Shown here: positions 1-64,000 of the stretch, piece by piece
How positions within the stretch are numbered: position 1 is the first letter of the stretch
How the letters are laid out: the number at the start of each line of letters is the position of its first letter
From: Vitrella brassicaformis CCMP3155
Taxonomy: Eukaryota > Protista > Chromerida
Assembly: GCA_001179505.1 (NCBI GenBank)
Contig: CDMY01000420.1
Coordinates: 1 to 64,000, forward strand
Length of the DNA: 64,000 nucleotides
Reading direction: 5' to 3'
The notes under the pieces: model-generated
The model's input: only the letters and a program-made list of their open reading frames with translations
What the model was told of the DNA's origin: nothing
The model's database searches: none
Program-made: the position numbers and the translations under genes

Positions 1-133
1 TGGACTCTCCACAAAATCCACAGACCTTACGTTGCATTGACTTAATCCTTTATCCGGGACTGACCGCCCGGCAGATCCTCTCTTCACCATTCTCCCCGAC
101 TCTCTCCCCCCTATTCTTACACAAGTTGCCATC

Positions 134-1070
134 ATGATCTCTGCTGTGCTGAGCGTCGGCGTCTTCCCGGCGGCCTCTTCCGTCGGCAATGCGCAGCTCC
201 AACAGTGTGCTGCCATTCTCGAGCAGGGGATCTACGAGCGCTTCCTGGTCGCAGACTCGAGCCTCAGCCAAGAGGCCTTCCACACTACCATGTGCAACAC
301 CCAGATACAATCCGTCAAGAATATCGGCGGCGGTTCTTGGGGCGTCCACATCATTTTGCCCTTCGAGGGCATTCCCATCTCGCTTGGATCAACGCTGGGT
401 GATGCTCAGACCAAGCTGAAGAACTACCAAAACATCATGTGCACGGGAGAAGCCAAAAAAGGGTCCGTGTATGGGGCGCGTGACGTGTGGGTGGACCTCA
501 TCAGTCCGACGTCTCTTCAGGTACGGTCAAGAGAGAGAATCAGTGTCGAGCTTATCGTCGTGATCTGTGATGTCTGCTGTTGGCCAGGCTTTTACCAAGT
601 GCCTTGAGGCGTTCGACAAAGGCGTTGTGTACTCGACTGATTATATCGGCCAGGACGCTGTGAAGATCGAGTTTGCGGTAAGGGACGGCTTATTTGGCAT
701 CATTAGGTACTACGGCTTCCGCTACGAGCCTGCCTCTGCCAACGTCACCTGCGACGTCGGGGGCTGGATCGCCAGCATACCCCGACGAAGAACGTCGGGG
801 CTGGAGCTTACGAAGAACGATAAGTGGCAGACGGTGGTTTGCAGCCGGCCTGAGGGAGAGGTGAGGCCCATACACATCCTGGTCATGCTGAACGTTGGCA
901 CCTTCATAGCCACGATCCCCAGGAAGAGTGTGCCAAAGACGGCTCTGCAGAGATTGGTGGACATCGAGAAGAATGGAGCGGGAGATGGCTACATGCTGCT
1001 CACACCTTTTGGCTGCCTGCTTGTGTGTGTGGGGGTGGTGGTGGTGGTGGTGGGGGTGGTCGATCGCTAG
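134..1070 (+). CDS. Hypothetical secreted or surface protein, 2 exons (134-520, 588-1070), ~290 aa
   Basis: ORF MISAVLSVGVFPAASSVGNA... has a hydrophobic N-terminus. A GT..AG intron at 521-587 joins in phase 0 to AFTKCLEAF.... The C-terminus is hydrophobic (LLTPFGCLLVCVGVVVVVVGVVDR*). No family recognised. Confidence 0.7.
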
Positions 1071-2198
1071 AGAGACGCTGAGCGGCTGCGACGCTTCTTG
1101 TCTGTCTGCTTGAATGTGTGGGTCGGATGGCTGGCCGGGCTCGCGTGCCTTTGCCTGTTCGTCTGTCCCCGGACGTCTGGCGTGTGGGTGTCTGTGCGTC
1201 GACGAAGTGTGGGTGCGCTGGATGAAGATAGATATTTTTCGTTGCACTACTTTGTAAGTGCCGCGAGGCTGGAGGCCTCAGCAATCGATCTGCAATCCGC
1301 GTGTCGATTGACTTATCTGTGTGAGGGAGTTTTATGGAAGCTGGCTGGTTGGTGATTGACTGACTGACGGACGGTCGTGTACGGGGCACACTAGCGCAGC
1401 CTCTTATCTCCCTTTGTGTGACGGTGAGCGATGTGTGAGTACGGGCTGCGTGTGTGTCTTTGTGAGAGTGTTTTCCCTCCAAGTGTGAGCGGTGTGTCTT
1501 GAGAATGTGCTCGAGAAACGATTGTTGCATGCGAGACAGACTTTGACGAGAATGACAGTCATCAGTTGTTCGTCCATTCATTCATGTGATTGTCGCTCAC
1601 GTCGCCCCGTACAGGGGTCCATTGATGATATAGACACGCACACTGTCAGTCCACTCTCACGTGCAGGGGGCGATTAGACAGACAGACAGACAGTCAGACA
1701 GACAACGGATTGAACGATCAAAATCTGAGTTGAGAGACCCCGAGCGCCCCACTGAAGAGACGATACACACCGATCTGGGGGAATAGACACACACTCATGC
1801 ACGCAAACTGGACTGCACACGAGCCGTTTTGCAGCCCCGAGAGCACATATATCGATTCACGTAGATGACTGCTGCGATACGTGCTGCCTCCCTCCGCCGT
1901 GCTCATCTGCCAGGGAGGGCATGGACATTACATCACATAGTAACCACCCTCCCTCTTGCCAGCTCAGCTGAGCTGTTTTCGCCTCACCGGTTGGATCTCT
2001 TTCTCTTGGTGCCTCGGTATCCGTGGTTGACGGTCTGGCTGCATGCCGACGTCAGGGGGAAAAAGGCCGTCAGAGAGGACTGCACCAGAAGCGGCTTCTG
2101 ACGGCTGCATGAGACACACAGACACACACAGACAGACAGACAGGCAGACATGGATGGATCTCTGTACGCCGCCTGCCTAAGCGCATGGTTGGCGTGAT

Positions 2199-5100
2199 CT
2201 ACCGTGAGAAGAATGTGGTGGTTTTGGTATGTGTGGCGTTGGCTTGCGAGTCATCCTTCGGCAGCGTCCTGCAGTGGAGAAGAGGGGCAGCAAGCAGACA
2301 AGGATGTACCTTTTGGTGGCCCGACGTGCACGTGTCGTGTCCTCCGCACCAGTGCATGGGGTCGCTGCGAAGTATGCTGCACAGAAAGCACACACACACA
2401 CATACGACACAGAGAGAGAGAAAGTCCGACAGTTGGCGTCTTTTTCTTTTCTCGCCCTACCCAGTCACAGTGAAGAATTTGGAGATGGCTTGGTGGCGGG
2501 TGCGTCGTGTGGGTTTGCCGAACACCTTGTTGCACGGCAGCGGGTTCCCGCACAGACGCTCGTCTATGTCCTTCTCTGTGTAGCCCTCCACGCTGTCATA
2601 GTCGTCGCCCTCACCGCTCTCGAGCACCTCCACGCCCCTCTCCCTCAGCTGCTCCCTCTCCTCGGCCTTGCTCTCGGCGATGGCCTGCCGATCCCAACGC
2701 CACTCCTCCTCGATATACTGGTCGTCGTTCCACATGGCGATGTCGAAGCGGGCGTCGCCACCGTTCGTGTCCATCTGCCACAGCTGCCGGTTCCACACAT
2801 AGCGACGGCTGAACGGCGCCACCTGCACACACATCCATCCATCCATCCTCCAACGCTCGGTTTGTCCATCCATGTCACACGAACGTACCGATGGACGGTC
2901 TACGGGGACGATCTGGTCGTCTGTCGTGCGATCCATCACCCCCAGCACGCTGATCTCGGAGTGCTTGCTCTGGTCATGCCGGGAGTCGTTGTCGTACGCG
3001 AGCTCGAAGTCGCCCTCCATCCACTCCTCGTCCAGCAGACTCCCACCGCCGTACAGAATCAACTCACTGGAACAAAGGAATACACGGATGGATGGATGGA
3101 TGGAAGGGATGTCTCCCTACATGCCCGCGTTGCATACAGCACTCACTCACTCACCTGCCTGCCCACACGGCAGCTGCACATGCTGCTGGCGGTGGCTCGT
3201 AGGGTTTGTAGCGGACGACTGTCGGGGAATCATGTTGGGGTGAGGGGCTGCGGCACATGTCTTCTGAGGCTGCGTGGCGAACGACGGCCTGCTGAACCGG
3301 CCAGTCTTGGTGTCGAAGATAACCGTCTTGACGCCACCCAACACTCCGATCTCGTCATAATCGGCGTAGGGCACATTGATGACGATCTTGTCACCTGCAC
3401 GCATGGAGACCAAGGCCAAACAATGGGGTGGTGAAATATGCCCAGCTCGGTCGTTCGGCTGTCACTGACCTGCCAGCACAGCTGTGTGGCGGGCGAAGTC
3501 GCATCGGTGCTCGACGTACGCCACACCCGCCAAGTAGGGCCCGACAGCCGCTGATCAGAAGAAAGGCAGGCGTGTTGCATCTGCATGTGGGCCGATGGAG
3601 GTCACTGACCATCGACTGTCGGGTTGGTGCCGCGGGCAATCCATGGGAGGCGATCGAACTCAATCCACCTGTCACACGGCACAGCCAAAAGGGAGCGTCG
3701 CAACAAGCAGACGCAACGAGGGCAGGGGAGGGGAGGGGAGGTGAGATGAGGTGACATGAGGTGAGGTGGATGGCTCGCGAACGTTTTGGTCTTTCCGTCG
3801 AAGATGTCGAGGGCTGGGGGCCGCGCGAAACCCACAGATCCGAACAGCTCGTCACTCTCGAAAGAGTCATAGTCCTCGAAGTTGTCGTCCAAGTCCCACT
3901 CTGCAGACACACACACGCAGACACACATGAACAAGGATCATTATACATACGACTTATCTGGTGGTTCAGCATACCCTCTCCGCCCATAATGAAGACATAG
4001 CGGTCCTTGACGAGGGTGGCCGTGTGGTTCAGACGGGCAGTCGGACGGAGGCCGCTCACATTGCCATCACTGCATACAAACACATGCAGGCAGGCACACA
4101 ACATCGTTGACAATGTCTGGCAAGGTCCTCACCTGTCGTCGAATGACCAGGTCGCCACGTCGACAATGGTCGAAGAACTCAATGCATCTCTGCCAGGAAG
4201 AACGAACAACAGGGGGATAGAATTCGAGCGCATTGCGTGTGTGCATGTGTGGGGAGCCGGCTGCCTCACTCAGCTGTGTTGTCCTTGCCGCCGAAGATGA
4301 AGATGTAGCCCTGTGGGTGTGCAGACGACCGGATGGGCACAAACGTACACGTGAAGTACCGACTGCAGCAAACGATCCACATGCGAAGGGAAAGACACTT
4401 GTGGCATGGCACACGTGGCCATGGACTTCTTCTCATTTGACCCGCCCGCCAACCGATTGAGAGGCGGGGTCTTGTCACCTCGTCGCTTCTTCCTGACCTC
4501 CCCCTCCCCTCCTCTAAGCTCTCGCCCGCTCAACCACCGATACTCCCAACCGTCCTTGCGATCGATCTCCAGCACACCCCAGAAGCCCTCTCTGTCTCGC
4601 TTGTCACCGGCGCCGACCGGCCCGCCGCAGACGAAGTACCGTCGTGGCGACGGTGGGCGGGCGGTGTGCGTGGGGAGGGGCGATTTGGGGTTGATGCATG
4701 TGAGTGTGAGGGAGTCGGATGATGCGGGCGGGGTGCCGTCGACCACACACTGCTCCCACTCGTACTCGCCGGTGTAGAGGAGAGACTTCAAGGACACACT
4801 GTTCATCACGGAAGGCACACCGCACCCCATACGTGCACGTGCATACAAAGGGTGTGAGAGCTTGTGGTTGTGTGTTTTGCCTACCCCCACAGGTCGGTTT
4901 TGTAGCTTTTGTGCTCATCTCTGCCGCCAACCACACCACCTGACATTTGACCAAAAGGACAAACAAACAAACAAACAAACGATCCGTAACAGTATAAGCC
5001 GGCCAGCCAGCCAGCCAGGCTACCGAAGACGTAGAGGTGACTGCGCAGGATGAAGATGCTCGGGCGGCTCCGCCTCATGTCATCCATCGGGTTGACACAG

Positions 5101-5684
5101 CTGGCCTTGCCCCACCGCAGCTCACCCACAGTGGCGTTGGCACCAAAGCTCTTGAGCACTGCGCCTCGAAGAACGGCCCCGCGGTAGGCGCTCTCGGGCA
5201 GAGTGGTGTACTTAGGAGCGTTTGTGGCTGTCGGTGAGGGGCGGGTTCGGGGTCGGTGGGCCGCCCCTTCGATGAGTCGAATGTTGGTCTTCTTGCCGAA
5301 CGAGCGCCGATACTGCACTCACGCACAGAAGCCTAGACACGTCAACGAAGGCGGGATGCGTGTGGGGCTGAACAAGGCGCCCGTGCTCGTGTGTGCAGCC
5401 ACAGCACAGGTACCTGCAGCTGCCAGATGCCTGATGAGTTGTTCGAGTGCAGCAGGGCCTGGATCTCCTTGCACACTGCCACACACAAACCATCCACAAG
5501 AGCGGCAGATCAATTCATGGACCTTCAGCAGTGTGCCCTCCTGGCCTTTCTCCACCGTGGAGCACCACACCCTCCTCGCTGCTTGGTGCCGCTCACCTGT
5601 TTCGAGCTTGAGGAGTTGGGGCGCGTCGAGGAAAGGGAATGAGTACCACACTACGTCAAACAGCTGCTGCCGTGTGTCGGCCAT
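2199..5684 (-). CDS. Kelch-repeat (beta-propeller) protein, multi-exon, possible F-box-like N-terminus
   Basis: Exon fragments carry Kelch-type motifs: RSRPSIFILRSHLYVFG, GTPPASSDSLTL..RYFVCGG, YIFIFGGKD, TARLNHTATLVKDRYVFIMGGEG, ILYGGG. Start MADTRQQLFDVVWYSFPFLDAPQLLKLET at 5684. The last exon and stop (2199 vs 2457) are uncertain. Confidence 0.75.
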
Positions 5685-5789
5685 CCTCACGCACAAGCGA
5701 CTTCTTCTCGTGGTCTCTTCTCCCAAGTTGTGACGTTTTACGTGCGCCCGAAGACACCTGAGTGACATCGCGTTTCTTAAGGGAAGCCA
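5685..5789. promoter_or_regulatory. Candidate bidirectional promoter (Kelch / zinc-finger genes)
   Basis: Only 105 nt separate two divergent ATGs (5684 on -, 5790 on +). Confidence 0.55.
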
Positions 5790-6679
5790 ATGGCGTCAAA
5801 AGGAAAGAGAACGGTGCGTGAAGCGAAGCGAGAGGCAGACGTGAACACAAGGCTCATTCATTCGTGCGCACTGTGGTGATATCTGTTGCTGCAGATTCAG
5901 TCTGTTGAAGACGCATTCGGCATATCGGATGACGAGGGCGACGAGGAGGAGATGCCCAGGGACGCCAAGAGGTCCAAGAACATCGGAGAACAGACAGCCA
6001 CAGCAAGTCAGGAACCGTCCAGGCGAATCCTCCCATCCCCGCTGCGTGCATGTGTCTGTCTGTGTGGGTGCAGGTGGACCGAAGACGTACGGCAAACTGG
6101 GAGGTACCTTCAGGGTTCAATGGCAAAGGTGAGTGAGATCCATTGGAGCTCTGTCTTCCTCTTCTTCTCAGCGGTGAATACGAATGTGTGACTGTCAGGC
6201 GGTCGCAGATGTACTTCAGCGAGCAGCAGGACCAGCAGGTCAAAGGGCTGCAGGAAACCGCTGGACACTCGAGTGTCCTCAGCGACAACCTCCCTCAGGA
6301 GCCCTCTGAACCGACCAGCTCCCGTCCTCTCCCCATGCCCGTCTCTGTGACCGGCCCACGGCGGAAAAATGTCCCTCTCTGGCAGCAGTGGAACACAGTC
6401 GACAGCGGGGACGCTGAGGCGGCTCCTGACTCGGGCGCTGCACAAGATAGCGGAGCGCCCAAGAAGTGGAGCATCTGCTATCTCTGTCAGCGGAAATTCA
6501 CCACATCAGAGATGCTGCGGAAGCACGAGGCGCTGTCTGAGTTGCACAAGAGGAACCTGGCTCTGAAGAAGATCGACAGAGAGAGGAGGGAAGAGGAGCT
6601 GGCGGCGGCCGAGGTGACAGCCCAGCCCAACGGCCCTAACCCTTATGCCAGGATTCTCAACCAGGAGGGTGGGGCATGA
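5790..6679 (+). CDS. Small C2H2 zinc-finger protein (RBM5/RBM10-type finger), 4 exons
   Basis: MASKGKRT|IQSVEDAFG... with phase-consistent GT-AG introns. Last exon has ICYLCQRKFTTSEMLRKHEALSELHKRNL, matching the CxxC..F..L..H..LS.LH..NL finger of RBM5/10-like proteins. Confidence 0.8.
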
Positions 6680-7135
6680 CGCACATGGATGGCCGAGCGC
6701 CTGCATTGCTATCTTCGTCTGTGACTGACTGGTGTTCTTGCGTGACTGCCGCATGAGTGGTAGAGTCGGCTGTCGGCTACATTCCCCTCATGAATAATGC
6801 TGTTGCGTGAGGGACCATCTCTCTTCTTCTGAGTCGTATCAGTGAAGCGTGCATGTCCTCACAGTGTCACACCTTCAAAACACGTGACTCCAGATGCTGC
6901 ATGCGAGTGGGGGCCCAAGCTCGCATGTTTCCGATCTGGCTGTGCCAAAAGTGGAGACAGCGCTGTCAGCGCCTCACATCTCATCAACAGTAGAGATTTG
7001 GAGGGCGAATAGGGCCTGGAGGCCACCTCTGCACTGGGGCGTCTTCGTTATCGCTCATCGGAGTTGTAGTGGCCCTTTCGGCCTCCAGCAGCATCGCCAG
7101 CCCGTCGGGCTTTCCATTACAGTGATCGCAGCGGC

Positions 7136-10100
7136 ATGCAGTGGCCATCCCGGTGGCTGCTGGGCGCCTTAATCGCCCTCTGCCTGAGCGCAGCTCTTGC
7201 GGACTTTGACGCGGATGAGGTGATTGGGCAGTGCCAGAAGGTCGTCAAGGAGGGCGGTGTGGCCTTCCGGTTCGAGTGTCCGGATTCCGTGTCAAGCATC
7301 AAGGTCAGGCTGTCGTCCGATGACACCGTCATCGACATCTACGGCAACCGGCAGCCGATGGAGTTCTCCCTCGCTGTTCCAGCAGTGCAGGGGGCGATGG
7401 TGCCGGTGTTCGCCTGCAAGGACCCTGCGGACAGAGACACCTGCACGGAGTACTTTATCATCGCGAGCACTCTGCCCGGCACCACGGCAGCTCTGCAGGA
7501 TCTGTCGGTGGCCGCTTCGGTGACGGCTCTCGAGCCGCCCTTCGACCCCGCCGTGTTTGAGTACAAGTGCACCATGTACTACGGCAAGACCACTCTCGTC
7601 GAAGCCAAGGCGTCCAACGGCGCCATGGTGTCGTTCCACGGCTATGACCAGTCCAGGAAGTACACCAGCCTCTATGAGTACACCCCGCCTCCCAGGGAAT
7701 CGCACCCCGTCCTGACGGCCTACGTGGTGTCGGAGTCGGGCAACGAGCGTGCCGAGTACCACATCACCATCGACATCATCCCATCCATCGACCCCACACT
7801 CGGCAGCATCACCTCCGACCCCCCCGGCAGCCTGTCGCCCAAGTTCTCGCCCCACCACAAGTCCTACCATCTCTTCCTGCCCTGGGGCTCCTCCTCTGCC
7901 ACCATCACCTTCACGCCGCGAGCTGACAGCACCATGCCCGTCAAGGTCAACGGCGAGGCTGCCAGTGGCGGCACGGCGTACGTCAAGGTGGACCCTGACA
8001 AGCCTCCCAAGACCCTGATCATCGAGACGCAGGCGCAGAACGGCGAGTACAAGGACAAGTACTATGTGACGGTGTCCAACCCCGTGGAGGCCAACACCTA
8101 CCTCGAGGAGCTGACTGTGTTCGGCGAGATGGGGCCCGTCCAGCTCAGCCGGGTCTTCGAAAGCACGAGGTGCGTGGGGCGGTGGGGCTGCCTGGGAAAG
8201 CGGCCGGGCATTCATCCATTGTGTTATGTGTGTGTCGTCAATCAGGTTGTCTGGGTACCAGGCTACGTTCCCGACGCCCAACAAGCTCTTCGCCATCAAG
8301 GCCATCCCACAGGACAAAGAAGCAACCGTCAGAGTCAAACGTACGCACAACACCACCCACATTGCTGCCGTCTCCGCTGCTATCGGCACTACGTCCCTCA
8401 TCTTTCTTCTTTGTGTGTGTGTTCCCTCATTCAGACGAGAAGCTGACGGATGAGGGCGAGATGATGTCGGGATACCACAAGCTGGACCTTGGCGAGGTGG
8501 ACACGGTGCGTGTGGAGGTGACGGCTTCTGACAACCTCCACGTCAGGACCTACTACGTCGACTGCTACAGGTGAGGAAGATCACGGAGGGAGAGAGGGTC
8601 GAGCGGGATGTCAGTGGGATTGTTGTGTCTGTGGCTGTGCAGGTTTGCATTGTGGTACCAGACAAAGAAGTTCACGGACACCCTGTCGATGATCGTGGCC
8701 TACACGGCATCCGCCATGTCCATCTTCTCGGGATCAGCCTTCCTTTCCACAGCCAAGTTCCTGCACGTGAGACCGACCACCTCCTGACACACTACAGACA
8801 GAACAAATGCTCGTGTCTCGTGTCTCATGTTTCCCACCTTCTCTCGCAGTTCCTCTCCCTGACGGCCTCCATGAACGGTGAGACGCCACTAAGACCGGCC
8901 GGCCACGTAGCCATCTGTCTCATGCTGTCCCTATCCTCCCTTGTTGCCTGCAGGCATCCCCGAGTCGTACATCGACTACACTGAGACCTTCAACAAGTTC
9001 AACTTGCAGTTTGCGCTGCCCCCCTGGATGGTGCGGCTGGTACACCAGGCCACCGGCGAGTCTCTCGAGGGCGGTGCCGAGACCGGCCAGGGTGTGTCCA
9101 GCGGCCAGCAGAACGAGCAGCGCATGAAGCAGAACCAGGCCGCCAACCAGGCTGCCAAGAATGGGACGCAGAAGTATGTCGGCATCAGTGAGAGGCGGGC
9201 CCTGCTGAGACACACACCGCCCACCACCGAGGCAGTCATCAAGGTGGAGGCCGCAGAGGATGTGGCAGATCCCTTCGACGTCCAGGGTCAGTACAGACAC
9301 AGAGAGAGACCCGTATGGTATGTCAAAGTGTCTTGTCTTCCATCAGGCTATGATGCTGCTGAGCTTCGCCGTCGGTTCAACGAGGAGGTGGACTACTTGA
9401 GCGACCAGACGGTCTTCTGGCCAGTGGGTCGGGTCTACGACGACATCAAATACGAGCCCGCCCTCGAGCCCGACCGATTCAGAGTCGTCGCCAGGAAGGT
9501 CCTCATGGACAAATGGACTCAAGTCGTCCAGGAGGTAGGACAGAGGGGGCGGCACACCCACACACCCACACACCCACACACCCACACCCACACATGTGTT
9601 CGTCCAGTACGAGCACAATCGTGAGCTGGGCAAGTACTCGAATGCCAATGGTACGATCTCGGAGGCGGCTCTGCCCGACCTCATTCTGCAGCTCAACGCC
9701 CACTCGGCAGCCATGAAGGCACGTGCCGCACGGAAGGTACGCACGGGACAAAAGTGACCGTACGACGGCCGACGGCTCACTCAGCCTTTGCCCACGCCGT
9801 GTGCATCAATCAGGCTGAGGAGGAGGCCGAGCGTCTGCAGAAGCAGCTCAAGTACGTGTGCAACCTGGTCATGGTGTCGGTCACGCTGCCGCTCATGTTC
9901 CTCGTCTACTACCTGTTCATCTGGCGGCCATTCATGCGCAAACCCGACGGCGCGCCTAACGACGCCGCATGGCAGGGTCAGTGAGCCAAACACACGTCTT
10001 TGTTGCAACAAAGACGCATTCGTTCATTGATTTGACTGACCATCCCGGTTTGCAGGTCTTCGCCCTTGGCCCGTGCTGCTGTTTGTGTTGGATTTCATGC

Positions 10101-13100
10101 TGGTTTCGTACGGGCAGGCGACGGCACAGATTCTGTTTGCCAAGGGGTCCGACACCATCAACGTGGCAGGTCTCGAGATCAAACCTGCCGCCCTCAGTGG
10201 CGTGGCTGGCGTGGGGCTGCTCATCTACCCTGTCGCCTACATCCTCTGGTCCGCATGGCTGCTCCTCAGACTCAGCAAGTACGAAACAAGGCCGATCTCT
10301 CTTGCTGCTGGCTGGATGGCTGACTGGACGGCTGGCTGCTGGCTGGCTGGATGGCTGGCTGGATGGCTGGCTGGGGGCTGGCTGGATGGTTTGGTGTGTG
10401 TGGTGGCGGTGTGTTCTTAGGGACGTGGTCTTCCAGGAGGAGATTCGGATGTATGTGGACCGCGAGGTGAAGTTCCTGCGGGCCTACTTCCCGCCGCCCA
10501 TCAACGACCCACTCAACATCATCAAGGGAATCTTCACAAAGTCAGTCGGGAAACCACACCATGCTGAGACGGACAGGGATGACATAACTAACACACGTCT
10601 GTCTGCCATGTGTGCTTGTCAGGGATATCCGCAATTTGGTGCCAATCACCAACGCCGCAGTCAAGGACACTGAGGACCCTGACGCCAAAAGGCTTAAGTT
10701 CGCTCAGGTAATGGGCTGTACTGGATGGGGAGAGACAGACACTTTCTTGGGCCATTCATGACGCGCCTCCTTCCTTATCCATCCATCCATCCATCCATCC
10801 AATCCTTAGGACACGTCGATTTTCAATTGGGTGGTGGTACGGATCTGCCCCAAGGGGCTGCGGGACCTGTGCGTCAACCCTGAAGACGTGGATGCGGAGG
10901 AGCTGCCCGAGATGAGGGAGAACAAGGGAGCGTCGCAGCCCCTGCTGAAGCAGGAGGGCATCGACCACGACAAGGAGAGGAACAAGTGGAAGAACATCAG
11001 GCTCGACTGGAACAAGAAACGAAGAGTCAGTGGGAAGCACACAGATGCACAGACAGACAGACACACCAACAGGAAGACGACATAACCCTCTCTTTCTTTT
11101 GTGTGTGACAGGAGCTGGGTGTCGACCTGGATGAGGAGGTTTTCCTCAGCGAGTGCATGAAGGAGCGCGGCCACCTCTTCAGAGAATACAAGACCGCCAA
11201 CGTCGGATGCAAGCGGTGAGGAACACCTGTGGCTAACTTGCCTTACTTACTACGATCCACTTTCTCCATCTGTCTGTCTGTCTGTCTGTGTGCTGCATGA
11301 AATACGTGCTTGCAGTTTGAACCTGCGCAACGCGTACGATCGCGAGATGGAGTTCCGTGTGGACATCCAACTGGGCCACCTGTACCCCCTCTCTACCGGC
11401 GGAGGCGACCTCACCTACTACGTGCCCGTCGACATGTACGTGTGTGATGGGAGGGGCAGGCAGCAACCAACACACACGGCGACGGACCGATAACATGTGT
11501 GTATCTGTGGGTTTGGGCTCCTGGTTGATGCAGGATGCAGATGGAGCACACCAACAAATACGGCCTCATGTTCGCCAAGTAGGTCAATTAAGGCAGTGGC
11601 GATCGCGGTGTAGCGTATGTCGCGCGTGTGATGTGTCTGTTGCAGGGCCCGTCAGGGTGCGTTTGGCTTCTTTGCGGTGACCCGGCTCAACATGCTTCTG
11701 GCCACCATCTTCATCTTCTCCTGGCACGACTCAGGTATGTGACACGATGGCCACCACCACCAGCAGCCACACACTGACTGCTGACTCCCTGTGTGTGTCC
11801 TGTCATTAGATGGGTTCGATCAGATCTTCATCTTCTGCCTGCTCAACATCATCATCACTCTCGCCCAGATCGTCCCTGCAGTCGAGAACGCCCGAGACGC
11901 CATGGAGAAAAACCATGATAAGGCGGTCAGAACCACGGACGCACATGCACCAGCACCAGCACAAATTGGTTCTTTCATGGTGTGTGGTGTCTCTCTCTCT
12001 CTCCCTGTGTCTGTGTTTGCAGCACAAATGGACGCGTGAGGGCAAGGAGCCCGGCGATTTCCTGTGCAAGTACAAGGCCGAGGAAGACAAAGAGGAGAAG
12101 TACTACTGGGTCAAGCAGGTCACATACAAACCCGACCAGACTGCATACTGCCAACCCAAAAAACTCAAATACTCGGTAATACTCCCACAAACAAACAGAA
12201 AAACTCCCCGTCTCCGAAATGTCTCTGCTTTCTCTTCAACGTGTATGTGTGTGTGGTCAGTTGGTGCCCTGTTTGGACGCCCACCGCGGCGAGCTGCAGC
12301 CGGACGGCAAAGTGAAGGAGATCACTGGCCCCGCCACGACCTATTCTGCCGAGGCGCTGCGCCGCACCTACGCCAAGATGGAGAACCTGCGGGCCTACCA
12401 GGTGGATCAGATCAAGAAGGAGCTCAAGGCCATCCGCGAGTTCGAGAAGAACAACCCGGAGATTCTGCTGCCCGAGTACCCTGGTGAGAAGACCGACGTG
12501 TCGTGCATGGCGATGACCAAGGTCAAGGCCATCGAGTTTGACAACATGTGCGACAACGACAGCTACTGCCAGGAGCCCAAGAAGATCCAGGAGGTGGGTG
12601 GGTGGGCAATGTCGACACCTGTGCATGTACTGGGTTGGCTGTGTGTCCCTGTGTCTCTGTGTGTGTGGCGGCGTGTCAGATGGTTGACAAGATCGACAAG
12701 CGCAACTATGAGTCGCTGCAAGACTGGGAGAAATTCACATTCAGATGCGGCAAAGCATGGGACAGGTAGATCATACAGACACACCCTCAGAGATGCATTG
12801 TCCAAGAAACCTTTTGTATGTGTGTGTGCAGTGTCTTCGACCGGCCGATGTTCAAGGGCTTCCCCGCGTGTCTGCTGCACGAGTTCTTTTGGGGGCCGGT
12901 CTTCACGGGCGTCCTCATGATCCTCACGCTCCTCTTCCTCCTCCTGGGTGAGCAACTCAGGAAAACCACTCACAGAGAGAGACACTGACCATCGGCCTCT
13001 CGCTTATTGTGTGAACGTTTGTTGTGTGTCAGCTCACCAGCGGATGATGACAGTTGACCCTCCTCTGGCCACCTTCTACTGCATCCTCACCACTGTCGCC

Positions 13101-16100
13101 GCCATGGTGGGTGGGGCAAGGGGCACTGACTAAGACACACACAGAGGACACAGGCGTGAGTCTTGGGCTGAGTCTCTGTCTGTCTGCGCGTGTGTGCGTG
13201 TGTGCAGATCATCATGAACTTCCAGGCAGCGTCGCATCAGCTGAAGGAGATCAAGGAGTACATGATCACTATCGTCCAGTCGGTGAGTGACGGACGGGGC
13301 ATGTGGGCGGGAGACTGACAGACAGTTCGGGTGTTTCTTCTCATGCGTGTGTGCAGGCCGACGACATCAAGGTCTTCATCTACGACCAGACTCAGCTCAT
13401 ATGGAAGTGGATGCTCTCCGCGTGGTAGACACGCCCTCACCCCCTACACACAGCCGAGAGACACCCATACAAGTCGTCCCTCCCTCCCTCCCTCCTTGTG
13501 TAGCTTTTTCCTGACGTGCAATGAGTGCGGTCGCCACGACCCCAGTGCCATCCCTGAGCCCGAGACGGCCAGCGTGACCATTCCGCTCGAGAACAAGGTC
13601 CGCAAGATCGGCCTGTACGTCAACGAACTCGGCATCTTCATGGAGGGAGAGGTAAGGCAATAAGAATCGTCCCTATTGCGCCGGCTTGCATCGGTGATCG
13701 TCTTGTCCGTGTGTCTGTGTCTGTGTCTGCAGTTGGAGTGGTCTGACGCGACCAAGGAGAAACTCGGACTCAAGACGAAACCCGACCGACTCCGGTGACC
13801 AAGATCACCTCAGGCCATGCCGGCTCTGTCTGCATGGACACGTGTTGTGTGCTCTCTGTGTGGTCAGTTACGAGATGTGCAAGTCAATGTCGGTGTGGGG
13901 CCGCGCGGTGCAGCGGACCAGATGGCGTGAGGTGCTGCCCATCCAGGTGCCGCTCGAGAAGTTCATCGAGAGCGACTCCATCACACAACTCGTCGCCACC
14001 ATCCATGTACTTATAAATGGAAGGGATCTACGGCCGGCCGGCAGACCAACAGGACCGTTCATTCATCGCCTTTGTTTGTTCCCCTCAGATTGTGAATCAC
14101 GACGATCGCACGTGCGAGAGCAACTACAAGGAGTACTCGTACCAGGATTCTGTTTTGTCGCTCTTCGCCGACAAGAAATTGACACCACCCCTGGGCAAAA
14201 TTGACCTCGGAACCCACGAGGTGAGACACACACAGAGAGAACGACCCCATAGTCTTTACTCCCTCTCGAACGCTGCCTGTGCGTGTTTGTGTGCAGGGTC
14301 AGCCCATCAAGCACTCGTTTTTGTTTTCAGCCGAGATGGAGGCCAAGGGCCTCTTCGCCCAAGTGTGGGAGGTCATCTCCACGTAGGCAATGCCAAGCCA
14401 TCATCACCCATGCATGCAAGAGGAAGAGAGACGGCCGTGTGTGTCTTCCTTCCGTGTGTGCAGGACGGTGCGTGACGTCTTGTGCCGCACGTGCAAGAAT
14501 TTGCAGGGCGAGGAGGTGCCTGAGCAGAGTGAGGACTGGATCCCCTGCTTCATCGTCAAGGCACTCTCAGAGTCCGAGGGAACTTACATCGTCCAACCCG
14601 AGTGAGCCACTTATCATGCGCATCTCGCTTCTCGTACGCGTGTTCGCGTGTGTGTGTGTGTGTGTGTGCAGTTTCGCCGCAATGGCCGAGCGTTACAAGA
14701 CGCGTTCATCCACCTTCAAACGCCTGACCACCAAAGCGTCCAGAGCTAGCCTGGTCAGCCATCCCATCCATGCCCACGCAAGACCCGCCATGTCTTTCTC
14801 CTGTGTGCTGTGCAGTCTGAGTCGATGTCGCCGTCCGATCTGCGCAAGGAGACGGAGGGGACGATCAACCTTAAGTCGCTGCCCACGGCTGACGACAAGG
14901 AGGGCAACACCAAACTCCTGGACCTCATCAAGAAACGAGCTGACTTCCTGGCCGCGGTGAGTGAGTGAGTGAAAATGGGGGCCTTCACATGAAACTGTTG
15001 GTGACTTGGTGACTGCAGGAGGAGAAGAAGTGGGAGATCTGGGCTGCCGCTGCGAAGAAGTGTCACGTCAGTCACAGCAGTATAACAAGTCCGGCCATTT
15101 CACTGCCCGGCCTTTTGTGTGTGCTGATGCAGGAGTTGAGTCAGCTGCCGACGATGAACGAGACCCACATGCAGACCCTCGAGCGCATCCTCGGCGAGGT
15201 CCGCGAGACCGTCAGGACAAAATTCGACGACCTCAAGAAGCCCAAGCGCGAGGAGGGTGGCGAGGGCGAGGAGCTGGCCGAGCCCATTGTGATATCGGAG
15301 ATCGAGTACCTGAAGCTGGACAAGTACCTCAAGTACGCATTCGAGACCCTCCAGCCCGACGAGAACAAGGAGATATACGATCGCATGCGGAAGGACAAAT
15401 TCATCCCCTTCAAAGTCCACATCAGCGACCTGCGCAAGGAGGTTAGCAAACAGACGCACTGACACACGCACACGCACCTTTCAAGCGCGGCACGCGTCAG
15501 TCAGCGCGGCTCACATCATGCTTGTCAGGGTAACCGTCAGAAGCAGATGGAGGCCTGGGAGGCCGAAGTGAAGGACTTCCTAGTGGTAAGCGACGAAGAC
15601 TAGCAAGAGCAGAGAGCGAAAATATGGTCATGTGTGCTCGTGTATTTAGAACGAGGTGGGCGCGTCTCTGTCTACGAGCGACGGCGTGTTGGATGCCAAG
15701 GGGCGGCCCAAGAGCCGATACGCGGCCGTCAAGGACCTCATCATGGAGCGGGTCAGGAGCCGCGGCAAGGGCACACACGAACTGACATTGATTCATCCAC
15801 TGTCGCTTGCTTGATGTGTCTCTCGGTCAGCTTGAGGAAGTGGTGAATCGGCCGGAGAACCAGACGATGAAGCAGTTCAAGTGCTCCCTGCACTTCGTCG
15901 CCGACGCCAGGGACATCCGCCGACGCAAGCGAGGTGAGCATACACACACATATAGATGCCTTACACATTCACTCTGCATCGTGTCAGTCCGTCAACCTTT
16001 TCTTATACATTTGTCTGTGGTTGATTCGATTCTGCGCAGAGTTGCCCGCTCGTTGGGGTCCCGACCCGCTTCTGCCCCACCAGGGCGCCGTGGCCCTCTA

Positions 16101-19100
16101 CGAATTCGACAAAAGGAGCGGCAAACCACTCCTCGACAATCCCACCTGGTTCATCTGCATGTTGCAGGTACTCACAGGTGTCGCTCTACGCAACACATCT
16201 ATCATGCACGTCTCTGTCTGTCTGTCTGCCTGTCTGTGCAGTTTTCGGCCACGCACGTGAAGGTGATGATCCCCAACCCTGTCACCATGATCGGAGTCAT
16301 CGACACGAAAACCGGCAAGGTCAGCCACCACTCACACATGGATGGGTGAATGCAGTGGGGATATCATCCATCCATCCATGTATTTGCTGGGCATCCATCA
16401 GGAGCTCAAGCACTATGCTGACGAGGACAAGGCTGACCGGCCAGATGACAATGGAAGAAAGCAGCGTTTCATCAAGAGGTACACACATGCACACACACAC
16501 GCATTCCTGGTGTCTGCTCATGGCGTCTCCGTCCTGTCTTATTTCCTCCTCTTCCTCCACAACCTACTGTGTGCAGGAAGATCCTCCACATCCGTTTGCG
16601 TCGTTTCGGCCTCTTGGGAGCCATTGGCGCAGGCAAGGCCAAGCAGAACAAAGGTGAGCACCGGACATTTAGCCCAGCAGCACACGTCACGCCTGCCATG
16701 GCGCCCATTTCTTTGCCTGTGTGTGTGACCAGTTGCTGACAATAGCACTGCCATCAAATCGCACCAGATGCTGCTGGATGAGATGGACCACTGGCTCTAC
16801 CTCATCAAAGCCGATGAGACCAAGGAAGACGTACGTTACCTGAATACACACACAGGGACACACAGGGAGACGGGGAGGGGATGCGCCTTGTGCAGCAAAT
16901 CGACTGGTATGACGAGGAGGGCGATGGAGAGGACAGCGCCAGAGGCAAGGGAGCATCCAAGATGCGAGACGGACAGAAGTCCAACCAGGTAAACACACAC
17001 AGACGCATCACATCGCCGGCTGCACCCGTGCTTTGTACGGGTGTGTCGGTGTCTGCGCCAGATCATGTTGCGCGACAGCCGTAATAACGCTGAGTTGGAG
17101 TACGATTTCCTCTTCAAGGAGACAGAGTTGGACGCCAAAAAGTTCCGCGAGACGCGGGAGCCCGAGACCGACCCCTACACCAAACACCTCATGATGCTGC
17201 GCATGACGGGCGACAAATACGCCCTCTGGGAGACACTGATCAAGGCCGCACACATGCACAAACCCGACGAATTCATCCACGGGTCAGTGAACTACACACT
17301 TCTCCTCTTCACCTCTCTCAATACACTCGACGGCTCTCTCTCCGTGTGTGTGTATTCTCTTGTATGGCTGCAGTTACCAGGGTCGCGTGATCGGTCACCC
17401 CAACCCCAGGAAGGCCGACATCTACCTCAGACATGACAAGGACGCCACACAGGTAAGAGATGCACGCGGCCGCTGACCGCAATGGCAGCACTGTGCACCT
17501 GTGCGTGAGTATACAGGTCTACTACGAGTACCAAGAGGGCAAGGACATCATCGCTGACGAGAGCAGGATGCTCGGCAAGTACGCAATCATACACACACAC
17601 ACACACGCACCCACATGGCCCCACTGCCGTTGATGTGTGTGGCCGGCATGTGTGTGCACATGTGTGTGCAGGTACGTGGGTGCGTTCAGCCACCATCGCT
17701 ACCACGGCAGGGGCATACTCATGGACCGTGACGAAAGCCCCCTGTATGAGGTAGGTGTGTGTGGATAACGCCACAATGAACACACAGAGAGAGACACGGC
17801 ACATGTCTTTGGTTGGCTCTCGTTCAGGGCGAGTGGGCCAATGGCAAGCGTTGGGGCAAGGGCATCTTCGTCTTCCGTGATGCGGTAAAGTCGCACATCT
17901 CGGTCCCCGTCGGTTGATTGGTGTGTCATGGTATTTCTATCTACCAGCGTGGGTTGCCCCGTGAGTACCGTGGTGAATTCTCGAACGACCAGATGTGCGG
18001 CAAGGGCCAGCTCCGCATCATCAACGTCGACGACCCCGCCAGGAAGCTCAGGGGACAGGCAGACGAGAAGCTCATCATCGACCAATACAAGGTAGCCAGG
18101 GATGTGTAAGATGCGGGCGTATTGAGTTGATGCATGTGTGTGTGTTTATGTGTTGGGTCGATCAATCAGGGCAAGTTCGCCCCGGCTGAGCCTGGTTTTG
18201 AGGCTGGTTTGCCCAAGCCGCGTGATGCGTCGCTGCCCGATGAGTTGGAGGACGAGGTGGCTTTGAAGGCCGAGGAGGACCGCAGGCGGGCACTGGCCAA
18301 GGCACGTAAGGACGAGGACGCTCTCGTGGAACTCAGCCCCGCTTCAGCCAGGACACTCGGCGCTAGGTGAGAAAATGGCACGCCATGACAGAGAAGCGGG
18401 GAGTCTGCGTGTCTTGACTATCCCTGTCCGTTTGTGTGTGCAGGACTGACGCTGATTTGCAGATCGCATACGTGATGACTAAGGAGGGCATGGACGAGTG
18501 GCTGCCGCACAAGGAGAAATGGAGACCCATGCACGAAAACTTCCAAAACAGCTGCACCGACACCGAAGCCACCATCCGGTACCCACCCACCTCCCTCACG
18601 CAATTCACACAATCCCGCATCTCTCCTTTCACTCTTCATCAGTTTCCTTGACGGTTCCGCCTATGACGGCCCCGTGCAAAACGGTGTGCCCGACACGACC
18701 GTGGCGACCCAGGTGCGCGGGCAGGCCGCGAAGGGCACGTTTGTGTGCCAGCACCCCGAGTACGGGTTCCGCTACGAGGGTGGGTGGAAGGACTTCAAGC
18801 CCCACGGCTACGGCGAGCTGGTACGCAAGGTCAAGGTGGGCACCCAGACGGCCGACCTCCGCTACAAGGGGGAGTTCAAGGACGGACTCAGACACGGCAA
18901 GGGCGTGCTGGAGATCGGACAGCTCGCGGACGGCGGCAAGACATTCAGGAGCCCTGTGCTCTTCGACATCAAGGGGGAGTGGCAGGTGGGTCGATGGGTT
19001 TAGGAGGTGGTGTGGAGAAGGAAGGATGCATCAAACACGTCCATCCATGCATCCTGCACCGTATATGGCGTGCAGAACGATTTGTTGGAGTGCCGGGAGG

Positions 19101-20771
19101 CCAGGATCACGATCGCACCATCCATGGAACAGACATTCCCATTCAAGTAAGATGCCAACCGACGCACACACACCCACAGAGAGACCCCCACTCCTCCCGT
19201 CGTATCGTGTTGCGTGTGTGTGTCAGATCGTACGTAGGCCCGTGCAGCCGCGGCATGATTGGCAACGACCGGGACAGCGGCACCATGGTGTTCTTCGATG
19301 ACAAGACGTACAAGGGCCCCTTCAGCAAGGGACTCAGACACACTGCCGAGGGACAGGAGGGCGAACTCACGGACAAGAACGGAACCAAGATCTACAAAGG
19401 AAAGGTCAGAGACGGACACACGGACACACAGACAGACAGAGAGGGAGGGAGGGAGGGAGGGAACGTGTGTGTATCAAGTTACCGATTCTTTTGTGGTTGA
19501 CGCAGTGGGAGAAGGACATTCCTGCTGCTGGCGATGTGTCGTCGCTGGACTGTGGCGACGGATACACATACACCGGGCCACTGCTCAACGGAAAGAGGAG
19601 CGGTGCAAAGGGTAAGTAAGCACACACCACACAGACAGACAGACAGACACATTCACTCATTCGTCCATTCCATGCATCATCGATGTCAGGCGAGTTGTTC
19701 AAGGGCAGCGAGAGGATCTACGAGGGCGCGTGGAAGGACGACCTGCCGGACGGAAAGGGAAAACTCTTCCTCAGTACACATGACACAACACACTACCAAC
19801 ACACAAACACTCTGTTAACGGCCGCGTCCGTCCGCCTGGTGCTTGTGTGCAGAGGAGGGTGTGTACGACGGCAACTTCCAGGGTGGCAAGCGCCACGGCA
19901 CGGGCAAGTTCGTGTACAAGGATGGCAAGGTGGGCGACGGTGCCGCGGCCAAGTTCCAGAGCTCCCCTGCTGTCAAGGACAAGCTGGGCAAGCAGCGCTT
20001 CTACGATGGCGAGTGGAAGAACGACGTGCAGCACGGAGAGGGCACGTACCTTGACGAGTTTGGAAAGGAGGGCACCTACCGGTCAGTGCTCACCGCGGAG
20101 ACAGACACTGCCTCTCTCTGTCTCACTCTCCCTGTGTGTGCATATACTGTGTGCATATACTGTGTGCAGGCTGGACAACGGCAGCTTTGGCACCCCTGAC
20201 CAGAGAGCTGATGACTACTGCTGTGGCTTCTACCCCAGCTGCAAGGCGAGTACACCACGTGCATGAGCTCTTTCATATGTGCATACTGTCTTGTGTCTCC
20301 TCATCTCAGTGTGCATGTTGCGGCAAGAAGCTGCCCAGTGACTTCCTCCCTCACGCCCTGCCCAACACGCCCGTCAATCGGTACACACGCAACCATGCAA
20401 GCGCTGTATTGTGTGCATTTCCCTGTGCGTGTTGCTATCCACCCTTGCGCCAGCACGAGCAAGCCTTTGACGCCCACGAAGCCCGTTGACGACAAGGCAT
20501 CCTTCGAGGTGTTCGTGTCGTCCGGACAGGTCGACGGACAGCCCCTCTTCAAATACTACGAGGACGCCCCACTCGGTAAATCAAACACAGTGCTGCTCAA
20601 GGCAGAGACACACGGGGGGAGAGCATGGTCGACCTGTCTGTTGTTTGTTGATGTGCGGCGGCAGACGTGCGTGGCGTGTCGACAAGGCTGGCGGACGAAC
20701 ACCCCATTCTGGAGCTCAAGGAGACGACCAAGTCCTTCCACCTCACTGACAAGCAGCCACTCAAGGGATGA
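7136..20771 (+). CDS. Giant membrane protein: signal peptide, cadherin-like beta-sandwich repeats, ~8-9 TM bundle (TRP/PF06011-like), cytosolic region with PH-like helices, MORN repeats, Cys-rich tail (~60 exons, roughly 2,900 aa)
   Basis: Signal peptide MQWPSRWLLGALIALCLSAALA. Repeats LxxLxV..LxPxFxPxxxxY..V.AxxG...Y.I.V at 7480-8570. TM segments lie between 8650 and 13260. MORN-type YxGxWxxxxxHGxG repeats lie between 17670 and 20080. The splice junctions I traced from 8169 to ~17900 and from 20245 to the stop at 20769-20771 were all phase-consistent. Confidence 0.8.
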
Positions 20772-21587
20772 AGTGCCTAGACGCAGGGCCGTCCTTTCTC
20801 CCGGATCCACGCACCCATGTGCTTCATTATGTGGTTTCTTTCCATGCGAGCTGCCTGCCTGCCTGTCTGCCTGCCTGCCTTTGGTACAAGTGGTTGGCAA
20901 AGGGGAGGATTGATGGATGGAGCAGTGGGAGGGGGATGGATGGATGGCTGGATGGGTGGATGGCTGCTTTAGTGGATGGTGGATGGGTGCAGGTGTAGAG
21001 CTTCTTTCTTTGCCTGAGGACAAGACAGACGGTGACGAACACACCCTGATCGACTGACTGCCTGAGCGCAACAGACTCATGCACACACGATGCGCAGAAT
21101 GCACGCAGCGCTGCAGTTTTGAACGCAATCTATACACAAGTACAACGACAACAGAACGTGTCTCTCACAACCGTGCGATTACATCGCCTACATCTACACA
21201 TAATGCTTCCGCAGCAACGCGACTGTCCGTTGCACCTCCACACTGCTGCAAATGTCGGCATTGCAAACCTGCACCATTCAGCATCTCCGCCATTTGCATT
21301 TGGTGTGGATCGAGTGGAGACTCGCAGGTGGGTGGTAGTGGGTGGGTGGTGGGGCGAGTAGTGCCTGCACACACGGCGCTCAACGCATGAGATCTATGTG
21401 CGTCTGTCTGTGTGCGTGCATGAGCGTATAATGGGCTTCTTTTGGCGGTTTTCATGTTTGAGCTCGCAATTGCGAGCTTTGTGTTTCTGTCGTTCGTTCG
21501 TTCGTTCTTCCCGGTTTGAGTAATCTGCTTCAGCTCACTGCCTCTTAGTGAATCCAGCAGCGGCGCCCTTATCCAATTGCCGCCTCT

Positions 21588-24143
21588 GTGGCAAGTTCCG
21601 GCTCTCAGAGCCTCGAGGTCTCCCGTGACTCGCGTCGGCATCTATTTGGGATGCCTCCCCCCCGAGCGGCGGCCACCCGCGCCCGCCGGGCATCGCAGCC
21701 CATCCTTGTCCAGCGCCGGACCTCACACGCGCAGGACGACAGAGCCAATGCCCGAGCAACGTCGATGTCTGCCTGGTGCTGCTCACTGTTGAGGATACGG
21801 TGGCCTCCGTTTGCCCAAGATGCCAACAGGACGCCCAGTGAACAGAGCAGGATCAAGGTGGGCCAACATGCCACTTGATGATGAGCGCTCATCATCAAGT
21901 GTTGGTTTCGTGTCTTGTGTCGTGTGTTGTGGTCAGCGGGGAGCTCAGCATGAGGTGTTCCTGCAGAGGTCGTTTGTGATCGTGTGGACCTTTGCGCTTT
22001 TCTTCCTAGTCATGTTCGTCGCCGCGCATGTCTTCCTGCGTACGAAAGACTCACACACAAACGAGAGACAAACACCCACTCAGATGGCGGGCATGTTTTC
22101 CTCCCTCTCTCTGTTGGTCGGTTGGCTGTGTGATCAGAGAGTTACGTTGGCCCTGCGTTTTTTGAGGTACGTGAGTTGAGAGGCAGCGACTTTCTGAGGA
22201 GATGCCGGTGCCCACGATGGCCGTGTGTGTGTCAGTTTTTCCTCGGCACAAGTATCCTCTCGACCGGCCTCTGGGCCGTCTACAGGCGACGCACAAGAGA
22301 ACTGCAGCTATTCATCGCCTCGTGAGCGAATCGCGCACAAACCACCACCAACACCCACACACCCACACACACACACGTGCCTGAGTGTCCCAACTTGCCT
22401 TGTGCACTCATTCACCCTCCCCTCCCATGCAGTGGTTTCTTTAACGTGCTGCTGCTGACCCTGTGGGTGACGCGCGTGTCCCTCCCGTACGTCGTCGGTC
22501 ACCACTTCATCCCCACCGGCGACACGCCCACCTTCACAGCAGAGGGCGACGGGGGCAACTCCACGCACAGCCTGCCGGAGGAACCATCACACACTGCTGA
22601 ATGGTAGGTCACTCTCAAACAGACAGGGAGGGAGGGAGGGAGGGAGAGGGTGGGTGCATACGTGTCGTTCGTGTGTGTGTGTGTATGTCAGGTATAAGGT
22701 GCTGACGTTTGGTGTGGTCGCGAGCATCCTCTCGTCAGCCGCGCAGCTGCTCCTCATCCCTATCGCCTACTATCTCATGTATGGCACACAGGCCAAAGCT
22801 TTGATACAAAGTCGTGCACACGAGGGGCTGTTGTTCATCAGGCGGCGTGCTGTGTCGTGTCCTTATCCGCCGGATCTCGTCCTGTCGGCCGTCGACACCT
22901 CTCTCACAACTACACTAAATGTACGCGGAGCTGAAGGGCATAGGTGTGTGGAAGCCACCCCACTCCTGTGTGTGTGTGCGTGGTGTTGTGTGTTGTCTGT
23001 CTCGTGTAAAGGTCTCCCGTGACCCCCTGGACGAGTGGGAGGCGGGAGCCTTGTCGTCAGAAAACCCATTGCCGCCCAGAGATGTACGCGCAGCCACCGA
23101 CCCAACCACCCACACATGTACCCCTCATCACACTGTCTGTCTGTCTGTGTATTGATCGCATCAGGCCAGTCGTTGGTCGATTAGCGTCAGTGTGGCCAAC
23201 ACGGCGGTATCTCGGGAATGCGAAGACTTCATCGCTACGTACGAGAAATCCATTGACCAGGTAAGGTGTGCGGTGCATCTCGCCGTCCAGCACAGCACAG
23301 CACACACAAAGCACTGGCTGACGGTCGCGTCCATTTCCTCCCTCTCTGTTCTTTTTCTCCGTGCAGATCGTTGCGTCAGGGCACCTGCCCCGCTGCCAGG
23401 ACCGAGTGGAGGCCGTCACGGCCGCACGCAGCGGCCTGCTCTACCGATGGCAGAAGCCTCAGATCAAACCCTCCCGGGCATACACGCCCCCATCTCCCTC
23501 ACCCACACCACCCCCACCCCCACAACCACAACCACCACAAGTGCCCGCCGACACGCTGGAGGACGGCAAGCAGCCGTCGCCCCCCTCGGCCGCCCCGAGC
23601 GAACGTGATTCTGAGCGCGTGGTGCCGCGCATCCCCAGCATCCCCAGCGGGGGGATCACGAGCTTCGCCAGCATGTCCACCTTGTCGTGTCTGTCGGAAC
23701 ACGGCACCACCACGCACAAGGCGGCGTGTCAGGAGCCAGGCGGCTACCCCATCGCACGAGATGCCGTCCGCGACAAGACGGCCGGCAGTGTGGCCGACAA
23801 GTGCCCACACCCCCACCCCCAGGCACAGCCGCATCCACAGACGCCGTCTCCCCCCAGCGCACTCTCATCAGCCGTTCGAGCCACCATCTCGACCCCACGC
23901 ATGGCGACGGGGTGCGCGGCTGCCCGGCACACCCACACCAAGTCCCTGACGGACCTGCGGCTGCCGGTGGTGGAGCGGCACCACTCGCTCTCGTCCAGTG
24001 CGCCATGCACCTCCCTCCTGGGGTCGGCCGACGACACGCCTCCGCCGCTGCTGTTCGCGACGCCGCAGAAGGGCGTGGGTGCGGCGAGTGACGCCGGCAA
24101 TCGGGGACGCGGCAGCACCGCCACACAGCAGGTGGGAGGCTAG
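21588..24143 (+). CDS. Hypothetical four-TM membrane protein with long Pro/Ser-rich C-terminal tail
   Basis: Spliced exons give hydrophobic segments SFVIVWTFALFFLVMFVAAHVFL, FFLGTSILSTGLWAVY, LFIASGFFNVLLLTLWV and VLTFGVVASILSSAAQLLLIPIAYYLM. The last exon (23367-24143) is low complexity and ends at TAG just before the gap. Confidence 0.7.
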
Positions 24144-24155
24144 ATAGTGTGGTGT

Positions 24156-24455
24156 NNNNNNNNNNNNNNNNNNNNNNNNNNNNNNNNNNNNNNNNNNNNN
24201 NNNNNNNNNNNNNNNNNNNNNNNNNNNNNNNNNNNNNNNNNNNNNNNNNNNNNNNNNNNNNNNNNNNNNNNNNNNNNNNNNNNNNNNNNNNNNNNNNNNN
24301 NNNNNNNNNNNNNNNNNNNNNNNNNNNNNNNNNNNNNNNNNNNNNNNNNNNNNNNNNNNNNNNNNNNNNNNNNNNNNNNNNNNNNNNNNNNNNNNNNNNN
24401 NNNNNNNNNNNNNNNNNNNNNNNNNNNNNNNNNNNNNNNNNNNNNNNNNNNNNNN
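24156..24455. other. Assembly gap (300 N), followed by a G homopolymer at 24456-24491
   Basis: Direct observation. Confidence 0.99.
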
Positions 24456-24492
<37 letters not shown>

Positions 24493-24680
24493 AGAGGGGT
24501 TAGAGGGGTATGTCGGTGGGTTTCCGACAGAGGCGCCGTCCACCCGTCCCGTCCGTCCGTCCGTATGGGTGCATAGGCCTTACCTACCTACCTACCTTGT
24601 ACTACGCACTTGCGTATGCAATGCATGGCATGGCATGGCATGGTTGGGGGGACTGGGGGAGAGGTAAGGCGACCTGACCT

Positions 24681-24730
24681 GACGGGACGTGACGGGACGT
24701 GACGGGACGTGACGGGACCTGACGGGACGT
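24681..24730 (+). repeat. Decamer minisatellite (GACGGGACGT) x5, one copy GACGGGACCT
   Basis: Five tandem 10-nt units, flanked by GACCT/GACGT pentamers. Confidence 0.9.
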
Positions 24731-27156
24731 AACGTGACGTGACGTGTGAGAGTGCATACACACACGTCTATCTATCTGTGTATATATATTATATACCGAG
24801 GGAGGGGAGTGGTCGACGGACGGACGGACCGACCGGGTGAGTGAGTGAACACATTTTATCTGTCTATATTGATGGATGGTTGGACTGACCGACGGACGAG
24901 TGATTGCCCTGTTGTTTTTCCGCACCATGTGTATGTATGGATGTGTGGTATCGTCGAGCACGGTGATCTATCGGAGAAGGGAGGGGAGGGGAGGACCTTT
25001 CAATCAATGACGGCCTGACCGACCGTATATATTGTGTACACAGCCAGGGAGGGAGGGGCGGAGGCGGTGTTGCTGCTGCTGCTGCTGCGTCTGCTGTCAC
25101 ACACACACCCACACCGGCGCCCATCCATCCATCCATCCATCCATGTGGTGCCTGTGGCCGCTTTCATGCTGTATGTGTGATGGATGTCACTCACCTGCTA
25201 CATACATACCGGCCAACTACACTACACTCTTCACTCTTCACTCTGCCATGTCTGTCATCCTTCGGGACGCACTCACTCTCACTCACTCTCACTCATACTT
25301 GCTAGAGAAATGCATACCTGCTCGCACAATCACCTACCTACTCGCAAGCTAACTGGGGGGTCTGGCTGTCTTCCTGCCTGTCTGTCTGTCTGTCTGTGTG
25401 CATGTGGATGAATGGCGGGATGGGATGCATTGCATTCATGTCACACACCCACTTGCTGCCAGTCGGTCTGCCGCGCACTCACTCACTGACAGGGAGGAGG
25501 AGCCCTACCGGTCTCCCCCCACCCCCCACCCGTCACTCGTCAGCCAGTCCGTCTGTCTGTCCGTCTGTCCGTGTGCGACCGTGCAAATCGCACTCCGACT
25601 ATCGCAATGCTCGTATGCCGTCCTGTCTTGTGTGTGTCGTCTTTCTGTCGCCCGTCGGTTGTGGTGGCGTCTCTCGTTGTGGTGCGTCGTCTTTGTTTAT
25701 GGAAGTGAGGGTGGTCAAGGAGAGAAAGGGGGGGGCTTGCAGATGGTTTTCTAGTTTGCCAGCCAAGTGTGTGTCTGTCGATGAAGTCGATCGGTCGATC
25801 TTACGCGCGGGGAGAGAGAGATATATATAGAGAGAAGAAAGGCTGATGTTGTCTCGTTGTCGTTACTCTTGGCCTGTGGTCGGGTACTGATGGTCGCAGG
25901 ACCACGACGGTCGCCTGACTACGAGGCCGATGGTCGTGTCGTGGTTGTGGCTGCTCTACCTGGCTAGATGGATGGATGGATGGATGGAGATCTCGATGGC
26001 CAATGGCCAAGTCTGCCTGCGTGCCTGCCTGCATGCCTGTCTGCCACTCATGGATAGCATGTGCTGTTATGTAATTGACGGCTGTAGCGTGGCTGTGTGT
26101 GTGTGTGTGTGTGTGTACCTTACGTACCACATTTGTGATCTCTCTCTCTCTCCCCCTTGTGTCTGAGGTCAGTATCTGTGCAACGAATCTGGGGCTGCTG
26201 GGTGTGGGTTGTGATGTGGCGTGATGTGCTGGATGGCCTTGCTGTGTGTCGATAATGCTGCGCATGACAATGACGCTCACTTTCTGGGGTGATTTTTACG
26301 GATATATACATACATACACACGATGAATGGACTCTCTCTACTCTGCGCCCTCATCCCCCGGCCCCGCCCCGCCTCCTTTTCTCCCGTGTGTGTGTGTCGA
26401 GAAATTTTGCCGTTCGTTGCATTCTTTCGCGGATCGATCGTTGTCCTGTCTGCCTGCTGATTTTGTGACGAGACGAGACGAGAGGGAGGGATTTTGCACT
26501 CACCAGCTGCCATGCCATGCCATGCCATGCCATGCCAGCATGGCATGCAAGTGCGGCGTCCATGTGTGTGTGTGTGTGTGTGTGTGTCTTGTGGTTGCGA
26601 GGGCTGCCTCCGGGCACGCGAGAGAGAGGCGGCGGACACTCACGTAATGATGTCAGAAGGGGAGAGTGTTGCCTTAGTCCACCTGTCTGTTTACTTGCTT
26701 TACCTACCTGCCTGCCTGCCTGCTATAGGTCCCTAAGATTTTTCTCTTTGCACACCTGCAATCGGTCTGTCTGTCTGTCTGGCTGTCTCTATGTCTGTCT
26801 GTCTGTCTGTCTGGATGGATGGATGCGTGGATTTTTCCTTTTTGGCCCGGCGGACTTGACTGACTTGGATTGTAGGATTTTTTCCTGGCTCGTCATGCTC
26901 TCACCTGGCTCGTCCCACTCTATCCTGGTTTTTCGCCCATTGGATGGCACGCCATGGCGTGATCATTACATCAGGGAGTTTTTAAAAGAAGGGATAATGA
27001 TCGGGCCATCCATCTGTATACCCCGTGCAAGTGCCTTTTAAGTGTCGATGGGGTGGATGGATGTTGGCAATGGGGGTGCCTGCCTGCCATGCGCCTCGAT
27101 CGACACGTCCAGATTGGATGGATGGATGGATGGATTGGCTTATCCATGGTGTGTGT

Positions 27157-27263
27157 TCTGGTTTCGCTGCTTCTTCAGTCTCCTTGCTACGCGTTGCTGG
27201 CATCCAGACATCCTCTGGATGCCGCGAGCCGTGGCGGGGAGGAGGAAGAAGCAGAGAACCAGA
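27157..27263 (+). ncRNA. Candidate structured RNA or foldback element, copy 1 (long hairpin)
   Basis: Inner stem GGCATCCAGA (27199-27208) / TCTGGATGCC (27214-27223). Outer stems CTGCTTCTTC (27167-27176) / GAAGAAGCAG (27245-27254) and TCTGGTT / AACCAGA. Homologous to 38557-38649. Transcription not shown. Confidence 0.4.
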
Positions 27264-28722
27264 TGCATCACCAAATCTGTGCGTCTGGCGCAGAGACGGA
27301 CCTTCGGAGGGTTTTGAGAGCTTTCTGTTCGGCGTGATGACCCAGGTCTGCCTAGCTCAACTCTTGCATACCATCCCAGTATCCCTGCTGCCCACGACTG
27401 ACCTGACCTCTAGCCGCGTCTGTTGTCTCCGGTGTTGGCTTGGGTTTTTTCCTCTCTCTCTCTCTCTGCATTGCCTGCCTGCCTGCCTACCTGCCTACTT
27501 GATGCGTCGGATGCGTTGGTTGGGTGTGACTGGGTGGGCGGACCATGGCTGGCCGTGCAGATCAATCAATGGCATTCAAGTAGTCATCCATGTACAAGCA
27601 CACACGCAATGATTGCAATCAGTGTCGCGGCAAGGCAAGGCAAGAGAGAGAGACAGGCATCGCATCGATCGCATCAGACACACACACGCACACGGACACA
27701 CACACAGCTGATCATGGTCAGACCATCCATACACACGCCGCGTCACGCCACCGGCACGACAAATGTCAACTCACACCACACCCTCACACCCTCACACCCA
27801 CTCCTCACGCCGAGAGACAGAGCTATCACATTCCTCCTTCCTCCTCACCTCACCCCACCACGTAGTGGCCTGGCCTCGATTCACCTTCCTCGGGAACGGT
27901 GAACGCAAGCGAGCCTGCCTGCCTGCCTGCCTCGAATGAATGAGTAAGTATGCAAGTATTGTATGTATGGATGGCACCACAACACACAATGGTTTACATA
28001 AGTGAGGGCGAGCACTGAAAGACTCCATATACCCGACAGACAGACAGCCACCCAGCCACCGAGAGAAGTGTCGAAAAAGCCAGCGGGAGGAGGGAGGGAG
28101 GGAGGGAGAGAGAGGGGAGGATATCGACAGCATGTCAGCCAGTCAGAATGGGTAGAAACCGATTCAGGGTCACCAGGCGAGAGGGAGAGGGAGAGGAAAA
28201 GTCCGTGTGCAAAAATGAGAGCCAGTGGAGGAGCAAGACACGAGACCAGATAGGTAGGGTCCATTGTCTCCATTCATTCACGTTCGTTCGTATGATGGAT
28301 GTACGCCACTGCTATTATGATACATGTGACACAACTCTGACAGACACGCACAGCCGCCCCGCCCCGCCCGCCTCTCAAGGACGAGACGAGACGGGGCGGG
28401 ACAAGACCTGGCCTGTGTGTGTGCAAAACCGACCTGACCTTCCCCGCTCGCCCTGTCCCGACACAGTCCATGCGGCCCGGCGGGTGGGCAATACGAGGCG
28501 GACCAGGACGACCCGACCAGACGAGACAGACACCATTCAAATAAAGCAGTGTGTATGCAGACGAAGGAAAAAACTGTCAACTCGACCCCCAGCTGCATCC
28601 ATCCCTCTCCTCTCCTCTCTCCCGAAACACCCTCCATCCATCCATCCGCTCGCCGTTGTCGACTCAATCATTCAGTCAAGCCAACCTTATTGAGGTGCGT
28701 GCCGTCACACTGCGATGCGATG

Positions 28723-31700
28723 CTAGCTGTCCCCCTCCCGCATCGCCCCCGCCACCTCCTTCCTCCCACCCACACCAGAAGTACCAGCACCGCTGCCCCA
28801 GGCCGTCGAGTTGGTGTGCGCGTCACCGGCCGGCACGGCATGGACACTGGCGTTTGGGGAGCTTTCGTCAGGAAATGCGCACCACGCAGGCCCTCCTTCG
28901 GCTGCTCCTGCCGTCATGACGACTTGCTCCTGTGTCCATGGCCCCCTCATCCACGACGACTCAGTGCTGCTGCCGCCATCTGCAGCGGGCGCCGCGTCAT
29001 GCCTCGGCGACTCGAACGTCGCCCACCCTGTGACAGCGACGGGCGCAGACGCATTGTCGCTTGGGGGCTCTGCAAAGGGATCGGCGAGTGCCTGGCCGTT
29101 GGTGGCTGCCTGTGGCGGCAGCGATGGCCGTATGGGGGAGGGAGAGGGAGAGGGCATGTAGGGGGCGGCCTGCGGCTGGAGCGGCGGGGAGGACGGCGGC
29201 TGCTCGTGTGCGTTGCCCGCCACCCCCGGGTCGGGGCTGATGGCCGCCTCGCCCTCGCTGGAGGAGCTGTCGTCGTCATCATCGTCATCGTCGTCTTCTT
29301 CCCCCTCGCCCATGTCGTCCTCCTGCGCCCTCTTGCCACCCCCACCGCTGTACGGGTCTCCCAGGCTCATGGGCTGCATCACCGACCGGTCTTTTGGGGG
29401 CGTCGCTGCAGGCAGGCCGGGGCTGTCCGTGTCGGGCTCTCGCAGGATGGTGGCGCTCACGCGGGACCTCTGGTCACCTGCCGCAGCAGCGGCGTCGTGC
29501 GCCGTGTCCTCCTGGAAGCTGGCGAAGGGGTCGGAACCATCGCGGTTCGACGGACCAAGGTCAAAATCCTCATCACTGACCAAGCACATAGAACAAACAC
29601 ATCAGTGCGACACCTTCATATACTTGTGTGGATGTGCCTCAAGGCCTTGACTCACTCTTCGTGCCAGTCGAAGGGCTCTGGGCTCCTTGCCATAGCTGTG
29701 GGTGCGGGTGCGGTGGCCGCGGCGCTGCTGCTCCAGGTGGGCCTCTGGCCGCCCAGCCAGGTCATGTTGTCCTCTCCACTGCTGCCCGGCCGATCCACCC
29801 GCCGCACACCGGCGTGGTCGCCACCGAAATGGGGAACAAACTCTGAGCCAAGAGCAGAAAAACAATGCCCTCCTGGCCTTGGTGGGACCATCGTTCTTTT
29901 TCTTTTGCCGACTGACCATCATCGGTGTCGAATGGGTTAGATTCGCTGTCCATCGGCGCGGATCTACTTGCAGTGCCCTCCACCGGCGACCTTTCAGGCG
30001 AGAAGGAGGCCGTCCAGCCCCCATCCATCACCTCCGCCGGTGGCGCATCCGCCCACGCCGGCTTCGGGGGTGAAGCAGCCGGCTGCTGTGTCGCTCTTGG
30101 CGCGCCCGTGACCTCCTGCGGCGTGTGGGCTGGTGGTCGGCCCGATGATGTCGATGGCGACGTCGCAGCAGCAGCGGCGGGTGCAGGTGCAGGTGGAGGG
30201 AGAAGACCAACGCCTTGGAGAAGACCAACGCCTGGTGGGGGAAGACCAACGGGTGGGGGGCCTAGCGGCTGGGGGCCAGAGGGAGGCGACCCAGGGCCAC
30301 CCTGGAAGCACACACGCAGACACCCATCAGGGTGCTGGTGTGTGGGTGTCTGGTGCAGCCGCCGCACCTGTCTGTGTAGTTCCTCTTGGGTGTTGAGGAT
30401 TTCCTCCACTTCGGGTTCGGCAACGGGCACGGCCTGGGGCACCGACGCCACCCAGCCTTCGTCACGCATCGGGCCGCTCGCCGAGGATGGCGGAGGGGGC
30501 GGTGCAGCGTTGGCCGCGTGGGGCAGGGGACCAGCCAGATGGTTGCCCTGAGTGAGTGGGTGAGATGGAACAGGCCAACATGGATGTATAGGGAGAGACG
30601 TGGCAGCGCGTGTGTGTGCGTATGGTTGCGTACTGGTGCGGTGAGTGTGGCGTAGTCTTTGATGATTTCACCGACGGGCCTCTCGTGCTTGAGTGTCTGC
30701 CAATTCCAGCCCTCCGTCTCGTTGAGCAGCTCCTGGATCTGAGGAATGGACAGACAGATACAAACGATCCCATCACACACACACCCATTCACACAAGTGT
30801 ATGGGTACCGTCTGTCTGTCTGTCTGTCAGTCTTACCCATGGCGTGTGTTGGGCGGCCATGTGTAGGTGATGGCCAATGGTCATGATGTGCGATATGTAG
30901 CCCACCGTGTCGCCCTTCCGCCGCCAGCCCCGCTCGGGACGCGTGTGCCAACGCCTGGTGGATTGGATCAACGGACGGACAATCACACGGATATTAGGTG
31001 TTTGGTTCGTATCAGAGGTTGGCACAGGGTACCTACCTGATGGCCTTGACGGTTTGCGATAGGAAAGCTGAGTCCCTGAGGAGGGACTCGACCAGCTCGG
31101 GGTGCTTGTCGGCCAAACTGATGGCCTCCAACGCAGCCGACCTGACACACCCACAGGCAGGCAGGCAGGCAGGCAGTCACTACTGTGTATCTTCCTCCGT
31201 ATGGGTGTACATGGCTTACTTGACGTCATTGTGCAGCAGGTTGTTCCATTCAAACTCGAAAAAGGCCGAAATGCACAAAGGAAACACACCCTCAGACACA
31301 ACCGCAGCCACCACCTCCTGCAATGCAACAAACCACACACATTCACACCATACACGCCATTGATTGAAACCAACCATTCTCTACGACAGATACCCACCTC
31401 CTTTCTGGTCCGGATGAGCGCGGTCCACAGGCTGACAATCCCCAAAGCAGTGGAGCCCAGCGGCCGCTGCCCTCCCCCAGCCGGCATGGGTATCGCCTTG
31501 CCCCTGGCGGCCAGCAGCTCGCTCTCAAACAGCTCCCGCATCCGGCGTATCTGAGGACACACGGCCTCTGCCACGTAGTCAATGGCCGATGGCTGCGGGG
31601 GGGAGGCACCCTCTGGCTCGGGCGTGGCCGCCGGACGCTCGGGGGGCACCTCTTCTTGCTCTCGTTGTTGTTGTTGCTGCTGCTGCTGCTGGGTGGGGGC

Positions 31701-33864
31701 CTCCTCACTCTCTCTCTGCTGGCCAGTGGCGACAATGGCGTTGGCTGTTTGTCGGAGGGTATCGAGAGTGCCGTTGGCTACCGCAACCTCCTCCTCAGGG
31801 GCCGCCGCCACGACCGGCGGGGAGCCGTCGGTGGCGTCGTCTTGGGACGCCTTGACTACCGGCATCGGCGGGGCCTCCTGCTCTTGCCTCGAGTCGTTTT
31901 CGGCAGCGTGGGTGGCCTCGGGCTCTTCAGTGATGGGCGTGGGGGGAGGGGAGAGGGGAGTCTCGTCCTCGGTGGGCTGGGGGGGCTGGGCGTGGTCGTC
32001 GGTGCTGTCTGGCAGGACGATGCGCACGCTGTCCTCCGGAGTGCCGTGGTGAAGGGCCTCCTCCTCTTCATGCTGATCTTGCTGGTCCTCCTCCTGCTCC
32101 TGCTGCTGCTGCTGATCCTCCCCCTCCTGCCGCTGTAATTGATCATCGCCAGCGGGTCTTTCCCTTGGAGGAGTCTGGATGGCGGCGGTGGTGTGGTGGA
32201 TGAGGTCTGATAAAATCGACACGGCTTGCGACACCAATATCGGGTCCTGAGGCACACGAAGCCGTGCCGTGGAGAAGGTGTGCTGTCTGTCTGTCTGTGT
32301 GAGTGAGTGTGTGGTCTTCATGTGTGTCGGGTCTGTACGTTTTGGAAGAGGCAGTCGACGAGGTGGTGTGTGCATTCGGTGGACGTGAGCTGCTGCATCA
32401 GGGCGGGCGCATAGTACACCGACTCATACTTCTGCAGGAACATCCGGATGATCACCGCGACGTTCTCCGACACCTGAACCCCACCAAACAACACCGCCAC
32501 CACCACCACCACCACCACCCAACACATGAGTCAATCACACACATGACATGATGTGTCCCTCCCTGTCTGTCTGTCTGTCTGCGTACCTCTCCCACTCTGT
32601 CCTGGGGGTTGTCGTTTTCGGGTATGAGTCTTTGTACGATGCGCATCATGAGCGGGCTGCCGTGCCGGTCGGACGTGTCGAAGACGGCCTGCGGCTGCTC
32701 CTCCACACACAGGTACGTCACGAACAGATCCGTGATCGACCGGCTCCCCAGCTTGGCCAAGAAACCATCCAAGAGATCTTCCTTGCCACGGAGGTAGGAC
32801 ACCAGCTGAATGAATGAACGAGTGAACCAGGGAGGGACGGAGGGACGGAGGGAGGAGGGACACACAAGGCAAACGATTGGTTGGTTGATGGATGGATGGA
32901 TGGACAACATTCGTGTGCTGTGCTGTGCTGTGTGGAGTGGGTGTGTCGGGTCACCTGGCTGGTCTCTGTTGGCTTCTGCGTGTTGATGGAGGTCCGCATG
33001 AACAGCGAAGTGCACACACGCGCAAAGTACCCCGCCAGCACGTGATTCAGCTGCAGCCATCCATTCACCATCACGACACACCACATGTCATGGATCAGCA
33101 GATAGATACTTTGGTGTCTGTGTCTGTCTGTCTGTCTGTCTGTCGCTCACCGCGTTGGGTTGGTAGAGGAAGTCCCACAGAGCGTCCAGCACCGGACGGT
33201 TCTCAGGGTCGAGGAACGCCCTGACGACATCACACAAGCGATCGATCATCGGTAGGCAATGCTACACAGGCCTGTGTGTGTCGGGTGCGCACTGTAGGAT
33301 GCGATCATTCTCCTGGCAGACCACTTCGGTCGCCATGAAGGGGAACCTGACAGACAGACAGACACACAGACAGACGGACAGAGAGAGCAGTACAGTGATG
33401 TGAATGGTGGGTTGGTGGTGTGGATGCGGTTGGCCATCGGTCGCTCACTTGTGTCCCCTGTTCTTATCAGCATCATCGGGCGGCACCACGACAATGTACT
33501 CCACCAGCCTCTCCAGCGAATCACGACGACACAAACTGATGTATGCAGGTCACACCACACAGACGCACAAGGCACAGACAGGCAGACACAAGACAAGACA
33601 CACACCGTCGCGCATTCACTTGGGTGTCCGTCGTGTTTGCTTCTGTCTGTCTGTCTGTCCTCATGTGATTGCTCACAAGTCGACGACTTTGGCGTTGTTG
33701 CTTTTGATCTCCTGGATGAGCTCGTCGAGGTCGAGCAGTTTGTCCAGGGTGCAGTCCGCCGCTTCCACTATCTCGTCCACATTCACGCTCGACGCCTCCG
33801 GGCCGCCAAAGGTGCTCCAGAACAAACCACCCATTTGACCCATGCCACCCTGGTTCGGCTCCAT
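28723..33864 (-). CDS. SIT4-associated (SAPS) protein / PP6 phosphatase regulatory subunit
   Basis: N-terminus GGLFWSTFGG..VDEIVEAADCTLDKLLDLDELIQEIKSNNAKVVD, then RFPFMATEVV, LNHVLAGYFARVCTSL and FFEFEWNNLLHN, all characteristic SAPS-family motifs. Long acidic and Pro-rich C-terminal exons. Confidence 0.9.
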
Positions 33865-34083
33865 CACTCAACCTCACACACACTGATAAGTAGATAGATG
33901 ATGATATAGATGACGTCACTCACACCAGCTCACACGCACCACCAGAGCCTGAAGCTGTCGACGTCACGTGACGGCCGCACGAGCAGCATCACTCTCAAAA
34001 CCATCTCCCTTCTCGCTTCTCGAGCTCGCACTCCTGTGCGAGCTTGGCCTTCCACCGACCGTGTTTTTCCCAGCTTTGACGCG
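33865..34083. promoter_or_regulatory. Candidate bidirectional promoter (SAPS / Gle1) with palindromic elements
   Basis: 219 nt between divergent ATGs. Contains TGACGTCA (33911-33918), CGTCACGTGACG (33962-33973) and the inverted repeat AGCTCGCAC-TCCT-GTGCGAGCT (34023-34044). Confidence 0.6.
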
Positions 34084-37000
34084 ATGGAACGAAACATCGT
34101 CGGTCGCGCTGTCGGTGCTTTAGCATCCTGGTGGAGCGGGTCCAAGACCGTCCCGCCTCGAATCCTCAGCGACAGCAACCAGCCAGACCCTGAGACAAGC
34201 ACTGACGAAGAGCCGCAAACGACCCGCGGTGATGCAGCGAGGGGAAGCCGCTTGGTTCCCCGGCCTCGACAGCAGGAGGGTGACGATGGTGATAATGCTG
34301 GACGGGTGGACTACTACGACCACTGGTCAGTGGAGAGGAGTCGTGTCGTGCATGCAATGCAATGCATTCCATTCATTCACTCACTCGCGGACCGTACCGA
34401 TTGTCTGTCACTCATTGACTCACTGACTGACTGCGATGTCTTGTGTCTGTTCGGTCAGGCACTCGGCACCTCCCACTTCAGCTCGGTACCCTTATTCGAG
34501 TGTGGCTCGAGAGCTGCTTGCGTCCTCCCGCTCCCGCGAGAGGGGATCTCCGACACGTGCACTCCCACGGCCGTCGTCGCCGACGCGCGCCACCGGCAGG
34601 CTGTCCCCTCCCCGCGAGCACGTTCCGGACATGGCCGTATTGCGTCAAGCGTTTGAGGAGCTCCGCGTCACTGCAATGGAGGAGCTCCGCACCGCTGAGA
34701 GCAGGCCACCCGAGCCATCAGCGCAACCGTCATCTGCCGGAGCCAGGAGTGAGGGCGGGTTTCAGAATCCCGTGGATGGTGATGGTCCCTTCCTGAGGAT
34801 TGGCAAGTATCGATCGCCTGTCGGTGAGGAGGGTCGGGATTGGGCGGCTGAGGGCTCCAGCTTTGCCGATGAGGAAGACGAGGACGAGAGCGAGCGCCTG
34901 GACGAGTCCGACCGTGGGCGTGAGCGTGATCGTGAGGAGGGGGAGGGGGTGAGGGTGAGGCGGGCGTTCCGCTCCATTGTCGACTACGACCCTGACGAGA
35001 TCTATCCCGACGAGTCGGCCAGCAACGCCCCACCCACACCCCACTTCGCACTTCACCTCCCCGACGGCCCCCTGGAGCGCAGCGAGTCTTCCGACGTCGC
35101 CAGCGCCGCTGGTAGCGGAGCCGCAGCCGAGCCGACAGACATCACGTCAGACCGCCCACCCCCCGACTACTGCCCCTCTCCCGCCCCCTCATTCGGCGGC
35201 CCCTCAGCCGATTTCTTCCTCCGTGTCTGCGAGGACGTCCTGGAGCCAGCCCGCGACGCCCTCGCGAGAAGCTCCGAGGCCACATCGAACGGGCTGCTCA
35301 CCCCCACAGTGCCGTTTGTCTCGCCATGGGGCGCGGAGGGGACGGAGGCCAGCCAGGACGGCAGGAGGACGACCAGACGCAGAAGGGGCCCGCGGCAGCC
35401 CGGCCCTGGTGCCTTCCAGTTCCCCGCCTACGTGTTGCGCGACAACAGGCTGCCACCCGTCACTGAAGAGCGCGAGAGGGAGGAGCGGGAGCGGGATGGC
35501 GGGGAGGATCCGACGTCGGATGTTCCCGTGGCCGGGTCGACGAGTGACCTGCGTGCGATGGAGTTGCGTCGCGAGATGGGTGTGGGAGTGGGGCCGCCGG
35601 CTGTGGTCCCGGATGGCGATGCCGTGCGTGGGATGGGGTGGCTGCAGGAGAGGCTGAGGGAGATTGAGGTTTTCCAGACACTCACGGCTGAGGCGGGCAA
35701 CCACCAACAGCTCCAAAGGATCGCCGAATGGGAGGTGCGCACCTAGACACACATACATACGCACACCGGTGACACACGCATGGACGTGTACCTGTGTGTG
35801 TGTGTGTGATGAGTTGCAGCGACGTGCGACGGCCCAGTTGGAGGCAAGGGCGAATGCTGACCGCACGGCCGTCCAGGAGGAATTCGAGTAAGACAGACAC
35901 TCAGCGCGGCGAACGGAGGGGCCCACTCGTTGTCGTGTGTACGCGTCTGTGTTCGCAGTGAGTCCATTGGTGTGCTTGAGCGTTTGCGGGAGGAGGATAC
36001 GGAGCAGCAGGAGGAGCAGAGACGCGAAGAGGAACGCCAGAAGGGTCAGCCCAACCAGTCCGCCGGCATCCCTTCTGTGGTGGATGCGATGCGCACGTGC
36101 CTGTGTGTGCTTCTGTCTGTCTGTCAGCTGAGGAGGAGGAGCGTCAGAGGAAAGCCCAAGAGGTGCGCGTCACGACACACAGCCACACAGCCACAGACAT
36201 CAACATGTGCAAATTAAATGAATCTGTTGTGTCATGTGCCTGCCTTTCTCAGGAGGCTGAGCGGCAGCGGCGCGAAGAGGAGGAGGCCGAAAGACAGCGC
36301 AAACTCAAGGTCGGTCGGTCGGCCGGCCGGCCGGCCACATACTCACTCCTTCACTTCACCATATCTACTAATTAGTTCTTTCCCTCCCCTGTCTGTCTGT
36401 CACATTAGGAGGAGGAGGACGCCCGGAGGCGTGCTGAAGAGGAGGCGCGGAAGAAGGCCGAGGAGGAACAACAGCAGAGTCAGCAACAGCAACAGCAACA
36501 GCAAGCTGCAGCAGCAGCGGCAGCAGCTGCAGCCCAGCCCGCCGTACCCACCCCCACCCCCACTCCCCCACCCGCCCCCGGTGCTGCCCCTGCTGCGGCC
36601 GCAGCAGTGCCTCCAGCGGGCCCCCCTGCCTCAGCAGCGGGTGAACCGGCCGACGTGCAAGCCGCCCTGGCGCTTAAGAGCAAGGTGGAGCTCCTCAAAC
36701 AGGAAATGGACAGAATCAGAGCCAGCGGCACAAACCAGGTAGGTAGGTCGGAGGGTGGGGGGTCGCTATCCGCTGAAACGGACCATGATGGATGTTGGCA
36801 TTATGTGTGTGTGTGTGTGTGTGGTGTAGGAGAAGGCGATGCGTCGCGAGACGTGGAAGGTGGTGGCGGACTGTGTCAATCGCACCGCCGGCAACCAACA
36901 GTCCGTCAGACAGGTGAGTAAACCGCACACACAGACAGACAGACAGAGAGACAGACAGACAGACAGGCACACAGACGGACAGACAGACAGACAGACAGCG

Positions 37001-38488
37001 AGCCAGGGACAAATGTGTGGGACCTTGTGTGCATATCTATCAGGTAGCTGAGGGCATCTCAGGGCATGCGGAGCAGGTGCGGCGCAGCGGGGCCGACACC
37101 AAGTTCTTGGACTATGTCTTCCTGCGGGTAACAAAGAGGGAGGGAGGCGCAACGACCTACCTGTGCACACAAACGTCAGTCAGTTGTTCCCATTCGTTCT
37201 TTGCTGACGACTGACTGAATCAGATGGCTGAGGCACTGATCAACGCCTGTGAGGACCAGGTAAGGTACTATCACGGCGCAGAAAGAAAAAAGGGCAATGA
37301 CTCGCCCGGCTCGCCCCATTGTGTGCCTGTGCGTTTGTCATGATCATGACAGATCCGAAGAGCTCCCGACAGCCACTGGCAGTTTGCGTGGGCCATCTAC
37401 GGGTACACAGCACAGCAGCACTCACCGGCCATTCACCCACCCCCTCGCCCCCTCACCCACTCGCTGTGGATGTCTCTGTCTCTTTGTCAGTGTGTTGAGT
37501 CGCTTCCCTGATAAGGAGGAGATCTTCGCGGGCCGCATCTACCAGGAGTGCACATACGCCATACCATTCCTCGTACCAATCGTAAGCCGCCCCCTCCACA
37601 CACACCTCACCACATCACAGAACACCTCACTTCATCCCTATCTCCGGTGTGTGCATCAGAGCGGCAACGTCGAGGCGGGCCGTCGGCGTCGCGGTCAGAA
37701 GGACGGCGAGTCCGACGAGGACTTCTTCGACCGCATGTGTCCCATCCTGCGCGTCTGGCTGGCCTACCTCGTCATCAAAGCTGAGATGTCTCGCAACCCC
37801 AACTCAAACGAGTGGGGGGCGGTCTGGCAGTGGTGGGCGCGGCTCGGCAACCGCCTGGTGGACCGCACGCAGCGGAGCGGCCCCATGCTCATTGTGACGG
37901 CACTCAAGGTCACCGCGTTCTTCTGCATGAAGCGGTTCAAGAGACAGTTCAGACAGGTAGCTACGGATGGATGTCGGTGCCTTGGCCGTTGGGGTGGGGG
38001 GTGGGGGGTGGGTTGTGGGGCCATTGGTTGGCTGAGTGCGTCCGTGTGTGTGAGTGTGTGTGTGTGTTTGGTGTTGGCTGCTGGTGTGGTGTGCAGCTGT
38101 TGTCGTTCATCAACCAGAACCTGTGGGACAAGTTCAAGCGCATGGCACGCGAGTCCGTCCGTTTTCCAAACACACCAACAGACTCAGCCAGCCGCCATCT
38201 TATGCTGCCTGCCTGCCTAACTGCCTGCCTGTGTGTCTGTATGTGTGTCTGTGTGCAGCAACCCTGAGGGCATCGGCATCTACGTCGTGCAGTGCGAGAC
38301 ATTCCTCGAGACAGCGCAGTAAGCCACCAACACACCACACTGGCGTGCCTGACGACCCACACCTCGTACTGTGTGGCTGGGGGCTGGGTTGGTCACTTGG
38401 TGCTTTCAGGCGGAACGGCTTACGTTTCGAGGAGCCAGCCGGCTATCGCATGATAGAGAGACCAGCCGAACTCAACCCTGACGTCTGA
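34084..38488 (+). CDS. GLE1: mRNA export factor / nucleoporin Gle1-like protein
   Basis: Disordered N-terminus and E/R/Q coiled-coil exons (35800-36740). C-terminal domain FAGRIYQECTYAIPF..GESDEDFFDRMCPILRVWLAYL..WGAVWQWWARLGN..LKVTAFFCMKRFKRQFRQLLSFI..EEPAGY matches the Gle1 pattern (CP/TYxVP, ESxxxYxxRM, GWxWLARxLN, YxxQFxKLL). Confidence 0.8.
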
Positions 38489-38556
38489 CTGAGGCGCGGG
38501 CATGCACCCATGGATGGATGGATGGATGGATGGGGGTACCCAGGGTATCCTGATTT

Positions 38557-38649
38557 CGCTGCTTGGGATAGGCGCACGCGATGTATTGTTGGGCATTCAG
38601 ACACCCTCTGGATGCCGCGACCCAGCGCGGGGGTCACACCCAAGCAGCG
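38557..38649 (+). ncRNA. Candidate structured RNA or foldback element, copy 2 (just downstream of the Gle1 stop)
   Basis: Inner stem GGCATTCAGA (38592-38601) / TCTGGATGCC (38607-38616) with one G-U pair. Perfect outer stem CGCTGCTTGGG (38557-38567) / CCCAAGCAGCG (38639-38649). Confidence 0.4.
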
Positions 38650-39040
38650 GCATCGCCACCCGTGATTGCATGATTTGGGCTGTGTATCTACCAGTGAGTG
38701 ACAGCGTACGTACGGTTTTTGTCCGTTCCGGGAACACCCTGTGGCCAATGGGGCCACCTGACTTGACGCATGTATGTAAACCTACCAAGTGAACAGCGTC
38801 CGTCCGAGATCCTTCCTGTACACAGACAGCCACACACACATGCACTGCACGCCAAGCATCTGCCAACACTTACACACACAGCCTGCCTCGCAAAGCCAGT
38901 GAGTGCTGCACTCACTGCACATGAGATCGTCCACCCAGCCCAACGTATACACACACATTCCCCTACAGATCTCATCTCTGTCTGTCTGTCTTGTCTGCAC
39001 CCTACCCACCCCACCCCCCCAGCTCCACCTTCCCCCTCCC

Positions 39041-40740
39041 TCACTGAGGCGTGTCCTGCCTGTTGATGCTCATGCTCCACCAGCTCATGTCATCCTCTAT
39101 TTGACCCGCCGCACCCTCGATCAGCGAATACAGTGTCTGCCTGTCCGGGTCTCCCCCGCTGGCCACCATCTGCCGCTCGCCCCTCAGTCTGCTATTCCGC
39201 AGCATCGTGAAAAAGACCACCTCCTCGGCGGACAGGTCGGGGTGCCACATGTCGATGATCAAGACGAACCGCGTCACGGGGCCGTCGTGCCACACCTCGT
39301 GGGAGAAGGAGTCGTCGAAGACATAACACCGGCCCTGAGAGAGGATGGATGACACACACGCGTCACTTTAGAGGAATGGATGGATGGATTGATGGACGCA
39401 CAGACATGTGTTTGTGCTGGCTGATTGACCTCGGTGGGCGTGATTGTCTGGTCACCGACACGCAGTCTGGTGCCCTCAAGACCCATGATCGGCTGCAGGC
39501 AGGCCAAACACACAAACAAATCGACCGACCGGCACATGGGCCATCTTGCCTGGACTGGATGCATACGTACCAGGTGTATTCTCAGTTTCTTGTTGGTGGG
39601 CCCGTTGTGAGCCCGGATGTGGGTGCCGGGCGTCATGGCACTGAACAGGGCGTGGCTGCAATGCAGCCATGCCACACACATGACATGACATGACATGACA
39701 TGGCAGACAGGGGCAGAAGACCCGGCAGACAGCGCCGCCCGCCTACCAGTATTGCCTGGGGATGCTCTGGATGAACTCGACTGTCCGCGGGCACAGCGCC
39801 ACGTTCTCAGGGAAGGGCTGCGGACAGCAGGACACACAGACAGACAGACAGACAGACAGACAGCACCATGAAGTCAAACACCCCCGTGCTCCTCTGTCTG
39901 TCGTCACTCACCTGGTTGTGCAGCAGCAGATACAGCACATTCCAGTCGCCGCCCTCGTGGCTCGCCTGGCCGGGCACGCCATCGCCTTCCGATGAGGAGC
40001 TCGCGGCATCATTGCCAGCTCTCTGACGTATCGGACCCCTGAGAGGGCACAAAAAACCCGTGTCGAGAACAACGGAGTCCATTTCCATGGTGCCTGCCTG
40101 ACGCCTGGTCATCTATCTACCTGTAGGGCTGAAAAGTCTGTCTGCCTCTGAGGGCGAGGAGCTCCTCCTTTATGACGGGATGAAGGGCCTCCAGCTGGCT
40201 GATGAACGGAAACATATCGGCGGGCCACACTGCGTACACACACATTCACACACGACAAGGAGAGAACCAACCAACATGTGTGTGTGTGCCACGCACGCCA
40301 CGTCGTGTTGTGTTGTGTTGTGTGACCTGGTCTGGGGGTGAGTTGTGGGATGATCTCTGGGCAACCTCGCTGGGAGGGATGGGGGTCCACAGGTCGACGA
40401 ATGCCCATCTTCTGAAGCAACCTGACATGGCATACAGAGGGAGGGCGACGAACATCCATCCATCCCTCCATCCATCCATTGGCTGGATGTCTCTATTCAT
40501 CGCTCACCAGGCTCTCGCCCGTTCACACTGATCGAAAGGGAACACACACACAGCACAGCACACCACACCAACTGGGTCAGCAAAGAAGTGCGTGTCCATA
40601 TGACCGACCTTATCGTTGCGGCCGTCAGCGATGCACCTCCGCACGAACGAGCCGAATGCGGCCCTATGGAGCGGCGGGAGAAGGTACTCATCCATGACCT
40701 CCTCCATCCTCCGCCGGACCCGCTCCTCCAGCGTGCCCAT
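39041..40740 (-). CDS. Aspartyl/asparaginyl beta-hydroxylase family 2OG-Fe(II) oxygenase
   Basis: FPFISQLEALHPVIKEELLALRGRQTFQPY, GGDWNVLYL, ALFSAMTPGTHIRAHNGPTNKKLRIHL and CYVFDDSFSHEVWHDGPVTRFVLIIDMWHPDL are Asp_Arg_Hydrox signatures. Start codon at 40740 is tentative. Confidence 0.9.
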
Positions 40741-40908
40741 GAGTTCTCTTCTCCACAAACGAACAGATCTACTTCATCCACATGTTATACTGACCCTCCT
40801 GTGCGTCATCGGTCCCTCGGCAGCCAAGGGGAAGTGCAAAGCGGGGAAACGATCCGCTGCGAGCTAAGTGTCCTGAGCTCAGTTTGGTGCGCAGCTCTCT
40901 ATCTGCAA
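40741..40908. promoter_or_regulatory. Candidate bidirectional promoter (hydroxylase / VDR)
   Basis: 168 nt between divergent ATGs. Contains TGCGAGCT (40858-40865). Confidence 0.5.
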
Positions 40909-43085
40909 ATGGAGTTCTTTAAGAGGATAAGATCGTGGCAGCCGGCATTCACGGCATGCGCTGCTCTGCTCTGCGTCTGCTTCCGTCGCGCCGCCTCTCT
41001 CCGGCCACCGTCGTCGGCATTCGTCGTCTCGCCATCAGCCCCTTTCAGCACTCAAACAAGACGGACAATGCCCCTTGGGAGTGGGGCGCGGCAGCAGAAT
41101 GTCATGATGACCTCAACGGTGATGGAGCCGGCTGTGTCTACTGTGGATGAGGAGAGCCCGAAGGCATATGCGGGGGAGCTGAAGCCTCTCACCAATGCCT
41201 CGGCGACGGTTGTGTGCATCGTCCCTGCTGCTGGCCGTCCCGGGCACAAGAGCCACTTCCTGACTAAGCCGTTTAAGGAACAGGTGGAGTGGCCGGATGT
41301 GCTGCAGCACATGGCAGAGCGGCTCACATGGAGCAGCCCCAACTTCAAACTCAAGGTACACTGACCGGGGGGATGGATGAGCTTCGCCATAACACACACA
41401 CTGAGCTGACGCCTTGAACTGTGTCCAGATTTTCACCGAGGATGTTCTCTCGTCGCCCACTGCCCCGTCCAACCTTTCTGCCGCCCTGTCGAATGCCAAC
41501 ATCCTTCTCACGCTCAACGTGCACGACCGGCAGGCCCTCACCAACCTCAAAGCCATCGTCACCAACACACAGATGGGCTCGCGGACCAACGAGAGTGCCC
41601 CCTTTCTCCCCACCATCCTCTCATTCGGCCTAGGCGGCCGCAGCTCGCCCGTCGAGAGCCTGCAGAGGATGGGCGGCACTCCTGTGGGCTCCTTCGTCCG
41701 AAAGGTGAGCGCGCGAGTGGCGCCATGGTCGCGGGTGAGCCGTGCGTTGAAGACGAAGCGGGTGCTCGACATTCTATGGCAGCGGCGCAGTTCGGACGAC
41801 CTGCTGTACTTTATGGAGGTGCTGATAGACAGCTATGTGGCTGACATTCCTCTGGTTAAGAGCCAGCTGGGGATGAAGGAAATGGGGAGTGGGGTGCTCA
41901 AGTGCATGTGGACCAACTGCCAGGACCAGATCATCGAGTGCATGAAGTCGCCGGCCTGCCGACAGGCGCTATTCTGCCTCACCAACTGCCCACTCAACGA
42001 CCAAGTAGACAGACAGACAGAGAGGGAGGACAGCTGGCCCATTGCTCACGAGCAGACACACGAGTGTGGGTGTGTCTGTCGTGTCGTGTGTGGCTGTTCG
42101 TTCAGGTGTGCACCTACCGTTGCATCGTGACGCACGAGAGCCCTGCCTTTGAGGCCTTCTCTCTGTGCATCCTGCAGAAGCACAACTGCCTCAACAACTC
42201 GGCCCCCATCCCCGTGTACCCCCGCCCCGAGCCCCTCCGTACCTTCAAAGGCAAACCCCTCACCTACGAGTCCGCAGAGGACATCTACGTCGGGTGGCTT
42301 GGCCAAGATCCCTGGAGCTGGAAGGTCGTCGCCGGCAAGAATCCCGCTTATGGTACGGTACGCACCTCACCCCCACCCCGCCCTGCCCCTCCCCACACAC
42401 ATGCATCTTCTTGCTCATGGCGCGTTCCTCCCTCGCCAAACTGTCACATGGACGGTGTGGTGTGTGGTGTGATATGTTTGTTAACACAGACTTCTTCCCC
42501 AATCAGCACCAAATCTTCTACAGGGGCAAGAGGTCCGCATTCTGGTATGACCCGGTCTTCCGCGTGACCACCTATGACGGCCGCGTCGTGTGGCGGAGGC
42601 GGCACTATCGCGTCAAGCGAGCCGCGGAGCCGGGCACCTTCTGGTTCTCTGTGCTGGACAATGGGGTGACGTCCAATGAGTACTGGACGATCCTCGACTG
42701 TGCCGACGATTTCTCCTGGGCGATCTTCCACTACTCGGGGGCGGCGTCTGTGGCTGGCCAGCAGTACCGTGGTGCTTTGGTGGTGAGCCGGGATGGGGCG
42801 TGGCCCAAGATCGACGGCATGGAGACCCGCAGGAGGATTGAGGCGGCACTCGATAAGGCCGGCGTCAAGACATGGGTAGGTAACACAGACACACCAAGCC
42901 AGCAGCACTGATGGATGGATCCATTGCTCTGCTCTCTGTGTTTGTGTGTGCAGGAGTTGTATGAGGTGGTCAATGATGGTTCTGAGGGTGCACCCTTGGG
43001 GCTGCCGGACAGCGGGGCGCCGATGGCTGAGCAGTACCAAGAGGTCAGGCCGCCACAGCAGCCGGTGCAAGCTGCAGTGGCATGA
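40909..43085 (+). CDS. VDR: Violaxanthin de-epoxidase-related protein, plastid-targeted
   Basis: Bipartite-like presequence (..ALLCVCFRRAASLRPPSSAFVV). Cys-rich CMWTNCQDQIIECMKSPACRQALFCLTNCPLNDQVCTYRC. Lipocalin part WSWKVVAGKNPAYDFFPNQHQIFYRGK..FWYDPVFRV..WRRRHYRVKR..PGTFWFSVLDNGVTSNEYW, typical of VDR rather than VDE. Confidence 0.92.
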
Positions 43086-43343
43086 GTGGGGATGTGAGTG
43101 TGTGTGTGAGTGTGAGTGTGTGTGAGAGAGGGGTGCGTCAGTAGGCAGTTGTCATGACGAGATGTGACGTGACATGACGTCGTGTAGTCAGTGAGGTCCA
43201 GCCAGGGGCGGTCAGTGTGTATTTCTTGGGTATATAGGCAGAGAGACACGTTCACTGAGCGGTCGATTTCTGGTGTGAGAAGCGAGCGACAAGTGTACGT
43301 TTCTGTGTCAAGGGTTGGTTGTTGTGTTGATGCTTGTTGCCGT

Positions 43344-43405
43344 GGGGAACTGGTGCACATCTGTCTGTCTGTCTGGGGAACTGGTGCACATCTGTCTGTC
43401 TGTCT
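43344..43405 (+). repeat. Tandem duplication of a 31-nt unit (GGGGAACTGGTGCACATCTGTCTGTCTGTCT) x2
   Basis: Direct observation in the VDR / USP intergenic region. Confidence 0.85.
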
Positions 43406-43774
43406 GTCTGTCTGTACAATGATTAGGCAGACACACATGACACGAACATGCAATGGAATGCAATGCAGGTCATTTCTCCATGGCAAGATCTTATCGCACA
43501 CACACACACACACGCACACGCACACGCACACAGACACAGGGGCACATGACATGCTGCAATGAACGATCGCATGCAGGATGGACTACTGCAACTATACGTG
43601 TAGGTATAGCGCCATCCCCCCAACCCTTAATTGCCACACAGACATGGATGGGCAAGCTTATCCGACTCTCTCTCCCTCTCTCTTTCTCTCCCTCTCTCTC
43701 TCTCTCTCTACGTGTGGCGTGGTCCCCATGCTCTAATTGTCGTGTCCATCCATCCATCCATCCATCAGTTGTCG

Positions 43775-44962
43775 TCATGTCCCTCCCATTCGAGATGTGT
43801 GCCCTTTGCTGAGCAGCGCATCCAACATGTGCTCGGCACTCTCGTCCTCCGCATCACCTGCCTCTGCCTCATCGCATGTGCCGCCGGCCGCTCCCATGTT
43901 GTCGCTCGATGGCTGTTGGCCCGTCGTCGACTGCATGATGGCCGATGGGAGCTCCTCAGGTGAATGGGGTGTGGGGGGTCGTTGGGGCTGCTCATCCTCC
44001 GCCAGGCCGATGCTCGAGTCCATGCTGCCGCCCTCCAGCAGGCCGCCCTCCAGGTCGAGCGACACTCCGCTAATCACACTGTCCGCACTGTCACGGAGGC
44101 CGTCTAGGGCCCTACTCCGTCCAAACAGGTCGGGAAAGAGGCTGCTGCCGGTGCCCCTGCTGATGCCTGGGTCGCGGTAGTTGATCTCTCGGGACAGCCC
44201 CAGCAGTGTGCTGGATGCCGGGAGGGTGTCGGTCTTGTCTCCGCCCCCCAGCCGGCGGAGCATGTCGTCGAATCTCTCTATCCCCACACCCACGCCGCCC
44301 TCCCGCACGTCGAGCAGGGGGTCCGTCGTCTCTGTCTTCTCTGTCTTCTCCCTCTCCCCTGTATCCTCCCCCTCTCTGCCATCGCCATCGCCATCGCCAT
44401 CGCCATCGCCTTTGTGTCCCTCCTCCTCGACGACCCGCCCCCATCTCCTGTTTGTCCGTGTGTCGGTGTCGTGCTCCTCCGTGCGGTCCTCGCGCGCCTG
44501 GCCCTTGGGTCTGTCGTCCTGGTTGTGGTGCTGGTTGAGTGAGAGTGTGCCACCACGCCGCGTGTTGTTGAGGCCGATGGATGTGTTGGTGGACATCCGG
44601 AGGCCGTGTAGGGCGCGGGGGTCCTTCTTTGTGGATGTGAGGAGGGGGTTGGCCGGGGCGGCGGATGGGTCGGCTGGGCGGTAGAGGGCGGCGTTGGCTC
44701 GCGGGTCCTCCACCAGCTGCGGCGGCATCGGCAGCTCGCCCGACTCCAACACACATCTGAGCAGCTCGGCCTCCTGCGTGCATGTGCAGGGAGGGACGTT
44801 TGTGTATGTGTTTGTGTGTATTGGGAGTGCATGAAGCTGACGTACGCACCGTTGGGTTGAATGTGACTCTTCGGATGCGGTCGATTTCGCGGATGATGTC
44901 GGGCAGGTACTCAGTCGGGGTCGCCTGGGGCTCCCACGGAAACACACGCCTCCACTGACACG

Positions 44963-44999
<37 letters not shown>

Positions 45000-45896
45000 T
45001 GCCCATCCATTCGTCCATTTGTGGGTGGGTGGGTGAGTGAGCACCATTTTCCAGAACATGCGCAGAAGGGACTTGGGGTCCAACCTGGGCAGACTCTGAT
45101 GATCCGAGAGAAATACGCCATGCACACCGGCCACCCCCATATTCCGCCCACCCGCCCGCCCGCTCACCGACCTTTTTGTCGAAGACTTCGTGTTGCTGCT
45201 GAATCTGGTCCACACATTCCATCACCAGCCCACACACCATAAACACCTGAGTGCACGCCAACACACACACACACATACATCAACGCTCGGCCAGCTGGCT
45301 AGCCCTTTTACCCCCCTCCCTCCCTCCCTCCCTCTGTCTAACATAAGTAAGTCACTCACTGACCGCGCCTTTGATGAGTGGGCCGACCATGTCCTCCACC
45401 TTGGTGCTGAGTGTGTATGAGAGGTCCCGGCGGGCGGCCTCCAGGCGGCTGATGACCACCAGCCCGTGGGGGTCGGACGCCTCCTCGCGGGACACACGAC
45501 GGTACACCAACACATACGCCGACCGCTGCAGAGGCGTATTTGAGAACATCCACGCATCACACACAGGCAGGGGAGAGGGATGTGTGTGGTGTGGTGTGGT
45601 GTGGTGAGCTGACGACTGACCTTGTGGGTGCTTCCGCCCTCGGCGTCCTTGCGCAGCTGATCCTCTAAACAGTCCTCTACCTGCGTCCATCCACACGTCA
45701 ATGGCCGTGGACATGTAGGCAGTAGGCAGTGTGGTATTTTGGGGGTGGTGTGGTGTGGTGTGGGGGGTGAGCGCACTGCCCACCGTGTGATTGTCGATTT
45801 TCTGCCAGATGGTGTCTTGGATCTGGTGGTGTGAGCCGCCCCGCTTGTAGAGGAAGTAGTGGCCCTCACTCAGCTCGCCCTCGTGAATCACAACAA

Positions 45897-45929
<33 letters not shown>

Positions 45930-48900
45930 GCACACGCACAGGCACACCCGGGCACGCACACTTTAACAGATGCAGAGGCGGAGCGCACCAACACCCACCT
46001 TCATGCACGTGTGCCATGCATGCCGTCTGTCTCCCTACCTCGAGGCGATAGATGGTTTGCTGGTCGATGTAGAAGAGACGCGCCTCCTCACTGCCCTCAT
46101 CCACGCCCTGCATGCCATCCAACAGAAAGGACACACGCACGCCGCACGCCGTGTGTTCCTCCCTCCCTCCCTCCCTGTGCTGTGCCTGCCTGTGGTAGTG
46201 TGGTGGTGAGTTTGTTGGTCATGAAGTTGAGGTTGAGTTCCATCTCGAGGGGCACTCGGTGGTTGGTCTTCTCGCCAGCCTCCTTGTCCGCGGCGTACGC
46301 GTACCGATCCAACACGATGAACGCCATGAGCGGGATCTCATACGACAAACTGACATATAGTATATGACCACACAAACACAAACCCGCCATCCATCCATCC
46401 ATCCATTTAGGAACCTACCTCTTGATGGCCTTGGTCTGCTGCTGGTCCTTCATGTGGTCCTGGAGGAGAGTCTTGAGATCGGTGTCCTCCTCAGGCCTCA
46501 CGTTGAGTACGAAGTTGGTCATGTCGGTGCGGGAGGAGCTCTCCACACCATCCTCCTCACGAACGGCTACCATCGCACCTGCACACACAACCAACAAACC
46601 AACAAACCAGCCATAGAGAGAGATGAGGGAGCGCGTCTGTTCTGTGATGCTGACTCACTCACCGCTGAGGACATTGCGGCACTCTTCGGCGAAGTGGCGC
46701 ACCCCAGCATTGCGGTACTCTACCTTGAATCGCAGACCCTCCTCACCTTCAACTCGCCCACATTCGGCCCCTCCCTTGCTGTCTGCTGCCCCCTGCGCCC
46801 CCTCTGCTCCTTCATCCCGCCCAGCTGCCGTCTTGTCCCCCGCCTTGTTCTCGCCCCCGCCCCCACTGGCAGGCGACCGTGGTGTCTCCTCCGCCTCTCC
46901 CTCTCTAGCAGTGGACACGCCGCTGGCCGTCTCGGTCACCGCTGTGGTGTTGGCCGACGGACGGGGGGGCACCGAGCCGCTGCCATCCGGAGGTGGATGG
47001 GGGTGGGTGGTGGGAGTCGGATTGCCGAAGCGTTTACGGATGTGGGCGTTGCATGCCTTCTCCTCCTTGGCGATGTTCTCGAGCTTGTCCTTGGTGAGCC
47101 AGGACATGCCCATGGGCGACAGGCCCAGCAGGCGGGACGTGCCGTCGAACACCTCCGTGATGTCCTCCTGACCAGACAGACACAGCCAAACAGAGAGGCG
47201 ACACACAGATAGATAACACATACAGGAGGGAGGGAGGGAGGGAGTGAGCAGACAGTGAAGTGAGCCCAGACGGACCTGTGTGCCATTGAAGTGCGTGAAG
47301 AAGAGTGGGGCGACGTTGCAGAAGGACAAAGGGGTGGCGTGCAGCACGGCCAGGTGGACTGCCAGCTCCTCGCCGAACTCCCTCACGGCCCTTGTCACCT
47401 CCTCGCACTCGCACAGCGCCTCCAGGCGGCCCTGATTCCTCATCTGGCGCATCCAGTCGTTGATGCTGGCCGCGCTGTGCTGCCAGCCGGCCGGGATGGT
47501 GTAGGGTGGGCAGGCGGACCAGGTCAAGTTGTGCTGGGAGGTGGATGACCATGTGTATGCGTTCCAGAGGGCCCGGCAGAACTCGGGAGTGTGGGCGAAG
47601 ATCAGCAGCAGCACCTGCATATATATCAACCAACACGCACACCGAGGCAGGCAGACAGGCCGACGTAGTGAGCCATCCATCCATCCAGCTGCAGCTAGCT
47701 GGTCAGGCGGGCCATGCATTGCCTTTGTTTCTTCTGTCTGCCCACCATGAAGAAACACCCATTGCCGGGGTTCGACAGGGCCGCCGGCACAAACACATCC
47801 AACACCGTCCTGCAGGACAACACAACAACATGGATGGATGGATGGATGGACGCCTCCATCACTGTGTAGCTAGCTAGCTAGCTAGCTACCCACCCCACTG
47901 ACCCGTCGGCCTGCGTGACGCGTCTGAATGGCCTGATGTGTGGGTAGACGATCTTGCCGTCCTTGAGGCTCTCCAGGAGCGCCAAGGCCATCTCCCAATC
48001 GTCATTGAGATTCCGTCGTGAGGACAACACCTGCCGCTCAGCCTCCTTGGCCGCTAACCCGTCGATGCCGCACTTGACGGGAATGAGCTCCACCGTCCGC
48101 CCGTCGCCCACCGCCACGTCCCGGGGCTGCAGCTCATCCGCCATGTCCCCCGCCAGCAGCAGGGTGGGAGAGATGGGCGACATCGGCTCACCACCCGACA
48201 CACCACCGCCACCACCACCACCACCACCAGCAGGGGGCGTCTGACCCGACCCACCATGCTCTCCGGGCTCTCCTGCCGCTCCTTCTGTGGTCGGCGATTG
48301 GTCGTTGGCGTGTGCGGGTATGGTGATGTTGATGGGGTGGGGCCGCATGAACATGGGATCGAAGGGGCCGCAAAACATGGGATCGCGTAGGGGGGGCATT
48401 TGCCACCCCAAGGAGCGGTAGAGTTGTTCCAATCGGTCCAGCAAAGACTGACGGAGCATCTGCAGATCCCAAGTTTTCTGATGCATACGTAGCAAACATC
48501 CATCAGCCGACACACAGACGAATTGGCCCTTGTCTCCCCTGCCTGTGTGTGTGCCTGTCTGTGTGTGCCATCCATCCATCCATCCATCCCCAACATCTAT
48601 CCCTCGTCGGTCACTCACTCACCAGCATGCCCTTTGAGAGTATCTTCCGATCGGCTTCTCTCATGAGCTCCAGCTTCTGCACCCGAGCCATGAGGTCGCT
48701 GTGCGCCTTGCGGGACGCCTCCTTGTACTCATGCAGTTCCTTTTCCTGCCGCTGCAGAGCCGCCTTGAGCATGCTGTTCTCCTTGGCTAGCTCGTCCGTG
48801 GTCTTGAGCCAGCTCGGGCCCTTGGTGGATCCTGCTGCTGCTCCAGACGCACCCAACACACTACCAGCCTGCACACCCACACACGCACACACACACACAC

Positions 48901-49809
48901 ACAGAGAAAGAGAGAGAGATGGAACTATGCGGCACTCCCTCCATCTTCCCCGTGTCCACCCACCCCAGGCTCACTCACCGTCGAAGGCAGGGTGTCCCTC
49001 TGGTCAGCCAGCCCCCTACTGCCCCGCGTCAGGCGCTCCCCTGCCCCCGCCACACCCCCCTCCACCTCACCCGTCGAGTTCCACCGCAGCGGCTGCCGCA
49101 CGAACGGACCCCGAGTCGAGCTCAGAAATCTGCTCGAGGTGGGCAGCGGCAGCTCGCCACCATTGAACACCTCAGACAAAGACGACAGCCCCCGCCGCCC
49201 CTGCCCGGTGGTGCTGCTCTCCGGCTGGGTGAACGCTGAACGCAGTGCACAGGGGCCATTTGTACGGTACCGCGAGGAGAGGAGCGAGGTCGTGGGCTGC
49301 TGGGTGGATGCGAGGAGCTTGAGGGGGAGGGTGGAGGGTGGCACTGGCGAGTCGAGGATGCGCTCGGTGCGGATCTGGCGGAAGCGCCCCGATGATCCGC
49401 CACCTACATCGCCCGCAGCAGCCACAGAGGACGTCACACCGGCGGCCGCACCGTCCTCCCCTCTCGGACACTGCCCGCCCCTCTCCATGGCGGCTAGCCG
49501 GGCGCCAATGACGGCCGTGGGTCTGCGTGGCTCGGGCGCTGGCGAATGAGCCTCAGGGCTGCTGAATTTCCATGAGTTGTCGTTGTTGGTCTCTGACATG
49601 GTCTTTTTCGGCGCCTCGCGGGAAGATGCGGCCGGGAAAGAGGCGCGGAAGCTGTTCAGTGACGATTGGGCTACGGGACCGTCGTGAGATGGCGCATCTG
49701 TGGGCGAAGGGCTGTGCGATTGGTCGGCCGTCGACGTCTGGACTTGGTGGAGGCGGCGGAGGGTGGACTCGGGATCCTTCTCCGGCGTGGAGCCGACGGA
49801 TGAGGACAT
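43775..49809 (-). CDS. Ubiquitin-specific protease (peptidase C19, USP25/28/Ubp2-like) with UIM and coiled coil
   Basis: Cys box ALSNPGNGCFF (~47745-47785), QEDITEVF, His box YRLEFVVIHEGELSEGHYFLYKR..WQKIDNHTV..SAYVLVYRR. UIM-like DDWEMALALLESLKD (~47958-48003). Long disordered termini. Confidence 0.88.
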
Positions 49810-50274
49810 GGTATGAGTGAAGACCAGGCTTTGCGCTGCAGTGATTTACAACGATTTACTGCACTGCTTTGTAGTTTTCCGTTTGCTCTAACCTTCTGGA
49901 GGGAAAAACTCCGGTCGGTGTGCGCTGCGAGTGATGAACAAAACCGCATTCTCTCATCATGTGGACCGTTGCGTCCATCGCATCTTCCGTCTCATCATCT
50001 CATGTCGTATCTATCTATCCATCTATCTGGCTTGCTGGCTGGGTGGCTGCACTCACCTCACTCGTGCTAGCCACCACGCCAGCATTCATGGGACGGCAGC
50101 GTTAATGCGATGGAAAAAGTCAGCTGCTCACTCGACCACATCTCAGCTAGCTGTCGCATGCACTGATGCTCTCACTCTGTAGCTAGTGCCACCATCCACC
50201 GCATCATCAATCACATCACCTATGTACACCATCCATCCATCCATCCATCTGTAGGCCCACACCACACCCATCGG

Positions 50275-51464
50275 TCAGAACTGGTAGTAGGGGAAGCCGC
50301 CGTCGTTGAGCACTGCCTGCGTCACGATGCCGCCGAAGGCAAGCATGGCCAGCCGGCCGTTCTTCAGCTCGCGAGCTCTGCAGACACACGCAGACGCAAC
50401 CCAACGCATTCTTAGCCAACCATGAGTGTGTCCGTGGGTACCTACCTCATGGCGTCTTTGGTGCTGTCGTTCTTGTTCTTGTAGAAGTTGAGGGGGTCAA
50501 AGTTGTAGTCACCGGGCTCCCTCTCCGCGTAGAAGCCGCGCGTGAAGTCCCAGATCGTGATGCCGCGGAAAAACTCCAGGAAGCCAGCTGCCAACAGCAT
50601 CACCTGCACGCCAACACGCACAGAGAGGCCGACGAAATGAGCCAACCATGGCTGGCTGGTCAGGGCAGGCCATTCACTGCCTTGCCTTTGTGCCCTCCGC
50701 CTGCCCACCATCATATTCCCGCTGGCGACCATCTTGTCATGTGCCTCGGCAGCGGAGAAGCCCTGGAATTGTGCGCCGGGGAATCTCAGCCCCAGGTCGG
50801 TGGCGACGTACCCAAGGACACCCATCATGGCCCACCGACAGTGAGCGATCTCCGCCTCACGCAGCCAGTAGTAACCGTCGAGACCCTGCAAACCATCCGA
50901 CGGACACACAGCACGTCAAGTGCATGACTTTCCGGCCGCTTTGTGTATGGTGTTGGGTGTGCCCACCTGGCTGAGCGGCTCGGCGTCGTCGTAGAGGAGT
51001 GCGCCAGGGAAGATGGCTCGAGACCAGTTGATGTCCTTCCAGACCGTAGACAGCCTCAATGGGTCGAAAGGCTGCACCACATCAAGCACTGCAACCGTGA
51101 TGCTGTCCTCATTGCGTCTGCGTGTTTCCTGCCTGTCTGACAGACCTTGCCAGGGGAGAGGGCGAGCGCGTTCTCAGGGCCGACGCCTGGGCTGCCCTCG
51201 AGGGTCTCTTCAGATCCAGCCTTCGCCATCTCCAGCTGCGGTGTCCTCCCATCCCTGCCGCTTCGGGATGCAACTAAATCGCCCAGGCGGCCAGATGGCG
51301 CCACGAAGGCAGACCCTGTGGAGGAGGAACCTGTGGATAACAGCAGCACAGATCAGATCACCTCATCGACATACTGATCGCATAGATCTGTTGCCGTGGG
51401 CAGGATGAATGCTACCTGAGGCCACGGCAAGGGAGAGGGCGACAACCACCACTGCTGCCTTCAT
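50275..51464 (-). CDS. Light-harvesting complex protein (chlorophyll a-binding, Lhcr-like)
   Basis: MKAAVVVVALSLAVASGSSSTGSA|FVAP presequence. Motifs PFDPLRL, WLREAEIAHCRWAMMG, PGDYNFDPLNF and ARELKNGRLAMLAFGGIVTQ. Confidence 0.95.
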
Positions 51465-51572
51465 CCTCTCAGATCAACAGGGCCTTCTGGGCTCAGTTTA
51501 CAAATTCGCACCGCGATTGCGCAGGGTTTGGATCTGCGCGCTTAAAGGAGCACCACTTGAAGCCTTGACAGC
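51465..51572. promoter_or_regulatory. Candidate bidirectional promoter shared by two LHC genes
   Basis: 108 nt between divergent ATGs at 51464 and 51573. Confidence 0.6.
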
Positions 51573-52548
51573 ATGAAGTCAGTGATCTGTGCCATCGCTC
51601 TGCTCGTGGTTGGCGCTCATGCATTTGTGCCGCCTACGGGCTTCCAGGGAGCCCTGAGGTCCCGCGGCGCTGCCCGCCCTGCAACCACCATGGGCGCCGT
51701 CGATCAGCTGGCCGGAGCCGACGTCGAGGTGAGTTCGTCCCAACCACTTTGACGCAGGGTGGAAGGTGTCACTTGCATGTCCTCATCCGACCGCCTGGCT
51801 TTGTGTGCGCGTCCATTGATCAGACTGGCGGTGTGTGGGATCCCCTGGGGTTGAGTCAGAATGAGGACGCCCTCTCCCTCTACAGGGCGGCGGAGCTCAA
51901 GCACGGCCGCGTGTGCATGATGGCTGTTTTGGGGGTTATTGTCCAGACCTACTTCCAGCTCCCCGACCCCGTCTTCAACAACCCCAGGCCCCTGGAGGCC
52001 ATCGTCCAAGTCTGGCAACAGAGGCCAGAGGCTATCATCCAGGTGCGTACCTACATCACCCACACCGCTGCACACAGGACGCCTGCCCACCATCATACAG
52101 TCGGTGTGTGGCTACTTTCTGTGTCAGATCCTGCTTGCGATCGGGGCGACTGAGCTTTACTTCTTGCGCCAGAGCCCCGAGGACCCGCCAGGCAGCTTGC
52201 AGAACTTTGGCGCCGCCTTCAGGCCACGAGGTGCGCACACGGGAAGCTGACCGCATCAAGTCGCCGTGTCATGGTCGCGCTGTGTGTCCCTTCGTGATCC
52301 ACAGATGAGGCCAAGTTTGAGGAGCTGCAGCGGAAGGAACTCAAGAACGGTGGGCAACACACACACAAGACAGACAGCGAAGCGTCCACAGCATTCTCCT
52401 GTGTGGTGCGTGTGTGTGTTCAGGTCGTCTTGCGATGATAGGCATCTCGGGCATGCTGGTGCAGGAGGCGCTGACCGGCCAGGGACCACTGGAGCAGATC
52501 CAGGTCGGACACATATCGCCTTTCGGGGACGGACAGGGCTACTTCTGA
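51573..52548 (+). CDS. Light-harvesting complex protein (Lhcr-like)
   Basis: MKSVICAIALLVVGAHA|FVPP presequence. Motifs WDPLGLS, YRAAELKHGRVCMMAVLG, QRKELKNGRLAMIGISGMLVQE; ends GHISPFGDGQGYF*. Confidence 0.95.
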
Positions 52549-53639
52549 TCGACAAATGGGTCGATGGATGCATGGAGACGCGTACAGTAGACCGTGTGAC
52601 TGACTGACTGGCCCTGCGTGATGTCTGGTTTGCTTCTCATTTTGCCTTGCCATTCTTGACGGCTGGCTGGGTGGGTGGGGCGGGGTGGGGTGGGGTGGGG
52701 TCGGTGGGTGAAGTGATGGATGCATGGAATGACTGAGGAGGAAAGAAGGAAGGCTTTTTGCGTGTGATGTGATTGATGTGGATATGACGATGTTGAGCCA
52801 TTGATTGGCGCCACGTGCGGTGCTTCCACCCCGAGCAAGCGATGGAGGGATGGAATGATGGATGGGTGGATGGATTGCAACAGACAGACAGCTTGCTGCA
52901 TGGGCAGCAAGCTAATGCGTGCTGTGGACGCCATTGATGCATGGTGTCCTCGTCATTCAGGGCTGGTCTTCTTTGTTGTCCATGATGTACCTCCGCTGTT
53001 CGATCAAGTGACATGATCGAAGACGGCAGCGGTACGTCACGGCTTTGGCAAAAAGACCAGCGCTGCACGACAAGAAGAGGACGCTGCTCACTTACTGGGT
53101 TCGTATTGAGAACCACCCGATGTGCTGCGTGTCTGTCGTCTGTTTTCGTGTCTTCCTCCGTCACGCAACCGCTTGATGTCAGCCCACACATTGGGTGGAT
53201 GCGTGTGGGGGTGGGGACGCAGTAAAACAGAAGGCGGGCACCGAGCGAAGGGTGTGCTGGCCACATGGCAGGACGTTGCATGCAGTGAGACAGACAGACC
53301 TCTGCGATACGCACGCAAGGAAGATATTTTTGCATGTTATCGGGCTGCCAATTCGCCATGTGTCGCCAATGCTGATCACATCTTCATAGGAACAGGCGCC
53401 AATCCCTCACTCACTCACTGAATGCCATGCAAAATGGTCTGTGTTCCACCACGCAGCCCGTCTGTCCCTATGGCTGTCTCCATCGGTGTCACACACTCGG
53501 TTACTGGTCAATCGTCATGCGGGATGCCACTGGCTGGCATCGTCGGGCGACAGGGCACTCTTCACCTCCAACACTGAGCGCCAGTCAGGCGACGGATACC
53601 TTAAACGCACACAGACAGACAGACAATCGGTGTCTCCGA

Positions 53640-55997
53640 CTACAGATTGCTTCCAACCCACCACGTGTCTTTGGTGTCCGTGTTGACACGCGGCGATGGC
53701 GGGTGGTGCCCTTTCCGCTTCCCCTTCTGCGGCGAGCCAGACTTGTCCAGGTTGAGCGATTTCAGGCTCATCAGTAGCTTGGCTGTCGACGGGCGGCTGC
53801 TCTTACACACACCACTCAACGCAGGAACCGTATGAGACCGCCGCATTCCATTGGTCCTCCCAGCCTTCAACAACCGCAATGTCGGCTGGCCGGGGAAGAA
53901 TGGCGACACATAATTGGCCGTGTCAGCAGGGGCGCTGTGTGGTGCGGGCGGTAGGTGTGGGCTGGGGGGTGTGGGCAAGAGGCGGTTCGCAGGTGAGATG
54001 GGCGGAGACAGGATGTGGCTTGCGATGGCTGGTGGCTTGGCAACGGGTGACTGTGCGAGTGGTGTGTCGGATGGGCCGAGGAGAGCGGAGATGAGATTGG
54101 GGCGTGCGTTGCGGGTCTTGCTCGCCGCCCTGCGATTTGCGGTCATGTCCACCTGGACGCAAAAGAGGGAGTGAGTCGAATGAATGACCATTGACTTCTG
54201 TCTGATCAATGAATGAGTCTTACGAGTGATCCGGTCCGTCTGATACCCTGCTTGACCTTGACAGCGCTAGTGTATCCCCCTCCAAGGCTGCCCGACCGCT
54301 TCACCGGCTGCTTGTCGCCACTCATTTCCTTGCCTTTCTCCTTTTCCCTCTCCCTCTCCCTCTCCCTCTCCAGAGGCGGCAGATACTTGGCCTTCTTGTT
54401 CCGGTCAGCCTAATGGGTGGGCACACAGCAGCCAGCATCATCATAGCTGTCTGTCATCGAGTGACGTGACCACGTCTCACCATGTCTCGTACATCGTCGA
54501 ATACGAAAAGAGTGACGTGTCTCATCAGCCGCGTCTTGATAGGTGACGGGGGCGCCGTGGAATGGCTGGGCAGCGACAGGCCGGGCGTGTTGTGTCGCGC
54601 GTCCTCGATCTCGCGGATCAACCGGCGCATCTTCTTCTCGTGCACATTGCGGTGCCGCAATTTCCCTGTAATGGCTTTAGGGCTGTCCTCTGCATCGTTG
54701 ATCATGAGCAAATCCTCTGCCGACGAGAGAGAGGAGCTGCTGAGCCCATGAGGTGCGAGTCGGCTGACATCCGGCAAATCAACACTTCTCTCTCGTTTGA
54801 GCGGCATGAAGGTCCAGGGCGCCTTTCTCCCGCCCTGTCTGTGTGGAGGTGTGTCCTCCTCGCCAAATGGGTCCTCACACCAAGTGCCCTCGTCGCCGGT
54901 CAGCTCCTGCCCATGCGGGCTTTCACGCAGTCTGTCGGGTCGCTTCCGATGTCTCCTGTTCTTTTGTCGCTGCCGCTTGGGGAACCCATAGCACGCGGGG
55001 GAATCGCTGTCGCTGGACAGCGCATCCATGATGGCGGCCTGTGTCAGAGCGTCGCGAGGGACGAAGGTGGGCGGCTGCGAGGGCTTTCTCACCGACAGGT
55101 GGCGGCGCCTCGATCTCCGTGGTGTGGGCGGGGCCTTGACGTCTGGCAGGACGATGTGGGTGGCCTTTGTGAGGACGGACCACTGGCGCGGCTGGGCTCT
55201 GCTTCGAGACGAAGACCGTCTGAGCCTCGTCTCACTTGGTATGCCTCTCAAAGCCTCTAATGGGGAGCCATTGAGCTGCAGAAAGAGGGAGAATTAAGCA
55301 GACGCCGTGTCGTGACGGATCTTCCCTTCCTTCGTGCCCCGACCTGTAGTCCATTTGGTCCGTCACTGTACTGCTTCCTGGGGGCGACTTCTGGCGATTC
55401 CGTCGGTGAGTGGTCCGGTGTGGGCAGCTTGCGATACGGCCGCTTGGGCGACCTCCGGACTGTTGGTTCTTCCATTGGCTCATAGTAGCCGCTTTCCGCC
55501 AGACATGCTGTCATGAAGTTCCACGCCTCCGACGCCCCCTTGAGCGTCTCCTTCTCTGCTTCCACCCCAGCGGCTGCTCTCTCCTCTTTCGCCGGCTGGG
55601 GAACATGAGCAGGGAAGCCGTGATTGTGGTGGTGGGGACGCGGCTGCAGGGTCTCTAACAGTGTGTGTTTGCCTGAGGGCACTGCCCTGAGGAGTGAGGG
55701 GCTTGGAGCCAAAGGCCCGTTGAGGCCGAACACGCCCTTCCCGCCGCCATTTGTCGACCCCCATCTGCTGACAATTGGCGAGCCGTCCTTGTGCGGCTCC
55801 CTGTTGATCGGTGGGAGATGGTGTCTGTGGGCGTGGCTGACAGGTGGCGAGGGGCTGTTCCGTACTCTTCCAGAGGGGGCGATGTGGCCTGCCACTCTCG
55901 CAGGCACCCGCTTGGCAGTGACGGGAGGGTCAAGGGGAGGGGAGAGGTCGATGGGCCGCAAATCGCAATGCCGCTTCTCAGCGCTTCGAACTGACAT
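53640..55997 (-). CDS. Hypothetical Ser/Pro/Arg-rich, probably disordered protein (about 4 exons)
   Basis: Long minus-strand ORFs 55257-56045, 54454-55251 and 53640-54209 join via GT-AG introns; PNGLQ|LNGSPLEALRGIP is in phase. No domain recognised; start uncertain. Confidence 0.6.
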
Positions 55998-56358
55998 TGA
56001 GGGAGTCTCGTGAGATGAGGGGGATGAGTCAGAAACGCCGAACACTCCGAATGGGGATCGCGCTCCGTCTTGGCTCGCAAGCTAAGCTCGCAGATTCGTG
56101 CTGAGTGGACGAAAGGTGAGGAGTGTTTCAACATTGAAGAAACCTGGTGAATGAGAGCGCCACGAAGACTGAAACAGTGGATCAATCAACATACATCTTT
56201 CTGAGTGGAGGAGAGAAGGTACGGACGGCATGCGAAGATCAGTCACAGATGCACCGAACCACCCCCTCCCACATCACGTCCCGATGTGTGTGTGTATCTG
56301 CCAGCATCGGAAGACAACTGAGGCCTGAGAGTGTGGCAGGAGGACTCATCCAGGGAGC

Positions 56359-59300
56359 ATGTCGGCCACCAAGTTGTCTTCCATCTACTCTGCCCTGGAC
56401 AACGGCAACAACAAGAACGCCATCAAGCTATGCAACGGGACCTTGCAGAAGCAGCCGCACAACACCACGGCCAAGGCGCTCAAGGCGCTGGCCCTTCAGC
56501 GGCTGGGCAAGGCCGACGAGGCCCTCCCGCTGCTCGACGAGATCAAGCTTCAGAAGCCAAAGGACCCGGAACTCATACGGGTCGCAAACTGTGTCTATCA
56601 CGCCGTCAGGAAAGGTGAAGGAGGCAGCAAAGATCGATGGATGGATTGGTCGACCGAGTGATGGCTAATGCCTGCTGCCTGTCGTGGTGTGTCTGTCTGT
56701 CTGTCTGTCTGAAGAGCAAGATGCGCAGGAGATGTGTGAGGTGGCGTATCAGCAGGATCCCGACAACGAGGAGCTGGCCGTGGCCTACTTCTACTGCCTA
56801 CTCCGAACACGCGACTACGCCAAGCAGCAGCAAGTGGCCATGAAGATGTCCAAGAAGTTCAGCAAGCCAAAATATCTCAGGTGGAGCCTCATGGCCATCC
56901 TCATGGTACGTACGCACAATCCCTCACGCACACAAGCGTGCCGTGCTTGCCTCATCTCCCCCTCTGCCGGCCTGTCACTGATCGATCGATCAGTCGTCTG
57001 GTCTTGACGGTGCCGGCAGCAGGACCCTTGACCTCGCCGAAATGATGCTCGCTAAGGTCAGTCACCAGGGAAGGAATTATATGATCCAACAAAGTCGCAT
57101 CATCATGTGTGTTGTCTTGGCTGGTTGCTGTTCTGTTACTGCAGGCCCCGTTGAATGTGCCTCCCCGCGGTGCGGGCGCCCCGCCGGCGACCAAGGGGGG
57201 AGCGGCCAGCACACTCAGGGAGAGCTACGGACGTGAGCAGAGGCAGGCGACACGACAAACGGCCATCCCATCCTCTCTCGATGGCCTTCATGTTGCTTGT
57301 CTCTGTCTGGGTGTGGGGAGGGGATGTTTCAGTGTTCCTACTGCACATGTCGGTCCTGCGGCTCAAGGGCAAATACGCGGAAGCCCTCGGTGAGGGAGGG
57401 ACGGAGGGACAACCTAGCCAGCACTCCATGTGTCAGTCATGTGTTGTGGTGTGCCGTCACACATGTGGTGTGGTGTAGAGCTGTTGGGCAAGTGCGAAAG
57501 TTGCACCATGGTGCCGTTGGAGGACTATGCCCTCCGTGTGCAGCTGGAGGCCGAACGCGGCAGGCTCGACAAGGCCATCGAAGCCGTCAGGAGATACCTG
57601 CTGCACGAGTAAGCCACCGAGTCAGGCAGACAGACAGCGAGGGAAAGGGGCACCTACATGGTTGCAACAGATACCAGCACCAGCAGCATGCGTCGGTTCT
57701 GTCTGTCTGTCTGTCTGTGTGTGTCGCTGAATATGTCGTCCTTATGTAATATTCCCAGCAAGAATCAGTGGTGTGCGACTGAGGTGTTTGTGCGTCTGAG
57801 TGTGGAGCGGTCTCTGCAGGCGGGCCGGCAGAGGGAAGACGACGACCCGCTATGGACACTCGACTTCAACACAAGGGTCAGTTCAGTGGGGTGGGTGGGG
57901 TGGTGGACACAAAGAAAGAGAGCTCTGCTGTCGGTCTGGCCACACACACACACACACACTGATATCTATGTCTGGCTCTGTGTGTGTGTGTGTGTGTGTG
58001 TAGGTGAATATGGACGAGGCGACGGCCAATAGGATGTCGGAGCTGGGCGCTCTCAAGGTACACATGCATCCACTAGACCAAACCAGCACAATACGGGTCT
58101 CTGGAAATGCTGTCTGTCTGTTGGTCTGCCGGTTTGTTTGTCCTTCATTCATTGCAGACGTCTGACCCGATCAGCGATGCGTATTTGATGCTTCGTCACG
58201 TGCGTGACGGCATCATCAAGTTCTCCGACGCATCCATCACAGCACCCATGTCAGAACCACCCTCGCCAGAGGAGGGGTACGCTACGCACACAAACCAACA
58301 CCGACCGAATCAATACCAACACCCACCACAATTTTTGCACTTGACTTGCTGTGTGTGTGTGTGTCAGGCGAAGGTGGGCGTTGTGTGCTGAGCTGGAGCT
58401 GAGGAAACAGACGCTGGTCGTCCACGCAGAGAAGAAACTGCGCAAGAAGAGTAAGTAACGACAGACAAATGAGAAGTCGGCTTGATGATGGTGCTGGCAT
58501 GTGAATTGGGTTCCGTCTGTGTGTGTCAGTCGGTGATATGTCAGCGCAGGAGCTGTGGGGCGTGGCGTCGCAGCCAGAGGGGGCCTCCTTCATAGGACTC
58601 ATCGACACGTAGGCATATCCACTTGACACACCAACTGACTGAGGGATGCGATGCCTTCCCGTGCACATCAGGTATGCGGCCGAGTTCGGCGGGAGCCCCA
58701 CCTGCTTCTACGAGCTGAGGCCGTACCTCGCCTTCCTCGTAAGGGGTCACATCACGCCCTCCCCCCACACACAGATCTATTGATACGGGGCCACGGCCGG
58801 CTGCAATGGTGTGTAAGTCAGGACGAGGTGAAGGCCCGACAGCTGTCGGGTCTGCTGCGGCCCAGGGTGGTGGTGCCCCAAGATGGACACAGCAACGAGG
58901 TGAGGGAGGGATTGAGCGGGTGAGTGGGGACGGACACCACGGAGCAGACTCCTTTGTGTGTGGTGCAACCCTGACTGACGCAGAAGCGTCCAGTGCGCCA
59001 GTACATGTCACTGCACAAGATACTTCACGGTAGGTACAATGGCACCCACTGAGTGAGGACACCCTCACACAGCGCCCTTGCCTGGCCCGTCAGCTCTTCG
59101 GTGGCACATGCCCATTGACAAGGCGGAGCGCACCGCTGCCAACGGTGGTGGTGGTGGTGGTGATGTGGAGCGGGTGGCTGAGTGGCTGTGTGTGTACACG
59201 GGCCACCTGCACCTGGACCAGGACAAGTCGTCCATGAGCTACAACACCGTCGACGAGCTCACAGCACTGGCCGCCGAGGTGGGCATGGCGTGGCAGGGAT

Positions 59301-62300
59301 ACAGGCGCAGGGCAGATGCCAGATGATATGCGATGCGCATTGAAGTGTCTGTCTGTCTGTCTGTGTGTGTGTGTCTGTCCTGTCTCTCTGTAGGTGTTGG
59401 TAGAGATGGACGAGCGGCAAGCGAGAGGTAAATGCTCACTGGTGAGCACGGCAGACAGACAGACACCCTGACCGACAAACAACACCAACACTCCTATCCA
59501 TCCCCAGCCACGGCCAACGATGGATGGTGTCTGTCCAACAGAGGCCCATCGGCAAGGCAAGACAGTGCCCCTGGCGGAGAGGGAAGCCGTCGTATCGGCC
59601 CTTGCCGTGCTCGAAATGGTAGGCCCAACACAACACACCTCAGCCTTCTTTTCATGTCCTTGTGTGTGTGTGTGTGTGTGTGGTCAGTGCCTGGCCCATT
59701 CCGAGTACAATTTCCACGCCAGGTTCCTGAGTCTGCTCATCTACAGCCACTTGGGGCTTGGTGCGGCCGCCCAGTCCTTCATCGTCAAGCTCGACTTCAA
59801 GAACGTCCAGTACGAGGCACTCGGATACACGCTCTTCGACACATACTTGGACTCCGCCATGATGTAACCAACCCCTACACCACCCTCCACACACACACAC
59901 ACACACGCGCAACACGCAATACATTCACAACGACTTATCTGTGTGTCTTTCTTTATCTCCGTGTGTTGAATGATGTGATTGTGATGCAGCCCCGAGGCTC
60001 TGGAGGTGTGCAAGGAGATGTGTGAGTTGGAGGCCGACTTCTACCGGCAGACGCAGGACGCCATGCAGAATGCATACGAGCACGAGAGCTACGGCAGGGT
60101 CGCCGACTTCACCGCGGCACTCGACAGGATGAAGCGGTCCATGCAGCCCGTCAGGGCCGAGGTCATGGAGGGCCTCATGAACCTGCAGCAGGCACTGGGG
60201 GACACCTCCCAGGGCGACGGGTTTGGCGACATGGCGCTGCTCGTGCAGAAGGACATGCCAATGCTCAGGAAACACGCCGGTGGGTCGGGTGTTTCCAGAC
60301 AGACAGACAGACAGATGGTTCATCGTTTGTCGTTTCCCTCCCTCCCTGTGTGTCGTTGTGTTGCTTGCAGGGATGTCGTTGTCTTGGTACCAGCTGAATC
60401 AGGACCGGCAGGTGCATCTGAGGTGCACCTCCGTCCCCCCCTTCCCAGCGCTGCCGCCCTCACCGCCCCCATCCCTCACATCAGTCATCCCACCTGCCAC
60501 CTTCATCTCCCACCCCCCCACACACACCCAACCACAACACACACAGACACAGCCAACGGCAACCGGCGCCACGAAGACATCATCAGCAGGAGATGACGAC
60601 CACGCGAGCAGCAGCAGCCGGGGCAGCCACAGTGACAACGACGGGGGTGTGGCCAGCACCATCCGTAAGGTGCCGCCGGTGAGGTGCGCGTCTGTGCCAA
60701 TGCCTGTGGTGCCTCCTGTGGCTGCGGCCGAGGGTTATGGGGGCTTTGTGAGCCTCTTCCTGCCCAGGTTTCAGGAGATGCCGGCTTGCCTTAAGTGAGG
60801 GAGGGAGTGGCCGGCCAGGGAAGGGAGGGAGGGGAGGCAGGAGGGGTGCTGTGCTGTGTGTGCTGGAGAGAGTGGTGTGGTGTGGGTGTATGTGTGTGTA
60901 TGGCTTGATGCAGGATGTGGGCGACTGCGTTGTCGATAGTGTGTCTGCTGTACGAGAAAGACCTGGACGAGGCGTCAAGGATGCTCAGCGACCTCCGACA
61001 CCTCATGGCCATCACAGGTGTGTACCACACACACAGACAAATACACACACATTGCCAGGAAGACTCTTTCCCCCGTCTGATCCACATTCACCCACTCGTC
61101 AGGCATCATCCAGGCCCAGCAGCCTCTCCCCAGGCCAGAGCATGACACAGCCTTGCCATCACCGCCCACCGACGACACCGACAGCACGTCAGCAGCAGCT
61201 GCAGCCGATGCCGCAGATTCGACGGACGGCACTGCCCCTGCACCGTGCAGCAGGTTGTGGTGGGGCGATGACGCCCACGGGATCAGCTCCCCACCACCGC
61301 CGTGGGACACTACATCTGGAGAGCCATCGGGCAGAGACAAAGCGGTGAGTGAAAGCAAACGAACAGGGCATATGGCTGTGTGTCAGTCATATTTGGTTTG
61401 TCTGTCTTTGACCCGTGCGTGTGCGGCACGTGACTGGCAGTTTTGGCGGATGACCTATCTGTGTCTGGATGTCGCCCATCGGGTGCTGGAGGCGTGTGGG
61501 CCGTCCCATCCCAACGGCAGCACTAGCAGCAGCAGCAGCCGCCCACCACCGAAGCCCTCCCCCGCCCCTGCCTCCACTGCCCCCCTGGCAGCGTCCAGCT
61601 CCTCATCCCTATCGCTCGCAGACGGCCCCGACCCATCACACACACACCGATCTCCAGCCGTTGATGACGTGTCGGTGCGGGCGGGGTCGACTTGGGAGGA
61701 TGTGGAGAGGGGGCTGGAGGTCCTCACGCAACTGCTGCCTGGTCAGGCCTGACATCAGGGATTCTGCTGTGTGTGGTGGCGGAGCACTTGGAGCTGCTTG
61801 GCTGTGCGTGTGTATGCGTGTGGTGTGGTGCAGATGTGATGAGGATAGGTGGTGGGCTGGAGACTGCGGATGAGAGCAAAGGCAAGGAGGCGGGCGGGAC
61901 GGCTGAGGCCGCTGGTGGTGGTGGTGGTGGTGATGCGGCAGTGGGGCGGTTCCAGCGCTTCATGTGGGATGAGGGCGGGTGCACAGGTGCGGTGGGCTGA
62001 GCTGAACACACAGCAGGCGACGCGACCAGTGATTGCAATGATGTGCCGTCCCGTCTCCGTTTCTTGTCTTGGTTCAGGTTGCAGCCGTTTCCTGCTGGGT
62101 CCGCTGCTGTTTGTGACGGCCCTCTTCCCCTGGATCGCACAGACCATGCCCAGGGCGCGCAAAGACAAAGACAAATCCGCCGTGAGCACAATAAATAGCC
62201 ATAAACAATGGCCATGCCGATGACAGACAGCATCACAGGACGTTTCTCTCTTGGTCCCGGCTGCGTTGGTTGCTCTGTCTGGTTGCTCTCGTGTCAGGGT

Positions 62301-62814
62301 CCGTCTGCCGTCCATGCGGCCCGCATTGCCTTCAAGGGTTGCATCACGGCCTATGTGTCGGAGCTGACGCGGCTGTCGACCATCCTCGGCAGGGCGCGCC
62401 AGGCGATGGCCGACAAGCCGAGCGACGCACCGACAGGGGGGCTGTTCCCGGACCAGGGGGAGCTTACCAAGGTAGGTGACCACCAACACGCTGTTGTGTG
62501 TGTATGTATGTGTGTGGGTGGGTGCTGGTCGGTCAGGAGTTGGATGTCTATCGACGTTCGGTGGCCACTCAGATACTCAGCTCACAGAGGCAGCAGCTGC
62601 ATAGGCTCAATGAGGTCAGCCAGCCAGCCAGCCACTTGGTGCGGGCGGTGCCATGGATGAGATGAGTGGACGGACGGACGGATGGATGGAAGGCACATAT
62701 CATCCCGGCGTGTCGTGCGCCTCTCTCTTTGTTTGCATCTGTATGGCCGTGTGTTGTGTGCAGTTGGTCCAGAAGAGGCTGCAGGTGCTCAGGAAGATCA
62801 CTTTCAAGCCCTGA
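56359..62814 (+). CDS. NAA25: N-terminal acetyltransferase B auxiliary subunit (Naa25/Mdm20)
   Basis: MSATKLSSIYSALDNGNNKNAIKLCNGTLQKQPHNTTAKALKALALQRLGK, DPDNEELAVAYFYCLLRTRDYAKQQQVAMKMSKKF..YLRWSLMAILM, YAAEFGGSPTCFYELRPYL and SEYNFHARFLSLLIY..LG..LDFKNVQYEALGY are Naa25 TPR-family motifs. Ends KRLQVLRKITFKP*. Confidence 0.93.
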
Positions 62815-64000
62815 GGAGGGTCTATCACCACACCATTCACTCGTGTCGCGGTGGCATCACTAAGCTATCTGTTCATGGCATTTGACGGGACTCTAATCGA
62901 TCCACACGCTCGTCCACTCAGTCACTGGGTGGGAGGTTGACAATTGCGTGCTGTGCCATGACCGTGTGTGCGTGTGTGTACAGCGAGCGAGAGCACTAGC
63001 TGTCTGCCTGTGCGTGAGACAAGCAACCCCTGCGTGGTGACTGCAGATGACGGATCGTTGATGAGCCCTTTTCCACTGAAAGCATTCACCGTAGCATGAT
63101 CTGATCCAGCCACTGTCGCAACGTAGGTCACAATGCTGCCGCCTTCAAGTCAACATACGTACGTCGCTCTTAGCCCACGACCAAGCCCTCCAAGCTACAC
63201 GTGTACAGCACCTTCCTGGCTGCCGTTCACACGTAGCCCGCGCCAGCAGGGCCGGAGGCCAAGAGCGACGCAGACCATCCAGGCTTCATCCACACACACG
63301 CGCCCAGCAGTCAGGCCGACGAACATCCCTCTTACCGAGCCATTCATCCAGTCGCCTCACGCACACTACGGACCAGAAATGAGACAGCCAGGAATTGAGG
63401 CTCACGAAACCATGCGGACGCCACAGGCACCGTCCCCGCCCCGTCTTCTCCCTTGTTGCCCTTTCTGGAGCGGGGCCGAAACGAGGGCTTCCATCCCCTC
63501 ACTTCGGTGCTGCACCGCAAGGACTACAAGAGAGACGACGAGGCAGGGAGGGGCGATAGACAAGAGACATTCAGCCGCCAATCGGATACATACACACACA
63601 TACATGGTGCACAGCGCCTGCCTGCACAACACGGTTGCCCACATCTGGCTCGCCCGAGGGCACACGCACACGCACGGGATTGAAACCATATACGTGATAA
63701 AAACACCGTGCGTGAGATCACGCACTCACTCAGAAACACGCCAATGACCTCGCTGCATTGAATGAATGACCTTCGTTGTGTTGTGTGTGTCAGTGAACGA
63801 AAGTATGTGAGTGGGTGGGTACGGAAAAGCGAAGCGGGCAGGAAAATCGCTGCTCAGGCGGAATGAGAAAGCCTGGCTGTGTGCACCGTCTCACACACGC
63901 ACACACATGGAGAGAGAGAAAAAGGGGGCCGACTTGACGTGACAGGCCCATGCCACTGATCCATCCATGTTACACAGAGACGCAGAGAGATAGAGAAATA

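What the first reader, a model, noticed from the sequence alone, without database searches (positions are those of the whole stretch)
7136..20771. One ~60-exon gene fuses a cadherin-like ectodomain, a multi-pass TM bundle and a cytosolic MORN array
Seen: a phase-consistent exon chain links a signal peptide, about three beta-sandwich repeats, about 8-9 hydrophobic helices, more than 1,000 aa of cytosolic sequence and many MORN repeats in one roughly 2,900-aa product. Established: MORN repeats act as protein/membrane-binding scaffolds (junctophilins; alveolate MORN1 at cytoskeleton and inner-membrane ends), and cadherin-like sandwiches are adhesive ectodomains. I do not recognise this combination from any named protein. 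Inference: an adhesion-receptor or channel-like protein that couples the cell surface to alveolar membranes or the cortical cytoskeleton (a membrane contact or sensory complex).
Basis: partly seen in the sequence, partly recalled or inferred. Interest (0 to 1): 0.8.

Follow-up and report, generated by a model that had tools for sequence, protein, structure and literature searches.

The report
Surface-to-cortex MORN membrane protein gene
This is one real 62-exon gene of the alga Vitrella brassicaformis, encoding a 2,903-residue membrane protein with cadherin-like repeats predicted outside the cell, a multi-helix membrane core and MORN repeats predicted inside; dinoflagellates have the same layout, but its function is untested.

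Summary
The window is the start of Vitrella brassicaformis contig CDMY01000420.1, and 7136-20771 is the annotated gene CEM11596.1 (UniProt A0A0G4FFF8, no curated name). My own exon chaining, a public 9.3-kb transcriptome ORF (2,903 aa) and spliced transcript contigs laid on 12801-18800 all agree. There are 62 exons and 61 short introns (60 GT-AG, one GC-AG). There is no break between the membrane part and the MORN part.

Order of modules:
- signal peptide
- an N-domain with four Cys (three invariant in all seven sequences)
- three PF12733 beta-sandwiches
- a conserved weak helix pair
- seven strong membrane helices, charge bias giving N-out/C-in, with a conserved acidic residue in TM3 and an Arg in TM5
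- about 860 aa of orphan cytosolic sequence
- MORN arrays of 3 plus about 11 repeats

The same collinear layout occurs in Gymnodinium smaydae, two further dinoflagellate-like transcripts and two near-identical contigs of one environmental transcript. The blastogregarine Siedleckia has only the ectodomain and membrane part.

Pfam, PDB sequence and profile searches, ESM Atlas and a literature search gave no named family. AlphaFold failed on both orphan regions.

A surface-to-cortex tether or receptor role is plausible but unproven. The scan had not noted this family before.

The parts
7136..20771 (+). Whole coding span: 62 exons, 61 introns of 60-142 nt (median 79), CDS 8,712 nt = 2,903 aa. The full exon list is in the full report.
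   Evidence: Public annotation gives the range 7136-20771. Transcript ORF P0151.
6958..7135 (+). Approximate 5' UTR. It is 178-192 nt if unspliced. This is inferred, not seen directly.
   Evidence: Constant offset of 178 nt between the X7 contig position and the model position.
7136..7204 (+). Signal peptide, aa 1-23. Hydrophobic core LLGALIALCLSAALA, then DFDAD.
   Evidence: Homologues also start with a hydrophobic segment.
7205..7465 (+). N-terminal domain, aa 24-110, with four Cys (C33, C48, C94, C103). All four are invariant in the five-sequence alignment A1. In the seven-sequence alignment A5, C48, C94 and C103 stay invariant and C33 does not.
   Evidence: Invariant columns in alignments A1 and A5.
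7466..8570 (+). Three PF12733 'cadherin-like' beta-sandwich repeats, aa 111-422. The third is split over exons 1-3.
   Evidence: Pfam results. Hand-read splice phases.
8671..8877 (+). Conserved, weakly hydrophobic helix pair, aa 432-470, in exons 4-5. It makes either zero or two membrane crossings.
   Evidence: The motif LKxLQFxALT is in the consensus.
8954..9852 (+). Loop 1, aa 471-702. It is charged, has no Cys and has two NGT sequons. Predicted outside.
9853..10273 (+). TM2-TM4, aa 703-816, in exons 9-10. An acidic residue in TM3 is conserved in 7 of 7 sequences, YP in TM4 in 6 of 7, and a basic cluster follows TM4.
10274..11649 (+). Loop 2, aa 817-1049. Predicted cytosolic. It is 230 aa here and about 450 aa in the dinoflagellate forms.
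11650..11886 (+). TM5-TM6, aa 1050-1103, in exons 17-18. An Arg in TM5 is conserved in the 5 sequences checked.
11887..12862 (+). Loop 3, aa 1104-1317. This K/E-rich insertion is absent from the dinoflagellate homologues.
12863..13225 (+). TM7-TM8, aa 1318-1376, in exons 22-24.
   Evidence: The introns here are confirmed by spliced contigs.
13226..17573 (+). Orphan cytosolic region, aa 1377-2236. Conserved blocks lie at about 13538-14300 (motif TIHxVNH...DSxLSL...PxGxD) and about 15436-16266 (motif W..EV...LH.V...W.PD.L).
   Evidence: Alignments A3 and A4. No Pfam or PDB match.
17574..18034 (+). MORN cluster 1, three repeats, aa 2237-2312.
18035..18679 (+). Charged linker between the two MORN clusters, aa 2313-2454. 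Its charged heptad-like stretches suggest a coiled coil; this was judged by eye and not tested.
18680..20070 (+). MORN cluster 2, about 11 repeats of which 5 are canonical, aa 2455-2775.
20071..20771 (+). C-terminal tail, aa 2776-2903, with a Cys cluster (CC..C.C.CC) at about 20216-20330. The stop codon is 20769-20771.
20246..20309 (+). The single GC-AG intron. The other 60 introns are GT-AG.
   Evidence: The junction peptide SCK|CACC is present in the transcript ORF P0151.

Best explanation
Shown: 7136-20771 is a single expressed gene of Vitrella brassicaformis (CEM11596.1). It encodes a 2,903-aa multi-pass membrane protein. The order of modules is conserved in dinoflagellate-type homologues: signal peptide, Cys-containing N-domain, three PF12733 beta-sandwiches, membrane core, orphan cytosolic modules, and split MORN arrays (3 plus about 11).

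Inferred from charge bias: the seven strong helices run N-out/C-in. The beta-sandwich part therefore faces outside (or a lumen), and loops 2 and 3 and the 1,500-aa tail face the cytosol.

Inferred from what MORN domains do elsewhere: the protein sits in the plasma membrane and displays a binding ectodomain. Its MORN arrays act as an extended cytosolic platform that binds a cortical partner. In these organisms that partner is most plausibly the outer alveolar membrane or its protein skeleton. On this reading the protein marks or holds a surface-to-cortex contact, with polarity opposite to junctophilin.

The conserved buried acidic (TM3) and basic (TM5) residues suggest the membrane core does more than anchor. 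It may have a sensing or conducting role. Nothing tested here shows which.

My confidence in the gene structure and architecture is about 0.97. The confidence given below is for the functional reading.
For: One gene:
- Spliced 9-kb contigs with a constant offset to the model.
- All 62 exon translations are found consecutively in transcript ORF P0151.
- The public annotation gives the same range.

Architecture:
- Pfam finds PF12733 and MORN only.
- MORN matches to solved MORN1, junctophilin and radial-spoke chains.

Conservation of the fusion:
- P0099, P0152/P0155, P0154 (Gymnodinium smaydae) and the L004/L005 ORFs (2,364-2,553 aa) all carry PF12733 at the N-terminus and MORN at the C-terminus.
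- They align collinearly with the Vitrella protein at 21-23% identity.

Extracellular N-terminus:
- Signal peptide.
- Conserved Cys in the N-domain: four invariant in A1, three of them still invariant in A5.
- A Thr/Ser/Pro-rich stalk in the dinoflagellate forms.

Topology: basic flanks in the TM2-3 loop, after TM4 (RLRRAGRLVWS) and after TM8, and acidic flanks before TM2 and between TM5 and TM6.

Buried charges: D/E in TM3 in 7 of 7 sequences, and Arg in TM5 in 5 of 5.

Established knowledge: junctophilin MORN arrays form a platform that binds a plasma-membrane channel peptide (PMC8916002, from its abstract).
Against: - There is no localisation, binding or physiology data for any member.
- MORN repeats are not reliably lipid binders and often mediate protein-protein contacts or dimerisation (PMC7725318). 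A link to the alveolar membrane is therefore a guess.
- MORN is fused to many unrelated partners in this genome (other notes of the scan, not checked by me). Its presence alone says little.
- The Siedleckia sequence (1,382 aa) lacks the tail. This may be real or an assembly truncation.
- Topology rests on hydropathy and charge counts only. AlphaFold models were unusable.
- The ectodomain type is best known from bacterial surface proteins of unknown ligand.
Confidence: 0.4

Rival explanations
1. Receptor-operated channel or transporter. The seven-helix core is the working part, such as an ion or solute path or a voltage or ligand sensor. The ectodomain gates it, and the MORN tail only positions or regulates it.
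For: - Conserved acidic residue in mid-TM3 in 7 of 7 sequences and Arg in TM5 in 5 of 5.
- The membrane core is retained in every homologue, including Siedleckia, which lacks the tail.
- There is precedent for MORN fused to a 7-TM ion-channel fold in trypanosomes (PMC9998090).
- A weak ESM Atlas lead to a TRP-like cluster, score 0.76.
Against: - No Pfam, PDB or profile match to any channel or transporter family.
- The Atlas score is in the range that shuffled sequences reach.
- No pore-loop or selectivity motif was recognised.
- One acidic and one basic residue may simply pair to hold helices together.
Confidence: 0.25
2. Organelle-membrane protein rather than a plasma-membrane protein. The beta-sandwich part faces the lumen of a secretory or cortical organelle such as a trichocyst or other extrusome, the alveolus itself, the pusule or the flagellar membrane. 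The MORN tail docks that organelle to the cortex or cytoskeleton.
For: - A signal peptide only shows entry into the secretory pathway.
- MORN proteins in solved structures are frequent in flagellar and cortical assemblies: radial spokes, FAP proteins, MORN1.
- The family occurs in lineages rich in extrusomes and alveoli.
Against: - No sorting motif was identified.
- The mucin-like Thr/Ser/Pro stalk of the dinoflagellate forms is more typical of surface-exposed proteins.
- Nothing distinguishes the two locations computationally.
Confidence: 0.25
3. Artefact: two or more neighbouring genes, a membrane-protein gene and a MORN gene, merged by gene prediction or by read-through assembly.
For: - A forced exon chain always yields some chain.
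- The tool warns that a contig across two genes does not prove one transcript.
- MORN genes are abundant and shuffled in this genome.
Against: - Between 12801 and 18800 the pieces of the spliced contigs are separated only by short skips (the 14 listed are GT..AG, 62-101 nt), no unspliced intergenic stretch is retained, and the frame is continuous.
- The 2,903-aa ORF is uninterrupted in an independent transcriptome assembly.
- Five other sequences from other organisms keep the same fusion as single intron-free ORFs.
Confidence: 0.02

Closest known systems
Junctophilins (animal ER/SR-plasma membrane tethers)
   Same: Both have a split MORN array (6+2 in junctophilin, 3 plus about 11 here) separated by a joining region. 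Both combine it with a long helical or low-complexity spacer and a membrane anchor. The inferred job, holding two membranes or a membrane and a cortex at a fixed distance, is also shared.
   Different: The polarity is reversed. Here the anchor is N-terminal, multi-pass and carries a large ectodomain, and the MORN repeats are C-terminal. Junctophilin has N-terminal MORN repeats and one C-terminal tail anchor in the ER. Outside the MORN repeats there is no sequence similarity.
Alveolate MORN1 and other soluble MORN scaffolds
   Same: The best PDB matches of the MORN part are Toxoplasma, Plasmodium and Trypanosoma MORN1 (E 4e-16 to 2e-14). MORN1 is a cortical, IMC-associated scaffold.
   Different: MORN1 is a small soluble protein made only of repeats. 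This protein is a 2,903-aa integral membrane protein with 2,200 aa of non-MORN sequence.
Trypanosomatid GRL1 (MORN + 7TMIC) proteins, PMC9998090
   Same: MORN repeats are fused in one chain to a seven-helix membrane domain in a protist.
   Different: In those proteins MORN is N-terminal and the 7TMIC fold is N-in/C-out at the C-terminus, with no ectodomain. Here the charge bias gives N-out/C-in, the helices are spaced 3+2+2 (3+4 in dinoflagellates) with 230-450-aa loops, and MORN is C-terminal. The fold could not be compared because AlphaFold failed.
Bacterial PF12733 'cadherin-like beta sandwich' surface proteins (T9SS-sorted, autotransporter-linked)
   Same: The three ectodomain repeats match this family. 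The nearest non-family hits are bacterial, at 25-37% identity.
   Different: The bacterial proteins carry 5-28 repeats and bacterial sorting domains. They have no eukaryotic signal peptide, membrane core or MORN repeats.
Adhesion GPCRs and polycystin-1-type receptors
   Same: Both have a large repeat-built ectodomain, then a multi-helix core with N-out/C-in orientation, then a long cytosolic tail.
   Different: There is no GAIN/GPS, 7tm_2, PLAT or PKD_channel match. The loop lengths are unlike a GPCR.

Membership tests
MORN-repeat proteins (PF02493) | Tandem repeats of about 23 aa with the motif YxGxWxxGxxxGxG | tested here: met
   Pfam E 3e-27 with 4-5 stretches. There are 7 canonical and about 7 degenerate repeats by motif. 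The profile hits solved MORN1 and junctophilin chains.
PF12733 cadherin-like beta-sandwich domain proteins | Match to PF12733 above the gathering score | tested here: met
   62.9 bits against a cut-off of 24.2. Met in all homologues.
Classical cadherins | PF00028 cadherin repeats | tested here: not met
   No PF00028 hit at E<=0.1 in any member. Ca2+-binding linker motifs were not examined separately.
Junctophilin | N-terminal 6+2 MORN repeats, an alpha-helical spacer and a single C-terminal tail anchor | tested here: not met
   The domain order is reversed and the anchor is multi-pass. Junctophilin chains match only through the MORN repeats.
Adhesion GPCR | GAIN/GPS domain next to a 7tm_2 core | tested here: not met
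   No such Pfam hits. The helices are separated by loops of 230-450 aa.
7TMIC (insect Or/Gr-like, including trypanosome MORN-GRL1) | Seven helices, N-in/C-out, with the Orco-like fold | tested here: inconclusive
   Charge bias favours the opposite orientation. The fold comparison was not possible because the model had pLDDT 37.6.
Polycystin / TRP-type channels | PKD_channel or TRP pore domain. Polycystin-1 also has a PLAT domain. | tested here: not met
   No Pfam or PDB match. The Atlas lead to PF06011 scored only 0.76.
Apicomplexan CRMPs (multi-pass proteins with ectodomains) | EGF, Kringle or GCC2_GCC3 ectodomain modules with a CRMP 9-TM core | tested here: inconclusive
   No such Pfam modules were found.

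The most novel reading that the evidence does not exclude
This is an ancestral myzozoan 'inverse junctophilin'. It would be a plasma-membrane multi-pass protein whose MORN arrays reach across the narrow gap to the alveoli, and so a physical coupler between the cell surface and the alveolar sacs. Its charged membrane core would transmit an external binding event to the cortex. On this reading it was lost or truncated on the way to core Apicomplexa.
Probability: 0.15. Interest if true: 0.75.

Novelty: new variant of a known kind. Interest (0 to 1): 0.45.

Why it matters
Alveolates keep flattened membrane sacs tightly apposed to the plasma membrane. The components that hold and couple the two membranes are only partly known outside a few apicomplexan models. 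This protein family is conserved between a chromerid and dinoflagellates. Its predicted topology joins an exposed binding domain, a membrane core with conserved buried charges, and a long MORN platform on the cytosolic side. That makes it a concrete candidate for such coupling, and it can be tagged to test the idea.

It also shows that about 1,800 residues of this protein (the membrane core and the central modules) belong to no described family. That marks a gap in fold and family coverage for these lineages.

If instead it proves to be an ordinary organelle membrane protein, the value is limited to a corrected gene model and a newly delimited orphan family.

Tried and rejected
- AlphaFold2 on the membrane region (aa 415-1470, 5-sequence alignment) gave mean pLDDT 37.6. 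On the central region (aa 1400-2300) it gave 39.2. Only the MORN end was confident. I ran no fold search, because matches to such models are meaningless.
- A word-based search of the core (aa 423-2240) found only the protein itself.
- A search with the full-length alignment A1 was swamped by bacterial PF12733 proteins and did not even return the known dinoflagellate members. It therefore says nothing about absence elsewhere.
- PDB sequence and profile searches of the core gave nothing apart from MORN matches.
- ESM Atlas gave scores of 0.76-0.81, which is chance level.
- Exon-by-exon Pfam scans of the core gave only sub-threshold noise such as Fuz_longin, Spt20 and DUF7635.
- Literature searches by accession number and by domain words found no paper on this protein.
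- Rfam, tRNA, and promoter/terminator scans of the locus were empty.
- MAFFT aligns the membrane helices poorly between Vitrella and the dinoflagellates. In A5, TM5 is misplaced, so the invariance of the TM5 Arg rests on A2 and on inspection of the motif.
- I considered a 9-TM model in which helix 432-455 is a true first crossing and 1400-1420 a last one. I ranked it lower because it would put the basic TM2-3 loop and the basic post-TM4 flank outside.
Full report
**Source and public annotation**

The window is 58% G+C eukaryotic DNA. A search with exon 1 alone returned a 100% identical 2,888-aa protein, P0001. The cluster look-up names it CEM11596.1 / UniProt A0A0G4FFF8 of Vitrella brassicaformis CCMP3155, 'unnamed protein product', with the automatic name 'Cadherin-like beta-sandwich-like domain-containing protein'. 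The public annotation places the gene at 7136-20771 of contig CDMY01000420.1 (GCA_001179505.1). The locus is therefore annotated but uncharacterised. No paper in the library mentions its accession numbers.

**Gene model**

I read the first four exons by hand. They are 7136-8169, 8246-8340, 8435-8570 and 8643-8766, with 72-94-nt GT-AG introns and consistent phases.

A simple exon chainer of my own used codon log-odds and splice scores and was anchored at ATG 7136. It gave 58 exons. After retraining on confirmed introns it gave 62 exons, ending at the stop at 20771.

59 of my 62 exon translations occur verbatim in P0001. The three differences resolve as follows.
- For exon 13 (10810-11025) the transcriptome ORF P0151 (2,903 aa, from a 9,273-nt MMETSP transcript contig) supports my acceptor. 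The public model uses one 45 nt downstream.

With those corrections, all 62 exon translations are found consecutively in P0151, each exon compared on its own. The CDS is 8,712 nt. There are 61 introns of 60-142 nt, median 79.

Exons:
7136-8169; 8246-8340; 8435-8570; 8643-8766; 8850-8877; 8954-9286; 9347-9534; 9608-9736; 9814-9976; 10056-10278; 10421-10540; 10623-10707; 10810-11025; 11112-11215; 11316-11435; 11534-11578; 11646-11734; 11810-11925; 12023-12175; 12261-12593; 12680-12765; 12832-12947; 13033-13106; 13208-13282; 13357-13424; 13504-13651; 13733-13794; 13868-14006; 14089-14220; 14297-14382; 14464-14601; 14672-14753; 14816-14956; 15019-15066; 15133-15441; 15529-15585; 15650-15751; 15831-15933; 16040-16167; 16242-16319; 16402-16478; 16577-16653; 16733-16830; 16896-16988; 17062-17282; 17374-17452; 17517-17578; 17672-17750; 17828-17884; 17948-18091; 18170-18366; 18444-18578; 18643-18985; 19076-19146; 19227-19404; 19506-19611; 19690-19773; 19853-20081; 20170-20245; 20310-20380; 20454-20575; 20665-20771.

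Only one lay of 6,000 letters was allowed. I put it on 12801-18800, which runs from the last membrane helices to the first MORN exons.

- Two runs each hold one long spliced contig with no mismatches: X7, 8,998 nt, and X1, 9,275 nt.
- Of the 15 joints listed, 14 are GT..AG skips of 62-101 nt carried by these contigs. The other, 13206 to 13477 (GA..CG, 270 nt, shorter side only 23 letters), comes from a different X7 contig at a repeated intronic stretch and is unrelated.
- Fifteen further joints were not listed. The offset between contig position and my spliced-model position is a constant 178 nt across all eight listed pieces. The whole 3,230-nt stretch of the model therefore agrees with the contig, unlisted joints included.
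- The contig lengths fit the full CDS plus UTRs. The 5' UTR is about 178-192 nt. The 3' UTR is about 108 nt in X7 and about 371 nt in X1, using the corrected CDS.
- The runs are only guessed to be RNA. However, intron-less contigs cannot come from genomic DNA of this locus, and run X6 of the same sample holds the unspliced form.

No polyA site or new start lies between the two halves.

**Architecture**

Pfam on the full public protein finds only PF12733 and MORN. The parts in order are:

- Signal peptide, aa 1-23.
- N-domain, aa 24-110, with four Cys. All four are invariant in the five-sequence alignment. In the seven-sequence alignment C33 is no longer invariant.
- Three PF12733 sandwiches, aa 111-422.
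- A conserved but weakly hydrophobic helix pair, aa 432-470.
- Seven strongly hydrophobic helices at about 703-727, 745-770, 790-816, 1050-1073, 1079-1103, 1318-1345 and 1356-1376.
- About 860 aa with no match to anything.
- Three MORN repeats, a 140-aa charged linker, and about eleven more MORN repeats.
- A tail with a Cys cluster.

**Topology**

In the three dinoflagellate-type homologues:
- the TM2-TM3 loop and the flank before TM3 are basic;
- the flank after TM4 is strongly basic (RLRRAGRLVWS, KR 4-5, DE 0-1);
- the flank after TM8 is basic;
- the stretch before TM2 is acidic.

In Vitrella the TM5-TM6 turn is acidic.

By the positive-inside rule (established knowledge), the seven strong helices run N-out/C-in. 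This puts loops 2 and 3 and the whole tail in the cytosol, as MORN repeats require. The weak helix pair must then cross either not at all or twice.

This is inference only. AlphaFold gave unusable models for both orphan regions.

**Relatives**

Among the best 150 of 728 hits to exon 1, nearly all are bacterial multi-repeat PF12733 proteins. Only P0099 and P0134 resemble the N-terminus as a whole. Following them gave these sequences:

| Sequence | Length | Source |
|---|---|---|
| P0099 | 2,364 aa | Intron-free transcript contig (Logan assembly of ERR14988470) |
| P0152 / P0155 | 2,415 aa | Logan and MMETSP transcript contigs |
| P0153 / P0154 | 1,802 / 2,451 aa | Gymnodinium smaydae (EukProt) |
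| P0134 | 1,382 aa | Blastogregarine Siedleckia nematoides |

The Logan contig encoding P0152 begins with GCTCAAG, the 3' end of the dinoflagellate spliced leader as I recall it.

A metagenome scan with the central conserved block added two near-identical contigs of one environmental transcript with 2,547- and 2,553-aa ORFs, and one fragment.

All full-length members carry PF12733 at the N-terminus and MORN at the C-terminus. They align collinearly with the Vitrella protein at 21-23% identity, and with each other at 37-53%.

Conserved landmarks:
- an acidic residue in TM3 (7 of 7);
- YP in TM4 (6 of 7);
- an Arg in TM5 (5 of 5 examined);
- central motifs TIHxVNH...DSxLSL...PxGxD and W.PD.L.

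The Vitrella loop 3 (aa 1104-1317) and much of its central region are lineage-specific insertions. Siedleckia has the ectodomain and membrane core only. I cannot tell whether that is real or a truncated assembly.

The fusion of ectodomain, membrane core and MORN tail therefore predates the split of chromerids and dinoflagellates.

**Function**

Nothing here tests function. My preferred reading is about 0.4 likely. In it, the protein is a surface-exposed receptor-like protein, and its MORN arrays dock to the cortex (alveoli or their skeleton).

This reading rests on three things:
- the predicted topology;
- the role of MORN platforms in junctophilin (PMC8916002, PMC8934682) and in cortical MORN1 (PMC4501334 text; PDB matches);
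- the conservation of the fusion.

Two points are against over-reading it:
- MORN repeats were re-evaluated as protein-binding or dimerising modules rather than general lipid binders (PMC7725318).
- Other notes of this scan report MORN fused to many partners in Vitrella (not checked by me).

The buried conserved charges keep a channel, transporter or sensor role open (about 0.25). An organelle location is equally open (about 0.25). A merged gene model is excluded for practical purposes.

**Comparison with known families**

The protein is a member of the MORN-repeat and PF12733 domain families. It is not a cadherin, junctophilin, adhesion GPCR or polycystin, by the tests listed in the membership table.

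The trypanosome MORN+7TMIC proteins (PMC9998090) are the nearest precedent for MORN fused to a seven-helix domain. They have the opposite order and, by charge bias, the opposite orientation.

**Limits**

- Absence from Chromera, ciliates and core Apicomplexa is not established. The one exhaustive search used only the ectodomain exon, and the word searches are insensitive at this divergence.
- Exons upstream of 12801 and downstream of 18800 are supported by the transcriptome ORF and by the contig-length arithmetic. They are not supported by laid reads.
- Exons were searched by reference, and full-length work used the public proteins that the search returned.

Noticed in passing
window 20246-20309: This is the only non-GT intron of the gene. 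It is a GC-AG intron (gcgagt...ctcag), deduced from the junction peptide in the transcript ORF.
   Followed up: yes
window 10810-10854: The public gene model (2,888 aa) starts exon 13 45 nt further downstream than the transcriptome ORF (2,903 aa). This is either an annotation slip or an alternative acceptor that removes 15 aa from cytosolic loop 2.
   Followed up: partly
window 10303-10389 and 20934-20979: There are GCTGGCTGGATG-type tandem repeats in the longest intron (142 nt) and again just past the 3' end of the gene. They create spurious Trp/Gly/Leu-rich open frames.
   Followed up: no
window 13172-13207, 13477-13499, 16847, 18151: Many unrelated contigs in all four runs join or break at these intronic spots, and they share loose-end sequences between runs. 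These are probably short repeated intronic elements dispersed in the genome or transcriptome.
   Followed up: no
run X2 (organism B), window 17966-18214: A 171-nt spliced piece identical to the Vitrella transcript appears at depth 4 in a run labelled as another organism of the same study. This is most likely sample carry-over, not a homologue.
   Followed up: no
L003:1-7: The transcript contig encoding homologue P0152 begins with GCTCAAG.
   Followed up: partly
proteins P0002-P0150: Outside this family the PF12733 repeats are closest to bacterial surface proteins, mostly Bacteroidota T9SS-sorted and autotransporter-linked, at 25-37% identity. An ancient bacterial origin of the ectodomain module is possible but was not tested.
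   Followed up: no
window 5790-6679 (+), 21765-24143 (+), 24156-24455: The flanking annotated genes are a 223-aa PCNP-like protein upstream and a 530-aa protein without a family downstream. A 300-N assembly gap follows the latter.
   Followed up: no
window 27148-27272 and about 38.6 kb: Other first-stage notes describe a pair of hairpins of about 100-120 nt, 11.4 kb apart. They lie outside this gene and I did not examine them.
   Followed up: no

What the first reader, a model, noticed from the sequence alone, without database searches (positions are those of the whole stretch)
27157..38649. Two homologous ~100-nt hairpins 11.4 kb apart with compensatory changes: candidate new structured-RNA family
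Seen: copy 1 (27157-27263) and copy 2 (38557-38649) share TTTCGCTGCTT...ACGCG...TTGYT(G)GGCATYCAGACAYCCTCTGGATGCCGCGASCC...AAGCAG. The outer stems differ in sequence yet each pairs (CTGCTTCTTC/GAAGAAGCAG vs CGCTGCTTGGG/CCCAAGCAGCG). The inner-stem change C>T gives a G-U pair on the + strand but an A-C mismatch on the - strand. The second inner-core change falls in the loop. Both copies follow a (GGAT)n tract. One is intergenic; the other is ~70 nt after the Gle1 stop. Inference: structure is conserved over sequence, favouring a functional RNA (pre-miRNA-like precursor, 3'UTR element or small ncRNA) over a simple MITE, where the termini would be the best-conserved part.
Basis: partly seen in the sequence, partly recalled or inferred. 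Interest (0 to 1): 0.75.

Follow-up and report, generated by a model that had tools for sequence, protein, structure and literature searches.

The report
Three-copy long RNA hairpin family
The alga Vitrella brassicaformis has three diverged copies of a roughly 110-base hairpin whose pairing has been kept on one strand only, which points to a working RNA, probably a microRNA-like precursor, though expression could not be checked.

Summary
Both hairpins lie where stated (CM hits 27155-27266 and 38547-38659; copy 1's own stem spans 27148-27272). A third copy lies on another scaffold (G000:C859:208560-208671, minus strand).

A covariance-model search of the 72.7 Mb genome found only these three. 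The genome is Vitrella brassicaformis CCMP3155. No Rfam family matches, no target-site duplications are seen, and homology runs past the hairpin on both sides, so this is not a MITE.

- **Pairing:** 89% of pair cells are paired, against 40-49% when partners are slid. Ten of 43 pairs changed on both sides.
- **Strand bias:** G·U pairs outnumber A·C mismatches 19 to 3 in a strand-neutral arm alignment (p about 0.001). All three copies fold 9-15 kcal/mol better on the same strand.
- **Conservation:** the 5' basal arm and the apical stem-loop are nearly invariant. The mid-stem is scrambled but still paired.
- **Machinery:** the genome encodes at least two PAZ-Piwi Argonautes and several RNase III domain proteins.

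Best reading: an RNA-level-selected hairpin family, most likely a small-RNA (microRNA-like) precursor (about 0.45). Transcription, processing and targets are untested.

The scan has already noted other long hairpin families on other DNA of this genome. I found two more unrelated long hairpins in this window.

The parts
27116..27135 (+). (GGAT)5 tract that opens the homologous unit of copy 1
   Evidence: It aligns with the tract before copy 2 and with a degenerate tract before copy 3.
27148..27272 (+). Copy 1 hairpin. The core is 27157-27263 (about 45 bp, 5-nt loop ACAUC). A copy-specific basal extension pairs GGUGUGUGUUCUGG with CCAGAUGCAUCACC.
   Evidence: MFE -74.4 on + versus -58.9 on -, z -9.4. 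Extended fold. CM hit 113 bits.
27291..27340 (+). Downstream block shared with copy 3 (GAGACGGACC..GTTTTGAGAG..TTTCTGTTCGGCGT). It includes a T4 run at 27312-27315.
   Evidence: BLAST of copy 1 against copy 3 extends 77 nt past the hairpin. Alignment.
38512..38531 (+). (GGAT)5 tract that opens the unit of copy 2, directly after the Gle1 coding end
38547..38659 (+). Copy 2 hairpin (about 40 bp, loop ACACC)
   Evidence: MFE -52.3 on + versus -43.7 on -, z -5.8. CM hit 112 bits. Inverted repeat I1.
38716..38720 (+). T5 run about 60 nt after copy 2. It aligns roughly with the T runs after copies 1 and 3.
   Evidence: Functional meaning is inferred only.
37480..38488 (+). 3' part of the Gle1 gene (context). 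It holds the GLE1-domain exon and small terminal exons read by eye. The stop is at 38486-38488, or at 38320-38322 if unspliced.
   Evidence: PF07817, E 7.6e-15. Splice sites read from the sequence. No gene model could be fetched.

Best explanation
This is a three-member paralogous family of long imperfect hairpins that work as RNA read from the + strand of the window (the minus strand of scaffold C859 for copy 3). The core stem is about 43-45 bp with a 5-nt loop, reaching about 55 bp with copy-specific basal extensions. The copies arose by duplication of a unit of roughly 270 nt: a (GGAT)n tract, a short spacer, the hairpin, and a tail ending near a T run. Since then the mid-stem has diverged almost to randomness but stayed paired. 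The 5' basal arm (CUGAUUUCGCUGCUU) and the apical stem-loop (notably the 3' arm UCUGGAUGCCGCGAGCC) have stayed nearly invariant. The most likely mechanism is that the transcript is cut by an RNase III (Dicer-like) enzyme into about 21-24-nt duplexes that load into one of the PAZ-Piwi Argonautes. A 43-45 bp stem has room for two successive duplexes, and the conserved 5' basal and 3' apical segments are the candidate guides. For copy 2 the transcript would be the Gle1 3' UTR or a read-through of it. Shown: the hairpins, their homology, retained pairing with compensatory change, the one-strand G.U bias, arm-asymmetric conservation, and the presence of Argonaute and RNase III domains. Inferred: transcription, dicing, loading and any target.
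For: Three copies and no more in 72.7 Mb, by pattern, BLAST and covariance model. Pairing: 89% of 129 pair cells are paired versus 40-49% when partners are slid by 1-3 columns, 10 pairs changed on both sides, and only 1 of 500 shuffles reached this. Strand asymmetry: MFE +/- is -74.4/-58.9, -52.3/-43.7 and -61.7/-48.0. G.U pairs number 5, 5 and 6 on + against 0, 1 and 2 on -. An arm alignment that scores only Watson-Crick matches gives G.U 19 to A.C 3, p=0.0009, mostly at copy-specific positions. Conservation pattern: 5' basal arm 13/14 invariant against 6/14 for its partner, 3' apical arm 14/16, mid arms 3/21 and 7/19. Each copy extends the stem at its base with different sequence. Machinery: PAZ and Piwi lie on the same strand at C537 and at C309, further Piwi loci exist, and there are at least four RNase III domain loci. 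No Rfam family matches, only weak generic similarity to miRNA-precursor models. Other long hairpins occur in the same window.
Against: No expression or small-RNA data could be consulted. With three sequences the covariation statistics are weak. No site with extended complementarity to the conserved segments was found elsewhere in the genome. The loop and both apical arms are conserved, whereas in typical miRNA genes the loop is the least conserved part. A true Dicer architecture (helicase, PAZ and two RNase III domains) was not verified. Quasi-palindrome correction at the DNA level can also produce compensatory changes.
Confidence: 0.45

Rival explanations
1. The hairpin is a cis-acting RNA structure at gene ends. 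It would sit in a 3' UTR or just past it and serve as an RNase III cleavage, termination, stability or localisation signal. It would not yield trans-acting small RNAs.
For: Copy 2 lies 62 nt (or 228 nt) after the Gle1 stop on the sense strand, between convergent genes. The published median intergenic distance in Vitrella is 92 bp, so this position is almost certainly transcribed (PMC4501334). The one-strand pairing bias fits any RNA-level role.
Against: Copy 1 sits in about 5 kb without coding signal, not directly after a recognisable coding end. A purely structural signal would not need 13/14 and 14/16 sequence invariance in two blocks across old paralogues. Other (GGAT)n tracts in the window are not followed by such hairpins.
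Confidence: 0.2
2. The hairpin is a neutral low-copy foldback repeat, a relic of a small non-autonomous transposon or a segmental duplicate. Its arms would be kept complementary by DNA-level template switching (quasi-palindrome correction), with no RNA function.
For: It is an inverted repeat present in several dispersed copies. Compensatory changes can arise in one step by intrastrand templated repair (established knowledge, not tested here). No expression evidence exists.
Against: Only 3 copies exist. No target-site duplications are visible, and homology extends about 40-90 nt upstream and about 77 nt downstream of the hairpin rather than stopping at the inverted-repeat ends. DNA-level correction would give Watson-Crick pairs on both strands, yet G.U:A.C is 19:3 and all copies favour the same strand. 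The mid-stem is more diverged (24-38% identity) than the flanks (40-62%) but is still paired.
Confidence: 0.15
3. The unit is an independent, possibly RNA polymerase III-type, structured non-coding RNA of an undescribed class. The roughly 200-nt RNA would run from near the (GGAT)n tract to the downstream T run and act as a whole, for example as a protein scaffold, rather than being diced.
For: The homologous unit is larger than the hairpin. A run of at least four T lies 50-65 nt after the hairpin in all three copies, in a 58% G+C genome. Copy 1 is far from any recognisable gene.
Against: The T runs are short and partly shared by descent, so they are weak evidence. No promoter element is recognisable. 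Conservation of the tail is poor in copy 2. A near-perfect stem of 43-55 bp is atypical of known scaffold RNAs and typical of RNase III substrates.
Confidence: 0.1

Closest known systems
MicroRNA / hairpin-RNA precursors of algae, plants and alveolates (for example the long near-perfect hairpin precursors of Chlamydomonas, and the miRNA families reported in Toxoplasma and Symbiodinium; recalled from my own knowledge, not tested here)
   Same: A single long imperfect hairpin of about 100-125 nt. Pairing is selected on the transcribed strand with many G.U pairs. It forms a small paralogous family, and one arm of a duplex segment is better conserved than its partner. The genome has Argonaute and RNase III.
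   Different: No small-RNA reads, no defined mature or star pair, and no target. The loop and apical stem are the most conserved part. No miRNA has been described for chromerids in the papers I could search.
MITEs / foldback transposable elements
   Same: A short palindromic element found at several dispersed places, one of them next to a gene.
   Different: Only three copies and no target-site duplication. Homology continues asymmetrically past the inverted repeat. There is a strong one-strand G.U bias, and the mid-arms have diverged with compensation.
Other long hairpin families noted by this scan in the same genome (s1-197163, s1-197211, s1-201690, s1-201674)
   Same: Same organism, same size class (about 100-140 nt), and the same one-strand RNA-type pairing according to those notes. 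I independently found two further long hairpins in this window (52940-53085 and 53120-53250).
   Different: I could not compare sequences with those families. The two extra hairpins in this window are unrelated in sequence, and 53120-53250 has no paralogue. This family is distinguished by its (GGAT)n leader and its position after Gle1.
Rfam miRNA precursor models MIR6426, mir-6131, mir-253 (weak hits)
   Same: Generic long-hairpin shape spanning the whole model.
   Different: Scores of 21-25 bits against gathering scores of 66-96. Copy 2 gives no such hit. This is not membership.

Membership tests
microRNA-like / hairpin small-RNA precursor | The transcript folds into a single extended hairpin without large internal loops, able to hold a duplex of about 21 nt with few mismatches | tested here: met
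   39-45 paired positions per copy in one unbranched stem. z-scores are -9.4, -5.8 and -5.0.
microRNA-like / hairpin small-RNA precursor | Discrete 20-24-nt reads from one arm, with a star strand offset by 2-nt 3' overhangs | not testable with these tools
microRNA-like / hairpin small-RNA precursor | The organism has Argonaute and a Dicer-type RNase III | tested here: inconclusive
   PAZ and Piwi lie on one strand at C537 and at C309. RNase III domains occur at four loci. A full Dicer domain architecture was not verified.
microRNA-like / hairpin small-RNA precursor | The mature-strand sequence is conserved among paralogues more than its partner strand and the loop | tested here: inconclusive
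   The 5' basal arm is 13/14 invariant against 6/14 for its partner, which fits. However, the loop (4/5) and both apical arms (12/16 and 14/16) are also conserved.
microRNA-like / hairpin small-RNA precursor | A complementary target site exists elsewhere in the genome | tested here: not met
   No extended match outside the family. Fifteen extra matches of 19 nt with up to 2 mismatches do not extend further. Seed-only targeting cannot be assessed.
MITE / foldback transposon | Tens to thousands of copies | tested here: not met
   Three copies by pattern, BLAST and covariance model over 72.7 Mb.
MITE / foldback transposon | Target-site duplication, and homology ending at the terminal inverted repeats | tested here: not met
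   No duplicated flank is visible by eye. Homology extends upstream through (GGAT)n, and 77 nt downstream between copies 1 and 3.
Any Rfam 15 family | Score at or above the family gathering threshold | tested here: not met
   No matches at gathering threshold in the whole window. Only sub-threshold hairpin look-alikes appear.
Protein-coding exon | A reading frame conserved among copies, with protein-like substitution | tested here: not met
   Copies 1 and 3 are open in the same frame, but copy 2 carries a +1 indel between the arm and the apex. No Pfam hit. The substitutions are compensatory across the arms instead.

The most novel reading that the evidence does not exclude
Vitrella brassicaformis, a free-living photosynthetic relative of apicomplexan parasites, has a so far undescribed repertoire of microRNA-like hairpin genes. 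In this family only the 5' part of each candidate guide is conserved among old paralogues, while the rest co-varies with the opposite arm. That would suggest seed-type target recognition in an alveolate, with one member embedded in the 3' UTR of the mRNA-export factor Gle1.
Probability: 0.2. Interest if true: 0.7.

Novelty: new member of a known kind. Interest (0 to 1): 0.5.

Why it matters
No microRNAs or hairpin small RNAs have been described for chromerids in the literature I could search. Among their apicomplexan relatives the small-RNA pathway is kept in some lineages and lost in others (from my own knowledge). Chromerids are therefore the natural place to ask what the ancestral pathway regulated. 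A small, well-delimited family with clear RNA-level constraint gives three exact loci and two candidate guide sequences. These can be checked at once against existing strand-specific RNA-seq and against new small-RNA libraries. Taken alone, it is one more candidate of a class that this scan has already met several times in the same genome.

Tried and rejected
- **More family members.** Searches with the 25-nt core (up to 3 mismatches), the 22-nt core, the 15-nt 5' motif and covariance model R1 found none. The hits at C634:37264, C98:33669 and C402 are chance matches on inspection.
- **Relatives in metagenomes.** Two pattern scans gave nothing real. The single hit, Ga0136611_10024635, lies in sequence that reads like a coding gene and forms no hairpin. 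No chromerid or other eukaryote genome besides this one can be searched here.
- **Coding exon.** Rejected. The reading frame is not conserved in copy 2, and there is no Pfam hit.
- **General rule that (GGAT)n is followed by a hairpin.** Rejected. None of the 18 other perfect (GGAT)3+ tracts in the window is followed by an exceptional hairpin.
- **Larger repeat around copy 1.** A BLAST of 24.0-29.1 kb against the genome gave microsatellite hits, copy 3, and one unrelated 75-nt two-copy segment.
- **Gene models around the copies.**
  - Two protein word searches with window exons were blank.
  - The third search found the Vitrella protein P0001 near copy 3.
  - My crude GC3 scan gives only approximate coding strands.
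- **Targets.** The 19-nt 3'-arm pattern has 15 extra matches with up to 2 mismatches, against 1 for the reversed control. None extends beyond the pattern. The excess may reflect GC-rich coding composition.
Full report
**Organism**

The window is part of a 72,700,666-base assembly in 1064 pieces. That is exactly the size and scaffold count published for Vitrella brassicaformis CCMP3155 (Woo et al. 2015, PMC4501334). A protein encoded 5 kb from the third copy is named as a product of that organism, on a 244,045-base contig that matches scaffold C859 in length. The paper reports only 1.5 Mb of transposable elements and a median distance of 92 bp between genes including UTRs.

**Observation**

- The 25-nt apical core occurs twice in the window, against none in 100 shuffles.
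- Copy 1 folds at -74.4 kcal/mol (z -9.4) and copy 2 at -52.3 kcal/mol (z -5.8).
- They are the two longest short-loop inverted repeats in the window. The others are microsatellite palindromes.
- The details hold: differing but paired outer stems, a C>U giving U.G in the inner stem, a loop substitution, and a preceding (GGAT)5 tract.
- Gle1 is confirmed by PF07817.
- Reading the splice sites by eye, Gle1's last exons end either at TGA 38486-38488 or, unspliced, at TAA 38320-38322. The hairpin base at 38550 is therefore 62 or 228 nt past the stop, on the sense strand.

**Family size**

Whole-genome searches used BLAST, degenerate patterns with mismatches, and a covariance model built from the copies (R1: 113 positions, 43 pairs).

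- They found one further copy, G000:C859:208560-208671 on the minus strand, and nothing else. Other matches proved to be chance on inspection.
- The third copy also folds as a long hairpin: -61.7 kcal/mol, z -5.0.
- Rfam has no match at gathering threshold. Copy 1 has only weak shape-level resemblance to miRNA precursor models.
- Two metagenome scans found no relative.

**Extent of homology**

- The repeated unit is larger than the hairpin.
- All three copies align from a (GGAT)n tract (degenerate in copy 3), through a spacer, into the hairpin.
- Copies 1 and 3 also share about 77 nt downstream. Copies 2 and 3 share about 78 nt upstream.
- A run of at least four T lies 50-65 nt after each hairpin.
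- No target-site duplication is visible.

This is how duplicated genes look. It is not how a MITE bounded by its inverted repeats looks.

**Structure versus sequence**

- On the three-way alignment, 89% of 129 pair cells are standard pairs, against 40-49% when the 3' partners are slid by 1-3 columns.
- Ten of 43 pairs show changes on both sides, and only 1 of 500 column shuffles reaches the observed values.
- The 5' basal arm is 13/14 invariant, while its 3' partner is 6/14.
- The 3' apical arm is 14/16 invariant, the 5' apical arm 12/16 and the loop 4/5.
- The mid arms are 3/21 and 7/19 invariant, with pairwise identity as low as 24-38%. That is below the flanks (40-62%), yet the mid arms still pair.
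- Each copy also extends the stem at its base with unrelated sequence. For copy 1 this gives 27148-27272.

**Strand asymmetry**

- All three copies fold 9-15 kcal/mol better on the same strand.
- G.U pairs number 5, 5 and 6 on that strand, against 0, 1 and 2 on the other.
- To avoid bias from the folding program, I aligned each 5' arm with the reverse complement of its 3' arm, scoring Watson-Crick matches only. Among the mismatched columns there are 19 G.U and 3 A.C (binomial p = 0.0009).
- Most of these lie at copy-specific positions, so they are largely independent events.
- Correction of quasi-palindromes at the DNA level would not give this bias. Known transcription-linked mutation asymmetries are, from my own knowledge, far smaller.
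- I take this as the strongest evidence that the pairing matters in an RNA read from the + strand.

**Machinery and class**

- The genome has PAZ and Piwi domains on the same strand about 2-3.5 kb apart at C537 and at C309, so at least two Argonaute genes. Further Piwi loci also exist.
- RNase III domains occur at four loci. I did not verify a complete Dicer.
- A 110-nt folding scan of the window found two more long hairpins, unrelated in sequence and standing in tandem.
  - 52940-53085 folds at -72.6 kcal/mol (z -7.0) and is symmetric between strands.
  - 53120-53250 folds at -69.7 kcal/mol (z -5.9) on + but only -36.8 kcal/mol (z -0.4) on -. It has no paralogue.
- Earlier notes of this scan describe several other hairpin families of 100-140 nt in the same genome. 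Those notes are unchecked, but my own scan agrees that such hairpins are not rare here.

**Mechanism**

The best-supported reading is a small family of hairpin RNA genes cut by an RNase III enzyme into small RNAs that load into Argonaute.

- The 43-45 bp stem has room for two successive duplexes of about 21 nt.
- The two best-conserved single-arm segments are the 5' basal arm (CUGAUUUCGCUGCUU) and the 3' apical arm (UCUGGAUGCCGCGAGCC). They sit where the 5' parts of a basal 5p and an apical 3p product would lie. This placement is inference.
- Against this reading:
  - No extended complementary site exists elsewhere in the genome.
  - The loop is conserved.
  - Nothing shows transcription.
- I put this reading at about 0.45.
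- Rivals:
  - A cis-acting 3'-end or stability structure (0.2).
  - A neutral foldback repeat (0.15).
  - An undescribed structured RNA ending at the T run (0.1).

**Limits**

- With three sequences, covariation tests have little power.
- No other chromerid genome could be searched.
- Gene models and UTRs could not be fetched. The context of copies 1 and 3 therefore rests on the absence of coding signal and of Pfam hits.

**Verdict**

The family is a new member of a known kind (microRNA-like hairpin loci) in a lineage where none is published. It is one of several such candidates this scan has already met in this genome, so interest is moderate (0.5) until expression data are examined.

Noticed in passing
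window 52940-53085 and 53120-53250 (+): Two unrelated long hairpins stand in tandem, about 230 nt after an imperfect (GGAT)n tract (52843-52890) and about 80 nt before a T5 run. The first folds equally on both strands (-72.6/-70.1). The second folds only on + (-69.7, z -5.9, versus -36.8, z -0.4) and has no paralogue in the genome. They look like a two-hairpin cluster.
   Followed up: partly
window 26982-27059 (+) and G000:C356:215330-215404 (-): A 75-nt non-coding segment about 100 nt upstream of copy 1 is 87% identical (near-perfect over about 64 nt) to one other place in the genome. That place has no hairpin of this family. The function of this two-copy segment is unknown.
   Followed up: partly
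window 24000-29100: About 5 kb without coding signal or Pfam hit, dense in (GTCT)n, (GGAT)n, (GT)n and (CCTG)n tracts. This is unusual in a genome whose published median intergenic distance is 92 bp. It may be a non-coding transcription unit that hosts copy 1.
   Followed up: partly
whole window: Tetranucleotide tracts are very dense. There are about 20 (GGAT)n/(ATCC)n tracts per 64 kb, roughly one per gene, plus many (GTCT)n and (CA)n tracts, often just before intron acceptor sites or ATG. Their role is unknown.
   Followed up: no
G000:C537:21682-24174 (-) and G000:C309:28486-32133 (-): PAZ and Piwi domain matches lie on the same strand at both places, indicating two Argonaute genes. Further Piwi-only matches are at C227, C413 and C425. 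RNase III domains are at C473, C376, C341 and C688.
   Followed up: partly
G000, 15 places (for example C867:12157, C494:48758, C908:166623, C996:2577): The 19-nt 3'-arm motif CCTCTGGATGCCGCGRSCC has 15 extra matches with up to 2 mismatches, against 1 for the reversed control. One variant, CATCTGGTTGCCGCGAGCC, recurs three times. The matches do not extend beyond the motif. This may be coding-composition bias or weak target-like sites.
   Followed up: partly
L039:1197-2960 (+) = G000:C859:201796-203559: A 588-codon open stretch 5 kb from copy 3 encodes most of a 651-aa Vitrella P-loop protein (P0001, PF13671/PF13238). Its best relatives are plant LPA1 / 2-phosphoglycerate-kinase-like proteins.
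   Followed up: no
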